From: Mayamaea pseudoterrestris
Lineage: Eukaryota
Assembly: GCA_027923505.1 (NCBI GenBank)
Contig: BROI01000002.1
Location: 1,674,001-1,738,000, forward strand
Reading direction: 5' to 3'
DNA length: 64,000 nt
Shown: positions 1 through 64,000 of the stretch, piece after piece
Layout of the letters: each line of letters opens with the position of its first letter
How positions within the stretch are numbered: position 1 is the stretch's first letter
Notes under the pieces: generated by a model
Databases searched by the model: none
Seen by the model: the letters and a program-made list of their open reading frames with translations, nothing else
What the model was told of the DNA's origin: nothing
Program-made: the position numbers and the translations under genes

Positions 1-103
1 TCTTGCTGGAGCCATTCTCGGCATCTTCAATGGCGTTTCGTAGCTCAATGGCCCATCCGTGCTCGGGAGCTTTGGCTCGCTTACTGAAGAAAGAAGAATT
101 CAT
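1..103 (-). CDS. possible 5' end of a gene running off the window (MNSSFFSKRAKAPEHGWAIELRNAIEDAENGSSK...)
   Basis: ATG at 103 on the minus strand, open to the window edge; no recognisable motif. Confidence 0.3.
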   Translation of the reverse strand, partial: MNSSFFSKRAKAPEHGWAIELRNAIEDAENGSSK

Positions 104-545
104 GGGCGAATCGTTCTTGTTGCCGGAAGAAAACGTTCTTCTTCTTGTTTCGCTTATTCGCTTGATATAGAGGCAGCGAAAGAGTGAGCTCAATCACAAT
201 CCTCGCTTCACAACTTTCAATCTCTCGTTGGAGCACAAGGATTGATGTCACAGACAATTAAACAATGTATTGCGCTCAAGGTATGCTTTAACGAAAGGGT
301 CATGGTCATATTCTTTGCGCGACTCTTTTGTTCTTGTTCTTCACCTGCGAGTACCGCTACGATGTGCTAGTACCGGTACGATACGTTTCTGCGAGTTTTC
401 ATTTCTGCCGCAGCCATGAAGGTCAAAGATCACTCTTCGACCGCATCTTGCATGCTTGACCTTGCTGTGAGCGACGGCGACGGTACAAGACTACCTTGCG
501 ATACAACGAAAGTAGTTACGTCTTATTATATTTACAAAGCATCAA

Positions 546-2063
546 ATGAGCACTGAACCGCATATTTCTTCCGTCGTGTGGGGCGATGACGACTCTCGCG
601 ACGATTTCATGGCGCAATTCCTCCACAAGAAAACCCTCGCTATTGCGGCAAACTACAAGCTTTCGCTGACCATTAGCTCCCACTTTGTCACGACGCTCTT
701 TCGTGACTCTCGTCCAATGCAAAATTCAGTGGAAACTGTTTTACACGAAGCTGAAGTTGCGCCCATTCAACGCGTCATTGTTGACGGAACTTGGACGTAC
801 GATGAAGACGTTACGTTGGATAACTACACCAAGATCGTCACCGCTGCTGGTAAAAATACAAATTTGGAGGAGCTTTACTTCAAATACAATCTTGGCAATG
901 CCGAAAAGGTTCACGCAGCGTTGCAGTGCATGCCAAACATTTCGATTCTGACGATTCACTACTTTGTTTCCACCGATCAATTAGAAGTATTGATTGATGA
1001 ACACTCGCGAATCATTGCGTCGGGACTCTCTGGACATGAAAAACTGGAAAATGTCACGTTTTGCATGACTACGGACTTGTCCTTTTATCTGTTGATTCCG
1101 CATTTGCTGCCCGTGCTTCCGACCATGCCACGGCTGACAAAGCTTACCTTGGCAAACACGCAACAACCCGTTCCAGTCATTTCGTTGCAAGCCTGCAAGG
1201 CGATTGCGTCATTGTTGCAGCTGGATGCGCCCAACTTGGTGGTGGAGCTGGAAAGCTTTCATTTTGCAACGAACAGTGGGCGCTGCCGCATCTTGTGCAA
1301 TGCCATTGCGTCGGCCGGTGTCAAGGGCATTAGTCTTCGCTACTGCAAAATCCATAACCTTGACATGCTGGTGAATGCTCTGCAGTTGTCCAAAATCAAG
1401 ACTTTGAGCTTGTTTGCCTGGCAAGTTCGCGACTTTTTGTGCCCGTTTCTAGCCATGCTGGCTCAGTCGCTCCCAAACATGTCGCTGGAGCGGCTTGAGT
1501 TGGATCATCATCGACATGTTTTGAAATTTGACGATGTACTGCGCAACGTTGCTGCCATTGTCCGGGCGGCACCGTCTTGTATCACCCTCAAGAGTTTGCA
1601 AATCCCCTATTCGGGGCAGCGGGGTGCTGCATCGGCGAAACTAGCCCGAGCGCTCGTCGCATGCGTTCGAAGCGAGTCGCAGTTGGAAGAAATTGTCATG
1701 CATTGTCCAGCCGATAAGACATCAAGCGAAGGAAACGACGTCTTTGCTGGATTGGCGGAAGCAATGAAGAACAATTATTATATCAAGCGATTCACGTTTC
1801 AGTACGATTATGCAGTACCCAGTGAAACCATTTTCCCTTGCAATTTGCAGACCCAGTCCCTCATTGACGCTATCACTCGCATGAACAGCTCCGGCCGCAT
1901 TTACGTCAAGCTGGATCCAGCTAATAAGCGAGCTGGTGTCGACGTGCTTGACTCCGTATCCAACAGTTTGGATGGTCTATTCATTCACTTGCTGGAGAAC
2001 CCATCCTTGTGCGCACGCGACGACGTGAATCATGAAAGCAATTGGATTGTCTCCTGGGAATGA
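546..2063 (+). CDS. hypothetical protein with degenerate leucine-rich (RNI-like) repeats
   Basis: 505-aa ORF; recurring LxxLxL motifs (LEELYF, LTKLTL, IKTLSL, LERLEL, LKSLQI); C-terminal 'N..GR....L..LFIHLLENPSLC' tail I associate with an expanded diatom family. Confidence 0.7.
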   Translation: MSTEPHISSVVWGDDDSRDDFMAQFLHKKTLAIAANYKLSLTISSHFVTTLFRDSRPMQNSVETVLHEAEVAPIQRVIVDGTWTYDEDVTLDNYTKIVTAAGKNTNLEELYFKYNLGNAEKVHAALQCMPNISILTIHYFVSTDQLEVLIDEHSRIIASGLSGHEKLENVTFCMTTDLSFYLLIPHLLPVLPTMPRLTKLTLANTQQPVPVISLQACKAIASLLQLDAPNLVVELESFHFATNSGRCRILCNAIASAGVKGISLRYCKIHNLDMLVNALQLSKIKTLSLFAWQVRDFLCPFLAMLAQSLPNMSLERLELDHHRHVLKFDDVLRNVAAIVRAAPSCITLKSLQIPYSGQRGAASAKLARALVACVRSESQLEEIVMHCPADKTSSEGNDVFAGLAEAMKNNYYIKRFTFQYDYAVPSETIFPCNLQTQSLIDAITRMNSSGRIYVKLDPANKRAGVDVLDSVSNSLDGLFIHLLENPSLCARDDVNHESNWIVSWE

Positions 2064-2116
2064 AGCGGCGACGAGAATCACGAAAGCAATCGTATTGTTT
2101 CCTGGGAATGAAGCGA
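2021..2116 (+). repeat. two-copy 48-bp tandem duplication spanning the stop codon
   Basis: cgacgtgaatcatgaaagcaattggattgtctcctgggaatgaagcg at 2021 recurs with a few mismatches at 2069. Confidence 0.85.
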
Positions 2117-2245
2117 TGATTGAGAACAATCTTTCGCAAGCGACTGCGCCCTTTCATTCACCGAACTAGTAATTTCAGCATACATTGCTCTCAAAATACG
2201 TAACACATCAATCAATATATATTATCAAAACACCAACGAAAACTA

Positions 2246-3571
2246 CTACACTGTCGCATTACAGTTTGCCGGATCCATGGTCGTTTGCAGATTCGCATTG
2301 GGCCATTGCGTGAGCATGGGCAGCGGAACGCGCGCATGTTCCGCCAAATGCTCAAAGGCCACCCACATGCTGTATCGCCGTAACGCGTTTGGCTTGCCAC
2401 TGGCCTGAATGATCCATCGATGCAATGGATACTGAATGGCGCCGCTGCAAATGAGCGCCGGCTTGCCAGTGTGTGGATCCACCGACCAGAGTGGACCATG
2501 TGCGTGTCCCGGTGGCAGCGGAATGGCAATCTGCACGCCGGTTTGGTCGTTTTGGTTGTAGGCGTGTTGGTCAGTAACAGTTATATTGCTTGGGTTGGCT
2601 TCGTACGCCAAGTTTTCTGTTTTTGGTAGCGTAGTTTGCATACCCGAGGCAGCGTTGGCGCTGTATACGGCAAGGTGTATCTCGGCAAAGGCTGTGCTCG
2701 TTAAAAGATTGGAGTGGTCGTGGTAGCCGTCGGCGCCTTCATCCTCGCGCAAGGTCCACCACTGCATGTAGCACAATCGACTGCCGTTTGCGTCCTGCAG
2801 CAAAATACCAGCCATGTTGTAGAATTCGACTCCCTGAAAGGCGTCAAAGTAGTTGCCAAACATGTTCCACTTTAAATTCTCCGAAAATGGACCAGCAACG
2901 TCTTTGGCAGGCGACGTTGTCATGTCGGTAATGGGTGTATCCAACGCGTCCGTGGTCACCTTGATGTACACAAAGACTGCTCCATTGGCTCCAGCCTTGA
3001 TTTGCTCCACCGAGTTATCGAGAAACAATGACACGGCTCGATTCGGTGGCGTCACCACAAAGGTTTCCCAATGCCCGTCCGCGCGAAGCAGTCCATTGAG
3101 GTTGACATCCAGGAGCGTGCCACGCAGGATCTTGACCAAGTGGCGTTCACCAGAAGATGGAGCCGGCGGCTCAAAGATTGCATGTGACGCTAAACTGACG
3201 AACGTATAGTTCCACGCCGCTACGGTCCAGGTGGGAGAAACACTCACACTGCTTTTGCAGCTTGCAGCATCTGGAAGCTTGACGATGACGTTGCTCGCGT
3301 TGTGCCAGTCCATGGGAATTCCGAGTGGATATTCATCAATGGCTTGGAGCTTGACGTCAAAGGCGCAGGATCCTGTCGTTGCGACAGGAGATCCGCCTGA
3401 GACAATGGATTCTGATGCAGTTGTTGTTGCACTCGTCGTTGTTGTCGTTGCTGCTGCTGGAACAAAGTCGCCTCGCAGACCCTTGCGAAGCGTTGCTCCG
3501 TCAATGGCGAGATCGGCAATGAGAATGGCAGCAATCGCCAAGAGTGGTAAAAGGTAGGATCGGTCCGACAT
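2246..3571 (-). CDS. secreted or signal-anchored protein with an aldos-2-ulose dehydratase/isomerase (AUDH)-like cupin domain
   Basis: 441-aa ORF; N-terminal hydrophobic stretch, then a Thr/Ser linker; motifs GYHDH...FAEIH...HGPLW...P...IQYPLHRW...WVAFE in the order recalled for the AUDH cupin domain. Confidence 0.7.
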   Translation of the reverse strand: MSDRSYLLPLLAIAAILIADLAIDGATLRKGLRGDFVPAAATTTTTSATTTASESIVSGGSPVATTGSCAFDVKLQAIDEYPLGIPMDWHNASNVIVKLPDAASCKSSVSVSPTWTVAAWNYTFVSLASHAIFEPPAPSSGERHLVKILRGTLLDVNLNGLLRADGHWETFVVTPPNRAVSLFLDNSVEQIKAGANGAVFVYIKVTTDALDTPITDMTTSPAKDVAGPFSENLKWNMFGNYFDAFQGVEFYNMAGILLQDANGSRLCYMQWWTLREDEGADGYHDHSNLLTSTAFAEIHLAVYSANAASGMQTTLPKTENLAYEANPSNITVTDQHAYNQNDQTGVQIAIPLPPGHAHGPLWSVDPHTGKPALICSGAIQYPLHRWIIQASGKPNALRRYSMWVAFEHLAEHARVPLPMLTQWPNANLQTTMDPANCNATV

Positions 3572-3951
3572 GGTTCACAAGGAGTTATGTTTGTATGTAT
3601 GCTTTTCGCTCCATGCCCTTGTCCTTGACAAGCGATCAGTCTTTTTTGTCGAATAATGAGCGCGCAGCTGCGTTCAAAAGGTCATTTGAGACACTCGACT
3701 ATGCCTCTGGTCGTGCGAATCGACCTCGCGCGTTCCGATTCGCTGTTCGACTTCTGCATTTTGTATTGCCTGGTCATTTCTGGCAATCGTTTGTCCCGAA
3801 GAAATATCAACAGGACACGCTTCAATGTTCGCTGCGACGAAAAAGTCATCTGATGGTCATTTTCGACGAGATCTGCCCATTTGCATGACGGCAAATCTTT
3901 TTCGATCCATTGCCTCGCTTGCCCATACAAATAATCATCAAGGTTGTCACC

Positions 3952-5472
3952 ATGGTCAAGTTCCCAGTCACAGCCTTGGCTCTCTGCTCGGCCTTGCTCT
4001 TGCTAGAGACGGCAAAGGCTGAAACTTTCTTTGTCGACACGGAGTGTCAGGACTTTTGCGACACGTAAGTTTATGGAAAAGATGCGGAGGAGAAGCCTGT
4101 TGCTAACGCACCGCAAAAGAGTCTCGATACAATTTGTTGCGGCCCTAGGTAATTGTGATTTTAACCTTGCTCTTATCTTGGACGCAGATACTTTAAGATA
4201 TGCCAGAGTAGCAATGCCTACACGAATCCGTCTCCTTCCGACATAGTTCACCGACAATTAGTGACAAGCGCCGAACCAATTCTTCATCGACTAAATAATG
4301 GATCCAGTTTCAGCAAGGACATTCTACATTGTCAAATGGATTGCATGCTGTATCCTCGTCCAGCCTCGCCGGATGAGTATGTCACGCCACTCAAGTTTGG
4401 AAGCAACCTTGGCAGCGATACCTTTTGGTGCCGCAAGCGTCACTTGTCACTCGCCGCTCGCGTCGAAGGCAACAGTTTCAACGATCCCACCTTTCATTGC
4501 TACCATGCCGGCCCTACTGGAGGAAGCATTTGCAGAGACGTTCAAATCGATGGAGCGACTCCGTACGAATACTTGCGAGACGGCCAAGACACTCGTCACC
4601 ACATTGCGTACTGCGACTTGGCGGGCAACAATACCGTCGCCGACTGCACGCAAATGTACATTACGGATGACACCTTGCCGTATGCACTGCAGTGGCTTCC
4701 CAGTACGGTCCAATATTTGTTACTCAACGGTAATCCTGGCATTACCAATCTGACAGCCGGCATTTTCAAAAACAATCTTGAGAATCCAAAAGGCTTGAAG
4801 GCATTGTTCATGGACGAATGCAACATTACCTTTATTGACTCGCGCGCCTTTGCCGGTCTCGACCACTTGGAAGCCTTGAACTTGAACATGAACTTGATGA
4901 CGTCCTTTCCCGAAAAGATGCTGGAACCAACCAGACGGTTGCGACAGCTTTCGGCCATTACTTCCGGCTCCAAGTACGCCAGCCTCGTTGGTCTCCCGGA
5001 CGATTTATTTAGCTACACGCCCAACATGCAGCGCATCATCATTTACGGACATGCCAGCATTACTTCGTTTCCGGCCAATATTTTTAGAAACTTGACCGAA
5101 TGTCAAATCATCTCCTTTGTCAACTGCGGTTTTACCAATGCTGGTTTTCCGGATGGAGTCTTTAGCGATATGACCAGTCTCATGTATTTTGACTTTTTTG
5201 GTAACAAGCTCACGAAAGTGGAGAAGCGCTGGTTCAGCGGAAGCTGGGGCAAAAACGTTTTGCGACTGGCGCTGGATACCAACCAAATCACGTCGGTGGA
5301 AACGGGCGCACTCGACTCGCTGATCAACTTGGAAGTCTTGTACCTGCATCGCAACAAGGAACTATTGACCATTCCAAAGAGTGTGATTGCCAACAATACC
5401 AAGTTGCGACACTTGACGCTGCAGGGCAACCAAGATTACATTCCAGCCTTTCGCGACCGGGACGAGTTGTAG
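3952..5472 (+). CDS. secreted Cys/His-rich domain + leucine-rich-repeat protein; exons 3952-4064 and 4188-5472
   Basis: exon 1 gives signal peptide MVKFPVTALALCSALLLLETAKA; GTAAGT donor at 4065 and CAG acceptor at 4187 join in frame to ORF 4261-5472; LxxLxLxxN repeats (LEALNLNMN, LEVLYLHRN, LRHLTLQGN). Confidence 0.8.
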
Positions 5473-5704
5473 GCCACCTCCAGAACTTTGAAAAGTATGT
5501 AAACTTATGTTTAATTATTTTTTGTTTAATGCGATGTGTCATTTTGTCTACCTGTATGCAATTCTGTACCGTTGTTGGCCCATGACTCGAGGCGCCATGG
5601 GCAAGGAGTGCTAGCTAGCGAGTACCAGTGAGATGCTAAAACCGCTATGACGCGTATTTTCCAAGAGTGCGTGAATCTCTCACATCCATTTCCACAAAAC
5701 AGCC

Positions 5705-8389
5705 ATGGCAAGTGAGGCAATCAATGGACGAAGTCAACGTTTCCGAGACTGCATTACAATTACATTTGCGCTATTAGGCCTCTATTGGTTCGCCTCATCA
5801 TTCTTTTTGGCCAAGAAGAATCTTTCCCTCGTGTCTTCATGTCATGAATCGGAGACACTTCTCACACAAGTCCTTGGCTTGACGGAAACTCATATAAGTT
5901 TGCTACAAACCCAAGGAATTCTTTCCAAATCATCTGAATCAAGTCGTCAAGGATGTTGGATGCCTCGGCGAGTGGAATCCGTCATGCTGTTGCTTGTCGA
6001 CGCGCTTCGGTTTGACTTTTGCCTTTACAATCTACCAAAATCCGTCGGCTCGAGACTGCCGTCACTCAAGCAGCAGCAAAACGATGATTATTTGAATCAA
6101 ACGACTCGACTCTTTCGCTTCGTCGCCGATCCTCCGACTGTGACAATGCAGCGCCTCAAAGCCTTGACGACTGGTGGCTTGCCAACCTTTGCCGACATTT
6201 CCGCCAATTTCGGAGGAGCCTCGCTCGAGGAAGACTCCTGGCTGCATCAGCTCATGAAACATACGCGCGACGACTATGCGGCTCGCGGACGCCGTCAACC
6301 AGCGCAGTCAGCCTTTGTCGGCGACGATACGTGGATTGACTTGTTTCCAAATTTGTTTACGCAAGCACATCCCTATCCAAGCTTCAATACGCGCGATTTA
6401 AACACGGTGGACGATGGATGCATGGCGCATTTGCCAAACTTGACGCACAGCTTTCTCCACAATGACTTGGAAATGGTGATTGTCCACTTTTTGGGCGTTG
6501 ACCACGTTGGTCATACCTACGGCCCTCACAATGTACACATGGATGCCAAGCTCCAGCAAATGGACCATGCACTCGCCAACGTGTTGGATCAAGTGGACGC
6601 TTCCAATAGCTCATGTCAAGCCGTCTTGATCTTTGGGGATCACGGCATGACCGAGGACGGCAACCACGGTGGCGGCACCGAGGAGGAAGTCAGTGCGGCC
6701 TTATTTGTCCACGTTTCGCCCGCGTGCGAAGATATGAATGAAGCGATTGCGCTGGAGCGCGACTCGTCCTTGCTGTGGAGCGCCTCGCAAACCTTTGCGT
6801 CGATACACCAGATTGACATGGTTTCTACCTTGTCCATGATGTTGGGACTACCTATCCCGTTTGCGAATTTGGGAAGCATGGTGCCGTCGCTGCTGCCGGG
6901 GTATGGGCATTTGCATGTAGCCACGTCGCTAGCGCTCAACGCCGCCCAAGTATGGAGATACTTGACCATTTACTCGGAAACGGCCAACAAGCTGCCTTTG
7001 GGAAATTTGAAAATGCAGCTTGATATTGCAGTGTCTGCCTATCAAAATGTTTTGGATGCGCTTCGCCAAGACAAGGTGCTGGACGCTGACAAGTGCAACC
7101 AAGCTTCGGGGCTGCTCAAGTTGTTCTTAACGGAAGCACTTGCCCTGGGTCAGCGCGTCTGGACTCGCTTTGACAATGTTGGAATGATTGGCGGAGTTAC
7201 AGTGCTGCTGCTCGCCAGTGTCGCATACGCTTCTCCGTTGGCCAGTGATGGCTTTAAGCATTTACGTCGCCTGCAGCGCGACCACATGTTGGAAGTGTCT
7301 CTTGCACTATTCGCCATGCTGTTTCTTTGTGGACTACTCACGTTCAGCAACAGCTACATTTACGAGGAACAGCATGTAATCATGTTTTCCATGTCACTTG
7401 TATCAATTGCAGTGGCTGCGCGAATACGAAACGACTCAAAGTCGTGCACGGTGTGGCGCGGCGTGCTTGTATTGCCGATTGCTTCCAGACTGAATGAAGT
7501 GTTAATATCGGGACATGGACTTGATCCCTCCATGCAGGCTCACTTGGCTCACCACCCGCTGGTCTTTGTGGCGAGTCTTGCAGCGCTGGCTGCTATTCGA
7601 TGTTATTGGTACCAATGTCGAATCATCAAGTCGTTTTGGCAAGCGACGCTCGACTGCCTTGTACTGTTCTTCTTGGCTGGGAGCTGGTGGGAGAAGAGTC
7701 TTGCGGATCCTAGCCGGAACGGGTTCGTTCTGTGCCGCATCGCACTGTTTTGGCTGGCAGTGGGAACCTTCACCGCGTTCCGCGATGCCATGACTGCTAA
7801 CAATACAGTGGCTAGTCCTAATGATGCCTACCCGACGGCTACCTTCTCAGCACTCTTCAAAATGGCGATGGCTATTATGATAGTGACGGGCCCATCTGGG
7901 GCCGCTTCACTCGTCTTTCTTTTGCTTCAGGCCATGTCAATCTACATGTTGTCGCAGCTCGTTGGATCACTGCGAATCCATTCATTCGTCATTGCCACAA
8001 TGAGTCGGCTGGTGATTCGCCACATGTTCTTTGCCACAAACCACGGCTGCGCCTTTAACCGACTGCAGTATTCGTCAGCCTTTGTCGCGACTGACGAATT
8101 CTACTTTGTATTTGGAGGCCTTTCCTTGTTTCTCAATACCTTTGGATGGGAACTATTTGGTTTGGCGTTTGTTTACATGCTCAGCAAACAACACCACCGC
8201 CATTCTCTATGCCGCATATATACGTTGCTGCAGCTGCTGGAAGCGCTCACAAGCTGCGTTTCCGTGGCCATGTTGCGACGACACCTCATGGTGTGGGACG
8301 TTTACGCGCCGCATTTCATCTTTGTCTCTATTTTTACCGCTCTGCATGGACTCTGGCTGCTCTCCTGTAACTTGCTATCAATACTATAG
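5705..8389 (+). CDS. PIGO: GPI ethanolamine phosphate transferase 3 (PIG-O/Gpi13)
   Basis: 894 aa; VDALRFDF, ADPPTVTMQRLKALTTGGLPTF, HFLGVDHVGH, GDHGM..GNHGG, many TM helices, C-terminal RRHLMVW..APHF. Confidence 0.93.
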   Translation: MASEAINGRSQRFRDCITITFALLGLYWFASSFFLAKKNLSLVSSCHESETLLTQVLGLTETHISLLQTQGILSKSSESSRQGCWMPRRVESVMLLLVDALRFDFCLYNLPKSVGSRLPSLKQQQNDDYLNQTTRLFRFVADPPTVTMQRLKALTTGGLPTFADISANFGGASLEEDSWLHQLMKHTRDDYAARGRRQPAQSAFVGDDTWIDLFPNLFTQAHPYPSFNTRDLNTVDDGCMAHLPNLTHSFLHNDLEMVIVHFLGVDHVGHTYGPHNVHMDAKLQQMDHALANVLDQVDASNSSCQAVLIFGDHGMTEDGNHGGGTEEEVSAALFVHVSPACEDMNEAIALERDSSLLWSASQTFASIHQIDMVSTLSMMLGLPIPFANLGSMVPSLLPGYGHLHVATSLALNAAQVWRYLTIYSETANKLPLGNLKMQLDIAVSAYQNVLDALRQDKVLDADKCNQASGLLKLFLTEALALGQRVWTRFDNVGMIGGVTVLLLASVAYASPLASDGFKHLRRLQRDHMLEVSLALFAMLFLCGLLTFSNSYIYEEQHVIMFSMSLVSIAVAARIRNDSKSCTVWRGVLVLPIASRLNEVLISGHGLDPSMQAHLAHHPLVFVASLAALAAIRCYWYQCRIIKSFWQATLDCLVLFFLAGSWWEKSLADPSRNGFVLCRIALFWLAVGTFTAFRDAMTANNTVASPNDAYPTATFSALFKMAMAIMIVTGPSGAASLVFLLLQAMSIYMLSQLVGSLRIHSFVIATMSRLVIRHMFFATNHGCAFNRLQYSSAFVATDEFYFVFGGLSLFLNTFGWELFGLAFVYMLSKQHHRHSLCRIYTLLQLLEALTSCVSVAMLRRHLMVWDVYAPHFIFVSIFTALHGLWLLSCNLLSIL

Positions 8390-8630
8390 ACTTGTGTAAA
8401 TCGTGTACGAAATATGGTATACTACGGTTAGCATTTGATGGCAGCTAAAACAATGCGGGAGGGTACAGTACAGTACCTTGACCAGAGTATATATAGGCGA
8501 TAGTCGTAGCGGTAATGGAGTGCGGACGTCCACGCGTTCCTTTTTTCTTCTGCGAAACATCAACATGATGTGCAAAAGTAAAGACCAGGCGAGCTGCCCA
8601 TCAATTAAATTTAGATGCAAGAGCCTTGAT

Positions 8631-10727
8631 ATGAAGCAAAGACTATACTATTATACATTCATTCTTATCGTCTGCAAAAGTTCCATCGTAACGGCGTTTG
8701 GCGCGACACCATTGCCTGGCGGCGGCGTTTCGACATGTCGAAACCTTTGTCGACAAAACCGACGGCAATGTCATCATATGACAACCATAAATGCGCAGCA
8801 ACGGCGAGCCGTTTTTTACGACGACAATGAGAATAGCAATGACCTTAATTATGTAAATGATGTTATTGATGACGATGAAAGCAGCCACTACTACGAAACT
8901 ACTTCATTGGATCGCATGACGACGACGAGAACGAACGACGGAAACAATCTGCTGCGACGAAATCTGCAAAAACCAATAACTGGCGCCGCACCATTAATCA
9001 AGCGACGGAACGAAGATAGATATTTTGACGAGTATAAATATGAGCAGGAAGAAGACGATGATGAGAATGATTACAACGACGACGATGACGATTACGACGA
9101 CGACGACGACGTAGACGACGAGGCAAAAACGACTGGAAACTTTTGGTCAAATCCCAACGCTGCTTCCATGGACCGATTTCGCCAGCGGCAGCAGCTGCCA
9201 CGGCGAGATGCTTCCACTAGGCCACGGATGTCCAGTCGAGGCCGAAGAGGAGATCCTTCATCGCAGCAGCAGCAGCAGCAGCAGCAGCAACGGAGACGAT
9301 CTACCTTTCGGTCCGGAACGCCTCCGCCACCGGCACCCTTTCGCGACTTTTACAATAAACTCTTTTGGTACGGCGTCAACGATGATAGTGACGACATAAA
9401 TGATGACGACCGTAATCCAGCCGATCCAACCATGTTTGGAGGTACCAAGGGAAAGTTCAACGGACTGGCGTATCTAAAAGTGGCAGCGTCAGACGAGCCC
9501 GACTATGACACTGCGGCGAGACGACAACGTCGACGACGACCTGCAACGAATCGAGAGGATGCTTCAACAGTTAGAGTATTACGTGGACCACCAGGAGAGT
9601 CACGCACGGAAGTGACGCCGCCGGATGATCCTCCCAACCCATGGCCAAGCACGCAACAACGACGACGGCGCAACGCGCCAGATTGGCCGGCGGAAACGGT
9701 GTCGTCGTGGTTTGACGAAGGCGACGATAACGATTTATATGACGACGATGACTATCAAGACGATCAAGATGATGAACGCTACAACAAGCAGCAGCAACAA
9801 TCAGACTCGCGAAAACGATCATCATCACCACTGTGGAAGGCGATTGACTCGTTCCTTGGCCTGGATCGACAAGAGATGCAGAGACAAGCGACATGGTACA
9901 ATGATCAAATGGGAATCGACAAGAATAGACAGCGGCAACGGCCAAAACAACCAATAAAGCAGCAGCAGCAGCAGCAGCGACGTCCACGTCCTGGTTATCT
10001 ATACGCCATGGGCGAGGACGATTTAGAGGATGAAACGTTTAATGGTGGTGAGGATGAAGTTGTGGTAGATGTCGATCCAAAACCCGTGGTTGACGGTTCC
10101 AATAAAGACGGACCAAACGTAGCAGCGGTCAATGACGATGACGATAATAAAGACAGCATGGCAGCGGCGCAGAAGAAGGACCTTTCCTGGCAGGAGCGAG
10201 CAGCTGCCGTGGAACGTGTTCCTCCAGCTGGAATACCGGCATGGGGACCATCCGGCGAGCTGGACATTGACGCACGCACCAAGAGCATTCTTGACGCGCT
10301 GGAAGATGTCGTCAATGCCAAACTGCGCGTCAGCGAGCAAGAAAAGCTTGTGGAACTTGCCAAGGAGCAAGTGTCAGTGCTGCGGGTGGAGGCGCAACTA
10401 ACGCAACGGCGCCTCGAGCAATCGCGACAACCTATCAACACAATGCAAAACGCGCTACGCAAGCTTGACTTTGACGTTGAAGAAGCTTCACGCAAACTGC
10501 GGCTATGCAAGAGTCGGCTATCTTTCGCCAAGGAAGAGTTGGCTGACTTGGAAGCTCGCCACTGGGCAGTCTTGAGCTTTTACAATCCCGATGTGGTGGC
10601 AGCGAATCTTGCGGATGCCTTTCGTGAATTGGAAGAAAGTGAACCGGCGGTGAAACAGTACAAGGAGGAAATGGAGGCGTCAGAGTCATCGGCAACGACA
10701 TTAGAAACGAGTAACGAAAAGGAATGA
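8631..10727 (+). CDS. hypothetical low-complexity/coiled-coil protein, probably plastid-targeted
   Basis: long ORF (track start 8478 is TTG; ATG at 8631 gives a signal peptide ending VTA-F, ASAFAP-like); D/R/Q-rich body, coiled-coil C-terminus. Confidence 0.75.
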   Translation: MKQRLYYYTFILIVCKSSIVTAFGATPLPGGGVSTCRNLCRQNRRQCHHMTTINAQQRRAVFYDDNENSNDLNYVNDVIDDDESSHYYETTSLDRMTTTRTNDGNNLLRRNLQKPITGAAPLIKRRNEDRYFDEYKYEQEEDDDENDYNDDDDDYDDDDDVDDEAKTTGNFWSNPNAASMDRFRQRQQLPRRDASTRPRMSSRGRRGDPSSQQQQQQQQQRRRSTFRSGTPPPPAPFRDFYNKLFWYGVNDDSDDINDDDRNPADPTMFGGTKGKFNGLAYLKVAASDEPDYDTAARRQRRRRPATNREDASTVRVLRGPPGESRTEVTPPDDPPNPWPSTQQRRRRNAPDWPAETVSSWFDEGDDNDLYDDDDYQDDQDDERYNKQQQQSDSRKRSSSPLWKAIDSFLGLDRQEMQRQATWYNDQMGIDKNRQRQRPKQPIKQQQQQQRRPRPGYLYAMGEDDLEDETFNGGEDEVVVDVDPKPVVDGSNKDGPNVAAVNDDDDNKDSMAAAQKKDLSWQERAAAVERVPPAGIPAWGPSGELDIDARTKSILDALEDVVNAKLRVSEQEKLVELAKEQVSVLRVEAQLTQRRLEQSRQPINTMQNALRKLDFDVEEASRKLRLCKSRLSFAKEELADLEARHWAVLSFYNPDVVAANLADAFRELEESEPAVKQYKEEMEASESSATTLETSNEKE

Positions 10728-11108
10728 TCATATAACATTCGAACTGACTAAACAATTCTAAGCAAGCGCATTTTACGCTATGGTTAAGCAATTGCTTGCC
10801 TTTGGATATGGCTTGATACGTTAGTTAGTACCTAGTTTACCAAGCGCTCGTCCCGGTACTGCACTGGTGGTTGGGTTTGCGATCTCAGAGCTTGTTCCGC
10901 TGTCGCTCTTTAAATATTTAGCACATGGAAAGTGTTGGTGGTCTGAGCAGCCCCAAGTAGTGCGATTGACCATTCTTTTTAAAATTTTTGGTTCAATTAT
11001 ACGTGTTCAGGAGGCGTAGCAAGTCAGAGACCCAAACACGCCACGAGAGACAAGAACCGTGTATATAGGTTGTGATTGACTGAGAGCGATGGATGCCCTG
11101 CAGAACAA

Positions 11109-13043
11109 TTAAGAAAATTGCTGAAGCAAACGGTCGACTGGACAGTCGTTGCCGCCTTGTTTTGATTCCGCGCAGAACGCGTTAAAGCCGTCCAAACACC
11201 AGTTGCGCTTCTTCAATCCCAGAAGCATAATGACAAGGCAGCCCACTGTTGCGAGGGCGATGATTGTTGCAAGAATGAAGATGATAATGCTTGCCTTGCC
11301 AGTGCGTTTAACGTAGCCATCGATTTTGCTTTTGCCCAACAGCGCCCCGGTAAAGCAAACACCAAAGTAAAAGACAGCGTAGCTCCAGTGCAGAATGCCA
11401 GACGTGAGAACGATAAAGACGACGCTCGACGCCGTCAAAACAATCATCGTCGCAGTCGTGGCGCTTGACACGCGCGGATTGACTCCCATTTCAATCATGA
11501 GAGGCCCAAGCACCATGCCACCACCGACACCAATCAAACCCGCGACAATGCCCGCGACAAACGTAAACATGCCAAACAGTTGAAGGTTTCTCCAGTCCCA
11601 CTGTGGGTCGTCGCGTAAATATGGATATCGCACGGCGACGCGTGCCACTTGGCCTTTGTAAAGCTTACGTCCAAAGATGCAGGAGAATCCAAGCAACCAT
11701 GCAAACTGGACAACAATCAAAACAATATACCAGGGACTCTGGCAAGTAATACCAATTATGGATTCGACACCCTTTCCACCTTTCATGAGAGTCAGCACTA
11801 ACAGACCAATCCACAATATAGCGAGTGAAACAATCTTGCTGATGGGGTATTGGATGGAGTCAACTTCCAGAAACGCAATACGCCGCTGAAGCTCCTCATT
11901 GGCACATGTTTCAAATGAAAGTGGGCGCGACGATCGAAATACGTCCGACTCGAAATGTGCCGTATCATCATCATCATCCATGTCGTTGCTTGCTGGTAAC
12001 CCATCCTCATACACTTTGACATCCACTGCCGCAACACTCGTAACTGCGGAACCATCGGCCACAGAAGCTGCGCCGTCAGTCGCATCTCCATCAGCCACCA
12101 TTGGCAACGGATCGTACTCGCCGTCGCTCGACGCCATTCGCATGACTCCATCTCGCTGCTCCGTATCGTTCAACCTCTGCTCCGCCTTTTGCGCGCTAAA
12201 ATACTTGACAAAGGTTTTTTGGGATGTCACACCAAGTATGAGACCCGCCAGTAGCAAGTACATGTAGTTTGGTAGCAACTTTTGCACCAGCACGCCCAGG
12301 ACGGCGCCCGCCATTTCCATGGGCGCTAAAAAGAGCGCCATGTCGTAGTGAATGAGTGGTCGCGTATAATAGCGTCTTGCATACTCTAGTTCCTGCAAAG
12401 TCGTCAATGGAACCTGCAAGGTGCGCTTCGATTCCGTCTTGTCCTTGTCGTCGACTACTCCCGGGTCGGAGCGAACGTGTTCGTTTGGATGCAGGTTGCG
12501 CACGTTGAGCAGCAAGCCACCGAGGCTGGCGCCAAAGACGGATGCTTGACTCAAGCCGGACGCTTGCTTTGGTCTGTATCATAACAATGGCAAGAGAGAC
12601 AGTGATAGTAACACAGTGCAACGACATGTTAGGTAAGCTGTCCAGCACATTCATCCCACTTTATACACGTACGCAAACTGAAGTAGCAGTATTCCCAGCG
12701 GCACGTAAATGCCTCCTCCTCCCACGCCGGCGGAAATGGCAACGGCCGCCGTGAAAAACCACACGAGCGCTCCCATCAAGTCGCAATACATATAGTGATA
12801 GTGATGGTCAGTATGAATGTCAAACAAGACGCGGCGCATGCAAATATGGTGAGTCACGTCGCCGTAGGTGTAGCCGTCACAGTTTAGACAGTCGTCCACC
12901 TGCATGCCGCCGCAGTTGGGACAAGTGAATTGGCTTTCATTGCTTTGAATGCTACATGACTTGTCGTGCTGCTGCGATTCGGCGAGTGAAATGAGCGAAA
13001 CGAGTAACAAGAGTATGGTCGTTGACGTTGCGAGAAGAGTCAT
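11109..13043 (-). CDS. sulfite exporter TauE/SafE family membrane protein; intron 12574-12672
   Basis: AGVGGGGIYVP in exon 1 joins across GTACGT...CAG to FAPKQASGLSQAS; second-half motifs GLIGVGGGMVLGP and SSATTATMI. Confidence 0.88.
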
Positions 13044-13404
13044 TTTTCCTCGCGAAAAGACTCGTGGAGAAAACATTAGGCTCTGACTTGTCTGAGAACG
13101 AAACCGAGGCTTAAATACGTCAAAGAGGTTATAGCGCGAATAGTGATAGCACTGAGCCTTTTGGCGTTTACGTTGTCGAGTCAACGTGAACGGCGCTTGG
13201 CCATGGTGAAAAGGTGCACCAGATCGATGATCGAGACGACAAATGGCGCTGCGACGTTGTCGTTGGTGGTGCGACGTAAAGTGACGTGGCACGACGCTCA
13301 GCCCTTTCGACCATGGAGGATTCGTCGTCCAGCATCTATCCTCCAATCCTGCACCTTGGACATCATTTTTTGCAAAGCTTTCTGAACATTGGAGCTTGGT
13401 GTAC

Positions 13405-14397
13405 ATGTTCATTCCCAAGCGAGTTTTGACAGCGATTTTGCTTTCAAGTAGCGTTCGGTGTAGCCGCTCATTTTCAACTGCTGCGTCAAGAGACACAAAA
13501 GTTCATCATTTTCGACTTGCAAATAATTGCCAAGGCCGTTCCATCAGAACCGTCATGTCGTTATCAAGTGACAAGAGCATGAGTGATGCCGAAACGTCGG
13601 AACAAGACGAAACGGTGAGTCGCATCGTGAACAATTTGGAAAACGTGCGGAACCGCATCCAAGCCGTTTGCGCGCAGAGTGATCGATCGGTCGACTCGGT
13701 GCGACTCGTTGCGGTGAGCAAGACGCAGCCTTTCGAGTCGCTACTCGCTGCCTACCAACATGGGAATCAGCGGGTCTTTGGAGAAAACTACGTGCAGGAG
13801 CTGCTCGACAAGGTGCAGCATTTTTCGCAGTTGCAGCAGCAAGACGATGATGACAACAACAACAACAACAATATCACGTGGCACTTCATTGGCACTCTGC
13901 AAAGCAACAAGGTCAATGCCATAGTTTCCGCCTTTGGCGACAAGATGGACCAGCTCGTGATTGAAACGGTGGCGTCGGTCAAGCTGGCCAACAAGCTCAA
14001 TAGTGCCGTTGCGTCGCAGCAGCAGCAGTCTGCCCCCAGCAATAGCAAGCTCAAAATTTTCATCCAAGTCAATACATCCGGAGAAGCTTCCAAGGGCGGA
14101 CTGGAGATTGACGAAAATTACGCCAGCATATTGAGTCTGTGCAAACATGTAAGAGACGAATGTTTGCACTTGCGCTTGATGGGACTCATGACGATTGGCG
14201 CGCCCAATGACGACAACGCCTTTGACAAGTTGAAGCACTGCCGCGAGGCTGTGGAGCGCGAGCTTGGACTACGCGATACCTTGGAGCTGTCCATGGGCAT
14301 GAGTGACGACTTTGAAACGGCCATTGCCAAGGGCTCAACGAACGTTCGGGTCGGATCAACCATCTTTGGAGCAAGAAACTACTCCAGTAAGCAATAG
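13405..14397 (+). CDS. PLPBP: pyridoxal phosphate homeostasis protein (YggS/PROSC)
   Basis: LVAVSKT, FGENYVQEL, WHFIGTLQSNK, QVNTSGEASKGG, LSMGMSDDF, VRVGSTIFG. Confidence 0.95.
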   Translation: MFIPKRVLTAILLSSSVRCSRSFSTAASRDTKVHHFRLANNCQGRSIRTVMSLSSDKSMSDAETSEQDETVSRIVNNLENVRNRIQAVCAQSDRSVDSVRLVAVSKTQPFESLLAAYQHGNQRVFGENYVQELLDKVQHFSQLQQQDDDDNNNNNNITWHFIGTLQSNKVNAIVSAFGDKMDQLVIETVASVKLANKLNSAVASQQQQSAPSNSKLKIFIQVNTSGEASKGGLEIDENYASILSLCKHVRDECLHLRLMGLMTIGAPNDDNAFDKLKHCREAVERELGLRDTLELSMGMSDDFETAIAKGSTNVRVGSTIFGARNYSSKQ

Positions 14398-14965
14398 TAT
14401 TATATTGTAGATGCTAACTATTAGTGATTGTGAAGTGCTGGAGGGCATGTAAATGGTTGTATATAGTTCTTGTGTACTCAAAGCTTCACACATTCGCTTT
14501 TTGAAACAGCCGAAGTGATGCAACGTTAGTGCTATGAGTCTGCGCGTTCTTGAAGTTTCCACTAATCGGTAACATGCGCTGGAAAGGAATTTCAGCTCAT
14601 GGATAAGTAGCATGACGCGTTCATAATAACACATTCGCGGCGGGGAGGTGGCAGGATCAAGTGTCACAAAGCCTGCAAAGACTTTTACGCGCTCCGCGCA
14701 CACAAGGACTGTCAAACTGTGGTGCCAACAATTTTAGTCTATATGGAACAGAAGGAGAGGCTAGAGATTGCAGTAATTGAGTGGTAATTGATGGCGCTCT
14801 GAGAGCATACTCCTAAAGTATAGCAATGTGTTTGGGAAAGCTAACACATTTATTATTAGGGTCATTGCATGCACCACAACCATGACATCATCTAGGTTGC
14901 AGCTGCAGTATTCCAAGTATTGTTGTGAGACATGTCCGGATTTATCCTACCGCAATTAACTCCAT

Positions 14966-15287
14966 GGTGCTACAGTGTGTGGCCTTTAACGACAATACCC
15001 AATAGTCTTATTCCATGAATTCTGTTCTGGCTATCCTTTGGGACACATATACGGTGAGATTGGTGCATCACAACCACTCCCAGCTCACGTGTAGCCTCAG
15101 TTGTTGGGGAGGGCAAAGATCCACACAGTAACCAGCCACACGGTGCTACAGTGTGTGGCCTTCAAGACTACCCCCAGTAGTATTTTTCCATGATTCTGTT
15201 CTGGCTATCCTTGGGGACACGTATGCGGTGAGAATGGTGCATAACAATCATTCCCAGCTCACGTGTGGCATCAGTAGTTGTTGGGCG
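14966..15287 (+). repeat. two-copy ~176-bp tandem repeat in a CpG-poor intergenic region
   Basis: ggtgctacagtgtgtggcc at 14966 and 15142; copies align through ...cagctcacgtgt...gttgttggg. Confidence 0.9.
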
Positions 15288-15489
15288 GTACTTGTACGAG
15301 TAGTGGTGACGAAGCGGCATTAAAGTAAACCGGTACGACGTACATCACGCAAACCATTCGAAACGGAAACGGACTGCAAACTTGTTCGCCCTTTCACTTT
15401 ACAGATCATTGGAACAAGCCACCCTCTACAGGTACATTAATGGAATAGCAGGCTGCGAGAGAATTTAATCATTTATAGATTCTTCTGCC

Positions 15490-16950
15490 ATGACGGCATT
15501 ATCAAAAGCACGAGGGACGAGCAGTCGCTGCAGTCGCTTTCAGCGCCACCAATCTCGCACTCACACCCGAATGATGTTTCTACTTGTTTACGTCTGCCTC
15601 GTTTCATTTACTCCAACGACCCATGCCATAGACGCAACATGGACTCCCAATGAATCCGACGGCGCATCCGGACCATTGCCGCTGAGCCAGCAAAAGCGCC
15701 AGCAGCTCCTCCAACTCGAAGACGCCATTCGCACGTCGCCCGATCCGCAAGGCACGCTCCATGCCGCCGCCGCGAGCATTCACATGGATCCCCAAGACTT
15801 GCTGAGTATGTTGGAACGAAATCATGCGGACATGCAGCAAACTGCGTCAACGCCAAGGGCGACGAGACGCCTTGTCCACGGCGTTGGCACCTTGACCATG
15901 GCGCTCACACATTGGACGCGCCGGCACGTTCGTCAAGCCACCTTGCTACTGACCCTCTTGGTGGTGTCACTGTATGTACTTCAAACGGCGCCGACCTCCG
16001 GGACGGTGATTTCGTCTTCAAGGCGTCCGTTGTTGTCCAATGGACCAACGACCTTGTTTCGTCCGCCGATTCTGTTTGTGCAAACACAAATGCTGCATAG
16101 TGACACGCATACTACTATTAGTCCAGTGCTTGCCAATTGGAAGCGCCAGGAATGGATGCGTGCGATGGATCAACTGCAAGTGCAGGAGGATGGAAGCATT
16201 TGGCACAAGTCGACGTCCAATCTGTCCCAAGCCGCATCGGCGCAAGTGACTCTGGACTTGACGGCGTTGACGCACGATGCAGACGAGGACGACGAGCTCC
16301 AAGCACTTGTGGAGGAATTGGCTTGGGAGCAAGCCGCCTTTGTCTTGAAGAGCAAGCTCTTGACGGAGCGCGTTGCGGATCCAAATGCCGTGCAACTCGT
16401 CGTGCCAACATCTTCCAACAACGACAAGAACGCTGTACTCGTCGTCAAGGGACTCGGCGACTACAAGCGGTACGGCATGGTGGGACTGCGCGTGGCGGAG
16501 CAACGAGTAAATGATACATTACAAGACGAGCTCTGTTTGTCCATGAACACGTGGGCCAACAGTCATTTTGATGGTCGACTGCACGTTTCAGTGACCAAAC
16601 AGGCAAACAATGAACTGACAATTCGCGTCTACTTGATGATACCAAAACATGGCAATCGAATCGCTCGCAACACTGCCTTGAGCATTGTCCATCACATGGC
16701 GTCATCCATTGCCGACTCGATTCGCATACGCACGCAGCAAACTTTGGCGCGACGCCACCAATCCAATTCGTTTTCCAAATCAGCAAAGACGCGGGCGCAG
16801 ACGCGTCGCAAGACGCGACACGACATGGAGCAGCAAATGGAAACCATGTCGACGGAGCGAAGGCGGAAGTGGCATCGGTCCAATCCCAACGTTGGCCACT
16901 ATCGGCCCAGCAACGATCGACTCAAGAGTCCGCTGAATGCAATGTATTAA
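15490..16950 (+). CDS. hypothetical protein with signal-like segment and one TM helix
   Basis: 486-aa ORF; hydrophobic MMFLLVYVCLVSF and LLLTLLVVSLYVL; basic C-terminus. Confidence 0.7.
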   Translation: MTALSKARGTSSRCSRFQRHQSRTHTRMMFLLVYVCLVSFTPTTHAIDATWTPNESDGASGPLPLSQQKRQQLLQLEDAIRTSPDPQGTLHAAAASIHMDPQDLLSMLERNHADMQQTASTPRATRRLVHGVGTLTMALTHWTRRHVRQATLLLTLLVVSLYVLQTAPTSGTVISSSRRPLLSNGPTTLFRPPILFVQTQMLHSDTHTTISPVLANWKRQEWMRAMDQLQVQEDGSIWHKSTSNLSQAASAQVTLDLTALTHDADEDDELQALVEELAWEQAAFVLKSKLLTERVADPNAVQLVVPTSSNNDKNAVLVVKGLGDYKRYGMVGLRVAEQRVNDTLQDELCLSMNTWANSHFDGRLHVSVTKQANNELTIRVYLMIPKHGNRIARNTALSIVHHMASSIADSIRIRTQQTLARRHQSNSFSKSAKTRAQTRRKTRHDMEQQMETMSTERRRKWHRSNPNVGHYRPSNDRLKSPLNAMY

Positions 16951-17288
16951 AGGATAATAAATGGAACGGCAAATAGTAAAGATAAACGGTTCTTACATAA
17001 CTCTTGTTCACTAGGTATTTAATGAATGCGTTCATGCAGCGACATGTATGATAGCGCGCCATGCACAAAAATCCAACATTGTGAACGAAAAAAAGAGCCG
17101 CTCCGCCAACGTAAGAGTCGAATATCCAAAAATACGAAGATGAAACGTTTTCGTCAGCTCATCCTGGGTCCATGTAGTAGTAAGTGTATCCCGTGCATGG
17201 AATGCATATAAAAATACAGCTCGACTCACGTCGATGTTAGCGGAGCAACTAGTGCCCAAGTCCAAACAGCAAGCCATATTGTCCTCAA

Positions 17289-17789
17289 TTAAAACGTCGT
17301 GGACGATTGAATGTGACTACTACTAGAGTAATTGTCCGGCGGCTCGGACATGCGTCTCGAGTGCAGCAAACCAAACGGCGCATTCTCCGTGCGAAACTTC
17401 ATCATTAGCTCCTGCAGCTCGCGGCGCTTGGCCTCCGTGGCCCTGCACAAATCGTCCGTGGGCCAATTCTTTTGCACCGCCTCCTGAAAGACAATTTCGA
17501 GTGCGCGCACCTGCTCGCGCATGGCGTCAATCTGCGACTGCTGCTCGAACGTAAATGTAGATGATGATGCGGTGCGCGGTGACATGGAGAGTGGACCGAG
17601 GCAGCTTGCTTCGAGTGGTAGGCCAAAGGGAGAAACGTTGGGCGAGTCCATGGATGTGGTGACATGAGGACTAGCTTGGGGAGTAATGGGGCAGCCAAAA
17701 ACGTCTGCTCCTGCTGATCCGCCGCCCTTGTTGCTGAGTTGCTTCATTCGTCGTCGTGGTTGCCGGGGACTGCTCGTGGGGCTACTCAT
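17289..17789 (-). CDS. small hypothetical Ser/Pro-rich protein (5' structure uncertain)
   Basis: ORF from ATG MSSPTSSP at 17789; may be linked to the upstream ORF 17786-18346, which is in another frame. Confidence 0.45.
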   Translation of the reverse strand: MSSPTSSPRQPRRRMKQLSNKGGGSAGADVFGCPITPQASPHVTTSMDSPNVSPFGLPLEASCLGPLSMSPRTASSSTFTFEQQSQIDAMREQVRALEIVFQEAVQKNWPTDDLCRATEAKRRELQELMMKFRTENAPFGLLHSRRMSEPPDNYSSSSHIQSSTTF

Positions 17790-18592
17790 GCTGCGAAAGT
17801 GCGTCGGCAAGATCTAAGTAGGAATGAGAGAGGAATAAGGACAAAAAGGATTTGATGAGATGACTGTGATCGTAGATCAACCAAGAGTGCAATTTGGAAC
17901 TCTCTACGTTCGACGAAGAAAAGGATAGCACATACAATAGGCCGCTTCTGTACAGGATCATGATCGTGAATGATGCCTGTTCTGCAAAATGCTGCTTGCT
18001 CATGGTGTAGTACGTATATTCCAAAACCGATTAAGTCTCGCCATGGTACGCACGGCTTCGCTGACACGAAGCTTCCCAGTAAAATCCAAAGATGTCGTAA
18101 TACTCTCTTCTTCGACAAGGCCTCTCGCTCGTTCCTACGGAGCATCGGCGAAACACCATCGAATGAACGTACCTGCAGCCTCGTTCCATCCGCCGTGCCC
18201 ACCGAGGAGGAAGCTGCTACGTCAAAGGCTTGATGAAAGTAGTCATTGTCTTCCTCTGGAATCGGGGTAGTCATTATAATGAGATGCAGAGCGTCTCTCC
18301 TCGCAAGAAAGTAACAATGGAGCAGGATTGATACAAGAGGTGTCACAACAATGAGGTCACGCGCTTCATCGATTGTTCTGCGCGAGAAAGATCGCCGTTC
18401 GGTGCCGTTCCGTGACTGTCCACAGCATCGGACCGGTACTCATGAACAACGGTGCGACACGGTGTCGCAGCGCATCGTTCCTCGCTTCCTCACACCATGG
18501 CAACTTGCTTGTCGTAATAGTCAACTCAAGCATCCTATTGACGTTACTTGTATACCAGACAGCTATATATATACACTTTGTTCATTTTCATT

Positions 18593-19082
18593 ATGAAGCT
18601 AGTCAAATTTCTACAGAAACTGACGCGGGAGCAAGTGACCATTGAGCTCAAGAATGGCAGCGTGGTGCAAGGCACCGTCGTGGGCGTGGATTCCACCATG
18701 AACTGCCATTTGCGCAAGGCCAAGGTGACAGTGTACGTTTTAATGATGACTGTGATGATAGTGAGAGTGAATGGAAGAAATTGCATGAACTGCGACATGG
18801 AGGCAGCGTTCCATGAATGATTCTTAGCTGCCGTGGCTCACGACTTGTTTCACCCCATTTTTAAACAGACGCGGCAAGAACCCGGTACCATACGCTACAC
18901 TGTCCATCCGTGGATCCACCATTCGCGCGTGGCTGCTTCCAGAGTCACTCAATCTGGATGCACTCTTGGTGGACGACACGAAAAAGGTCAAGGTGGCATC
19001 GGCGGCTGCTGGAGGCAGGGGACGAGGAGGTGGCGCTGGCGGCGGACGAGGCAGAGGACGTGGTCGGGGAATGCGACGATGA
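18593..19082 (+). CDS. SMD1: small nuclear ribonucleoprotein Sm D1; intron 18733-18868
   Basis: [30 protein letters not shown] spliced (GTACGT...CAG) to [21 protein letters not shown] and a GR-rich tail. Confidence 0.95.
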
Positions 19083-19436
19083 GTCAAAACACGTATATAA
19101 AACTTTATTGATCATTTGGTTAATGTATATGTTAGTCGACTGAGTTTGTCGCTCCGTGTCATGCACTTCAGCGCAAGCATATGCGTATTTATGTACAGCG
19201 TGATGCCAGATGTGTTGTGACCGAGAAAGTATTTTCGACACTCATCCTTCACGCTCGCAGCACGTTGAAGAATCGTTGGTTAGCCACGACTTGCGTGCGC
19301 GCATCGTGATGGATGAAAATGCTGACACAGTAGATCGCGTTGCTTGGTTGCTGGACCGTGACACAACGCGGTGCAAGGTTCATCAGCGTCTATATTGGTT
19401 GGTGGCGCCTCTCGTTGACGCCTCTATACGCGCAGC

Positions 19437-20537
19437 TTGAATATCACCTATACAATGTTCAGGAGCTTGAAAGAGCTCTTTCATTGCTCCCGCGAAGGTG
19501 GATGGTGCTGGCAAGGCAGTCGCGAAACGAGCTTTGAGGCCGAGGACATGGCGGATCAGCTTTGGCAGGAGTTTTGCGAGGAGGATCCAAGTTTGCCACG
19601 CACCATTAGCATTCCCAGATGCGACTGCAACAATGATGAGTCCAGCGACTTTGTGATGTCGGCTATGGGAGAGGATGACGATTTTGATAGTGTCATTGGA
19701 ATCATGCTGCCCATTCCCGAAGTGGAGGACGAAGATGACTTTGATGATGATGATTGTCGGGCGGCTGCGACCATCATGACAGATGTCCGCACCGTGCCAA
19801 CCATGTCAACGTCTCCTTCTTCCGCTGGCTCTCGCGATGCATGTCTCAGCATGTATAGCAATGACGATGACGACGACGGCCTGGATAGTTTGTTGGGAGT
19901 CCGCTTGGTGCCCACATCGAAAGTGTCTGCGAAGACCCGCTCGGTTGCTCGCGGCATGTCGAATGGGGCTCTAAAGTCACCAGCTTCCATAAGCAAGTCA
20001 TTTTACGAACCTGGTCGTGACCTTGCCAAGAAGTTGCTGCAGATTCGAGGCCAAAAACCGAGTGTTGGCCCAATCCAAGATGGTTCCTCGCGTACTCCAG
20101 CCAAGCCCAGCGCTAACGGCGGTCGTCTGGCGGGAAAGACTCTTCTTCGATCCAACCAGTCGGCGCCTACGAGCAATCGAACCCGATCCGACTCCCTTGT
20201 CTATTCAATTGACGGTGAGGATGACGAGGATTGCTACGATGACTGCGGCGGTGACGATTTCATCGTCATGGAGCCATGCCGCCTTGGCGCTCTGCCCAAC
20301 ACCAGTGTTGCCTACTGCGGCGGTGGAGCAAGCTCGGAAACGTTGGTCTACACGCGCGCACCAACCGATGCCTTTGCTGCTGCTGGTAGCATTGACGATT
20401 CAAGCTACAGCAGTCATGGATATCGCTGGTCGCCCCCGCAAGTTGGCGTCAATGCCGTGCACCGCAAGTCTGCTTCCTCCATGACCGAGGATACATCCAG
20501 TGTTACGAGCATTACCTCGTCTTGTGCGTCCGTGTGA
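19437..20537 (+). CDS. hypothetical acidic/Ser-rich protein
   Basis: 366-aa ORF, low complexity, no recognisable domain; start uncertain. Confidence 0.55.
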   Translation: MNITYTMFRSLKELFHCSREGGWCWQGSRETSFEAEDMADQLWQEFCEEDPSLPRTISIPRCDCNNDESSDFVMSAMGEDDDFDSVIGIMLPIPEVEDEDDFDDDDCRAAATIMTDVRTVPTMSTSPSSAGSRDACLSMYSNDDDDDGLDSLLGVRLVPTSKVSAKTRSVARGMSNGALKSPASISKSFYEPGRDLAKKLLQIRGQKPSVGPIQDGSSRTPAKPSANGGRLAGKTLLRSNQSAPTSNRTRSDSLVYSIDGEDDEDCYDDCGGDDFIVMEPCRLGALPNTSVAYCGGGASSETLVYTRAPTDAFAAAGSIDDSSYSSHGYRWSPPQVGVNAVHRKSASSMTEDTSSVTSITSSCASV

Positions 20538-20747
20538 AGACAGTGTCGATGTTTATGATGCAACCGTGTTTATAAGCTAGCTGAATGAATTAATGTACGA
20601 AATAAATCATGTTTGCTGTAAGTATTACTGTTAACTTTACTTCTGGCCTAGGAAGGAATCGACGCCAGTCGAGTCCGTAAAGGCACCTTCTAAAAACGAT
20701 GCTACTGCATCGCGCTTCGGTCAAAATGTCAGAGTCTCCGAGCTTCT

Positions 20748-21470
20748 CTACGACCAGAATGGATCTTGCTCGGGCGCAGGTTCTGCCGCCGCCCCTTCAT
20801 TCTGCGACGTAGCCGCAGCAGGCGGAGCGTTTGGCACCAAGTATTCCGAAACATCCATAGCCTTGGCTCCCTTATCAAGCCACTGTCCTTCAATATTGTA
20901 GTACAATCGACTCTTTGGCGTCATGACGTGCACCATGATGGATCCAAAGTCCAGCAACATCCACCCCGAATCGGCCGATCCTTCCGGAACACCGGTCGTT
21001 CCAGGTCGAATGTCAAAGGTTGCTTCCACGTCCTTGCGGACGGCATTGGCAATGGCTTGATTCTGCGGACGAGAGTTTCCACTGACAATGACCAAGTAGC
21101 GCGTCAAGGTAGTGACTGGTGCGACATAGAGAGCGACAATGTTTTCCGCCTTGCGGCCGTCGGCCGATGTAATGACAGTTTTCAGCAGCTCCAGTGTGTC
21201 GTCATTGTCCTTTTGCAAATCATTGGCCGTGTCTCCAACCCATGAAAAGGTTTGTTCACCGGCAAAATACTCTTGCTGTTGCTGCTGCTGCGAGGTTGGT
21301 TCGGCTGCTGGAAGCGCAGATGATGAATGCCTCTGTTGGTGCGGTTGCGTTCGAAGAAAGGCGCGTGGATACGGCGCTTGTCCAAGGATTCGATCCGCCA
21401 AGTACCAGGCTTTAGCGGGTGCAAGAGCTGACAGCAGCCAAAGTGATGTTAGAAGGATTAGAGAAGGCAT
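20748..21470 (-). CDS. ribosomal silencing factor RsfS/Iojap, probably plastid-targeted
   Basis: ADGRKAENIVAL, VIVSGNSRPQNQAIA, PEG..SGWMLLDFGSIMVHVM..R..YNIE..W; signal peptide ending AKA-W. Confidence 0.92.
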   Translation of the reverse strand: MPSLILLTSLWLLSALAPAKAWYLADRILGQAPYPRAFLRTQPHQQRHSSSALPAAEPTSQQQQQQEYFAGEQTFSWVGDTANDLQKDNDDTLELLKTVITSADGRKAENIVALYVAPVTTLTRYLVIVSGNSRPQNQAIANAVRKDVEATFDIRPGTTGVPEGSADSGWMLLDFGSIMVHVMTPKSRLYYNIEGQWLDKGAKAMDVSEYLVPNAPPAAATSQNEGAAAEPAPEQDPFWS

Positions 21471-21856
21471 TCTTACTGTTGTTCTGCACATCATTGTCAT
21501 GATTGGTGATGGGATGTGGCTTTCAAAGAAGAGCATCTGGAGCTTGCTGACGGAACGCAATCACCGGACGCAGGCCAGATGCCATCTTTTGCGAACCAAC
21601 AAAGATTTGACCAATCAGAAATGCTCAGTGGAGTCGTGTGAACGGAATGATTCGTTCGAGAATGACCATGACCATGACCTCGAATAGGTTGCCTGTTACC
21701 GTAGCTAAAAGCAAGTTTGACAAGCAACATAACGACAACACTTGCTTATAAACCTCGTTCCTCGTCTACGACCTGCCTTGCTTGACCATAACTGCTCAAC
21801 ATGAGGCGTACCGTTAATGTAGCTTTTGCGGGAGCTTCATTTCGCATCGAGGACTC

Positions 21857-22291
21857 TTGGTGACACCCAGTCGTGTTCAAGAATCCCAGCAGTTATTTTA
21901 CGTTATTTTTCCAAGCGCGCGAGCTCAACACGAGAGAGACTTCGCCAATCGCGCAACTTCTCACAAATTGGACTCGTCGTCCCTCATTTTACCCACTGCA
22001 ACAATGTCCAAGGTCGCTCCTATTGACAAGCAAGAACTTTACAATACTGACAAGGCGGCATCCAACGACCAAGTAGTCGTTTCAACGATGAGCATGTTCG
22101 ACCAAAACTCTCCAAGCGCGGCGCGTCGCTTGATGCGCCTTCGCCGCCGCCTCTTTCTCGAGGCAGTCGCCACCCCATACGTGCCACAATCTCGAAGCTT
22201 TGCGGAGCGATCCTACTCGCAAGACAGCACCAGCACCATGGATACTTCAGTTGGTTCCGCCTTGACCATGGACGAGGAAGAAGAAGAATGA
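21857..22291 (+). CDS. small hypothetical protein (likely ATG near 22004)
   Basis: ORF of 96-144 aa followed by AT-rich 3' sequence; no homology recognised. Confidence 0.4.
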   Translation: MVTPSRVQESQQLFYVIFPSARAQHERDFANRATSHKLDSSSLILPTATMSKVAPIDKQELYNTDKAASNDQVVVSTMSMFDQNSPSAARRLMRLRRRLFLEAVATPYVPQSRSFAERSYSQDSTSTMDTSVGSALTMDEEEEE

Positions 22292-22839
22292 AGGGACAAA
22301 CTATAGAAGGAGGTGCATTCTATTCTTCATTTATATATCTTCAAGAGACTACCTGCTACATGCTTTTGCGTTGAATACATTTTCTGCATGTCCACAACTT
22401 CTCCGCAGCTTCATGAGCCCAATGACGTTCCAGCTTTACTCCGCGCTGATTGAAATTAACAGGTCCAATGCGTCGCCTCGCTCCATAAAAACACATCCAT
22501 GAATATGTTATTGCATATTAATTTTTATATAATCGCAATGTCTCTTCCAGAATATCTGTAGAAGATATAAACAGTGCTCATCGTAAGTGCCAGATCGACA
22601 GAAAATAAAGCACTTGTTTTATGCGGGAGGTGCATCATGAGCATCGCAGTACGAAAAGTCTACGGTAAAACCCGGCGGCTCGTCATGGCTCGTCACGTCC
22701 GCCATCTGCTAGATGTAGTTGATAGTCGATCGTGCGACTTCTTATGTCACGCCAATTGAGCAAGGCCAGCGGCGGCTGCGATGCAGCTACGCGCATCTTC
22801 CCGCGACAGCAATGGCAATACTTTGTATGCAGCTCGCAC

Positions 22840-24528
22840 TCAAAAGTCTCCTTGCATCGCCTTGATCAACTGCGGAGTCGCACTAAAAGACACGCAGTAG
22901 ACAGTCTTTCCCGGAGCAACATCACGGACCGCATGAAGCTGCAAGTTGCAATCGTAACATTCGTCCAATTCCTGGCGACGACAACTCGCAGCTCCCGGAG
23001 CAAGGCCAGCAATGAGGTTGGACGCAATGATTTCGACAGCCACTTCCTCCGCTGAAAGACCATCCGTCGGTCTGGCAAACGTATACACATGTACTCGGGG
23101 TATCACATCGCTATGCTTTGCCCACCATCGGAGCGCGCCGAGAAATTTGGGACCCTCCAAAGGAAAGTTCATGACGACATGGTCTGGCAGCGGATGCTGC
23201 TCACTGAGACCAAGATCCATTAGAAAGTCGTATGCATCTCCGCACTTGGCTTGAATCTGCTTGGCGTCAATCCCATTCGATTTGGCATTCTTGTGCAACC
23301 ATTCAATTGCACTCGGATTCCAATCATTGGCAAGCACGAAGCAACTCGCATCTCGCGCTGCCGCGTGCAGGCAGAGTGCACCCACTCCGCAAAAGGGATC
23401 GGCAATCAGTGCTCCTTTCTCAATCAAATTGAGCATGCGCTGTCTCTCCTCCGATAGTCGACTGCACCAGTAAACCTTGGCCATGTCAAACTGCAGCCGC
23501 AGTCCAGCTTCAACCACATCAACCAGTGTATTGTTTTCACCAGCCACAATTTCAAAGTCATAAGTGCGAAAGGGCCCCGTCACTTGACCGACCTTGACTA
23601 GTACAGTCTTGACGTGTGAGCGCAAGCTTTCCAGCAGCACTTGGCCAATGAGGTAGCGATATGGAAAATGGTGCGACCGCAGATTCATGTGAATGACATG
23701 ACCAATGGTTTCAAACGCCGTTGGCGGTGGATGTATATGAGATGGAAGTATTTGAAGGAGAGTGTAGGATGCGGTGAATTGGTTGTACGCGAACTTGATT
23801 GGAACCACAGATCCGGGTGTGCAGGCGTCTTGGACAAACGTAGGTAGCTCCTGGAACGGAGGAGCGTCCGGATGTAGGAGAATCATTTTGTCGCCATTTT
23901 CACTGTCGCGGACTACTTTGATTCGAGTATGCAGGTGACTGAGAAGGTCAAGTCGTGATGCCAAGTGGTCTTGCATCTCGGGCGCATTTACAATAGTATG
24001 AATTTGTGACGAATCCTTGACGCAAAGACTGCGAAAGACAACTGTCGGATTGAGCCTTGGATGTGCTTTCCAAGTTTCGACAAGTCGAGTAACTTCTGCA
24101 TGTTCATCTTGGTCGTTAACAACGGAGTTCCGCTCTTGATTATCTTCGTCATGATCAGAATGCACTAGCGAGAGTAAGGTATCATTCTTCAATGCGGCTG
24201 AATGCAAAGTCGGCATCTCAGCTACTGGATCATGCGCAAGCAGCGAAGCCTTTCCTATACTTAACCTCATTGAGCGACCAAGCATTGATCGGTGCATTAT
24301 TCCTCGACTCATTTGTCGGCTTAGCCGAATGGTAAAGCCCGAGCAAGATCGTATCATGATTGGAAGAATGAGAAGGGAGAGGATTGTCGACAGACTGGCA
24401 ACAGTTTGTAATCGTATTCGTCGATTCAAAATCAGAGACAGAAGCAGTGATTTGATTGTGATATTGCATCCACTCTTGGGATGCCGCCTTTGCATATTGT
24501 TATTCGAGTTTGCCGTCGCTAAGAACAA
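22840..24528 (-). CDS. TRM5: tRNA (guanine37-N1) methyltransferase, Trm5/Met-10+ family
   Basis: FETIGHVIHMNL, FRTYDFE..AGE, VYWCSRLSEER, DPFCGVG, ANDWNP, VVMNFP, VHVYTF; start codon uncertain. Confidence 0.9.
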   Translation of the reverse strand: MFLATANSNNNMQRRHPKSGCNITIKSLLLSLILNRRIRLQTVASLSTILSLLILPIMIRSCSGFTIRLSRQMSRGIMHRSMLGRSMRLSIGKASLLAHDPVAEMPTLHSAALKNDTLLSLVHSDHDEDNQERNSVVNDQDEHAEVTRLVETWKAHPRLNPTVVFRSLCVKDSSQIHTIVNAPEMQDHLASRLDLLSHLHTRIKVVRDSENGDKMILLHPDAPPFQELPTFVQDACTPGSVVPIKFAYNQFTASYTLLQILPSHIHPPPTAFETIGHVIHMNLRSHHFPYRYLIGQVLLESLRSHVKTVLVKVGQVTGPFRTYDFEIVAGENNTLVDVVEAGLRLQFDMAKVYWCSRLSEERQRMLNLIEKGALIADPFCGVGALCLHAAARDASCFVLANDWNPSAIEWLHKNAKSNGIDAKQIQAKCGDAYDFLMDLGLSEQHPLPDHVVMNFPLEGPKFLGALRWWAKHSDVIPRVHVYTFARPTDGLSAEEVAVEIIASNLIAGLAPGAASCRRQELDECYDCNLQLHAVRDVAPGKTVYCVSFSATPQLIKAMQGDF

Positions 24529-24831
24529 ATAATGCCGTCATGGCGAACTTGACGAAACCGATGGCTCCAGGGAACGTCGCAGCGTGACAGATTGTGAGTC
24601 TGGCTCGTCGGATGGTGCGGCGGAGGGCACGTGAAAGGCAAGCTAATGTACTCTAGCCTATGTTGCTTCTGCGAAGGCGAGTCTGCCTGCGTCATACCAG
24701 CATTTACGAGAATAAAGTGCTGTATAGCTGACCCTTTTTGCGTTCATAAATGGAGGCAGCTATCTTGCGGAGAGCGACATGCTAAATAAAAATGGCAAAA
24801 ACCAACTATGTAACATTTCAACAGATTAAAA

Positions 24832-25617
24832 CTAAGCTGCAGCCGCAAACTTGCCATGCGCAAGAATTCTCCCAATTGGTGAAACAGCTTGCCATTCAAT
24901 GATTCGAGAACGTACATCAATATACATTCGCTGATATCGCCCTACTTTGCCCACGAGCATACCAGTAGCCAGGCGCGAAAGTTGAAGGACTTGAATGATG
25001 GACCGCAAAGCATGAAACGCAATAACTAAACGACAAGCTTCTGTCCCATCGATTGCTTCGTTCTGACCGTGCACCTTCGGCTGTAACGAAAGGTGAGCAG
25101 CAAATTCAAAGAACTTGATGGCATTGTGCAAGTGACGCAATCTTGAACTGCTCTCTTGTCGCTCTTCTTGTTTCGACATGAGATAACTTGTAATGCCAAC
25201 ATTGATTAAAATAATGGCAGATTCAATGTTTGGACTTGTCCGCACCGAGCGAGGCTCAACCAAGTCGATATGAATAGGAGTCCAAGCGCCAAAGCGCGGA
25301 TCGAAAACCGGCTGGAGAAATGCTGCGCATGGGGACGCACACGGGTCGCAGGATATAATCTTCACCAGACGAGCGGAAAAGGAGGTAGAGTCCGACTTGA
25401 CGTCAAGCATGCGGCGGGTTGCCTGGTCGAGCATGTGATCCACGTCCCCCGCAACGTGTTCCGGATCAACAATACCCTTTATGACGCTCATTGCGTCACT
25501 GAATGTTTGATGAGCTCGAGCAAGACATCCCTTCGATAGCAGGTAAATTCCAGCATTGTTCAGTGAAACAGCGGCGTGGTAAGCTTTGCTTGAGGCGATC
25601 TTTTCTAAACTGGTCAT
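24832..25617 (-). CDS. hypothetical helical (TPR-like) protein
   Basis: 261-aa ORF; 'AVSLNNAGIYLL', 'SAIILINVG', C-terminal AAAA, a pattern I associate with a diatom-expanded family. Confidence 0.7.
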   Translation of the reverse strand: MTSLEKIASSKAYHAAVSLNNAGIYLLSKGCLARAHQTFSDAMSVIKGIVDPEHVAGDVDHMLDQATRRMLDVKSDSTSFSARLVKIISCDPCASPCAAFLQPVFDPRFGAWTPIHIDLVEPRSVRTSPNIESAIILINVGITSYLMSKQEERQESSSRLRHLHNAIKFFEFAAHLSLQPKVHGQNEAIDGTEACRLVIAFHALRSIIQVLQLSRLATGMLVGKVGRYQRMYIDVRSRIIEWQAVSPIGRILAHGKFAAAA

Positions 25618-26469
25618 GTTTTGCGTTACTATGAGCTTGGTTGCCTCGACTTTACTTGCTTCGGAACTTTGGTGGATATGGTTCCATCGTCTTTGAGGTG
25701 GATGCGAAACTGTATCGGCACATATGGCATGTTTGTGCGCTGGCAGCTTCGTCTCGGAGAATCATTGGACGAATCTCCATGTCCCACATGTTTGTCAAAG
25801 CCAATCAGGATTAAACATGATCATTTGCGGTGACACATCCAATTCATTTTGATAATTGACAGCCATTACCCTTAAACGACGTCGTTGACGTGGAATGAGC
25901 CATTGGCAAAGCGAATCCTGCATACAGGGTTCAACGAGACATTTCGGAGAAATTTCGCCCTCATAAAACACCAAGTATGATACCCATATTAAGGTTTGTA
26001 CACCTACCTACTCGTACGACGAAGGTAACAAGAGTAGTAATATGGATATAAAGGCAGGCAAACAATCTAAGATAGCATCAGCAATTCGAGTTCTGGTAGT
26101 TACATATATACAAACTGAAGTAGGATCACAACCAATGCCCACACCTACCTTTCTCACTGTCAATGCAAGTGAGGATCAACTGGCAGTCGCTGGACCACCT
26201 GCACTGGCTTGCAACACAGTAGAGTGGCTTTTGATCAGAGTCGGTCTAAAGTAAGTTGGGTTGGCTGTCGAAGTTGGCCGGTAGCTACATTAGTAAGGGT
26301 AAGCGGACGATTACTTTTGCGGAAGTCGGAGTGGTTATCGGTGAGACATGACATCTCGAAAGCCGCACCACACAAGCACTTTAGCGACACGAGCGAACGA
26401 AGCTGCCACCCGTCTACCTACACACAGCAATAGACACATCATACATCATATCGTTACAGCAAGATTAGC

Positions 26470-27087
26470 ATGTCATCAATTGTTACTGCCACGCTTGACA
26501 CTTTCGACACAGCAAACGCAACGAAAGCGTCCAGGAGGAGCAACAACAAGAAGCGGCCTTTGCCGGAGACCAATTTTGTATCGACCATCGTACCATTGAC
26601 CTCTCTGAAAGCAGCCAAGACTCGTGCCAGTGAAACTTGCTCTTTATCGGAATTGAAATCCGCATCGAAAGACTCCAAGAAAGTCCGTTTCGACTCGGTG
26701 GCGATCAAGCATTATCCTCGAGCACTCGGCGACTTTGACGAATCTAACAATGTACCTTTAGATTATGCCCTTTCGCTCGACTGGGCAAGCAATGATGACG
26801 AAAATGCTGCTCCAACCATTTTGCCATTGGATGTTTACGAAAATAGCAGGACGCCGACTTGCAAGTCGCCCATTGAGTATGACGACTTGGGTCGATTGAA
26901 TGCGACGCAGCGCTGCGCGAGATTGCTTGAAAACATGCCAGTCTCCGCGCTGGCGCAGCAAGTAGGACAGCGAAACGGAAAATCGACGGCGCGAGGGATT
27001 GGGCGCATCGAGCAAGAGTTGGAAACGTTTTTAAAGCTGTCCGCGTCGTCGCCGACGGCATTGCCACCGTTTGTCACGAAAAGGTAG
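26470..27087 (+). CDS. hypothetical protein with RVxF-type motif
   Basis: 205-aa ORF; KKVRFDSVAIKHYPRALGD...LSLDW. Confidence 0.65.
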   Translation: MSSIVTATLDTFDTANATKASRRSNNKKRPLPETNFVSTIVPLTSLKAAKTRASETCSLSELKSASKDSKKVRFDSVAIKHYPRALGDFDESNNVPLDYALSLDWASNDDENAAPTILPLDVYENSRTPTCKSPIEYDDLGRLNATQRCARLLENMPVSALAQQVGQRNGKSTARGIGRIEQELETFLKLSASSPTALPPFVTKR

Positions 27088-27556
27088 GGGACTGGGAATA
27101 CACGATATCGTGGCATGCATATCTTGATATGAACGTAGAGCAAAAAAAATATCATAACTATCAGGGAGGATGGCAGGTACAAGCTGTACTTGTAAATTGC
27201 CAAGCATTTTACGCCGCGTGATTCAAAATGCTTCTTTTGGAGGCCTATCAGTTCCGCCAAGTCCTTGAGCTCTTCTCCAGCTACCCAGCGTAAGGCGCAA
27301 TGGCTATCCTTCATGTCTAGAATACTTGTTCTTACTATCATGCTACTTATGTCGCAACAAGGTTTACATTGGTTCCACGAAACGGACGAAGAGTCATTCC
27401 AAGGGTCATAGTCAGTACCGGTACGATTTTCGCTTCAGATGTTGTGACGGATTCGCCCCCTCGTTCCATTGCGAGATCAAGCAGACTGAAATGCTCTTTG
27501 ATTGACAGCTTCTGCCCTTGCTGCTGGACTTCCTTTACTATTTCTTACACGAAAGT

Positions 27557-30206
27557 ATGCCTCCTCGCCCACCAAGGTTGAACGCTGCAGACGACAATGC
27601 CAATGACCGCAGCAGGCATGGCGGCAGTGACGAGCATGAGCACGAAGATGACGACGACTTGGCAGACCTTTTGCATGATGCTGCTGCACCAAGAGAAACA
27701 TTGCCGGCGTCTGGCCCGTATGCCAAGCAGCAGGAGCGAGTCTATCATAACTTCTATCAAAAGAATGCGTCCATGTCTTGTTTTGAATACATTAGTGCCT
27801 ATATCTCAGTGTACGTTTTTGTTGAAAGTGATGCTGCTTGCTTTCCATCGAATCGAATGGTTTGTTCCCTCTGTCATCTGCATATGCAGACACTGCTCTT
27901 CTCGTAAAATTTCACATAGATGCTGCTACTACCATCCAGTTGTATGTTCCATCTTGACGTTTGGATTGGGCTTGTTTCTGTTTCTCCTACTCGTCACGCT
28001 CGTTTTGAATCCAGCCCAGCAGTTTGGCATTAGTTCCGAACACGCCAGCTACCTGTCCTCCAAAGTCCACTCCAAGTACGATTTGGAGCTCAACAAGATT
28101 GAACATTGGTGCTTGGGCGGTGGAAACTCGCGCTGTCCATACTGCGAGGATCCCTTGGTGCCGCAGAGCCGCATGGAGCATGCCAGTTGGACATTGGCAT
28201 TTAATAAAAACAAGAAGATTGTTCAGAAATACGTTGACGATCCGCTCCAAGGAGCCGAACTGGATGTTGCGTTTCTGGGTGGATCGGTCGTGGAGGAAAT
28301 GTCGGGTCGATGGATGGGAAAAAGCGGCAGTAGTGATGGCAAAAACGAAACTAATACTAGCGACAATAGCATGTCGTCGTTGCGCATTTTTGCGCGTCTC
28401 TTTCGAAGCAACTTTCAGAGTCTCGACAAGGGAATACATGGAGTTGCTCTTGGAATTGCTGGCGACTCTTCGCCAAATGTCTTGTATCGCATCATGCATG
28501 GCGAAATGCCGGAACAGTTCAATCCCAAAATATACTGGCTGAGTCTGGGTATGAATGACATTGCGCGGATGCAGTGTTCCGAGGAAGTTACACTGATTGG
28601 AATTCTGCGAGTCGTTGAGGAGATTTTGGAGCGCAAGCCACATGCGCGCATTGTCATTAACTCACTCTTTCCCATGATTACGGTGCGAGAAGGCGACTAT
28701 CCAGTCCTGAGTGACTTCATGGACTCGTTTGAGCTTCCAAGAGGTGTAGTTATTCGGCATTATAAGCCAACCCATCAAGAGGAGATAGAAGAAGGACGGC
28801 GCATGTTACGGTTTCAATCAACAGACTCGTCCTTTGATCGCCGGCAGCTATCCAAACGGGATCGTAAAACAAGGCATCGACGCCAGCGTGACATACACGA
28901 GGAGCCTCGTTCTAGAACATCAGAAGAGATTGTTACATTATCCGAAAAGGAAGAAGAAATTCGTGACATTGTTGCTCGACGTCGTCGCCGACGTAGGCGT
29001 GAAAGATTGAACCCAATACTAGCTGGCGACAAGTTCAAAATACGAAAGTTTCGACCTGGGTTCTTGGGCAAGCGACGGTTGCCGTTGTGGGTTTCTATCC
29101 GACATATAAATAAACAGCTTTCTGAGTTTGCTGCAAACAACCCCCGAGTTTACTTCTTTGACTCAACCTCACTTTTTGTGTCCAGCACCGGAGTTGACCG
29201 TAAACGCTACCATGTCATGAGTGACCGCATCAGCGCACGAGGGCACCCAACCGAGGAAGGCTACCGATTGTGGGAATCTGCAGTCATGACTCGCGTCAAA
29301 CAGGTTATTGACATTATGAAAATAGAGGAACCAGATTTATTCATCATGGATAACAAAGCATCGGAAGATGCTGGTGAGTGGACAGACAATTCTTATTTCA
29401 GTGAAAGCCTTGATGACGCCTATGACGGGTTTGAATCAGGAACTGACGATGGCGGTGAGAACCAGCAGACCGACATAGATGGCGACGGTTATGGTGGAAG
29501 CAACGACGATGATAGGGCTGGTGTTGATGTCGACGTCGACGCCGGAGACAATGGTGACAATGCCGCAGATGCGTTGCAAGGAAAGATTGAGACAAACGCA
29601 GACGACGACAAGTTTACAGTCGATGAGCAGCATCGAGGAGAAAACGGAGACATGACCCATGCTCAAGTGGATAACGGCGATCAACAGACTGTAAACACTG
29701 TCATATCGGAACCAGTAAATGAGAATGGCGACGAAGTCAGCCCCGAAGCAGTAGAATCAGAAGTAGTGGACGTCAACCAAGACAGTGCAAATGTTGTCGA
29801 GCCGGATCCTGAAGAAAACAATCCCGAAGCGGTGCAAACAGAAGCGGTTGACGGCGAACAAGACGCTGCAAATGTTGGCGAACCGGGGCCCGAAGAAGGT
29901 AATCCCGACATTGCACAACCGGAAGCGGCTGATGGCGACCAAGAAACCTCCAACGTTGAGGAACCCGCGCCAGTGGAAGGCCGAGATGAGCAGCAAGAAA
30001 TACAACCAGTGGTCGACGAGCCAAATTCAGTGGCTGAGACTGAGACGGAGCAGTCCGGAGCCGCTGAAAATGAAACCCAACAAGATGCGAATGAAGCGGT
30101 AGATGTCGCTGAACCTGCTGTCGACGCTGTTGAAGACGGCGCAACCGAGTTGGATGTTACTACTGCGAATGATGAAACTGAATCCACTCCCAACGATCAA
30201 GTATAG
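27557..30206 (+). CDS. membrane-anchored SGNH/GDSL hydrolase-like protein (PAF-AH IB-like) with acidic repeat tail; intron 27811-27919
   Basis: exon 1 MPPRPPR.. joins in frame (GTACGT...TAG) to ORF 27597-30206; TM helix; blocks FLGGSV, GIAGD, LGMND, GHP..EGY..W. Confidence 0.8.
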
Positions 30207-30838
30207 CACTCCCGATTGGCAACCGCTTTCCCTAGTATGCTTGCTCTGCACACAACTCGCTCGCCGCTCTTTTGGCAATGCACAACTCATTTCTGTCAAC
30301 CTTACACAATTACCCTGCATGTAGTTGTACAAGTAGCTAAAATGGTTAGCTAGCGCGTGACATGTTCCTGGGGCGAAAATGGCGTGGTCGTCCCAGCGGA
30401 GGTACATGTACAGTATACCGTTAGCTTATTTATATTGCCCTTCGGACATACTCGTTTGATTCGTCCTTTATGAGTCATATCGGAAATAGTCGCTAACAGT
30501 ATTATTGCCTTTGACGTTCCAGGTGTTCGCCAATATATTACAATGACTATGACCATTGGAGTATATCCGAAATGTGTAGAGTCAAGTTGGACGTGTTTCG
30601 TTTTACTATGGCCTGGTCATTTTCATGACATATTGAAGATCCACGCCAGCCAGGGTCTTCGCATTCACAATAGCCCGTCGGACGAGGCACCATTGAAGTG
30701 CCAACTGCGGCGCGCCCTTGCAAGATTTCTTTCCGAACCCTTGATTGATCCCATTTTCTGCATCTTCCTTGCCGCGCTGCTGCTACTTGTACTGCTGCTG
30801 CAAGTCGTTCAACTACTCTACAAGAAGCTGCGTCTATT

Positions 30839-33800
30839 ATGAACAGCGACTCTGACGACGAATCATCGTCGTCTTCATCATCATCATCAGCTAGTGACAT
30901 TCCATTTGCAACCATTACACTGACCGATTCTGATGTTGCCAACCGCTCGACCATTACCAGGAAGGAACTATCCGAGTGCGACCGCGAGGAGCTTCACCAC
31001 ATTGGCTACATTCAGGGCGGCTCTGGTCACTTGTTGTTCTTCGAGTATCCGTCTGGTAAAATTATTGCGCACGACCGTGACGTTCGTCAAGTCAAATGGG
31101 TTCGTCACCGCGATGCGGGTGCCGTCACGCATAAAAATGATTCCAGCAGTGATGGAACGAGTAGTTTGAGTTCATCGCAAAGTTCCTTGGAACATGATCA
31201 GGAGCATATTCCACTACTCGGAGGCTTTTTGCATTGCTGGATTCCCTACAATCTTTACATGGTTGTCATGGACATGGTGGAGGACATGCGCACGGCAAGG
31301 AGTCAGCGAGCCTTTAATTTTTATAATCATCGCAGGCGATCGTATGCAATCAGCCTGTCGACGACGAATTCGGAATTATTAATTGTTTCCATGGAGATTG
31401 AGCAGGCGGAGGATGAGCAAGAGGTAAGAAGACAGACGAGTCATTTGACAGGAGGTTTGACATATGTGGCACGAGCTAACATCACATATATTTCCCTCGT
31501 TTCTTCTATACTTTAGACTGCCGACGCTAGAACCCTTGGTCATCTTGGTCGTATCGTTGAATTTTACGCGCACGAAACCATTGCCTTTACAGCCTGCGAC
31601 ATTATCTTTGACGTGTTCAACGGCAGGTTTGATCGCGGCATGGTCTATCGCTTTCTAGACGACCTTTCCGGCGAAGTCATTCACGAAATTACCAGCTCCG
31701 ATATGGAAACCTCGTACATGGGACTGCGGTTTCCAGCGACGGATATTCCGCTGCCGGCCCGGCAGTTGTATATCAAGAATGGCATGCGATACATTCATAA
31801 TGTGGAAGCAGACAATGTTCCAGTCATTTCGGCCGAGGGCGATCAGGATCTGACGCAGATTCGCATGCGCGGCGTCTCCAAGGCGCATATCATTTACTTG
31901 CGCAACATGGGAGTCACCTGTACAATGTCGATTGCCATTGTTGTGAATGGAGAGCTTTGGGGCCTCCTAGTCTTTCATGGTTATCGGGCCCCATTCAAGC
32001 CTCCACTCCACCAACGGATTGCTTGCGAAACAATTTGCAAAATGGTCTCGGTTCGAATTGAAGCTTTGATCAAAAAGGAAGAAAGTCAGCGCATTATTGA
32101 GCTTGGAGAAGTATTGTTGTCCATGAAGCATAATCGGAGCATTATGGACAGCATCTACGACCTTGGAGAGGGTTTGCTCAAGGTACTTGACTGTGAAGTC
32201 GTTGTTGCGTACTCCGAAAACGGAAATGGATCAATTTTGGTTGGAGATAGGACGTTGGCACCAACCAAGAATTTTTGGGATCAAATGATGATCAAGGTTG
32301 CCAACCGAGAGATATTCTCCCTGTCGGGGCGAGAGGACCTTGCTGATGCTGGAATTTCTGTCATTGATTGTCCAGCCTGCGGCGTTGCATATTTTCGTGA
32401 GGGTGCGACTCATTTTTTTCTGGGCCGCAAGGAGCGGTCAAGAGACGTTGCATGGGCTGGTCGTCCGGACGAACCAAAGCTTCGCATTGGCGGGATTTTG
32501 AACCCACGCGCGTCCTTTGAGACATTTATGGAGAAGGCTCGCATGGAGTCGCGACTATGGAGTCCACAGGACTTGAACGTTGTGTCAGTCTTTCGTGATC
32601 GAATATGCGACCATTGCCACAGCTGGACAATGACATTGCTACAGAATGATATTGAGCAGACAAACAAAAAATACATGGACGCTATTGATCGAGCACATCA
32701 GAACTACGATTTTTTTGCCCGCATGAGTCATGAATTGAGAAATCCTTTGCACGGTGTTATGGGATGCTTAGATATACTAGAAGAATCGATCGAGGAACTG
32801 AGTCCTGCAGAAGCGAGAGGTTACATTACGACCGCCATTTCGTCCGGGCACCACATGATAAACTTGCTTAACGACATTCTCGACTTGTCGAAGAATAAGC
32901 ACCTATCGCATACACTTGCCCAGGACAAGACACTTTACCAGTCCCTTGCATTTGACACCATCGACTGCATGCGCTCCTTAGCGACGGCTCGGAAGATCCA
33001 GCTCTCATTTGAGGTGTATCCAAACAACCACGACAGTGTGCGCATATCAACTGACCGAACCAAAGTGATTCAGATCGTCAACAATATTGTGAATAACGCC
33101 ATCAAGTTTACCGGCAAGGGAGTCATTCGAGTAAAATTTAATCTCGTACAGTCGCTGCAGGAAGGGATTGACGAGTGGTGCAAGATTGCGTCATCCTATC
33201 AGGGCGTCGCTTACACAATGAAGGAAGGTGAAATGTTGACCTCAGTAGAGAAAATAACGAGCCAAGCTGGATCGCGGATGGTGTTTCCTGACCAGCGATG
33301 GATGTGCGTAACCGTGACGGACAATGGCTGTGGAATGAATCCGCACGAATTGGTTGCCATGTTTGAGCCATACACGCAAGCAAGCAGTGGACCTAGTAGA
33401 ACTAAGGTCGGCACCGGACTTGGCTTGTATATTTGCGTTTCGCTGTGTTTGCAAATGAAGGGTTACATAGGTTGTGCATCTTCACCTGGCGTGGGCACAT
33501 CCTTCCAGTTCGGTATTCCAGTCCAGCTCGAGACGGCTGAAAGCGAGGAAGAAGGAGCCGCGCTACAAGGCCCAGCAGACGTTGAACCAGACAAAATTAT
33601 TTACATGAGAGGTCCGATAATGGTGGTTGACGATAATGTTGTCAATGTCAAGTTATTAAAACGCACGCTTGAGCGAGAGCTTAAACTCGTCAATCTTGAC
33701 ATTGAAATACTGATAGCAACAGGAGGTGATGCTGCCGTAAGCTTGTATAAGGAAAAGAGGCCAAGTATGTGCATTGTCGATTATCACATGCCAGGCAAGG

Positions 33801-34006
33801 ATGGAGTTCAAGCGGCCAGAGAGATTCGCGAGTGGGAAAAGGAGCACCAACACCCGCCTGCTTTTATTTTAAGCTACACGGCTGACGCCACAGATCGAGC
33901 CAAGGAACTCATCATGGCGCACTCAAACGACATAATGATCAAACCACCTCCAAAGGGCTACTTGCGAAGTCTTGTGCGACGGTTGAAAGTACCAGAGAAA
34001 AGTTGA
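30839..34006 (+). CDS. DPH: diatom-type phytochrome (PAS-GAF-PHY-histidine kinase-receiver); intron 31424-31516
   Basis: N-terminal Cys in ECDREELHHIGYIQ; FPATDIP; HIIYLRNMGV; PRASF tongue; SHELRNPL, NNAIKFT, DNGCGM, GTGLGL; receiver VVDD/DYHMPG/KP; phase-0 GTAAGA...TAG intron joins the two ORFs. Confidence 0.95.
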
Positions 34007-34104
34007 TAAGTATTGGGAGTATTAGTAGTGAAACTGAGATCTTGGGAAATGTTACGGCATTTAGTATGGTGTAGTACAATTATAAGACTCAGACATTCAA
34101 GCGT

Positions 34105-37100
34105 TTATAAGATATGCACTTGCTTCCTCTTTTGCTTAGAAGCCGCAACTCGTTCCTCGGAGTTTACCCACCGGCCAATGGCTTTCAGAACCTCATCCAC
34201 AATCAGAATTGGTGCAGCCCATGCCATGACGGTGACCCAGTCATCAATTGTTAAAGGCACCATGCCGAAGCTAGCACCAAGACCTGGCAAGCCAAATCTA
34301 GAGCTGTACATGACAAACAAATGCAAAAGCACCGGCCCTGTCACTCCCGCTAGCAACCATTTGTTTTCAAGTGGCCCGACACGAAACAGGGAGTTGTCAA
34401 CTGATACTGCAGACAATGCCTTGAGCATTTCCATAGCCACCAGCGCAGAAAGTGACAAGGTTTGTGGCAACAAGCGACCCGCACCTTGAAACAGCTCGGT
34501 ACACGATGCGACGCCTTCGCCTGGCGTCCAAAACTCACCGCACTGGCTCCACGACGCCAGTTGACTTATGGAGATGCCTTGTGAAAGGTAGTGCTGCGCA
34601 AATATACCAATTGTAGCGAGACCAACGTATAACCCAGTGATGCAATACCGCGTCAACAGCCATTTCGTCATTATGGGTTCGTCGCTTGGCCGAGGAGGCT
34701 GCTCCATCAAGTCCGGTGCTGCTGGATTGAACCCAAGTGCTGTCGCGGGTGGTCCATCCGTCACAAGATTGACCCACAGCAAGTGCATTGCAGTGAGAGG
34801 CTCCGGGAAACCAGCGAGGGTCGCAAAGAAAATGGCGCAAATCTCCCCAATGTTACAGCTAATGAGGAAGCAGATAAATGCCTGCATGTTGGCGTAAATG
34901 CGCCTTCCTTCCTCAACAGCATTAACAATGGTAGAGAAATTATCGTCTGCAAGAACCATGTCTGCGGCTTCCTTGGCAACTTCGGTACCTGTAATTCCCA
35001 TGGCAATGCCCAGGTTGGCCTGCGAGAGTGCGGGCGCGTCATTCACGCCATCGCCTGTCATGGCAGTTATCTCGCCAAGCTTTTGAAGCATTTTCACTAG
35101 CTTTTGCTTGTCGGCAGGCTCAGCCCGACAAAAGACAATGTTGTCTTCCCGCAACAATGACAGCTGCTCATGCTGCGGCAAATTGAAGAATTCTCGGCCT
35201 TCGAATGCCTTGATTGGCTTGTCAGAATCTGCCGGCGGAAGGATATTCACATCGCGAGCAATGGCAACCGCTGTTGCCTTGGCGTCGCCAGTGATCATCA
35301 TGACGCGAATGCCTGCCTTGCTGCACAGATTTATGCTGGCTGCCACTTCCGGTCGGGCAGGGTCCTTTATTCCAACGACTCCTACAAGCGTCAGACCACT
35401 TTCGACGTCTCGATATGCCGATGACTTGGACAGTAAAGGATGTTTAGCAATCGCATTTTCGTCGTCACTAGGTTTCAATTTGCGCAGAGATTCCTCTAGC
35501 GTCCCAGTGTTCTTAATTGCCAGCGCGAGGCATCGCAAAGGACGCGCCGCCATGTCGGCCACCATGGCCTCAATAGATCGACGCAGTGACGGCGACATCT
35601 TGGTCACTGTTCCGTCGCGAAACTTAACATGCGTACATCGCTCTAGCAGCAGGTTTGGCGCTCCTTTCACCAGCAACTTGTTCTCAAACTTGCGCGGCTT
35701 GACACCGTCACGCATTCCAACAGGTGCATTGCCCTGCGGAAAGGCGCAAAGAACCGACATGCTCTTGCGATCACGGTTAAATTCTAGCGTAGCTATACGC
35801 GGATGCAAGTCTCTCCAAGAATTGACGTTCGCCGAAGCCAGTACACTCCGGGGAATATCGATATGCAGGCCTGTTTCATCGACTCGTCCGCTGTCGATAA
35901 ATCGTGACATGCCGCCGAGCTTCTCAACTAACACGCACAAGGCTGCCTCGGTTGGCTCGCCGACACGTTCAAACGACTTGCTGTGCTCTTCTTTCTTCTT
36001 GTTTCGATATTCCTTTTCGTGTTCATCGCTAGCAATATCCTTACCAATAATTTTGGCGTCATTGCACAAGGCGCAAACAGCCGCAATATCTGCAACCGAC
36101 CCGAGTGGGTGCTGCTCCAACTCTTTGTTGCGCGCAACACCATCAATCGTTCCCATTGGAGAATACGAAAAGCCCTCAACGAAGTGCTCTCGCACCGATT
36201 CGCGTCCTCCAGCCTTGTTTTCCCGTTCTAACAAGCCCAAACTTACAACTGTCATTTCATTGGTTGTCAAAGTCCCCGTCTTGTCCGTGCAAATGACACT
36301 TGTGCATCCAAGAGTTTCAACACTTTGCAGCTTGCGAACAATGACGTTTCGCTCGGCCATGCGTCGCGTGCCAAGGCTCAAGCAAAGCGTAATCACAGCG
36401 GGCAAGCCTTCGGGAATGGCTGCCACACCCAGCGCGACGGCAACCTTTGCGTAATAAATTCCACCCTCCCAAACGGATCGAAACGATGGATCATTCATCT
36501 TTGGAATACTTGCAATCCATACCGATAGGCAAATGACGCCAATAATTATTGTCAGTGTTTCTCCAAATTCATCAAGCTTGATTGCTAATGGCGTCTTGAC
36601 TTGCTCGGCCTGCGCCATTGTGACTCCCTTTTGAATGCGACCCATTTGTGTTTCCATGCCGGTTTGTACGACCAGCGCAACTGCCGTACCGCTCGTCACC
36701 ATTGTTCCGCTGTAACAAAAGAACACAAAACAAAAAGTGAGTCAAAGCATTACGATGCTGCTCGTCCCCTAGCTGCAAGGACGTTCCTATTCCTCCAGCA
36801 ACCTGCTCGTCTACTTACCTATACAACATGCCAGTTTGATCCTGAATGGGAGCGTCCAGCTGCTGGAGCGTTCCAGAGTCGCCCGCCAGTTTACCAACCG
36901 TCACGGACTCACCCGTCAAACTGCCCTGGTCCACCTGCAGGTTGCTACCTTGGAGTGAAACGATGCGAGCATCGGCTGGAACGCGCTGGCCGACGCGAAC
37001 GCGAATCACATCGCCTGGCACCAAGCAAGCAGCAGTGACGGATGGAGCCCCGTCTGCATTGTCATTGCCGCCATCCAATGATGTTGCCGTCCGACTCTGC

Positions 37101-37840
37101 ATCCATATTCCATCTCGCAACACTTCCACGACGGATCCACTCGCCTGCAAGTCTTGCAGCGCCTCGAGTGAATCGTTCGCCGACCGCGTCTGCCACACGC
37201 CAACGCTAGCGTTCAGTACTAAAATGGCTAGTATGACAATGGGCTCGACAAAGGCGGATAGTAGCGAGGTTGCTTCGTCGTGCGACTGCTGCATGAGCTC
37301 CACGTAGGAAAAGATTCCCGACAAGGCGGCGACTAATAACAAGATTTGAACGAGGCGGTCGTCAAACTGCCGCGCAATCAGCTTCCATATGGATGTTTTG
37401 GGTGGCTTGGACAGCGAGTTTGATCCAAAGACTGATAGTCGAGCTTGAGCTTGCTCTGTTGACAATCCAGTAGTTGGAGATGACTTGAGCAATTCCCATA
37501 GTGAATCCATGGAGATTGATCCTGCCGAAATGGACGACGAATTGTAATCGGATCGAGGGAGTAGCAAGTGTTCAGGCAACGACGAATCTAGGGAAACTTC
37601 TTCTTCTCCTGCTGCTGCTGCTGCTGCTGCTACTGAATTAGTTACTTGATTTTCTGCTGTCTTCATTCCAAGATTGCTGCCGCTGCTCCTCGCCATATCA
37701 TTCCTCTCGTGCAGGACCGTCTTGGAGACTCTCCAGGTGCGTCGGTCAAACGCCAGTCGGCGAGGAAGCGCCAAGGCTGCTGCGGGAATGAATGCCATGT
37801 AGAAACATAGTAGCAATGGAACGTAGCGTGGTTTCTGCAT
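34105..37840 (-). CDS. P2A (SERCA-type) Ca2+-transporting P-type ATPase; intron 36710-36818
   Basis: LTGES, AAIPEGLP, DKTGTLT, KGAP, MITGD, TGDGVNDAPAL, LWVNLVTDG; splice restores MLYSGTMV. Confidence 0.95.
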
Positions 37841-39097
37841 GGCTATCTTTTGTTTAGCTTGTTTGATCTGGCCTAAGACCTTTGACGAGGATATCCATGG
37901 TCGAAAAAGTGGAAAGCAACACTTGTCACGCGTTTTCGCGGTGATGGCAGGGTTGTCGTAGCGGTTATGTGTCCAACCGGTGCGACGTAAGATTTCGATT
38001 ATTTGCGGCGCGGGGTTGCACCGTAGGATTTAGGATTCATTCCAAGTCAACTTTCACCATGCAGCTAGCGTCAAAGCAGGATGAGAGAGGCGTCGCTGTT
38101 GACGGACGCGACTTCAGTCTCTAGTCTCGCAATGACGACGCTAGTCGAGAGACTGATAGCAAGCTCTCCGCATCATTCTCACCAGATGCACGAGTGCCCT
38201 TCGTCTAGTTCCGCAGCTCGTCAACCACGCATGAAAGGACGACTGCTTCAGCAAGGATGACGACAAGCAGCGAGACATGACTGCCGTCTTTGACCAAAGC
38301 ATTGGAGTTTTGACTCTGTGTCGTTTGGCTGGGACTAATGCCAGCCGGCACAGGGCACAGGACACAGGAGTAGTTGATTGTTGTAGCTTCGTTGCGAGTT
38401 GGAAGCACTGCCAATTGGACTCTGATTCCCGTTTCTGTTTCTATTGCAAGCTTTCCCCGCATTTTTATGTTACCATGAAATGTGGAAACGTCGTGTTCGT
38501 CCCCACACCACACAGCGGTTACTATGGAAGGGGTTGTCTATGTCGATTGTGTTGATGGATCTTGGAATAGTAAGTTAGAGTTTGGTCGGAACGACTCGTT
38601 ACAGAGGTGCAACCCTCACCTAAACGTCATGTTAAATGAGTGCAGGAATTACGAATTTGTATACATGGGACGACACTGTCAGCACTCAATCCTCGCCCAA
38701 ACCTGCTGTTGGCCGCAGTTATGGCAGCCTTTTGGTGCTTCACAAGGATGAAAACAAAGATGTTTACGTGTGCATCTAATGTCAAAAAGAGGCCTTTCTT
38801 TTTCGACTGGTTGTTGAGCGCCTCAGGTAGTTACTTAAAAGGAGAAGAATGATGCTACTGAGCCTTAACCTTTCCTTTTGGCAGACATTGTACAAGGCAA
38901 CACCTAATCACCATACATAATACCTTCTACTTACCTTGCTGACAGAGAAATACCACAGGTATAGAAAGTATCTTATTCCTTACTCAACGATACCGCATCT
39001 TATGTACATAAGTGCATCATGCTAATGGTTGTGCACATCAGCGTAGCTGCGCACGCAAATGTCACGCTTTATATAGAGCAGCTACTCTCATTGTGCC

Positions 39098-39216
39098 AGC
39101 AAGGACCATACAGCGCTGACAGCACCGCATCCCGTCTGCTCTGCGAAGTTAAGCAGCGCCTGGCCTGGTTAGTACTACGGTGGGGGACCACGTTGGAATC
39201 CCAGGTGTTCTTGTTT
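39098..39216 (+). rRNA. 5S rRNA gene (single copy in window)
   Basis: ~119 nt; terminal helix agcaaggac/gttcttgtt; ccatac, gcaccgcatcccgtctgctctgcgaagttaagc, ttagtact..tggg..gacc..gaa; T-run terminator downstream; TATA-like tttatata ~25-30 nt upstream. Confidence 0.9.
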
Positions 39217-39244
39217 TATTTTTATAGTAGTAAATAAATACAAT

Positions 39245-39303
39245 ACCACAATGGAATCCCAGGTGTTCCTGTTTTGTTTTTAATAGTAGTAAATAAATAC
39301 AAT
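39245..39303 (+). repeat. tandem duplicate of the 5S 3' end and terminator
   Basis: copy of 39187-39244 (accac..tggaatcccaggtgttc..tagtagtaaataaatacaat). Confidence 0.9.
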
Positions 39304-39330
39304 AGGTAGACATAATATTATATGAATATT

Positions 39331-39376
39331 ATGACATCTGCTGGGCTGGTGACAAGTTATCACCTGTCACATTGCA
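39331..39376 (-). repeat. inverted fragment of the 169-bp satellite monomer
   Basis: reverse complement tgcaatgtgacaggtgataacttgtcaccagcccagcagatg matches the dyad region of the diverged monomers (40667-40711). Confidence 0.75.
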
Positions 39377-39395
39377 AGTGATGAGGTTAAATTAC

Positions 39396-39523
39396 TGTAG
39401 TGGCAAGCACAAGAGTATTGTGCAAAGCATGTTCATCAAGAGCTGTACAGATTGTGGCCAAGGACCCTGTATCGGAGGTTTTTTGAGGTAAGACGTTGAC
39501 TGTGCAAGCATCAATGGAGTTTA
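39396..39523 (+). mobile_element. decayed LTR fragment of the same Copia family, inverted relative to the intact element
   Basis: catcaagagctgtacagattgtggccaaggaccctgtatcggaggttttttgaggtaagacgttgactg is the near-exact reverse complement of about 43541-43608; similarity extends to the LTR terminus. Confidence 0.9.
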
Positions 39524-39845
39524 AGGCCATACCACTTTTGTAGGATTCCAAGGAGTCCTTTCTGCACCATTTAAGACTTTGCACTTGTCTGTAGCACACC
39601 CTGGATTGGTTTTGCCTGACTCATTGGGTTGTTGAGTGGCCAGGGTCTGGGGTGTTTAACTGGTATGACTCCAAAACTTGCTTTGGTGGCCAATTCCACA
39701 GTGTAGGCCACACATATGGTGTAGGGCTTTACGGAAGTCCTTTTTGCACCATTTGAGACTTGGCACATGTCCATGGCAAACCCTGGATAGGTTTTGCCTG
39801 AGTCATTGGGTGGTTGTGTGACCAGGGCATGGGGTGTTTGACTGG
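39524..39845. repeat. ~182-bp satellite, about 1.8 copies (left block)
   Basis: ccctgga at 39599 and 39781; same family and strand as 53257-53586. Confidence 0.9.
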
Positions 39846-40568
39846 ACCAACCAGCTTAAATGGTGTCTCTGCGGTTGCTAGGCATGACTAAAAGATGTAA
39901 TGTGCAATCCATACAATCATATACATTTAAACCCTCCAGGAAAAATGATGGGGGTTGGGCTTAATTTGATGGTGGCTGGCAGGCAGCATGGTAATTGTCA
40001 TTGCCATCTTGATAGTAATGCTTTTGCCAGTATACAACCATGGTCCAAACAAAGACTGCGGCATAGAGACTAAAGGCCAAAACGTTCAACTAATTCAAGC
40101 GATTCAGCGTTGGCCTTTGATTGCTTTGTTGACTCCACAAGCTATGGTGGTGATGCAAACTAGTAGGAGGCGGAGCAAGCAATTGACTCCATCTGCATCA
40201 TTATCAAGTTGAATACTGTTATGGCTGTTGTCTGCATTGTCATCTAGAGCATTGCTATGCATCACAGCTGCTGGCGTCAAAAAAGGAAAGAGCAGGCATA
40301 TCCATGAAGATAAATCTGATGGAAGTGATTGCTGCTCATCCTCTTACGCATTTTCAATTTCTTGCATGGTTTCTTGAGCGTCTAGAAACTCTCATTCTTC
40401 GTGTCCTTCAGCATGAGTACTACTCATCAAGTATTTGTACCAAAATAACTCGGATCCTTCCAGATAGGAGTGCAAAAGCCATAGCCAAATCACGTCAAGC
40501 AAAATTAAACATCACCGCAACAACATATTAAAAAGTACTGCTGAGCCATGGCAGCATATTCGTGAGTT

Positions 40569-43520
40569 CATACTTGAGCCATGCGTATGCCTAAATCAAG
40601 CCAGAATGGTGCTAACATCCATATTTCAGGCGCACTACAAGATGACAAGCTAGTGTCTCCATAGACTGCAATGTGACTGGTGACAACTTGTAACCAGTCT
40701 CAGCCAGCAGATAAAGTGATTTTCAAATGCCCATACCTTGAGCCATGTGTATGCCCAAATTAAGCCAGAATGGTGCTAACATCCTTATTTCAGGTGCGCT
40801 ACAAGATGGATTGCCTGGCTGGCCCCTCAGTTTACTGCAAAGTGACTGGTGATAACTTGTCACCAGTCTCAGTCAGCAGCTGCTATGCCTTTCAATGAGC
40901 CATGTGTATGACCAATACAAGCCAGAATGATGCTTACATTTTAGTTTAAGGTGTGATACAAGATGCATTGCCTGGCTGGTGCCTCCAGGGACTACAATGT
41001 GATTGGTGACAATTTGTCACCAGACTCAGTCAGCTGATGCCTTAACATTCAAACCAGAAAGGTGCCAACATCTTTTTTTGGCTTCGCTACATGATGGTAT
41101 GCCTGGATGGTGTTTCAGGGGACTGTGATGTAATTGGTGACAACTTGTCACCAGTCTCAGCCAGCTGATGCCTTGACATTTAAACCTCCCTACACCAAGC
41201 CCTGTAGGTGACCAAATTACACCAAAATGGTGCCACCATCATTATTCAGGCTGCGCTACAAGATGGTTTGCCTGGCTGGTGTCTCAGGGGATGGCAATGT
41301 ATTTGGTGACAACTTGTCACCAGTCTCATCGCGCAATGCTGTGACATTCAAACACCCCTACAGCAGACCTTGTAGGTGCCCAAATTACACCAGAGTGGTG
41401 CCAACATCATTATTCAAGGCTGCGCTACAAAATGTTATGCCTGGCTGGTGTCTCAGGGGATGGCAATGTATTTGGTGACAACTTGTCACCAGTCTCATCC
41501 CGCACGTGCCGTGACATTCAAACGCCCCTACAGCAAGCCCTGTAGGTGCCCGAATTACACCAGAATGGTGCCAACATCATTATTCAGGCTGCGCTACAAG
41601 ATGGTATGCCTGGCTGGTGTCTCAGGGGATGGCAATGTATTTGGTGACATTTTGTCACCAGTCTCATCCCGCAATGCCGTGACATTCAAACGCCCCTACA
41701 GCAAGCCCTGTAGGTGCCCAAATTACACCAGAATGGTGCCACCATCATTATTCAGGTTGCGCTACAAGATGGTATGCCTGGCTGGTGTCTCAGGGGATGG
41801 CAATGTATTTGGTGACAACTTGTCACCAGTCTCAGCCGCACATGCCATGACATTCAAATGCCCCTACAGCAAGCCCTGTAGGTGCCCAAATTACACCAGA
41901 ATGGTGCCACCATCATTATTCAGGTTGCGCTACAAGATGGTATGCCTGGCTGGTGTCTCAGGGGATGGCAATGTATTTGGTGACAACTTGTCACCAGTCT
42001 CGTCCCGCAATGCCGTGACATTCAAACGCCTCTACAGCAAGCCCTGTAGGTGCCCGAATTACACCAGAATGGTGCCAACATCATTATTCAGGCTGCGCTA
42101 CAAGATGGTAGGCTTGGCTGGTGTCTCAGGGGATGGCAATGTATTTGGTGACAACTTGTCACCAGTCTCAGCCCACAGGTGCCGTGACATTCAAACGCCC
42201 CTACAGCAGACCTTGTAGGTGCCCAAATTACACCAGAATGGTGCCAACATTATTATTCAGGCTGCGCTACAAGATGGTATGCCTGGCTGGTGTCTCAGGG
42301 GATGGCAATGCATTTGGTGACAACTTGTCACCAGTCTCAGCCTGCACATGCCATGGCATTCAAACGCCCCTACAGCAAGCCCTGTAGGTGCCCAAATTAC
42401 ACCAGAATGGTGCCAACGTCATTATTCAGGCTGCGCTACAAGATGGTATGACAGGCTGGTGTCTCAGGGGATGGCAATGTATTTGGTGACAACTTGTCAC
42501 CAGTCGCAGCCGCACATGCCATGACATTCAAATGCTCCTACAGCAAGCCCTGTAGGTGCCCAAATTACACCAGAATGGTGCCAGCATCATTATTCAGGCT
42601 GCGCTACAAGATGGTAGGCTTGGCTGGTGTCTCAGGGGATGGCAATGTATTTGGTGACAACTTGTCACCAGTCTCAGCCCACAGGTGCCGTGACATTCAA
42701 ACGCCCCTACAGCTGACCTTGTAGGTGCCCAAATTACACCAGAATGGTGCCACCATCATTTTTCAGGCTGCGCTACAAGATGGTATACCTGGCTGGTGTC
42801 TCAGGGGATTGCAATGTATTTGGTGACAACTTGTCACCAGTCTCAGCCCGCAATGCCGTGACATTCAAACGCCTCTACAGCAGACCTTGTAGGTGCCCAA
42901 ATTACACCAGAATGGTGACAACATTATTGTTCAGGCTGCGCTACAAGGTGGTAGGCTTGGCTGGTGTCTCAGGGGATGGCAATGTATTTGGTGACAACTT
43001 GTCACTAGTCTCATCTCGCAATGCCATGACTTTCAAACGCCTCTACAGCAAGCCCTGTAGGAGCCCAAATTACACTAGAATGGTGACAACATCATTTTTC
43101 AGGCTGTACTACAAGATGGTAGGCTTGGCTGGTGTCTCAGGGGATGGTAATGCATTTGGTGACAACTTGTCACCAGTCTCAGCCCACAGGTGCCATGACA
43201 TTCAAACGCCCCTACAGCAAGCCTTGTAGGTGCCCAATTACAACAGAATGGTGCCAACATCATTATGCAGGCTGGGCTACAAGATGGTATGCCTGGCTGG
43301 TGTCTCAGGGGATGGCAATGTATTTGGTGACAACTTGTCACCAGTCTCAGCCCGCACGTGCCATGACATTCAAACGCCCCTACAGCAAGCCCTGTAGGTG
43401 CCCCAGTTACACCAGAATGGTGCCAACATCATTATTCAGGCTGCGCTACAAGATGGTAGGCTTGGCTGGTGTCTCAGGGGATGGCAATGTATTTGGTGAC
43501 AACTTGTCACCAGTCTCAGC
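40569..43520 (+). repeat. 168/169-bp tandem satellite, left arm (~18 monomers, first ~4 diverged)
   Basis: gtctcagggg at 41281, 41450, 41619, 41787, 41955, 42123, 42292, 42461, 42629, 42798, 42966, 43134, 43302, 43471. Confidence 0.98.
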
Positions 43521-43915
43521 TAACACCGTTGACGATTTCGCAGTCAACGTCTTACCTCCAAAAAGCTCCGATACAGGGTCCTTGGCCACGGTCTGTACAG
43601 CTCTTGATGGAGATGGCTCGTGGAATAGTCTTGCGCTCGCCACTACACGAATACGACTGCACTCTCGTCGCAAACTAGTAGTTCTATATTGTGAGCTTAT
43701 CGCTACATCGCTACATCGACCACTCGGAAGATCATCCGATCAATCCGTTTCTTTCAATCACATTACATCAGTCGTAACTGGTCGTTCCATTCATACAACG
43801 CATCCACACGACGGTTGCGCACTTTCTTCATTCACATGTCACATACGACAGCTGCGGACTCGACACAAGCTAATTAGGGTTCGGGCTCTTGACTTCGCCG
43901 CTCTGCGACTTGTCA
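43521..43915 (-). repeat. 3' LTR (395 bp)
   Basis: identical to 49841-50235 except 3 substitutions by my comparison. Confidence 0.97.
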
Positions 43916-46900
43916 CTCCCCTCGGGTACGCTGCTGGTCGTAGCCGCATTCTTGTCCTTCACAATCGCATACGATGTATCGCCGCGCCAAAACAATACTG
44001 GCTTGAGCAATGGCATCGCATCACAGTACGGCAGGTACTTCGTCAGTACGTCCGCAATGTTCTCCTTTCCGTCAATCTTTACAAACTTGATAATCCCCGC
44101 AGCAACTGCCCAACGGACACGATGGTAGGCCAACGCATTGTGTCGCTTGGACAATGTCGAACTCGGGATTGTAGATTGCGTAATCACTGCTTGGTTGTCT
44201 CCGTACATCCAGGCAGACTTCTCCAATGGTACGCCCATAGCCATGAGCGACGCACGTAGAGAAATGCTGATATCCGTTCCACTCTTTGCTACGCCGAATT
44301 CCGATCCAAAGGTCGCAGTCTCGACTGTAGCCTGGAGTTTGCAATGCCAGTCGACAGGCGTCTGGTTGACAAATGACAAAACTCCTTCCAATGACTTGCC
44401 TGTCACCATGCAATGCATGAGACACGCATCCTCGAAAGTTGATGTTCGTACAGTCACACCCTTTGGTGGTGGGTAGACGTCCAACATCTCATCAACTCCG
44501 TCCTTCCCGTAAACGCTGCGCTCCCAATCTTGTTCCTCCATGGTGCCAAAGTGCTCCTCGTTTGCTGGCCACTTCGTACGGAAACGGATTGCTGCGTCCG
44601 GTAACTCTCGCAAATATCCACAGACTCGCTTCACCCGCTGCAGGTGTCCCTTGCGCGGCTCCACACGGAATCGCGACAGACTCACAACTGCTACGGCAAT
44701 GTCAAATCGACCCAAAGTAATTGCCCACTGAAGTGCTCCGACTAGAGACTGGTAAATCTTCTTCTCTTGGTCGTTCAGTAGCTCGCTTTGGTCAAGTTCG
44801 GGATGATCGTCTTTGTCGATTGGTGATGAGTACTTCTTCGGAGGACCTTCAAACAAACGCTCGTACTGCGCCAAGAGTTTCGCAACGTATGTCTTGGCCG
44901 ACCAGTAAAGAGTTCCGTCAGGGTCTCGTCCAAAGTCACCGCCGAGATGATACTCGGGATGTCCAACACCTTTGAGCTTAAACTTGTACTTCTCCTCTAG
45001 CATCTTGAAGAACGCTGCTGGATCGTCTGAAATATTTAACAGATCGTCGACCCATACACAGAGGTAGTCGTAGCTGTCGCCGGCGTCCTTGATCCACAGA
45101 TCGGAATCGCAATAGGACGGTTTCCATCCTTCCGCAAGTAGGGCGTCGGCTAAGCGTTCGTGAAATCGTGCTCCGCTCGTTCGCAATCCGTACAAAGCCT
45201 TGACGATGACCAGGATGTGTCCTTCGCGCTCCCCGAACTCGGGGCCTCCAACGAAGTATACCTTCTCCTTGGTGAACGCTTCGAGATAAGCATTCCCAAT
45301 GTCACCGACCATGCACTTCTTGCCGTTCGCTTCTCCAATGACGAGAGCTAGACGCATTGCCTTCAATGAGATAACACTGGAGTAGGCATCGTCGTTGTCT
45401 TTCGTCATGTGGCCGCCTGCAACGAGACGTGCCTTGTATCGCAAATCGTGCTTGACATCGTACACAAAATGGACTCGGATCTTCTGATAACCAGTTGGTG
45501 GTGTTGTGGTGGAACTCGGACCAAGATCTTGAAACGTCTCGTACTCGTCCAGGTTCGCAAGCTCCACGCCTTCCGCATCCGTCCACTTCGTGTGCCCTGC
45601 AGCTTCCTGCAAACGTCGCGCTTCCTTCCAATCTCGGGGTACTTGGACTCCAAACTTGTAGCGCGGTCCGTTCTTTTGCTGCTCCATTCGGGCGGTCGCC
45701 ACCTTGCGCGCAACCTTCTTGGCGTTCCGGGCCCATCGGTTCAACGATGACCATCCGTCCTTGTCGAGAAGATTATGCTTTTGCGCGTAGGCTGCCACTG
45801 ATACTTTGTCGCTTTCGATCATCGCGTTGAGAGGCTCCCAAGTCTTGGATCCATCGTCCCATTGTACAAGGACGTTCCACTTGGAATGCTTCCAGTTCTT
45901 CGACTTGCTCGTCAGCGGACCCTGATGGTCTAGAATCTCCTTGAAGAACCATTTACGCTCAGGATTCGCCATGTCTTGGTTCACTTCGGCCTCGTAGAGA
46001 TCGGAAACCTCGACATAGGACATAACTTCATCCGCTTCGCCGTTACCAAGTTTCAGCATCATTTTAATGTTCTGATGGTTCTGGGCGTCGCGATTGTTCA
46101 GCTTGCTCATGACGGTCGCTCGAACTTCTTGTCCGTCGTCCGTCTTCATGAGAAACGACTTGCCGATAAGTTCATTGGGTGCATACTTCGGGAGTTTGCG
46201 CCACGGATTGATGTTCTTCTTCTTTGGCTTGTCGTTGTCGTCATTGGCAGGGTCGTCATCGGCAGGATTAGGATCTAGCTCCCCGTCGGTCATATCGTCA
46301 TCTTCCGGGTATTCCACCGTCTCGACCAAAGGGGTATCGTCTTCGTCAGGAATGAAAGAATCTTCGTCTCTGCTGTCGGTGTCGGTAATCTTCTTGATCA
46401 TTTCCGGCATAAGGATCTCGCCACCTAGACCAGGTACGGTATAGAGACGCGGCTCCCCTTCTTTCATGACGGGGGAAGCAGGTGCCGGTACGCGAAGGTT
46501 CAAAAATTTTGGGTCATTTTGGGGTAAGCAAACCGATCGCGTCATGATCTCGTGGGTCTCGCAATCACAGATGAAGTACGTCAGGTCGTCTCCGCACGTC
46601 GTGTTGGGACCAAGCCAGTACGCCGCGCGCTGGCGGGTACCCGGGGCCTCGACATCCTTGACAAAGTAGTTGACAATTTCAAACCAACAAAAATGCAAAT
46701 ACTTTGACACGTCGGGGACTTGCCCAGTGATAAACTCGATGGGAGACTTGCCGTCCAAGGCAGGATGCGACAAATGACGGTACATCTCGGTCTGGAAGAG
46801 TAAAGCGCGTAGCCAGAAGCATGCCGGAGTGCCTGTTCGGTCCATAAGCCGTTCATGACTTTCCTTGACGTGCCCAATGATGCGCTCGGCTGGGTTTTGA

Positions 46901-49743
46901 TTCTGATAGTACGGCTCCGATGTATGACGACGGCGAATCATGAACTCGCGCATTACTTCGTCAAACTCGGCACTCATCGCTTCTTTCGCATTATCCGAGA
47001 AGACTTCCAACGGAGCTCCAAACTCGCGGATGAAATCACGGAATCGTTTCGGTACGTCACCTTTCGTCCGCATGGGATACACGACAATGATCTGACTGCA
47101 ACAACCATAGAATAGCTGCACGCATGTGCACCCTGCATGTCCGTCGATATGGTCATCCATGGCAGGTTCGTCGAAGAACATGGTGTCATGGGCCACTCGA
47201 TCATCTAGACGGTAGACGTTCAGGAATCGGCTCTTTCGATGCATTCGTGGGGGGTATTGGCGCTCGTGCATGTTGAACTGCGTGCTATGGCGCAAAGTAT
47301 CCTTGATCGTCTGCGCCGGGTACCATGCAAAGTTCGGCAGCAATGCGTCGATATCAGGTTTCTTTGGCAGGATAGACTTGTAGGGCTGATAGACGAGATC
47401 CGCATTGTACTTCTGTACGACGGCACAAACATTCAGCTCCTTCTCGGTGTAAACAGGTTGATTGTCGTGTCCGAGATTCGTATAAGTCACGTTGCTTTGA
47501 CGATGGGTGCGATTCCGCGTACGCGAGCGTGTCACGCGCGTGAAGCCCTCTTCGTCGTCACTGACTTCGTCGTCTTCGTCGCGCGACAACAAGTCCGGTA
47601 CGTCGTCCTCGTCGTCATCGTCATCCGAAGAGTCATAGTCGTCGTCCTCGGTCGGCTCGACGTCAAACTCGTTCGGATCCCAAGGCCCATCGAAGGTCAT
47701 CATGACCCGAGGTAAGGTGTGAAGCTCATGCACCGACACTGGAAACATTGGCAAGGTCGCCATGCCACTTTCCATTCCGAGCATAAACTTGTATCCATCT
47801 GGCGTTTCGATTCGTAACTTGCCACCAAAGTTGTAATGCTTATCGTTGACATGAAGTCCGAAGGCTTCCATCTGCATACTCGAATGAATCGTCTTGCCGG
47901 TTCCAGAATATGCGTAATTATGGAACTCGCCGACGACCCAACCCTTGGTGCTCTTAAGCTTAGCGACTGCCGTGACGGTAGACAGGTCCGGAAGCTTGAG
48001 ACCACCGACTCCAGTGACTTCAATCTTGTGGAACTTGTCCTCGGTAAGGATGCGGCCGTCCGCTCCCCATACTCCGCCACTCGCGCCGGGATCAACAGTC
48101 GACGCTGAATGCTTATCCAAGTCAATGCTCGCGACTTTGTACTTGCGACTCTGAGCAATATTTGCTCCCCGAGTCGTAGTCGTGGGCTGGTCTGGACCTA
48201 AGAAACTTCGCATCGCTGAGCCTCGGCTAGTGTTGTTCACACGTTCGGTCGCCACACTCGCCGTCGTCGCCGCTGATGAAGTGGCTGCGACGTTCGCGTT
48301 GCGTGTTGTACTCGTCGTTTGCGTGGTGCCTGCCTGTGTTGCTGATGTCGAACCACCTGCAGCACTGGCCGCTCGACTCGTACCACGGCGTTCAAACACT
48401 TCGTGTTGCTGATCGCGGGTAAGGAGTCGCCACGTGTTTGGTGGAATCGTCGCATTCACGTCGCTGGGAATTTCGATCGTCTTCGTGTCGGCATAGCTGC
48501 GAACATACGAGCGAGTATCTCCCCGACCGCGGCCGCCGCCGCCGCCTCGTCCCGTGCTCAAGTCGCCGTGACCACCGCCCCCCTGATTGGATTGCTGATT
48601 GTTGCTGCTACTTGGCGTAGACTGGGAATTGTTCGCGCTTGCCTTCTTCGTCTTCTCCTTCTCTTTCTTGGTTTGTTCAGATTGGTTCGCCTGGCGCTTC
48701 TCGGTCTCCTTGATGCCACGACGATTGTCAGATTGACGTGCGACGTCGTTCAGGAGGTTCCAAAACTGGGTGTACGTCATCGGGTTGCCGGTCTTGGACT
48801 CTTCGATCAGCGCCATGTTCACCGCCGATGCCATATCCGCATGGCGGAAAACCGCGCGCTCCAAAATCTGACGCTTCGTGCTTGCTGTAAGTAGCTCGGT
48901 TTCCTCGGCGTAGTCATTGTAGTTCTCTTCCTTGCTGGACCACTGGATAAGCCAATTGACGAGAGACTTGGCGTAACTCGCGTCGAGAGTGAAATTGCGC
49001 CATTCGTCTTCGGCCGAACGTAGATCCAACTTGCGCGCCATCCCGTCGAGGAATGTCGCCTCCAACTCTGCAATGCACGCTGAGGCATTCGCGCTGTCGA
49101 TGTGCTTGCGGACAATGAGCTTGCTCTGCGGTGTCTTGTAGGTATACTCTACGCCGCTAAAGCTTCGAACACTGATACTGATACTCGGCGAATTCGGGCT
49201 CGAGTGCAGCTGGTGCCTTGAACTCGTCGTCCCAAAAGTAGCCAAGTCGCTTCGCATGCGGTTCTTGAAGGCCCGCCAGTAGGAGCAGAACTTGCGATCG
49301 TTCTTGAGCTCCAGCATGGTCTTCAGATCCAGCTTGATGTCGTGTCGTTTCGTCGTGGTGTCGTTGCCTCCGATAACGCTGAAGTCTCCGAAACTGCGGT
49401 TGCCTGCGGTCGGTGACCCCGGTGCTGCTGGGAGGTCTCGGCTCGTAATGTGGTCTTTCTCCAGGTCTTGCCATTGCGCAGTCGTCCGACGTTGCTCGTG
49501 AATCCAACTCATGAGCTTGCGCAATCGGCTTGTTCGTATCGTCGACCACTGGTGCTGGGTCTTAATGTTCGTCACGTCTTGTTCCGACAGCTCGGCCATC
49601 GCCTCCGCAGTCGTGAGTTCCTCTTGCTCGAAACACACTGCGGTAGGGTCGTTTGGATCCCAAGTTGCGGATGCTGCGAGCCACGGAATGTCGAAGACTT
49701 TACCGACGGCACGCTTGTAGGTCGTTACATCAATTGTCGCCAT
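43870..49743 (-). CDS. Gag-Pol polyprotein: gag, aspartic protease, integrase, chromodomain, reverse transcriptase, RNase H
   Basis: VDPGASGG (PR); HDTMFF/SDNAKE/QNPAER (IN); EILDH..LVQWDDGSKTWEP (chromo); YKARLVAGG, GDIGNAYL, KALYGL, WVDD (RT); TFGSEF, GDNQAV, NIADVLTK (RH). Confidence 0.96.
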   Translation of the reverse strand: MATIDVTTYKRAVGKVFDIPWLAASATWDPNDPTAVCFEQEELTTAEAMAELSEQDVTNIKTQHQWSTIRTSRLRKLMSWIHEQRRTTAQWQDLEKDHITSRDLPAAPGSPTAGNRSFGDFSVIGGNDTTTKRHDIKLDLKTMLELKNDRKFCSYWRAFKNRMRSDLATFGTTSSRHQLHSSPNSPSISISVRSFSGVEYTYKTPQSKLIVRKHIDSANASACIAELEATFLDGMARKLDLRSAEDEWRNFTLDASYAKSLVNWLIQWSSKEENYNDYAEETELLTASTKRQILERAVFRHADMASAVNMALIEESKTGNPMTYTQFWNLLNDVARQSDNRRGIKETEKRQANQSEQTKKEKEKTKKASANNSQSTPSSSNNQQSNQGGGGHGDLSTGRGGGGGRGRGDTRSYVRSYADTKTIEIPSDVNATIPPNTWRLLTRDQQHEVFERRGTSRAASAAGGSTSATQAGTTQTTSTTRNANVAATSSAATTASVATERVNNTSRGSAMRSFLGPDQPTTTTRGANIAQSRKYKVASIDLDKHSASTVDPGASGGVWGADGRILTEDKFHKIEVTGVGGLKLPDLSTVTAVAKLKSTKGWVVGEFHNYAYSGTGKTIHSSMQMEAFGLHVNDKHYNFGGKLRIETPDGYKFMLGMESGMATLPMFPVSVHELHTLPRVMMTFDGPWDPNEFDVEPTEDDDYDSSDDDDDEDDVPDLLSRDEDDEVSDDEEGFTRVTRSRTRNRTHRQSNVTYTNLGHDNQPVYTEKELNVCAVVQKYNADLVYQPYKSILPKKPDIDALLPNFAWYPAQTIKDTLRHSTQFNMHERQYPPRMHRKSRFLNVYRLDDRVAHDTMFFDEPAMDDHIDGHAGCTCVQLFYGCCSQIIVVYPMRTKGDVPKRFRDFIREFGAPLEVFSDNAKEAMSAEFDEVMREFMIRRRHTSEPYYQNQNPAERIIGHVKESHERLMDRTGTPACFWLRALLFQTEMYRHLSHPALDGKSPIEFITGQVPDVSKYLHFCWFEIVNYFVKDVEAPGTRQRAAYWLGPNTTCGDDLTYFICDCETHEIMTRSVCLPQNDPKFLNLRVPAPASPVMKEGEPRLYTVPGLGGEILMPEMIKKITDTDSRDEDSFIPDEDDTPLVETVEYPEDDDMTDGELDPNPADDDPANDDNDKPKKKNINPWRKLPKYAPNELIGKSFLMKTDDGQEVRATVMSKLNNRDAQNHQNIKMMLKLGNGEADEVMSYVEVSDLYEAEVNQDMANPERKWFFKEILDHQGPLTSKSKNWKHSKWNVLVQWDDGSKTWEPLNAMIESDKVSVAAYAQKHNLLDKDGWSSLNRWARNAKKVARKVATARMEQQKNGPRYKFGVQVPRDWKEARRLQEAAGHTKWTDAEGVELANLDEYETFQDLGPSSTTTPPTGYQKIRVHFVYDVKHDLRYKARLVAGGHMTKDNDDAYSSVISLKAMRLALVIGEANGKKCMVGDIGNAYLEAFTKEKVYFVGGPEFGEREGHILVIVKALYGLRTSGARFHERLADALLAEGWKPSYCDSDLWIKDAGDSYDYLCVWVDDLLNISDDPAAFFKMLEEKYKFKLKGVGHPEYHLGGDFGRDPDGTLYWSAKTYVAKLLAQYERLFEGPPKKYSSPIDKDDHPELDQSELLNDQEKKIYQSLVGALQWAITLGRFDIAVAVVSLSRFRVEPRKGHLQRVKRVCGYLRELPDAAIRFRTKWPANEEHFGTMEEQDWERSVYGKDGVDEMLDVYPPPKGVTVRTSTFEDACLMHCMVTGKSLEGVLSFVNQTPVDWHCKLQATVETATFGSEFGVAKSGTDISISLRASLMAMGVPLEKSAWMYGDNQAVITQSTIPSSTLSKRHNALAYHRVRWAVAAGIIKFVKIDGKENIADVLTKYLPYCDAMPLLKPVLFWRGDTSYAIVKDKNAATTSSVPEGSDKSQSGEVKSPNPN

Positions 49744-49840
49744 GGTGGAGGTTGATCAGAGGAATCGGACTCGCTGCAGACGAATGTGTCACGATAGCTC
49801 CCTCGCTCGTTCTTGCTCTCGAAGCACTGAAATGTTAATC

Positions 49841-50235
49841 TAACACCGTTGACAATTTCGCAGTCAACGTCTTACCTCCAAAAAGCTCCGATACAGGGTC
49901 CTTGGCCACGGTCTGTACAGCTCTTGATGGAGATGGCTCGTGGAATAGTCTTGCGCTCGCCACTACATGAATACGACTGCACTCTCGTCGCAAACTAGTA
50001 GTTCTATATTGTGAGCTTATCGCTACATCGCTACATCGACCACTCGGAAGATCATCCGATCAATCCGTTTCTTTCAATCACATTACATCAGTCGTAACTG
50101 GTCGTTCCATTCATACAACGCATCCACACGACGGTTGCGCACTTTCTTCATTCACATGTCACATACGACAGCTGAGGACTCGACACAAGCTAATTAGGGT
50201 TCGGGCTCTTGACTTCGCCGCTCTGCGACTTGTCA
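49841..50235 (-). repeat. 5' LTR (395 bp)
   Basis: direct repeat of 43521-43915. Confidence 0.97.
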
Positions 50236-53200
50236 TCAGCCCGCACGTGCCATGACATTCAAACGCCCCTACAGCAAGCCCTGTAGGTGCCCAAATTACA
50301 CCAGAATGGTGCCAACATCATTGTTTAGGCTGCGCTACAAGATGGTATGCCTGGCTGGTGTCTCAGGGAATGGCAATGTATTTGGTGACAACTTATCACC
50401 AGTCTCAGCCCGCAAGTGCCATGACATTCTAACGCCCCTACAGCAAGCCCTGTAGGTGCCCAAATTACACCAGAATGGTGCCAACATCATTAATCAGGCT
50501 GCGCTACAAGATGGTATACCTGGCTGGTGTCTCAGGGGATGGCAATGCATTTCGTGACAACTTGTCACCAGTCTCAGCCTGCACGTGCCATGACATTCAA
50601 ACGCCCCTACAGCAAGCCCTGTAGGTGCCCAAATTACACCAGAATGGTGCCAACATCATTATTCAGGCTGCGCTACAAGATGGTATGCCTGGCTGGTGTC
50701 TCAGGGGATGGCAATGTATTTGGTGACAACTTGTCACCAGTCTCAGCCAGCACATGCCATGACATTCAAACGCCCCTACAGCAAGCCCTGTAGGTGCCCA
50801 AATTACACCAGAATGGTGCCACCATCATTATTCAGGTTGCGCTACAAGATGGTATGCCTGGCTGGTGTCTCAGGGGATGGCAATGTATTTGGTGACAACT
50901 TGTCACCAGTCTCATCCCGCAATGCCGTGACATTCAAATGCCTCTACAGCAAGCCCTGTAGGTGCCCAAATTACACCAGAATGGTGACAACATCATTATT
51001 CAGGCTGCGCTACAAGATGGTATGCCTGGCTGGTGTCTCAGGGGATGGCAATGCATTTGGTGACAACTTGTCACCAGTCTCAGCCGCACATGCCATGACA
51101 TTCAAATGCCCCTACAGCAAGCCCTGTAGGTGCCCAAATTACACCAGAATGGTGCCAACATCATTATTCAGGTTGCGCTACAAGATGGTATGCCTGGCTG
51201 GTGTCTCAGGGGATGGCAATGTATTTGGTGACAACTTGTCACCAGTCTCAGCTGCACATGCCATGACATTCAAATGCCCCTACAGCAAGCCCTGTAGGTG
51301 CCCAAATTTCACCAGAATGGTGCCAACATCATTATTCAGGCTGCGCTACAAGATGGTATGCCTGGCTGGTGGCTCAGGGGATGGCAATGTATTTGGTGAC
51401 AACTTGTCACCAGTCTCAGCCAGCACATGCCATGACATTCAAATGCCCCTACAGCAAGCCCTGTAGGTGCCCAAATTTCACCAGAATGGTGCCAACATCA
51501 TTATTCAGGCTGCGCTACAAGATGGTATGCCTGGCTGGTGGCTCAGGGGATGGCAATGTATTTGGTGACAACTTGTCACCAGTCTCAGCCAGCACATGCC
51601 ATGACATTCAAACGCCCCTACAGCAAGCCCTGTAGGTGCCCAAATTACACCAGAATGGTGCCACCATCATTATTCAGGTTGCGCTACAAGATGGTATGCC
51701 TGGCTGGTGTCTCAGGGGATGGCAATGTATTTGGTGACAACTTGTCACCAGTCTCATCCCGCAATGCCGTGACATTCAAACGCCTCTACAGCAAGCCCTG
51801 TAGGTGCCCAAATTTCACCAGAATGGTGCCAACATCATTATTCAGGCTGCGCTACAAGATGGTATGCCTGGCTGGTGGCTCAGGGGATGGCAATGTATTT
51901 GGTGACAACTTGTCACCAGTCTCAGCCAGCACATGCCATGACATTCAAACGCCCCTACAGCAAGCCCTGTAGGTGCCCAAATTACACCAGAATGGTGCCT
52001 ACTTCATTATTTAGGCTGAGCTACAAGATGGTATGCCTGGCTGGTGTCTCAGGGGATGGCAATGTATGTGGTGACAACTTGTCACCAGTCTCAGCCCACA
52101 CATGCCATGACATTCAAACGCCCCTACAGCAAGCCCTGTAGGTGCCCAAATTACTCCAGAATGGTGCCAACATCATGATTTAGGCTGCGCTACAAGATGG
52201 TATACCTGGCTGGTGTCTCAGGGAATGGCAATGTATTTGGTGACAACTTGTCACCAGTCTCAGCCCACAGATGCCATGACATTCAAACGCCCCTACATCA
52301 GGCCCTGTAGGTGCCCGAATTCCACCAGAATGGTACCAACATCATTTTTCAGGTTGCGCTACAAGATGGTAGGCTTGGCTGGTGTCTCAGGGGACTGCAA
52401 TGTGATTGGTGACAACTTGTCACCAGCCTCAGCCAGCTCAACCTTGACATTCAAACGCCCCTACAGCAAGCCATGTATACACCCAAATTACACGAGAAAG
52501 GCCTTAACATCATTGTTTGGGCTGCGCTACAAGATGGTATGCCTGGCTGGTGTCTCAGGGGACTGCTATGTGATTGGTGACAACTTGTCACCTGTCTCAG
52601 CCAGCTGATGCCTTGACATTCAAACGCCCCTACAGCAAGCCCTGTATATACCCAAATTACACCAGAATGGTGCCAACATCATTATTCAGGCTGCACTATA
52701 AGATGGTAGGCTTGGCTGGTGTACCAGGGGATGGCAATGTAATTGGTGACAACTTGTCACCAGTCTCAGCCCGCATATGCCGTGATATTCAAACGCACCT
52801 ACAGCAAGCCCTGTAGGTGCCCAAATTACACCAGAATGGTGGCAACATCATTATTCAGGCTGCGCTACAAGATGGTAGGCTTGGCTGGTGTCTCAGGGGA
52901 TGGCAATGTATTTGGTGACAACTTGTCACCAGTCTCAGCCAGCACATGCCATGACATTCAAACGCCCCTATAGCAAGCCCTGTAGGTGCCTAAATTACTC
53001 CAGAATGTTGCCAACATCATTATTTGGGCTGCGCTACAAGATGGTTGGCTTGGCTGGTGTCTCAGGGGATGGCAATGTATTTGGTGACAACTTGTCACCA
53101 GTCTCAGACCGCAGATGCCGTGACATTCAAATGCACCATACAGCAAGCCCTGTAGGTGCCCAAATTACTCCAGAATGGTGCCAACATTATTATTCAGGCT

Positions 53201-53247
53201 GCGCTACAAGATGGTTTGTCTGGCTGGTGTCTAAGGGGACTGCAATG
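50236..53247 (+). repeat. 168/169-bp tandem satellite, right arm (~18 monomers)
   Basis: the monomer resumes in register after the TSD; more diverged copies toward 52300-52800 and the end. Confidence 0.98.
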
Positions 53248-53256
53248 AGATGTGTC

Positions 53257-53586
53257 GTTGAGTGGCCATGGCATGGGGCATTTGACTGGTATGAATCCAA
53301 AACGTGGCCATTCCCACAGTGTAGGCCATACCAATGGTGTAGTGCTTCCAGGCAGTCCGTTTTGCACCATTTATGACTTTGCACATGTCTACGGCACACC
53401 CTGGACAGGTTTTGCCCGACTCATTGGGTGGTTGAGTGGCCTGGGCATGGGGCATTTGACTGGTATGAATCCAAAACTGCCGGAGGTTGCCATTCCCACA
53501 GTGTAGACCATACCAATGTTGTAGGGCTTCCAGGCAGTCCTTTTTGCACCTATTGAGACTTTGCACATGTCCATGGCACGCCGTGG
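53257..53586. repeat. ~182-bp satellite, about 1.8 copies (right block)
   Basis: cattcccacagtgtag at 53309 and 53491; aligns with 39524-39845. Confidence 0.9.
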
Positions 53587-53764
53587 ACATGCAGCTACGC
53601 GTACGACGTACCGGTACAGCGCTAAAAAAATGTCGCGGCAAGTAACGATGCGACTCGAATCTTTAGCTTTCCATGCATGCGTTCGACTGGCTCGCAACGA
53701 TGTGGTCATCTGCCGCTTTGCTTCAGTCGTTTCAGTTTTCCCTCCTTTTCGTAATCATAACATA

Positions 53765-54616
53765 ATGTCAAGCCAAGCTCCGCCCTCATGGGCAACTCCA
53801 TCCCCAGTCACTCAAACAAGCTTGCAACCATCCCAAGCCGCTCCACAATGGGCGCAACCAATAGCATCACAGCCTCAAGTTGCCTCCGCCGACGACCACA
53901 TGGCCGAACTCTTTCGTCCCTACAGCACGCTGGATGAGCCAGTCAGTGAAACAATCATGCGGGACGTTCGCGCCGTCTACACCAAGCTAAAGATTGTTCT
54001 GCGTCCGCTCGATCGGCGCCTGACGCTTTCGCCAGCCGCCATGTACAGCATGGTTTCCACGAGTAGTGATGATCCGGATAACAACAACAATAATAATAAT
54101 AATACTGCCAATGCAGCAGGATCAAATGCCAATACATCCGACAATCAACTTTCGGAGAATGATCGTCAAGTCATTAACGAACTAAAGGATTGGGATCTAT
54201 GGGGACCGCTCATTCTCTGCTTGATCCTTGGCGTTGTCCTTAGCTTCAAGGCGCCCACCAACCAAGCGTCCATTGTCTTTGCCTCGGTCTTTGTCACTGC
54301 GTGGGCTGGATCGACGATTGTCACCATGAATGCGCAGCTACTTGGCGGAACCATTAGTTTCTTTCAGTCGCTCTGCGTGCTTGGCTATAGCAACTTTCCA
54401 TTGGTCTTGGCGGCGTCAGCGATTGGAATCATGCGCATCTTTGTTCATACCTGGATGTGGATCGACATGATTATTGTTTCCGTTGGCTTCCTTTGGGCGA
54501 TTCGGACGAGTAGTGTTTTCATGAGCCTCTACGTCAAGCCGGAGCGGCGGTTGCTGGCGCTGTATCCAGTCTTCTTCTTTTATGTTTTCATGAGCTGGCT
54601 GATTCTGCTGTTTTAA
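53765..54616 (+). CDS. Yip1 domain family protein (YIPF6/Yip4-like)
   Basis: STLDEPVSETIMRD, LKDWDLWGPL, NAQLLGGTISFFQSLCVLGY, LALYPVFFFY. Confidence 0.93.
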   Translation: MSSQAPPSWATPSPVTQTSLQPSQAAPQWAQPIASQPQVASADDHMAELFRPYSTLDEPVSETIMRDVRAVYTKLKIVLRPLDRRLTLSPAAMYSMVSTSSDDPDNNNNNNNNTANAAGSNANTSDNQLSENDRQVINELKDWDLWGPLILCLILGVVLSFKAPTNQASIVFASVFVTAWAGSTIVTMNAQLLGGTISFFQSLCVLGYSNFPLVLAASAIGIMRIFVHTWMWIDMIIVSVGFLWAIRTSSVFMSLYVKPERRLLALYPVFFFYVFMSWLILLF

Positions 54617-54852
54617 ATATAGGAGCTGCTTCAAGTTATTATATTGACTGTATACATGGATACTCGCTACTACTTGCACTACGGTAGAAATGCTATCATG
54701 GGCCAACTTGGCGATGAGTGACGAAAAGTAGTACGTGTCGCACCACGACCCATCCTAGCTCCGAATGGAAACCGCGCCGTTGATGCCGCGCGCTTCTCAC
54801 ACAACCAAGACACTCATTGCCTACCGGTACCATACTTTAAAATTACACAATC

Positions 54853-55275
54853 ATGACCATCAAAGAAGACGACGCTGACTTGAAAAAGAAGTACGACGAC
54901 GAGGAGCCAGAGATTATCGCGGACGCTGTTCCCATCAAAGGCAATAGTAACGAAGCTCCCATTCCGCCTGGCCACTCGCGATTCTACTGCAGCAAGTGTC
55001 ACACGGTGCGTTTGTAGTGAATGAAATGCAGAAACAGAATGCTGCTCTTGCTTATATGCATGTCTCTGTTGTTTTTCAGCCGTATGATTTGCCCGACAAG
55101 GCGACTTCCTGGCGCTGTCAGCAATGGTGAGTAGTTGTGGATTAGACGTGTACACTGCTTACTTTATAATCAGTTTTTCGAATTTGCTGTTTGCTCACAA
55201 TCTACCTCTTGCTATAATAGCATGGTATTCAATTCGACATCTGTCGGCGAGTGCGAGTGGTGCAATATTTTGTAA
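54853..55275 (+). CDS. 84-aa zinc-ribbon microprotein with C-terminal CaaX; exons 54853-55005, 55080-55126, 55221-55275
   Basis: two GT-AG introns (GTGCGT, GTGAGT donors) give ...FYCSKCHTPYDLPDKATSWRCQQCMVFNSTSVGECEWCNIL-stop. Confidence 0.8.
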
Positions 55276-55454
55276 GAAAAGACAGACGAGTCTTCGTACA
55301 AGAACGTCATGGAAGAATCCATTGAGCGATACATAATAAGTTGAGACTTGAGACAATATAGCTTATAACTCGACGGCAAGATTCGCCCAATCTGCTTCGT
55401 ATCTGTATATAATTTGAATCGTTTGTATTACGAGTCTGCTGGTAGTGAAGTACC

Positions 55455-56418
55455 TTATTTACTCGCCTCGTTACTAGCCGTTCCAAGATGCAAGTAATCG
55501 GCATTCACTTTGCGTCCCATATGCCATGCCGAGCTCCCAAAGAGCGCAATGTTCACGCTACACAATGCGTAATTGATAGGAGTCACCAATAGAGCGTATC
55601 GCGAAAAGAAAAAGCCCGTCAAGGTCAAGGCCGTGTACTGCGGCAGAGAAATCTTATCCGTCGGCCGCTGCAAGTCGAAAAAGGAGGCGCCACTAATCAT
55701 CCACTTTGACATTGGGGCCCAAAAGTGTACTGCATATTGAGGAGAAAAGAGAGGGAATATTCTATAGGTTAGATAGCAGAAACAAATAGCTAGCTGACCC
55801 ATTCAAAGAACGTCTCTTAGTTGACGCACCTGTAAACGGTCCAGCCGGAGCCGCAGCAACCTTGGAAACAACGCCATAGTCACTCTTGGTCAGCATGTTC
55901 CGAACCGTCGGTGCTCCAACAATGGTTCCAGCAATCAAGACTCCTCCAATTGCCGCCTGCTGCAAAATTCTACTGGCCTCATCCTCCTCTCCGTTACTCA
56001 TCTTGTATTCAACAGCCCGTCGAAACTGATTCAGCTGCGCTCCAATATTCGCCAAGTGACATCCACAAAGCAGCAAATTGCGTGGCTGCACGATCCAGGC
56101 CCAGCGAGCAAACAAGCTCGAGTAGACAATCAAGACGGGCGTCATGGTCAAACTGATCACTTCCGGGCCGCTCGAGTAGGCGTCCCAAATGGCCGACGCG
56201 GACATGCCCCAGCCGGCCAAGGCGCCAAAGCCGCCCCATAGTTCGGCGCTGTACCACCAGCCAGTCTTTTTGGGAGATGATGTTGATGATGACGAAGTAA
56301 AGGTTCGGCGAGTCGGTGGTGCAATTTTGCAAGCACTCGATCGAGCGGCAGACGGAACGACGAGCGATCTTGTCGTTTGCAGCACCAGCCGGCTTGATTG
56401 AGACGCTGCAGAAAACAT
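55455..56418 (-). CDS. mitochondrial pyruvate carrier with fused MPC1-like and MPC2-like domains; intron 55730-55829
   Basis: PEVISLTMT..YS..VQPRNLLL..CH..N..AQ (MPC1) and PAGPFTVHFWAP..KW..RP.DKIS..Q..TG..SRY..P.N (MPC2); Ser/Arg-rich presequence. Confidence 0.9.
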
Positions 56419-56964
56419 ACTTGACAAGTTACTTTTAGCTTATAGGTGAGCAATGCGAGGAGTCGAACGAATGATGAAGAAGGATCGTTGGAAACGGATG
56501 TGAGCAGCAGCAGGTGCCGTCGGCGAATCTAGGATGCTCCTTGGCGCACCGTGACAACTCAACTTGAGTTAGTTTTATGTTGCGATTTGATTAGCATCGC
56601 GCGCCGATGAGTCACTTTTCAGCTAGTGTATCATTTCAGCAGCCTGCCAAGCACGAGAGCCAGGCTCTTTTCTGTTTTTCTGATCAACAGAGCATGTTAT
56701 GTAGGCCCGCCTGCAGTTGACAAGTCTGTTGAAATGACTACTGGTGCTCCGCCGTCAACGCTGCATGAATGCTGCGCGAGGACATATGCGCCGAGGACAA
56801 CCCGCTCGTCGAAAGGAATACATTACACGTATCTAGTTAAGCGAGAACTACCGGTAGTATTAAAAGTCTAGAATGTCATTGACAGGGCACGAGTATGAAA
56901 TTCAAGTTGTAGCAGCAAAAACTCTGTATCAACTCGTCCCCCGTATGAATCATGCATAAGCACT

Positions 56965-58904
56965 CTATTTCTTGCCCTTGGCCTTTTTAGCAGCTTTTCG
57001 GGCAGCTCTCTTTTGCGCCTCGGCTTCAAGCTCGTCGAGAACCTTCTTTGTATCCTCATCAGGTTCCTTCTTCGTCTTGAAGTACTCGGGCATGTCTAAT
57101 CCGGTAACTCGGCTCGTTCCACTCGGCAACAGGAGGACTGTACACTTGAAGTGTGCCACCTTGCCACTATGTTCATGCAGGCTCGGATACGGTTGCAGCA
57201 AGGTACGCGTCACACATTCCTGCAATCCGAGTCGAGCTTTTCGAACATCGTTCAAGTGGCGCAAGGTAAATGGTAACGTCGGAAATTTCTTGTCCACTTC
57301 GGCCAGCAATGCGCGCGAAGCCTGTACCTTGAGTTGGTAGGTTTGGTCGACGTTACGCTTAAAGACCGTCGTGCGCATATCGCCCGGGCGTGCATTGCCG
57401 TCGCCCGAGCTCATGGCAACGTCGACGGCGTATACTTCATACTGCTCGAATGTGCATTCCGGCAGCTTTTCTTCCACTGCCTGGTGCTCCTCCGGACTCG
57501 TCTTTCGAAGAGCAACTTCCTTGACGCCGTCCAATACGTAGCGCTTCATTTGATGCATGCGCACCGAGTGAATTGGCGTGACGCCATAATTGTTGGCGAC
57601 ACGCTCCACCGCCTCGGTCACTTCGGTATTTTTCTTGCCGGCAGCAATGGCGTGAGCGGCCACCAACATGGCATTGTAGGCAGCAACGGCAACATTGCCA
57701 GTCTCCTCGTCGGGTTCAGGCGGAGCCTGGTCTTCAGATTCGGGAACGATGCAAGTGTGCGCGGCAACGGCAATGTATCCATCAATGTGACAACCAAGAT
57801 CAATCTTGACAATGTCTCCCACTTTAAGTACTGGCTGTGTACAGCGTTGAAGCGAAATACAGATGTGTGAGTCAATCACGTGATATATAGTTGTTGGCCA
57901 GCATCCTTCCGAACATAATGCGACCATGACAAAGAGAGGGTCTCGTGAACAGAGTAGACAAGTGGCCGGCCACGAACAAGCGCAAAATGGTTTGCTTCAG
58001 TTAGAAAACATCCCCATTCGCCTTGTCCGTCAATCTTCCTGTTGAACGCGGGTCTGTGCGCAAGTCCGAGAACGCCTCTCCCGCCGAAACGAAAGAATTG
58101 AACAGGGCAGAACCAAAATTCATCAATCCCACCCCATTTGGCGTACAATCGTCGCGCACTTGGTACGACCACAACAGGTTTTGTTTTTAATCAAAATGCA
58201 CGCTTGACAAGCAAATCGAATGCATCTTCTCGCCACGACATTTCATCGGCACGTACCCTTTCTTCACTCAGCAATGGACTATGGTTGCAGACAACGTCAT
58301 TCACCGAAACACAAACGGGAAAGGCAATTCCTCGATCAATGACTTGTCCATTGATCTTCTTTGTGTACAGCTTGGAGCATCCCTGCGTAATGACCGTGTG
58401 TCCAAACTCGCAGAGCTCAATCACCTTTTTTCCCGGAAGGCATTGCTTGACAAGTCCCTCCAAAGCGAGATTGACAATCTTGGCTGCTTCCTGGTACTTT
58501 GTAGTAACGTTGCTGTGAAAATAAAAGACGAGAGATGTATGTTAGCCATAAGTGTATCGAAGGAAGCATTTAGACGACACTACGGGCAGCGACGACGGAT
58601 TGCACCTCGGCGAAAAGCATGGCGGGAGGTGCCAACGTCACGGACAAGGCACGAGAAATTCCTCTCTATGGACTCACAAAGCACTTCGCCTAAAGACTTG
58701 CTTCCTCCATCAGCAGCAGCAGTTTCGATACTGATTATTCTCACACTCTGCTGTCGCGCATCGTCCTTGCGCATCGTCCTTGCGCGCCACTCACCTGTCG
58801 GATAGATCCGTCACCTCCTCCTCGTCGTCCATTTTCTCCGCAACGTCGCTGAGCTCGACGCCTCCGCCGGTAATGACTTCCTCCTCTTGACCGTTATCTG
58901 ACAT
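56965..58904 (-). CDS. PA2G4: proliferation-associated protein 2G4/EBP1 (M24 fold); introns 58513-58794 and 57835-58256
   Basis: VTTKYQEAAKIVN, GIAFPVCVSVN..CNHSPL, GDIVKIDLGCHIDG, EVYAVDV..SSG, PFTLR, PYPSL, VAHFKCTVLL, Lys-rich tail. Confidence 0.92.
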
Positions 58905-59112
58905 GCTCTTATAGTACTGCTAGTTGAAAAAGCTCTAACAAAGTGTCGGATGCCTTCAAGTTATCACGGAGCGAACGGTGATGGGAGGCAACAAAGTGTG
59001 ATGGCCGACGCAGCGATTTGTGCGTCCACGAGCGGTTGTCACGCTGTGTCGGAGCGGTTATGGTAAACTGGTTATGAGACACAGTTAGTCGCATCGGTAC
59101 TGGTTGTGACAG

Positions 59113-60555
59113 GTGTCACACTCTCGCGGAATGGAACCCATGATGAAAGCGACGAACTTTGACGATAGCATCAATAGCATACGGCAACTAGTGATGAGGA
59201 CAACAGGACATCAATATTTGACCCCTGCTCGACGGAGAAGAAAGAAATTTCTAGCTCAATCCGCATCGATCTCCAAGAATGCTCGAATCTGCTGGCTGTG
59301 CCTCTCATTTTTGTCGACCTCACTCTGCCATGCCTCGTCCAAAAAAGAACCTCAATGGTCCTTTTTGACGGACAATCTCGGGTCGCTCTATGTATCGGAA
59401 GACGAAGATGAGGAACGGATCCTCGCGGCTTTGGCAGATATCAGTCCTGATGACGAGCTGTATGATGACTTGAGCGAATACTCATCTGACTACACCGAGA
59501 CGATTGACAAGCAAAGTAAACCAATACCAAAACGAAGGCCTCTCAAGGCTGCAGTGAAAGAAAAGCAGCCTACAAGCAAACTCTCCTACGTGAATCTGCC
59601 TGAAACGTATCGAGCTGTAGCTCCTGCAGCTCCCATTCAACCTGCGACTGATCCAACAACAACATTAAAATCAACACCCCCAAAGACGATAATGACGACG
59701 CCGCCACCGACAAACATGGTATTGATGCATCCTGCCACTAGTTCCATGAGTCCATGGATTCAACGGTTCCTCGCATCCTGTCAAAATGATGCGTTACTGC
59801 CGCTGCCACTGGATTTTTTGCTCGACAATTTCAACCTGGCGCAACTAGCGCCTGTGGTGGAGCGCATTGCGCTGCATGCATGCTCCGAGCAGGAGCGACT
59901 CTTAGTACTGCAAACTCTTGACGCTTCACAACAATATCCAATCTATCGGCGAGCGCTAGAACTGCTCGTGGAGCAGCAGCAAGATGAACATGGCGACAAT
60001 GGCAGTCAAGACGCTACAATACCGCCACCACTGGAACGAGCCACTCGAGCCTTGTACTTGCTCCTTCATCAGCGCTTTTGTCAGAGCCCGCGCGGCTTGG
60101 ACATGGTGCGGCGACGCATTGTCGTTGCACGTGACAATGCATCGACCGCGTTTGGACATTGCCCCAATGCTTCCTGTCGCAACATGCCGCTGCTGCCAGT
60201 GGGCCTTGATGACAATTATCAATTGCTCCAGCTGGCAAACAACGAGACGAGTACGCGTAAGCACTTTTACTGCAAACGATACTGCTGCAATTGCAAACGA
60301 GTCTTTGTTCTCAAATCAAACAAGGTGGATGGTTGTGCATGGGGAAGGTCGTTTTGCCACTTGTTTGTCATGACGTTTGGTAAACAATTTTTGCAAAGCT
60401 CAAGGGTACGGCCAAATAGGCAACAGATTGAAAATGTTGTGGATCAGCAGCAGCAGCAGCAGCAGCAGCAGCAAGCCAAGCAGACGCACATGCATGGAAA
60501 GGCGGCACAAGCTACCATTTTTGGGTTTCGATTACATCCTACTGCTGGCCAATGA
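59113..60555 (+). CDS. casein kinase II regulatory (beta) subunit-like protein with long N-terminal extension
   Basis: WIQRF, DNFNL, LYLLLHQRF...PRGL, FGHCP...C...LLPVG, YC..C, VDG..G.SF.HLF, IFGFRLH; start uncertain. Confidence 0.85.
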   Translation: MSHSRGMEPMMKATNFDDSINSIRQLVMRTTGHQYLTPARRRRKKFLAQSASISKNARICWLCLSFLSTSLCHASSKKEPQWSFLTDNLGSLYVSEDEDEERILAALADISPDDELYDDLSEYSSDYTETIDKQSKPIPKRRPLKAAVKEKQPTSKLSYVNLPETYRAVAPAAPIQPATDPTTTLKSTPPKTIMTTPPPTNMVLMHPATSSMSPWIQRFLASCQNDALLPLPLDFLLDNFNLAQLAPVVERIALHACSEQERLLVLQTLDASQQYPIYRRALELLVEQQQDEHGDNGSQDATIPPPLERATRALYLLLHQRFCQSPRGLDMVRRRIVVARDNASTAFGHCPNASCRNMPLLPVGLDDNYQLLQLANNETSTRKHFYCKRYCCNCKRVFVLKSNKVDGCAWGRSFCHLFVMTFGKQFLQSSRVRPNRQQIENVVDQQQQQQQQQQAKQTHMHGKAAQATIFGFRLHPTAGQ

Positions 60556-60629
60556 ATACTATTATCATTCGTTGCGCATACATTTGTATTCTATCTTATC
60601 GTAAATATAATTTAACGTCGTCCATTGTA

Positions 60630-62156
60630 TCATTCCAAAGGAGTCGCACCCATCTTGCGAAGATCACGACTCATGTTCTTGTGGTGACTCTCCGTGGTTC
60701 CGCCGCCAATCTCAAGAAGTTTGGCGTCACGCCAAAACCGTTCCACCTTGTATTCACCAACGTAGCCATTTCCACCCATTACCTGAATGGCGCGGTCGGC
60801 AACATTCTTGGCCATATTGGCGCAGTACAGCTTGGTTCCATCCGCATCAAGTCCATTTCCATACGTGGCTAAATCCAATCCATTGGCAACTCCATAGACA
60901 TAGGCTCGTCCGGCCATATATTCGGCGTAACTCTCGGCGACATGCTTTTGTACTTGGCCAAAGGAGTAAAGGTCCTTTCCAAACGCCTTGCGCTCACCCG
61001 CATACTGCTTCATTTCGTCCAAGCATCGTCGCGCAATGCCAAGCGCCATGGCCGCCAAACCGATCCGTTCCACTTCCAAGTTTCGCATCATGCACAAGGT
61101 TGCCTGGTTGACATGGCCAACTACATTTTCGGGTGGTACACTGACATTGTCAAAGACTAGCTCCGCCGTCATGGACGCGCGCATGCCAAGCTTGTCCTTG
61201 ATCTGCTGGCCCAGGGCGAAGCCACTCATGTCCTTTTCGACAATGAACTGCGTCACATCTGTACGTCCAGGACCAGTGCGTGCATATATTAGAAAAACGT
61301 CTCCGGTGTCAGTGCCGTTCAATGTGCCATTCTGTGAATGGAGCGTTTGCGAGAAGAAAATTGAGTAGTGGTACGATGCGCATATTAATTCCCTTCGCGT
61401 AAATACCAATTGCCAGAAAGAAAGACACTCACTGTAATCCACATTTTCGTTCCATTCAAAATCCAATTACCGCTCGAGTCTTGCTCCGCCTTGGTTTGAA
61501 GACCCAAAACATCCGTTCCAGCGTTTGGTTCGCTCATCCCCATGCCTCCAATCCACCTTCCTTCGCATAGTTTCGGCAAATACTTGAGCTTTTGCTCCTC
61601 ACTCTGCGCGTTGGTATTCAAATTATGCACCAGCAGTAGCGAATGCGCCAAGTAGGCGAGACAAAAGGCTGGATCACTGTAGCTGAGCTCCTCGTGCACG
61701 AGCGCCACCGCCGTTGCATCGAGACCACTGCCTCCGTAATCGGAATCCACAGTCAAACCAAGCAATCCAAGTCCGTTGGAACCAAGCTGACGAAACAAGT
61801 CAATGTTGAACGTTTCAGTCTTGTTGTAGTGGTATGCTTGTGGTTCAATCTGTGAAACGAACAAGTGAATGGATGGAGTCATAATCATGATGAGTAGAAT
61901 GTCGAATGTCGACACCGACCAAAAGCAAGAACTTCTTGAGCATACACATTCAATCACTTGTAGCACTTTCGCATTTATTGTTACTTGCCTCTCGCTGCAC
62001 AAAGGTTCGAAGCGACTCGCGGAGTGCCTTGTGCTCCTCGGTTGGATTCCAAAGGCTCGACAGCGATGCCGATGCATTGCGGATGCTGCTGCATCGTGGA
62101 AGGGATCGAGTCAAGCCTCTGCATCTTGACAATGAATACGAAACGCGAGCTGCCAT
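60630..62156 (-). CDS. IVD: isovaleryl-CoA dehydrogenase; introns 61850-61988 (GC-AG) and 61332-61432
   Basis: EELS..D.AFCLAYLAHS, GMSEPNAGTD, LNGTKMWITNG, DKLGMRAS.TAELVF, ERKAFG, GGNGY..EY.VER.WRDAKLLEIGGGT.E. Confidence 0.9.
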
Positions 62157-62469
62157 GGTCCTTTGATAGTGTTGTTTGCAGCGCCACTAGCAAGCCTTCT
62201 TGTTCTGTGTTGTCAAGCGCGGAATCGCGATGTCATGGCGCAGCGTTTCGAAAGAACTTGACGCGCGACTCAAAATGTATCAATGCGTTGATGCGCGACT
62301 AAAAAAGAACCCCTTGAAGTCCCGTTGCGTCGAGCCGTCGCCCGCGCCATTGGCGCGCGTAACCATTGCTTCGTACATACCGTACATTATTCTTCGACCA
62401 AGGCAAGCGATTGCATTGACTTATACTATATAAAAACTTTGGCAACGCCCATACAATATACAAACTACA

Positions 62470-62754
62470 ATGTCAGCAGCAGAACAAGCATTGACATGTA
62501 CAACAGCTCCAGGCCACTTGTTTGCAAGTCGCATTGAACTCGCCAACCACTACAAGTCGGACTGGCACGCCTACAATCTCAAGCGTCGTCAGGTTGGCTT
62601 GCAGCTACTCACGCATGTGGAGTTCATGGCGCGACTGCAGGCGGCGCAGGCGGCCCGGCGGGAGCAGGAACTGTCGAAGCAAACGCAACGAAAGAGTCAT
62701 TTGAAGAATAAAACCGTGAAAAAGAATAAATGCAACAAGCAGCGGCTAGTGAAT

Positions 62755-62811
<57 letters not shown>

Positions 62812-63921
62812 GAGGAGGAGTCTTCGGCATCAAACAAAATGGAGGAGGAGGAGAGCAAGGACGAACAAACTACAGTAGCAGTCGACCAAGCCTCTGACCA
62901 AGAACCAGCAGCGGAACCAATGAACGTTACCATTGACCCATGCCAGTCCTTATATGATTCCCACGTGTCACCCAGCATCCAGGAGAACGTGGACTACATG
63001 CGCCGCAAATACGACTGGTTCATTCCCGACGCGGAATACTTGCACGACTTGGAAGGCTTGCTGGGCTACTGCCACGAAAAAATCACGTTGGGTCGCATGT
63101 GTTTGCAGTGCCACCAAACCTTTTGTTCGTCGAACGCCTGTCGCATGCACATGATATCCAAGCAGCATACGCAGTTGGCGTATTTGGTGCAGGACGATCA
63201 GGAGGAGTTGGCAGTCTTTTACGACTTTGCGCCGGCGAATCAGGAATTCATGAGTGGAAGAATGACAAAGTTGAATGCAGCAAACGGCGGCAGTAACAAC
63301 ATTGACGAGGAAGACGATGATTGGGAGGATGTTTCGGACAATGAAGACATGAAGGAAGGCGACGACAATGAAAATATGCAAGACGACGACGACGACTTGT
63401 ACTCCGGATACGCCGACCACGTTGCAAAACTGGGTTTTTCCGTCACGGAACTCGGCGAGCTCGTCTTTCCCGACGGCCGCATCGTTGGACATCGCTCATT
63501 GAACAGATACTACAAGCAGCGCCCCAAGGTATCGCGCGACAGTCCGGCCGTCGTGGCGGCGCGGATCGCGGCCGGCGAGCGCCTGCATCAGGGACGCGTC
63601 TACAATATGAACACGGCGCTCGTCACGTATCGCAACGACACTTCATCCAGCGCTTTGAACGCACGCGCACTGGCCAAGCTTGGCGTTTCGTCCGGCATGG
63701 CGGCGGGTCGCGCCAGCAGGGGTATTTTGGTGCCGTCCCGTTTGGATGGAACCTTTTCGCAGCTTTCCGTCTATCGCTACCGCGCGGCAGTCTTGAAGCA
63801 ACGCCGCGGCCTTGAGAATGGGCAGCGACTCCATCAGCGAACCGCGATGAACATGAATCGCATGGGCAAGAAGGATAACAGACTCATGAATGGTGTGAGT
63901 GTGGCGCATGCCAAGCGATAA
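62470..63921 (+). CDS. pre-60S maturation factor Rei1/ZNF622-like zinc-finger protein
   Basis: HYKSDWHAYNLKRR, FIPDAEYL.DLEGLL.Y..EKI, CLQC...HM..K.H, GHRSL.RYYKQ. Confidence 0.9.
62758..62808 (+). repeat. (CAG)17 microsatellite encoding polyQ
   Basis: 17 uninterrupted CAG. Confidence 0.95.
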
Positions 63922-64000
63922 ATGAATAATGATTGATTGATGGCTATCGAAAGCGTGCGAATCGTCGCTGCTAATGTCGCAATAGCTTGCCTGTTGTAGG

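Follow-up and report, generated by a model that had tools for sequence, protein, structure and literature searches.

Background

The closest described counterparts of the locus reported here are the CG-methylated islands of diatoms, known from P. tricornutum and T. pseudonana as well as from F. cylindrus, in which, according to the available text of the study, discrete repeats and Copia-type elements are methylated within gene-dense DNA (PMC9998398). In P. tricornutum the young CoDi elements are described there as methylation targets, and DNMT5 mutants as having more than 1,500 hypo-methylated regions (PMC9998398). The integrases of one group of diatom Copia elements, CoDi-A, are reported to end in a putative C-terminal chromodomain (PMC2774666). 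Diatom centromeres are described in other terms, the accessible parts of the respective reports giving the mapped centromeres of Phaeodactylum tricornutum as non-repetitive, with a GC content below 33 % across 500 bp or more (10.1101/096016), and the predicted centromeres of Fistulifera solaris as 36-42 % GC without highly repeated elements (10.1101/2021.11.10.468027). Satellite DNA of diatoms seems hardly to have been described, and a full-text literature search of incomplete coverage returned no report of a nuclear satellite, or of a satellite centromere, from a diatom.

We analysed a repeat island in a 64-kb stretch of the genome of Mayamaea pseudoterrestris, referred to throughout as the window. 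We consider the island to be probably an isolated block of old repeats, CpG-methylated and silent over the long term, that has acted as a landing pad for a chromodomain-bearing Copia retrotransposon. New here are its CpG footprint, a 5S rRNA gene at its left border, a fragment of an old LTR and the modelled chromo-like fold of the Copia integrase.

Results and discussion

Anatomy of the island

The ORF list contains no host ORF of at least 200 amino acids between positions 37840 and 53567 and 25 such ORFs outside this block, with Pfam families in 11 of the 12 tested. The flanking genes include a SERCA-type ATPase, 80 % identical to its top match, a JGI protein, 75 % to a P. tricornutum protein and 70 % to one from Seminavis robusta, and a Yip1-domain gene adjoins the right end of the island. 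The first-pass annotation had described a gene-free block of about 15 kb, which is correct for host ORFs of this length and has to be amended for a complete 5S rRNA gene at its left border (Table 1).

Table 1 Features of the island, in window coordinates
Feature	Position	Strand	Evidence
Full-length 5S rRNA gene, left border of the CpG-poor island	39098..39216	+	Rfam RF00001
58-bp tandem duplication, 2 copies	39187..39304	+	TRF period 58, 2.0 copies, 91 %
Isolated satellite monomer fragment (palindrome region), inverted	39344..39376	-	BLAST 87-94 %
Decayed LTR fragment of the resident Copia's family	39391..39521	+	LTR positions 263-394 of 396
Left 182-bp family relic, ~1.8 units	39524..39845	+	BLAST
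Spacer, non-repetitive, non-coding, CpG-poor, 42 % GC	39846..40576	.	CpG o/e 0.43
Left array edge, 3 diverged shortened (~157 bp) monomers	40577..41052	+	BLAST to core monomer 73-79 %; TRF period 157
Left arm of the 168/169-bp array	41053..43519	+	TRF 14.7 copies, 91 %; monomer identity matrix
Young, apparently autonomous Ty1/Copia LTR retrotransposon, 6,716 bp	43520..50235	-	LTR pair, TSD
Single gag-pol ORF, 1957 aa	43870..49743	-	Translation without internal stop
Chromo-like domain, integrase C-terminus, polyprotein residues ~1259-1327 (modelled)	45763..45969	-	AF2 model
Right arm of the 168/169-bp array	50236..53247	+	TRF 17.8 copies, 92 %; identity matrix
Right 182-bp family relic, ~1.9 units	53251..53589	+	TRF period 182, 1.9 copies, 86 %

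The 5S rRNA gene scores 101.1 bits against its Rfam model (gathering score 38) over model positions 1-120 of 120 and is directly followed by a T-run. Its first base coincides with the first coordinate of the block as delimited in the earlier description. The 3′ end of the gene and an AT-rich tail together form a 58-bp unit that has been duplicated (39187-39216 against 39245-39274, 90 % by BLAST), and the duplication includes the lowest-GC 100-bp windows of the entire 64 kb (25-29 % at 39201-39261). Next to it lies an inverted fragment of the satellite monomer, 83-94 % complementary to monomers of the array (inverted repeats I3-I25); since it stands 1.2 kb outside the array, pieces of the monomer have moved. 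As had been noticed before, a 182-bp family is present on both flanks. Its left and right relics are 81-82 % identical to each other and about 85 % internally on each side (on the left, 39554-39663 against 39736-39845 at 85 %; on the right, TRF calls the repeat at 53257-53589). The spacer contains no ORF with a Pfam family above the cut-off, no Rfam match and no Copia coding relic. In the history that we propose, these old repeats would have been isolated within a gene-dense diatom chromosome arm, the island content being the 5.95-kb array of 168/169-bp monomers, the 182-bp relics, the old LTR fragment and the non-coding spacer, in total some 7.7 kb without the Copia.

A satellite array with a homogeneous core

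A single tandem array, made up of some 35 copies of a 168/169-bp monomer and extending from 40577 to 53247, is split by the Copia. TRF reported a period of 168 at 41053-43520 (14.7 copies, 91 % matches) and of 169 on the right (17.8 copies, 92 % matches), with diverged 157-bp variants at 40739-41034, and BLAST with the core monomer pushes the diverged monomers leftward to 40577. The monomer number given at first pass is borne out by a 25-nt monomer motif (at most 2 mismatches) with 34 matches spaced 168/169 bp, all within 40679-53107, against a mean of 0 in 100 shuffles. The units are non-coding, run head to tail and form a contiguous array, as is usual for satellite DNA; ORFs inside the array matched no Pfam family above the cut-off, and the monomer had no match among metagenome sequences.

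Monomers L04-L10 and L14-R12 are 94-99 % identical to the consensus, L02-L03 and L11-L13 are 90-93 % identical, R13-R15 83-92 % and the two end monomers 67-74 %, the most homogeneous monomers lying in the right arm, where R04 is identical to R09 and R07 to R08. The homogeneous core and diverged edges proposed at first pass are therefore broadly present, although identity dips internally at L11-L13. Tandem arrays in general are expected to be homogeneous in the core and diverged at the edges, so this pattern, which had been offered as a sign of a centromere, does not point to one. The array would have grown and been homogenised through unequal exchange, which may be why its middle is uniform and its edges are diverged. 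Conservation within the monomer is highest at an 8+8-bp palindrome, GGTGACAA-C-TTGTCACC; variant cells number 9 in the 25-column window that contains it, where the mean is about 36, a count as low being reached in 126 of 5000 permutations, and the palindrome could be a candidate protein-binding site. The Copia had been placed almost exactly midway in the array, which is true if the 157-bp variants are counted (arms of 2943 and 3012 bp) and is not by the TRF limits (2467 and 3012 bp), as the statement depends on where the left array edge is drawn.

The satellite might also belong to a dispersed repeat that was spread by a mobile element, or originated inside one, and that is present as many small arrays per chromosome, with no chromosomal role at this locus. 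Plant satellites reportedly often arise from tandem repeats inside LTR retrotransposons, and the island is pieced together from repeat relics, the inverted monomer fragment among them. Against such an origin, the array is flanked by neither terminal inverted nor direct repeats, neither the monomer nor the 182-bp unit resembles the Copia or the LTR, the left and right 182-bp relics are out of continuous phase by our reading of their coordinates, and the other 49 kb of the window hold no second array or LTR. We regard a dispersed repeat as distinctly unlikely.

A young Copia element with a chromo-like integrase terminus

The LTRs of the resident Copia (43520-43915 and 49840-50235) are 396 bp long and 99.24 % identical, and all 3 differences between them fall at CpG sites. 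The element is bordered by the target-site duplication TCAG (43516-43519 and 50236-50239; TCAGC if the LTR is taken as one base shorter). Removal of the element together with one copy of the duplication lets the monomer read through exactly, with CCAGTCTCAG joined directly to CCCGCAC, and the spacing of monomer starts across the element (6889) equals 6716 + 4 + 169. A young Copia inside the array, as described at first pass, is thereby confirmed by LTR identity, target duplication and continuity of monomer phase.

The gag-pol ORF matches Pfam RVT_2 (E 8.7e-21), with the reverse transcriptase (RT) at residues 1416-1627. Upstream of it, in order, are a protease-like motif (residue 550) and a DDE-like integrase motif (852-950), both named from our own motif reading, and then the chromo-like module; the polyprotein has no match to Pfam rve. 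Paired LTRs, a target-site duplication, an intact gag-pol, RVT_2 and an integrase upstream of the RT are together the attributes of an autonomous Ty1/Copia element. We found 9 relatives.

When modelled, the C-terminus of the integrase takes a chromo-like fold, in line with what has been reported of CoDi-A elements. The AF2 model, built on 10 aligned sequences, has a mean pLDDT of 76.5, rising to 83-90 over the chromo-like part. Structural comparison by VIA gave chromo or chromoshadow proteins for 50 of 50 among the matches listed (Z 5.6-7.1, the highest of which does not reach 8, the value under which the tool itself advises caution), including HP1 (1kna_A, Z 5.9, rmsd 1.6 over 49 residues), and by Foldseek 30 of 44 among the matches listed were chromo-like (best E 0.045). 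The domain went undetected by Pfam, including Pfam Chromo, and by PDB sequence and profile searches. From our motif reading we take just two of the three aromatic cage positions to be aromatic. The designation of the element as a chromodomain Copia thus agrees with the modelled fold and the literature and is not matched by sequence profiles.

In the available description of CoDi-A (Llorens et al. 2009, PMC2774666) the present element finds its diatom host, the Ty1/Copia order, in which the integrase precedes the RT, the modelled chromo-like module immediately behind the integrase core, the single long ORF and the short target duplication. It differs in that its domain is missed by Pfam Chromo, and the likeness is one of domain layout. 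A Ty1/Copia of the diatom CoDi-A kind would have integrated into one monomer with a 4-5 bp target duplication and would have barely changed since.

Repeated insertion into the island

The decayed LTR fragment left of the array is 82-86 % identical to both LTRs of the resident Copia and lies in the opposite orientation. As it belongs to the same family, the island was hit at least twice; an earlier member of the family would have landed about 4 kb to the left, before the resident element. The repeated hits probably reflect a chromo-like domain that would tether integration to repressive chromatin, where insertions harm no gene. Two Copia insertions in one island could also reflect tolerance, that is, the lack of counter-selection, instead of targeting.

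A CpG footprint confined to the island

CpG o/e is 0.05-0.43 across the parts of the island other than the Copia, against 0.71-1.48 elsewhere in the window. Values are 0.05 and 0.35 for the left and right 182-bp relics, 0.12 for the 157-bp variants, and 0.29 and 0.24 for the left and right arms of the array. The 5S rRNA gene, at 0.72, has not decayed, and the Copia is at 1.29-1.38 in its LTRs and 1.26 in its interior. The six 1-kb windows wholly within the island (39001-43000 and 51001-53000) are at 0.18-0.34, the three that straddle its borders at 0.54-0.76 and all others at 0.75-1.40, and TpG and CpA reach 1.4-1.85 within the island against about 1.0-1.5 elsewhere. Both borders are sharp: in 200-bp windows, CpG o/e falls from 0.74 at 39100 to 0.0 at 39200 and rises from 0.35 at 53400 to 1.28 at 53500.

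Judged from base composition, the CpG depletion and the TpG/CpA excess are the footprint of long-term cytosine methylation; such a footprint is historical and does not establish the present methylation state. Methylated cytosines would have been deaminated, with CpG decaying to TpG and CpA throughout the island; retention of CpGs would be confined to the 5S rRNA gene at the left border and the genes on the flanks. In the monomer consensus, 3 CpG are present against 10.95 expected, with 3 or fewer in 12 of 20,000 shuffles; of the allele-states that are transition variants, 6 fall on the 6 CpG positions and 51 on the 162 others, and minority CpG alleles persist where the consensus is CpA or TpG (in 8 and in 10 monomers, for example). 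Relative to the young LTR, the old LTR fragment shows C>T or G>A at 7 of 20 CpG-site positions and any transition at 5 of 111 others.

These data bear on a further alternative, namely that the array arose neutrally by replication slippage and unequal crossing-over in a long intergenic gap, with a harmless Copia present by chance and a low CpG content taken over from the founding sequences. Two insertions seen in one window are a small sample, and insertions into genes would be purged in so dense a genome. The CpG count of the array is moreover close to a single observation, because the array consists of many copies of one unit, and independent support for the depletion comes from only about 1.9 kb of non-array island sequence. 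However, CpG depletion with TpG/CpA excess is common to four components not related to one another (182-bp family, spacer, old LTR fragment and monomer); as it reaches beyond the monomer and its relatives, a founder effect of a single unit does not account for it. It also ends within 200 bp at either border, whereas all 16 intergenic gaps outside the island have a CpG o/e of 0.71-1.48 (pooled 1.09), and both the loss of CpGs from the old LTR fragment and the positions of the three young-LTR differences speak against neutrality. We consider a neutral array unlikely.

The interpretation as a long-silent methylated island, which the first-pass annotation had offered as a dispersed heterochromatin island, gains indirect support from the CpG depletion, its sharp borders, the TpG/CpA excess and the CpG-biased transitions; the island matches the CG-methylated repeat islands of diatoms as far as these are described (PMC9998398). 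Both have discrete repeats and Copia-type elements in gene-dense DNA, and the sequence footprint found here is the one expected of CG methylation; they differ in that the island consists mostly of a nucleosome-sized satellite instead of TE bodies, in that a footprint is what is seen here, and in species (PMC9998398). We infer present-day methylation, heterochromatin marks and targeted integration at the island.

Comparison with centromeres

The array, or the whole island, might be a small satellite-type centromere of this chromosome with a centromere-targeting chromodomain retrotransposon, in which case it would resemble CRM elements in the satellite centromeres of plants. The plant system as presented in the accessible text shares with the locus nucleosome-sized tandem monomers, a homogeneous core with diverged edges and an LTR element with an integrase-linked chromodomain (here a modelled one) inside the array; unlike it, the array here is about 6 kb instead of tens of kb to Mb, and the element is Ty1/Copia instead of Ty3/Gypsy (PMC11541908). 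Ectocarpus, a brown alga, likewise has putative centromeres that are reported to be marked by a chromodomain LTR element, ECR-1 (PMC11541908). ECR-1 also has a stramenopile host, a length of about 6.6 kb, a single ORF, a 4-bp target duplication, an integrase-chromodomain fusion (modelled in the Copia) and a location in gene-poor repeat regions (PMC11541908). In contrast to the Copia, it is Ty3/Gypsy and is described as keeping all three aromatic cage residues, and it was found, across the whole genome, to be confined to one region on each chromosome, whereas the Copia is known from one window (PMC11541908).

Within the window, the nucleosome-sized monomer, the layering of the array with the youngest material in its centre, the presence of a Copia with a chromo-like domain inside it and the second Copia hit nearby, the conserved palindrome and the location of the lowest-GC DNA in the island are consistent with a centromere. 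The island resembles the centromeres described for P. tricornutum (10.1101/096016) and F. solaris (10.1101/2021.11.10.468027) in being intergenic in a gene-dense pennate diatom genome, and its lowest GC (36-42 % over 0.3-0.7 kb) is inside the candidate range given for F. solaris (10.1101/2021.11.10.468027). Unlike the island, however, which is dominated by a tandem array, these centromeres are reported to be without shared repeats (10.1101/096016, 10.1101/2021.11.10.468027). The arrays are at 50 % GC and the lowest 500 bp of the window, at 39201, at 40 %, in contrast to the less than 33 % over at least 500 bp of mapped P. tricornutum centromeres; at most two 100-bp windows per 3 kb are at 32 % GC or below, with no excess over 20-23 kb. 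The small size of the array also speaks against a centromere. Arrays of ~170 bp are said to occur in the euchromatic arms of other organisms as well. Diatoms are described as having many methylated repeat islands, so the prior for any single one to be a centromere is low. We therefore think it very unlikely that the island is a centromere, and it is equally improbable that we are dealing with the first satellite-based regional centromere of a diatom, with monomers that carry a conserved 17-bp palindrome, a 5S boundary and a homing chromodomain Copia. If it were one, not all diatom centromeres would be short, low in GC and repeat-free; the current view of these centromeres would have to change, and the finding would be relevant to how artificial chromosomes for diatoms are designed.

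Implications for diatom repeat islands

Taken as a long-silent repeat block, the locus illustrates, in a clean and datable form, the build-up of a repeat island in a diatom, its layers being CpG-scarred old repeats, a border lying sharply at a 5S rRNA gene and the repeated capture of a Copia family with a chromo-like domain. The targeting of CoDi-A chromodomains to silent chromatin has been proposed in the literature and, as far as the available text of those sources goes, is apparently yet to be demonstrated. The locus thus provides a concrete test case for whether these chromodomains steer integration to silent chromatin.

A methylation-type CpG footprint over the repeat island

The main new result of the analysis is a methylation-type footprint in the CpG content of the repeat island. 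CpG observed/expected ratios (o/e) were 0.18-0.34 in the six 1-kb windows falling entirely within the island (39001-43000 and 51001-53000), 0.54-0.76 in the three straddling its border and 0.75-1.40 in all remaining 1-kb windows, with borders at 39.2 kb and 53.5 kb that are sharp within ~200 bp and with TpG and CpA elevated within the island. The depletion extends over the 168/169-bp satellite arrays, their 157-bp variants and the relics of a second, 182-bp tandem repeat, while sparing the resident Copia element. The monomer consensus contains 3 CpG compared to 10.95 expected, a number as low being obtained in 12 of 20,000 shuffles. Per site, transition variants are ~3 times commoner at monomer CpG positions than at other positions, and a minority of monomers retain CpG at sites where the consensus has CpA. 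When an old LTR fragment on the left side of the island was compared with the young LTR, C>T or G>A changes were identified at 7 of 20 CpG-site positions and transitions at 5 of 111 others. The simplest reading of this footprint is that the island has long undergone CG methylation, with a Copia that would be too recent for its CpGs to have decayed. The two young LTRs differ at three positions (15, 129 and 336), each of them a CpG site, and two of these differences are CpG transitions, which hints that the new Copia may already be methylated.

Composition and coordinates of the repeat island, with CpG o/e values
Feature	Coordinates	Description	CpG o/e	Method
5S rRNA gene, complete	39098-39216	101 bits; begins exactly at the start coordinate of the first-pass annotation	0.72	Rfam
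Duplication of 5S 3′ end	39187-39304	58 bp, taking in the AT-rich tail		Tandem Repeats Finder, BLAST
Monomer fragment	39344-39376	33 bp, inverted		
Copia LTR fragment		131 bp; LTR positions 263-394, 82-86% identity; orientation opposite to resident Copia		
182-bp family, left relic	39524-39845	~1.8 units	0.05	
Non-coding spacer		731 bp, right of left 182-bp relic	0.43	
157-bp variant repeat	40739-41034 (CpG o/e for 40577-41052)		0.12	Tandem Repeats Finder
Left array	41053-43520	period 168, 14.7 copies, 91% matches	0.29	Tandem Repeats Finder
Resident Copia LTR retrotransposon	43520-50235	minus strand, 6,716 bp, between the two arrays	1.26 (interior)	
Young LTRs	43520-43915 and 49840-50235	396 bp each, 99.24% identical	1.29-1.38	
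Right array	50236-53247	period 169, 17.8 copies, 92% matches	0.24	Tandem Repeats Finder
182-bp repeat, right side	53257-53589		0.35	Tandem Repeats Finder
Intergenic gaps outside island		16 gaps	0.71-1.48, pooled 1.09	

Anatomy of the island and its surroundings

The first-pass annotation had described a gene-free satellite block in gene-dense DNA, an observation that proved real and well described. The window belongs to a pennate diatom. Outside the block we found 25 ORFs of ≥200 aa, and Pfam families were present in 11 of the 12 tested; the sole matchless one was a 720-aa ORF at 8565-10727 (Pfam threshold E ≤ 0.001). A SERCA-type Ca2+-ATPase gene (34105-37840), the start of which faces the island, comprises two ORFs (34105-36702 and 36815-37840) presumably split by an intron, and shows 75% identity to Phaeodactylum tricornutum, 70% to Seminavis robusta and 80% to its closest match, a JGI protein. 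The 788-aa ORF at 31640-34006, 5 kb left of the island, contains GAF, PHY, HisKA, HATPase_c and response-regulator domains, marking it as a phytochrome-type sensor kinase gene.

On its left side the island is a mosaic that the first-pass annotation had left unresolved. At its left border the 5S gene has kept its CpGs and the adjoining 58-bp duplicate of its 3′ end has none; that a Pol III 5S gene might act as a chromatin boundary we offer as an idea only. Relics of the 182-bp family, claimed for both flanks, were found left and right with 81-82% identity to each other. The idea that the entire block had inserted into an array of the 182-bp repeat was considered and rejected: by their coordinates the phases of the two relics fail to join, and a single simple insertion is therefore inadequate as an explanation. 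No inverted or direct terminal repeats were found at the island ends, and the 182-bp unit resembles neither the Copia, nor the 5S gene, nor any Rfam family.

Organisation and variation of the satellite array

Searches with a core monomer using BLAST extended the diverged monomers leftwards to 40577. A 25-nt monomer motif matched 34 times with ≤2 mismatches, always within 40679-53107 (none in 100 shuffles), in good agreement with the ~35 monomers estimated earlier; the same 25-mer gave 0 matches in a metagenome scan. The proposed homogeneous core with diverged edges was likewise borne out, identity to the consensus being 94-99% in the middle and right-centre monomers and declining to 83-93% and then 67-74% towards both ends, with the exception of an internal dip at L11-L13 of the left arm. 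The further suggestion that the Copia sits at the exact midpoint varies with the choice of left edge: the arms are nearly equal (2943 and 3012 bp) if three 157-bp variants are included, but unequal by Tandem Repeats Finder limits (2467 and 3012 bp), and because the left boundary is soft we give this claim no weight.

The two arms agree in their pattern of 169- and 168-bp lengths at 13 of 15 positions. Duplication of one arm from the other, or a long higher-order repeat, was rejected as mean identity is flat (89-93%) at all monomer offsets from -8 to +8, and the variant sites of the two arms lack correspondence, which also speaks against an arm-to-arm duplication. Identical monomers occur only locally (R04 = R09 and R07 = R08 in the right arm). 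An origin of the satellite from known sequences was rejected for 5S rRNA (no BLAST similarity), tRNA (none found), other known RNAs (the sole Rfam match being the 5S gene itself) and the Copia (no similarity found). As 168 divides by 3, the reading frame is kept from one 168-bp monomer to the next, which produces long ORFs of 280 aa (41376-42218) and 256 aa (50696-51466); these ORFs are spurious, and ORFs of the arrays and spacer yielded no Pfam family over its cut-off.

A perfect palindrome, GGTGACAA-C-TTGTCACC, is the least variable stretch of the monomer and is found in every copy, for example at 51395-51419. The diverged 157-bp variants have preserved it too, as has the isolated inverted monomer fragment, and the Copia integrated 10 bp past the palindrome. 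Single-strand folding of the monomer is not unusual overall (z-score -1.12, with 31 of 200 shuffles folding equally well).

A resident Copia with a chromo-like integrase tail

At the insertion junctions the left flank ends in ...GTCACCAGTCTCAG and the right flank starts with TCAGCCCGCAC. Excision of the Copia together with one TCAG restores the monomer consensus, and the element therefore interrupted one continuous array of ~5.95 kb, with a target duplication of 4 bp (TCAG), or of 5 bp (TCAGC) with an LTR taken as one base shorter. The element encodes a single uninterrupted frame of 1957 aa in which Pfam detects the reverse transcriptase (RT) alone (RVT_2, E 8.7e-21). By motif, the RT at 1416-1627 is preceded by a protease-like DPGA (residue 550) and by a DDE-like core of the integrase (852-950), and the position of the integrase ahead of the RT gives the Ty1/Copia order. 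A metagenome scan with the protein returned 41 pattern matches, of which 0 were confirmed.

Between integrase and RT lies a module (W-F-F-K-E-I-L ... W-N-V-L-V-Q-W-D-D-G-S-K-T-W-E-P-L) common to the nine relatives found. No chromodomain was detected in it by Pfam, with the whole protein or the excised piece, by phmmer against the PDB or by a profile of seven sequences against the PDB, sequence searches of the module yielding weak, spurious matches to NKG2-D only. Over the module, the chromo-like part of which covers polyprotein residues ~1259-1327, an AlphaFold model based on 10 aligned sequences reaches pLDDT 83-90. Chromo or chromoshadow domains made up 30 of 44 among the Foldseek matches listed (best E 0.045, none ≤ 0.001) and 50 of 50 among those listed by VIA-align, with Z 5.6-7.1, under that tool's caution line of 8; the HP1 chromodomain 1kna_A aligned with Z 5.9 and an rmsd of 1.6 Å over 49 residues. 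Llorens et al. 2009 (PMC2774666) describe, for diatom Copia elements of the CoDi-A clade, integrases with a putative C-terminal chromodomain, so a "chromodomain Copia", as the element had been called, is a known kind. That name fits the modelled fold, which is chromo-like, but not the sequence methods. Chromodomains are reported to steer integration to heterochromatin (Gao et al. 2008, as cited in PMC11541908).

Centromere or repeat island

It is very unlikely that the array or the island is a centromere, the indirect evidence leaning against this reading. The 8+8-bp palindrome is the best-conserved part of the monomer, with 126 of 5000 permutations equally extreme, the lowest-GC DNA of the window sits in the island, and putative Ectocarpus centromeres are described as marked by chromodomain LTR elements (PMC11541908), all of which would suit a centromere. 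However, the arrays have 50% GC and the lowest 500-bp window 40%, whereas the mapped P. tricornutum centromeres are described as repeat-free with <33% GC over ≥500 bp (10.1101/096016) and the predicted centromeres of F. solaris as having 36-42% GC and no highly repeated elements (10.1101/2021.11.10.468027). Low-GC 100-bp boxes are, moreover, no commoner in the island than elsewhere in the window.

The best-supported reading, as judged from sequence, is a small, probably long-methylated repeat island of diatom type with a satellite array as its core. It is best regarded as a site where CoDi-A-like Copia elements with a chromo-like integrase tail have landed on at least two occasions. CENH3 on the array, if shown by chromatin data, would raise the importance of the island beyond modest.

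Follow-up and report, generated by a model that had tools for sequence, protein, structure and literature searches.

Chromoviruses are Ty3/gypsy retrotransposons that carry a chromodomain in their integrase and reside in heterochromatin; Gao et al. (2008) are said to have dealt with elements of this kind. For the diatom copia lineages CoDi-A and CoDi-I, a putative chromodomain at the integrase C terminus is the reported mark (PMC2774666; PMC5348765), and this independently acquired domain was singled out in 2009 as one that "merits further attention" (PMC2774666). As far as the accessible parts of the reports extend (Llorens et al. 2009, PMC2774666; Ustyantsev et al. 2017, PMC5348765; Maumus et al. 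2009, PMC2806351), these elements have in common with the family studied here, family A, a copia reverse transcriptase (RT), LTRs with a short target-site duplication (TSD), a putative integrase C-terminal chromodomain, and flank-swapping recombination between copies. Insertion-site evidence for a role of the CoDi chromodomain was found neither in those parts nor in any other report in the literature searched, and what the present genome adds to the same texts is enrichment in satellite, a phase within the monomer, and a control that lacks the module. The termini of family A (TG...TA) also differ from the TG/CA given in the accessible text of Maumus et al. for 23 of 26 families (PMC2806351).

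The centrophilic copia Tal1/ALE4 of Arabidopsis (Tsukahara et al. 2025, PMC11735389) shares with family A, according to the accessible part of that report, an enrichment in a nucleosome-sized tandem repeat and a 5-bp TSD, and the Tal1 integrase C-terminal region is the proposed determinant. New Tal1 insertions were confined to CENH3-bearing repeats and depended on an R/K residue, whereas family A has about one-third of its sites in satellite, a chromo fold, and target arrays dispersed over many contigs. That part gives no position within the monomer for Tal1. A literature search that covered few subscription papers returned no report of retrotransposon hot spots within satellite monomers and, at the level of titles, none on retrotransposon targeting of a diatom satellite; the term "satellite" is absent from PMC8147415. 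Chromodomain copia and satellite-loving retrotransposons are already known, and within the searched literature the monomer hot spots described here appear to be new.

The window, that is, the whole 64-kb stretch of DNA analyzed (C2:1674001-1738000, from an assembly of 30.6 Mb in 41 contigs), is gene-dense eukaryotic DNA, taken to come from a diatom in view of its CoDi-type elements. Between genes lies a 14-kb island made up of a 182-bp repeat, arrays of a 169-bp repeat, and an intact copia element (Table 1). Its left neighbor (34105-38029, minus strand) is a P-type ATPase-like gene, SERCA-like by its motifs, and what is presumably a Yip1-like gene starts just past 53589. Alignment showed that the 182-bp repeat is a weak, colinear homologue of the 169-bp repeat in reverse, and that the stretch at 39524-39845 is 81 to 82% identical, in the same orientation, to the 182-bp array at 53251-53589. 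The CpG observed/expected ratio (o/e) was 0.05 to 0.43 in the island, 1.39 in the young LTR, and 1.09 to 1.10 in the genic DNA of the window. Depletion of the island around an undepleted young LTR is consistent with methylation of repeats at CG sites; in Phaeodactylum, according to the accessible part of PMC9998398, such methylation requires DNMT5 and overlaps with H3K9me2/3 and H3K27me3. Across the genome, arrays of the 169-bp repeat occur several to a contig, the one on C1 spanning at least 17 kb, in a dispersed layout rather than as one block per chromosome; related repeats have periods of 181 bp and about 350 bp.

Table 1. Coordinates of the features of the satellite island, as positions within the window
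Feature	Position	Strand	Remark
Decayed 169-type satellite piece with palindrome	39321..39395	-	Zero CpG remaining
Old truncated LTR end, TA terminus, element sense +	39396..39523	+	83% to young LTR
182-bp satellite	39524..39845	- (169-homologous sense)	Adjoins LTR TA end, monomer position ~116
CpG-depleted repeated DNA, type unassigned	39846..40570	.	Partial copy on contig C26 (L185)
Diverged, shortened satellite monomers (~157 bp), array edge	40570..41052	+	
169-bp satellite array, 14.7 copies	41053..43520	+	Final 5 bp = TSD TCAGC
3' LTR of intact copia (TG...TA)	43521..43915	-	
Uninterrupted gag-pol frame of 1961 aa between stops, with copia-type RT (PF07727)	43870..49755	-	
Module between integrase core and RT: predicted Tudor/SH3-like barrel + chromo fold	45730..46200	-	
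5' LTR of intact copia	49841..50235	-	3 differences vs 3' LTR
169-bp satellite array, 17.8 copies	50236..53247	+	Initial 5 bp = TSD TCAGC
182-bp satellite, inverted vs 169 array	53251..53589	-	

The intact Ty1/copia element occupies 43521-50235 on the minus strand and is bounded by 395-bp LTRs (TG...TA), which differ at 3 positions, and by the TSD TCAGC; paired LTRs with a TSD are a trait that it shares with CoDi-A and CoDi-I. The copia RT domain (PF07727) was found at residues 1416 to 1627 of the polyprotein with an E value of 8.7e-21. The Pfam search of the polyprotein returned no integrase match, and the integrase core upstream of the RT was recognized by eye, from its motifs. Judged on this domain architecture, the element would be placed as a CoDi-type copia. 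Among the families that carry the same module, family A ends in TG...TA (43521-50235), family B in TG...AA, and family C in TG...CA (loci L170; L182), and all three have GATTAAC beside the 5' LTR. The first 8 nucleotides of the family A LTR (TGACAAGT, 43908-43915) are identical to one reading of a 17-bp palindrome in the satellite; since family B does not have it, this match is probably due to chance.

The module is a 157-residue segment between the integrase core and the RT, with 1304 relatives at an E value of 0.001 or better. Its fold, predicted from 82 sequences, had a pLDDT of 92. In this predicted structure, residues 81 to 146 resemble the chromo folds of HP1, Chd1, Rhino, Chp1, and others (Z up to 7.0), the best match having an rmsd of 1.9 over 53 residues, and the nine best matches all align residues ~80 to 150 to chromo, chromoshadow, or chromodomain-bearing chains (Z of 6.2 to 7.0). 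Residues 5 to 73 resemble Tudor/SH3 barrels (Z up to 6.2). All of these Z-scores are moderate, below 8; Foldseek gave no match to the model at an E value of 0.001 or better (best, 6.5e-3), and no chromodomain was found by sequence in Pfam and PDB searches. The model accordingly predicts a chromodomain at the integrase C terminus at a moderate level of similarity. By comparison with the HP1 motif, W84 would occupy the first site of the aromatic cage, W114, which is invariant across the 82 sequences, is present, and the third site is Gly, so that two of the three cage aromatics (W84 and W114) appear to be present in the model. By analogy, family A most likely works like the chromoviruses, with which it would share a chromodomain-fused integrase and residence in heterochromatin, although it belongs to another superfamily (RT of the PF07727 type, integrase before RT) and an additional Tudor/SH3-like barrel is predicted ahead of its chromo fold. 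An integrase tail of this composition would tether the integration complex to heterochromatic nucleosomes.

The family was represented by 94 LTR copies in 90 loci, obtained from LTR searches and flanks of the assembly. These provided 86 host junctions, 32 of which lie directly in the 169-bp repeat. Junctions were collapsed into distinct sites by dropping five LTR-LTR joints, merging matching TSDs, and counting each monomer position and orientation once, a conservative procedure given that position 4 alone holds five junctions. The resulting 57 sites, a count in which one wrong merge (two CGTCT sites) and one probable split offset each other, comprised 18 in the 169-bp repeat, 2 in the 182-bp repeat, 6 nested in the family itself, and 31 elsewhere. 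A 20-mer of the 169-bp repeat had 7282 exact matches genome-wide, and the share of this repeat in the 30.6 Mb was put at 4.0%, at 5.0% when the detection rate in the window was applied, and at 6.7% on a pessimistic estimate; the 182-bp family (1695 matches) adds roughly 1 to 4%. Insertions in the 169-bp repeat exceeded its genome share 4.7- to 6.3-fold (P = 2e-8 to 2e-10), with 6.3-fold and P = 2e-10 at an assumed 5%. The excess was 3.5-fold (P = 3e-7) when both repeats together were assumed to make up 10% of the genome, 1.8-fold (P = 0.006) at a target of 20%, and not significant (P = 0.058) at 25%.

An earlier note on this DNA had taken the two LTR insertions in the window, both of the same polarity, as suggestive of a satellite-targeting retrotransposon. 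The idea of targeting stands as enrichment in the 169-bp repeat but not as exclusivity, since satellite accounts for 20 of the 57 sites and the majority (37/57) lie outside it; confinement to the tandem repeat, as in strict targeting of the Tal1 type, was not found. Because the 182-bp repeat is the reverse homologue of the 169-bp repeat, the orientation logic of the note was right, and alignment confirmed that both window insertions share polarity. Over the distinct insertions in the 169-bp repeat, however, orientations were divided 11:7 (P = 0.48), or 14:12 with family B included, which is random and rules out a fixed polarity, so the agreement between the two window events is a matter of chance. 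A satellite-specific element with fixed insertion polarity could draw on that agreement, on the enrichment, which is real, and on the 8-nucleotide match between LTR and palindrome, but it is hardly credible in view of the 11:7 division, the 37 sites outside satellite, and the use of the same positions by a family with unrelated LTR ends (see below).

As a genomic pattern, family A is concentrated in methylated repeat domains generally, and satellite is a large part of these. By-eye counting placed a TE match within 1 kb or a CpG o/e below 0.75 at 33 of 40 "other" flanks. Insertion could also have been random, with genic copies purged and the survivors accumulating in repeats; the gene density of the genome, the resemblance of those 33 flanks to repeat DNA, and the lack of significance when 25% of the genome is taken as tolerated target all suit such a history. 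All of the data are standing insertions, and selection and array turnover are therefore confounded in them. At two loci (L017 and L022; C2:2737431 and C34:138949), family A has also inserted into another CpG-depleted repeat, one unrelated to the 169- and 182-bp repeats. Matching TSDs were also observed on different contigs (C1:663353/C10:468662, C27:272754/C39:9384, C29:124111/C41:34292, and C2:2737036/C34:138950), as were many single elements with unmatched TSDs; the cross-contig matches reflect either recombination between copies or assembly switches.

Within the 169-bp monomer, numbered from the T of TCAGC after the palindrome, family A sites were found at positions 3, 4, 5, 16, 34, 37, 49, 131, 143, 159, and 169 in forward orientation and at 3, 5, 7, 11, 16, 37, and 143 in reverse. 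The 18 sites cluster in one arc (Rayleigh R of 0.70, reached in 0 of 20000 simulations, P < 5e-5), and positions 50 to 130 are free of them (P = 1.5e-4). Five of the seven reverse sites (3, 5, 16, 37, and 143) reuse a forward position (P = 5e-5). Junctions of opposite orientation cannot be copies of one event, and these positions are therefore true hot spots. Selection against genic copies explains neither this exact reuse nor the monomer phase, which argues against insertion without targeting. In the palindrome-less 182-bp repeat, sites mostly fall on the homologous arc (~12, 26, 131, 142, and 144), one further row mapping to 109 by an ambiguous alignment. A 10.5-bp nucleosomal rhythm was at most suggestive and fell short of significance (P = 0.07 for family A and 0.15 for families A and B). 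The target-site consensus was weak: a weight matrix from 82 nonsatellite junctions held only 0.5 bit, and its prediction of the monomer positions in use was not significant (P = 0.085).

Family A is probably a chromodomain copia of the CoDi type that is directed to heterochromatin, where phased chromatin would determine the hot spots. If nucleosomes, or a protein that binds the palindrome, were in phase with the 169-bp unit, only part of each monomer would be exposed; at 147 + 22 bp the unit is nucleosome sized, and the hot zone could be linker or dyad. Alternatively, certain positions might be good integrase substrates by virtue of their sequence or DNA shape (the 17-bp palindrome or bendability), an effect that thousands of monomers would amplify without any reading of chromatin. 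Such a preference would agree with a hot zone (159-16) that starts in the palindrome and follows it and with the sharing of positions by both orientations, as predicted for a symmetric site preference, and a weak palindrome preference is given in the accessible text of Jedlicka et al. 2019 (PMC6911290). We nevertheless regard it as unlikely, given the failure of the 82-junction matrix, the homologous arc in a repeat that has no palindrome, and the CpG-depleted setting of the nonsatellite sites, which it leaves unexplained. The target looks like methylated repeat domains combined with positional hot spots within the monomer, and not like satellite sequence used with fixed polarity.

Other copia families were found by a PF07727 search. 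Family B has a polyprotein 37% identical to that of family A, an unrelated LTR, and the same module. Sampling at 75 loci, short of all 108 LTR ends, gave 77 host junctions and about 60 sites, 11 of which are in satellite, a modest enrichment (P = 0.003 at an assumed 7%, 0.034 at 10%, and 0.28 at 15%). Its sites in the 169-bp repeat are 3, 9, 10, 13, 114, 130, 143, and 164; five of the eight lie inside the 27-bp zone that family A had delimited (P = 0.004), positions 3 and 143 are reused from family A, and two (114 and 130) fall within the stretch that is empty in family A. In family C, the 182-bp repeat accounted for 1 of 10 junctions. In families where the module profile finds nothing, only 1 of 31 intact ends lay in satellite by a hand tally (Fisher test, P = 5e-4 against family A with 20/57, 0.053 against B, and 0.003 against A and B together). 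Copies of the module-bearing families, as standing insertions, are thus concentrated in satellite beyond their module-free relatives. As these relatives are under the same selection, the contrast weakens the account by purging alone, which, together with the hot spots, makes insertion without targeting very unlikely in our estimation.

The control families belong to a distant lineage (22 to 25% identity) and are set apart by more than the lack of the module, and four of their truncated copies adjoin 182-bp satellite (L189, L195, L197, and L204). Since the controls are few and distant and have these truncated copies, the association with the module is correlative. The pol of one module-free copia, L195, is split by some 680 bp of 182-type satellite (5663-6345, read on the minus strand), indicating that satellite DNA also moves into TEs. 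The genome amounts to a natural experiment, in which module-bearing families are satellite enriched and reuse monomer positions and module-free families are not enriched, and it makes both the function of the module and the arrangement of chromatin on an abundant diatom satellite accessible to testing. We propose only tentatively that at least two diatom chromodomain-copia families read phased nucleosomes on a megabase-scale, dispersed 169-bp satellite and integrate at fixed positions. If this were true, the insertion map would be a fossil chromatin footprint on a repeat that may be the centromeric one in this species, and direct genomic evidence that an independently acquired copia chromodomain is a targeting module.

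The older insertion in the window consists of an LTR fragment, of which 39396-39521 matches 43522-43647 on the opposite strand without gaps (105/126 identical, E value of 3e-33). It had been described as the first ~128 bp of the LTR; it is indeed a decayed inverted LTR copy, but in the sense strand it represents the last ~127 nucleotides, with the TA end. This end lies within 1 to 2 bp of the LTR terminus (TAAACTCC versus TAACACC). The surroundings given in the earlier note were borne out by alignment: the 182-bp satellite at 39524-39845 directly abuts the TA end, and an inverted 169-type piece with a palindrome lies on the other side (~39321-39386, minus strand), where 39346-39376 matches 40836-40866 at 29 of 31 positions. 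Of the words sampled from 38700-40500, fractions of 0.90 and 0.86 recur in two sequencing runs from two studies, one of which may be the source of the assembly; no RNA run was among those listed. The two insertion points do differ (position ~116 of the 169-bp monomer for the fragment and 3 for the intact element), and so do the ages, the fragment having 21 differences in 126 bp and 7 of 9 CpGs lost against 3 differences between the intact LTRs. Taken alone, the fragment is an unremarkable, decayed end of an LTR.

In the simplest history, an earlier copy of this CoDi-type copia family inserted here and only its TA end is left; the remainder of the older element would have been lost by later deletion and the remnant eroded by CpG methylation. 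It is quite unlikely, in our judgment, that the fragment is not an integration scar but LTR DNA patched in by repair or recombination at a 182/169 junction. In favor of a patch, the fragment has no TSD and marks a change of repeat type from 182 to 169, position ~116 is outside the main arc, and splicing of satellite and TE does occur in this genome, as in the satellite-interrupted pol of L195, which has CAGCCTCC at both borders. Against a patch stand the coincidence of one end with the LTR terminus (to 1 to 2 bp), the colinear satellite phase across the fragment (the left side ends at ~118 and the right extrapolates to ~118), and a family B insertion at position 114 that is defined by its TSD.

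An origin of the fragment in a multicopy composite unit was rejected, as a second copy of the junction was absent among the 40 of 94 candidates scored; none of these 40 was closer to the fragment than the young LTRs are (83 to 84%). A genome search with a 24-mer (up to 2 mismatches) gave 85 matches, all catalogued except C10:582216 and C7:331858, two further copies that stand outside the 94-copy catalogue, and it too brought up no closer relative of the fragment. A sister family with short LTRs that end at this base may be hinted at by one other copy ending at LTR position 127 (C3:1037487), but that copy is in indel-rich sequence. In the remnant at 39396 and in the one at this locus (L129), the LTR breaks off at position 127 behind CTACA, which also occurs in both satellite monomers.

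No tRNA gene was found in the 64-kb window. A complete single 5S rRNA gene (39098-39216, plus strand; Rfam, 101 bits) lies 115 bp from the island edge; behind it, its 3' end and terminator are duplicated over 58 bp (39187-39304).
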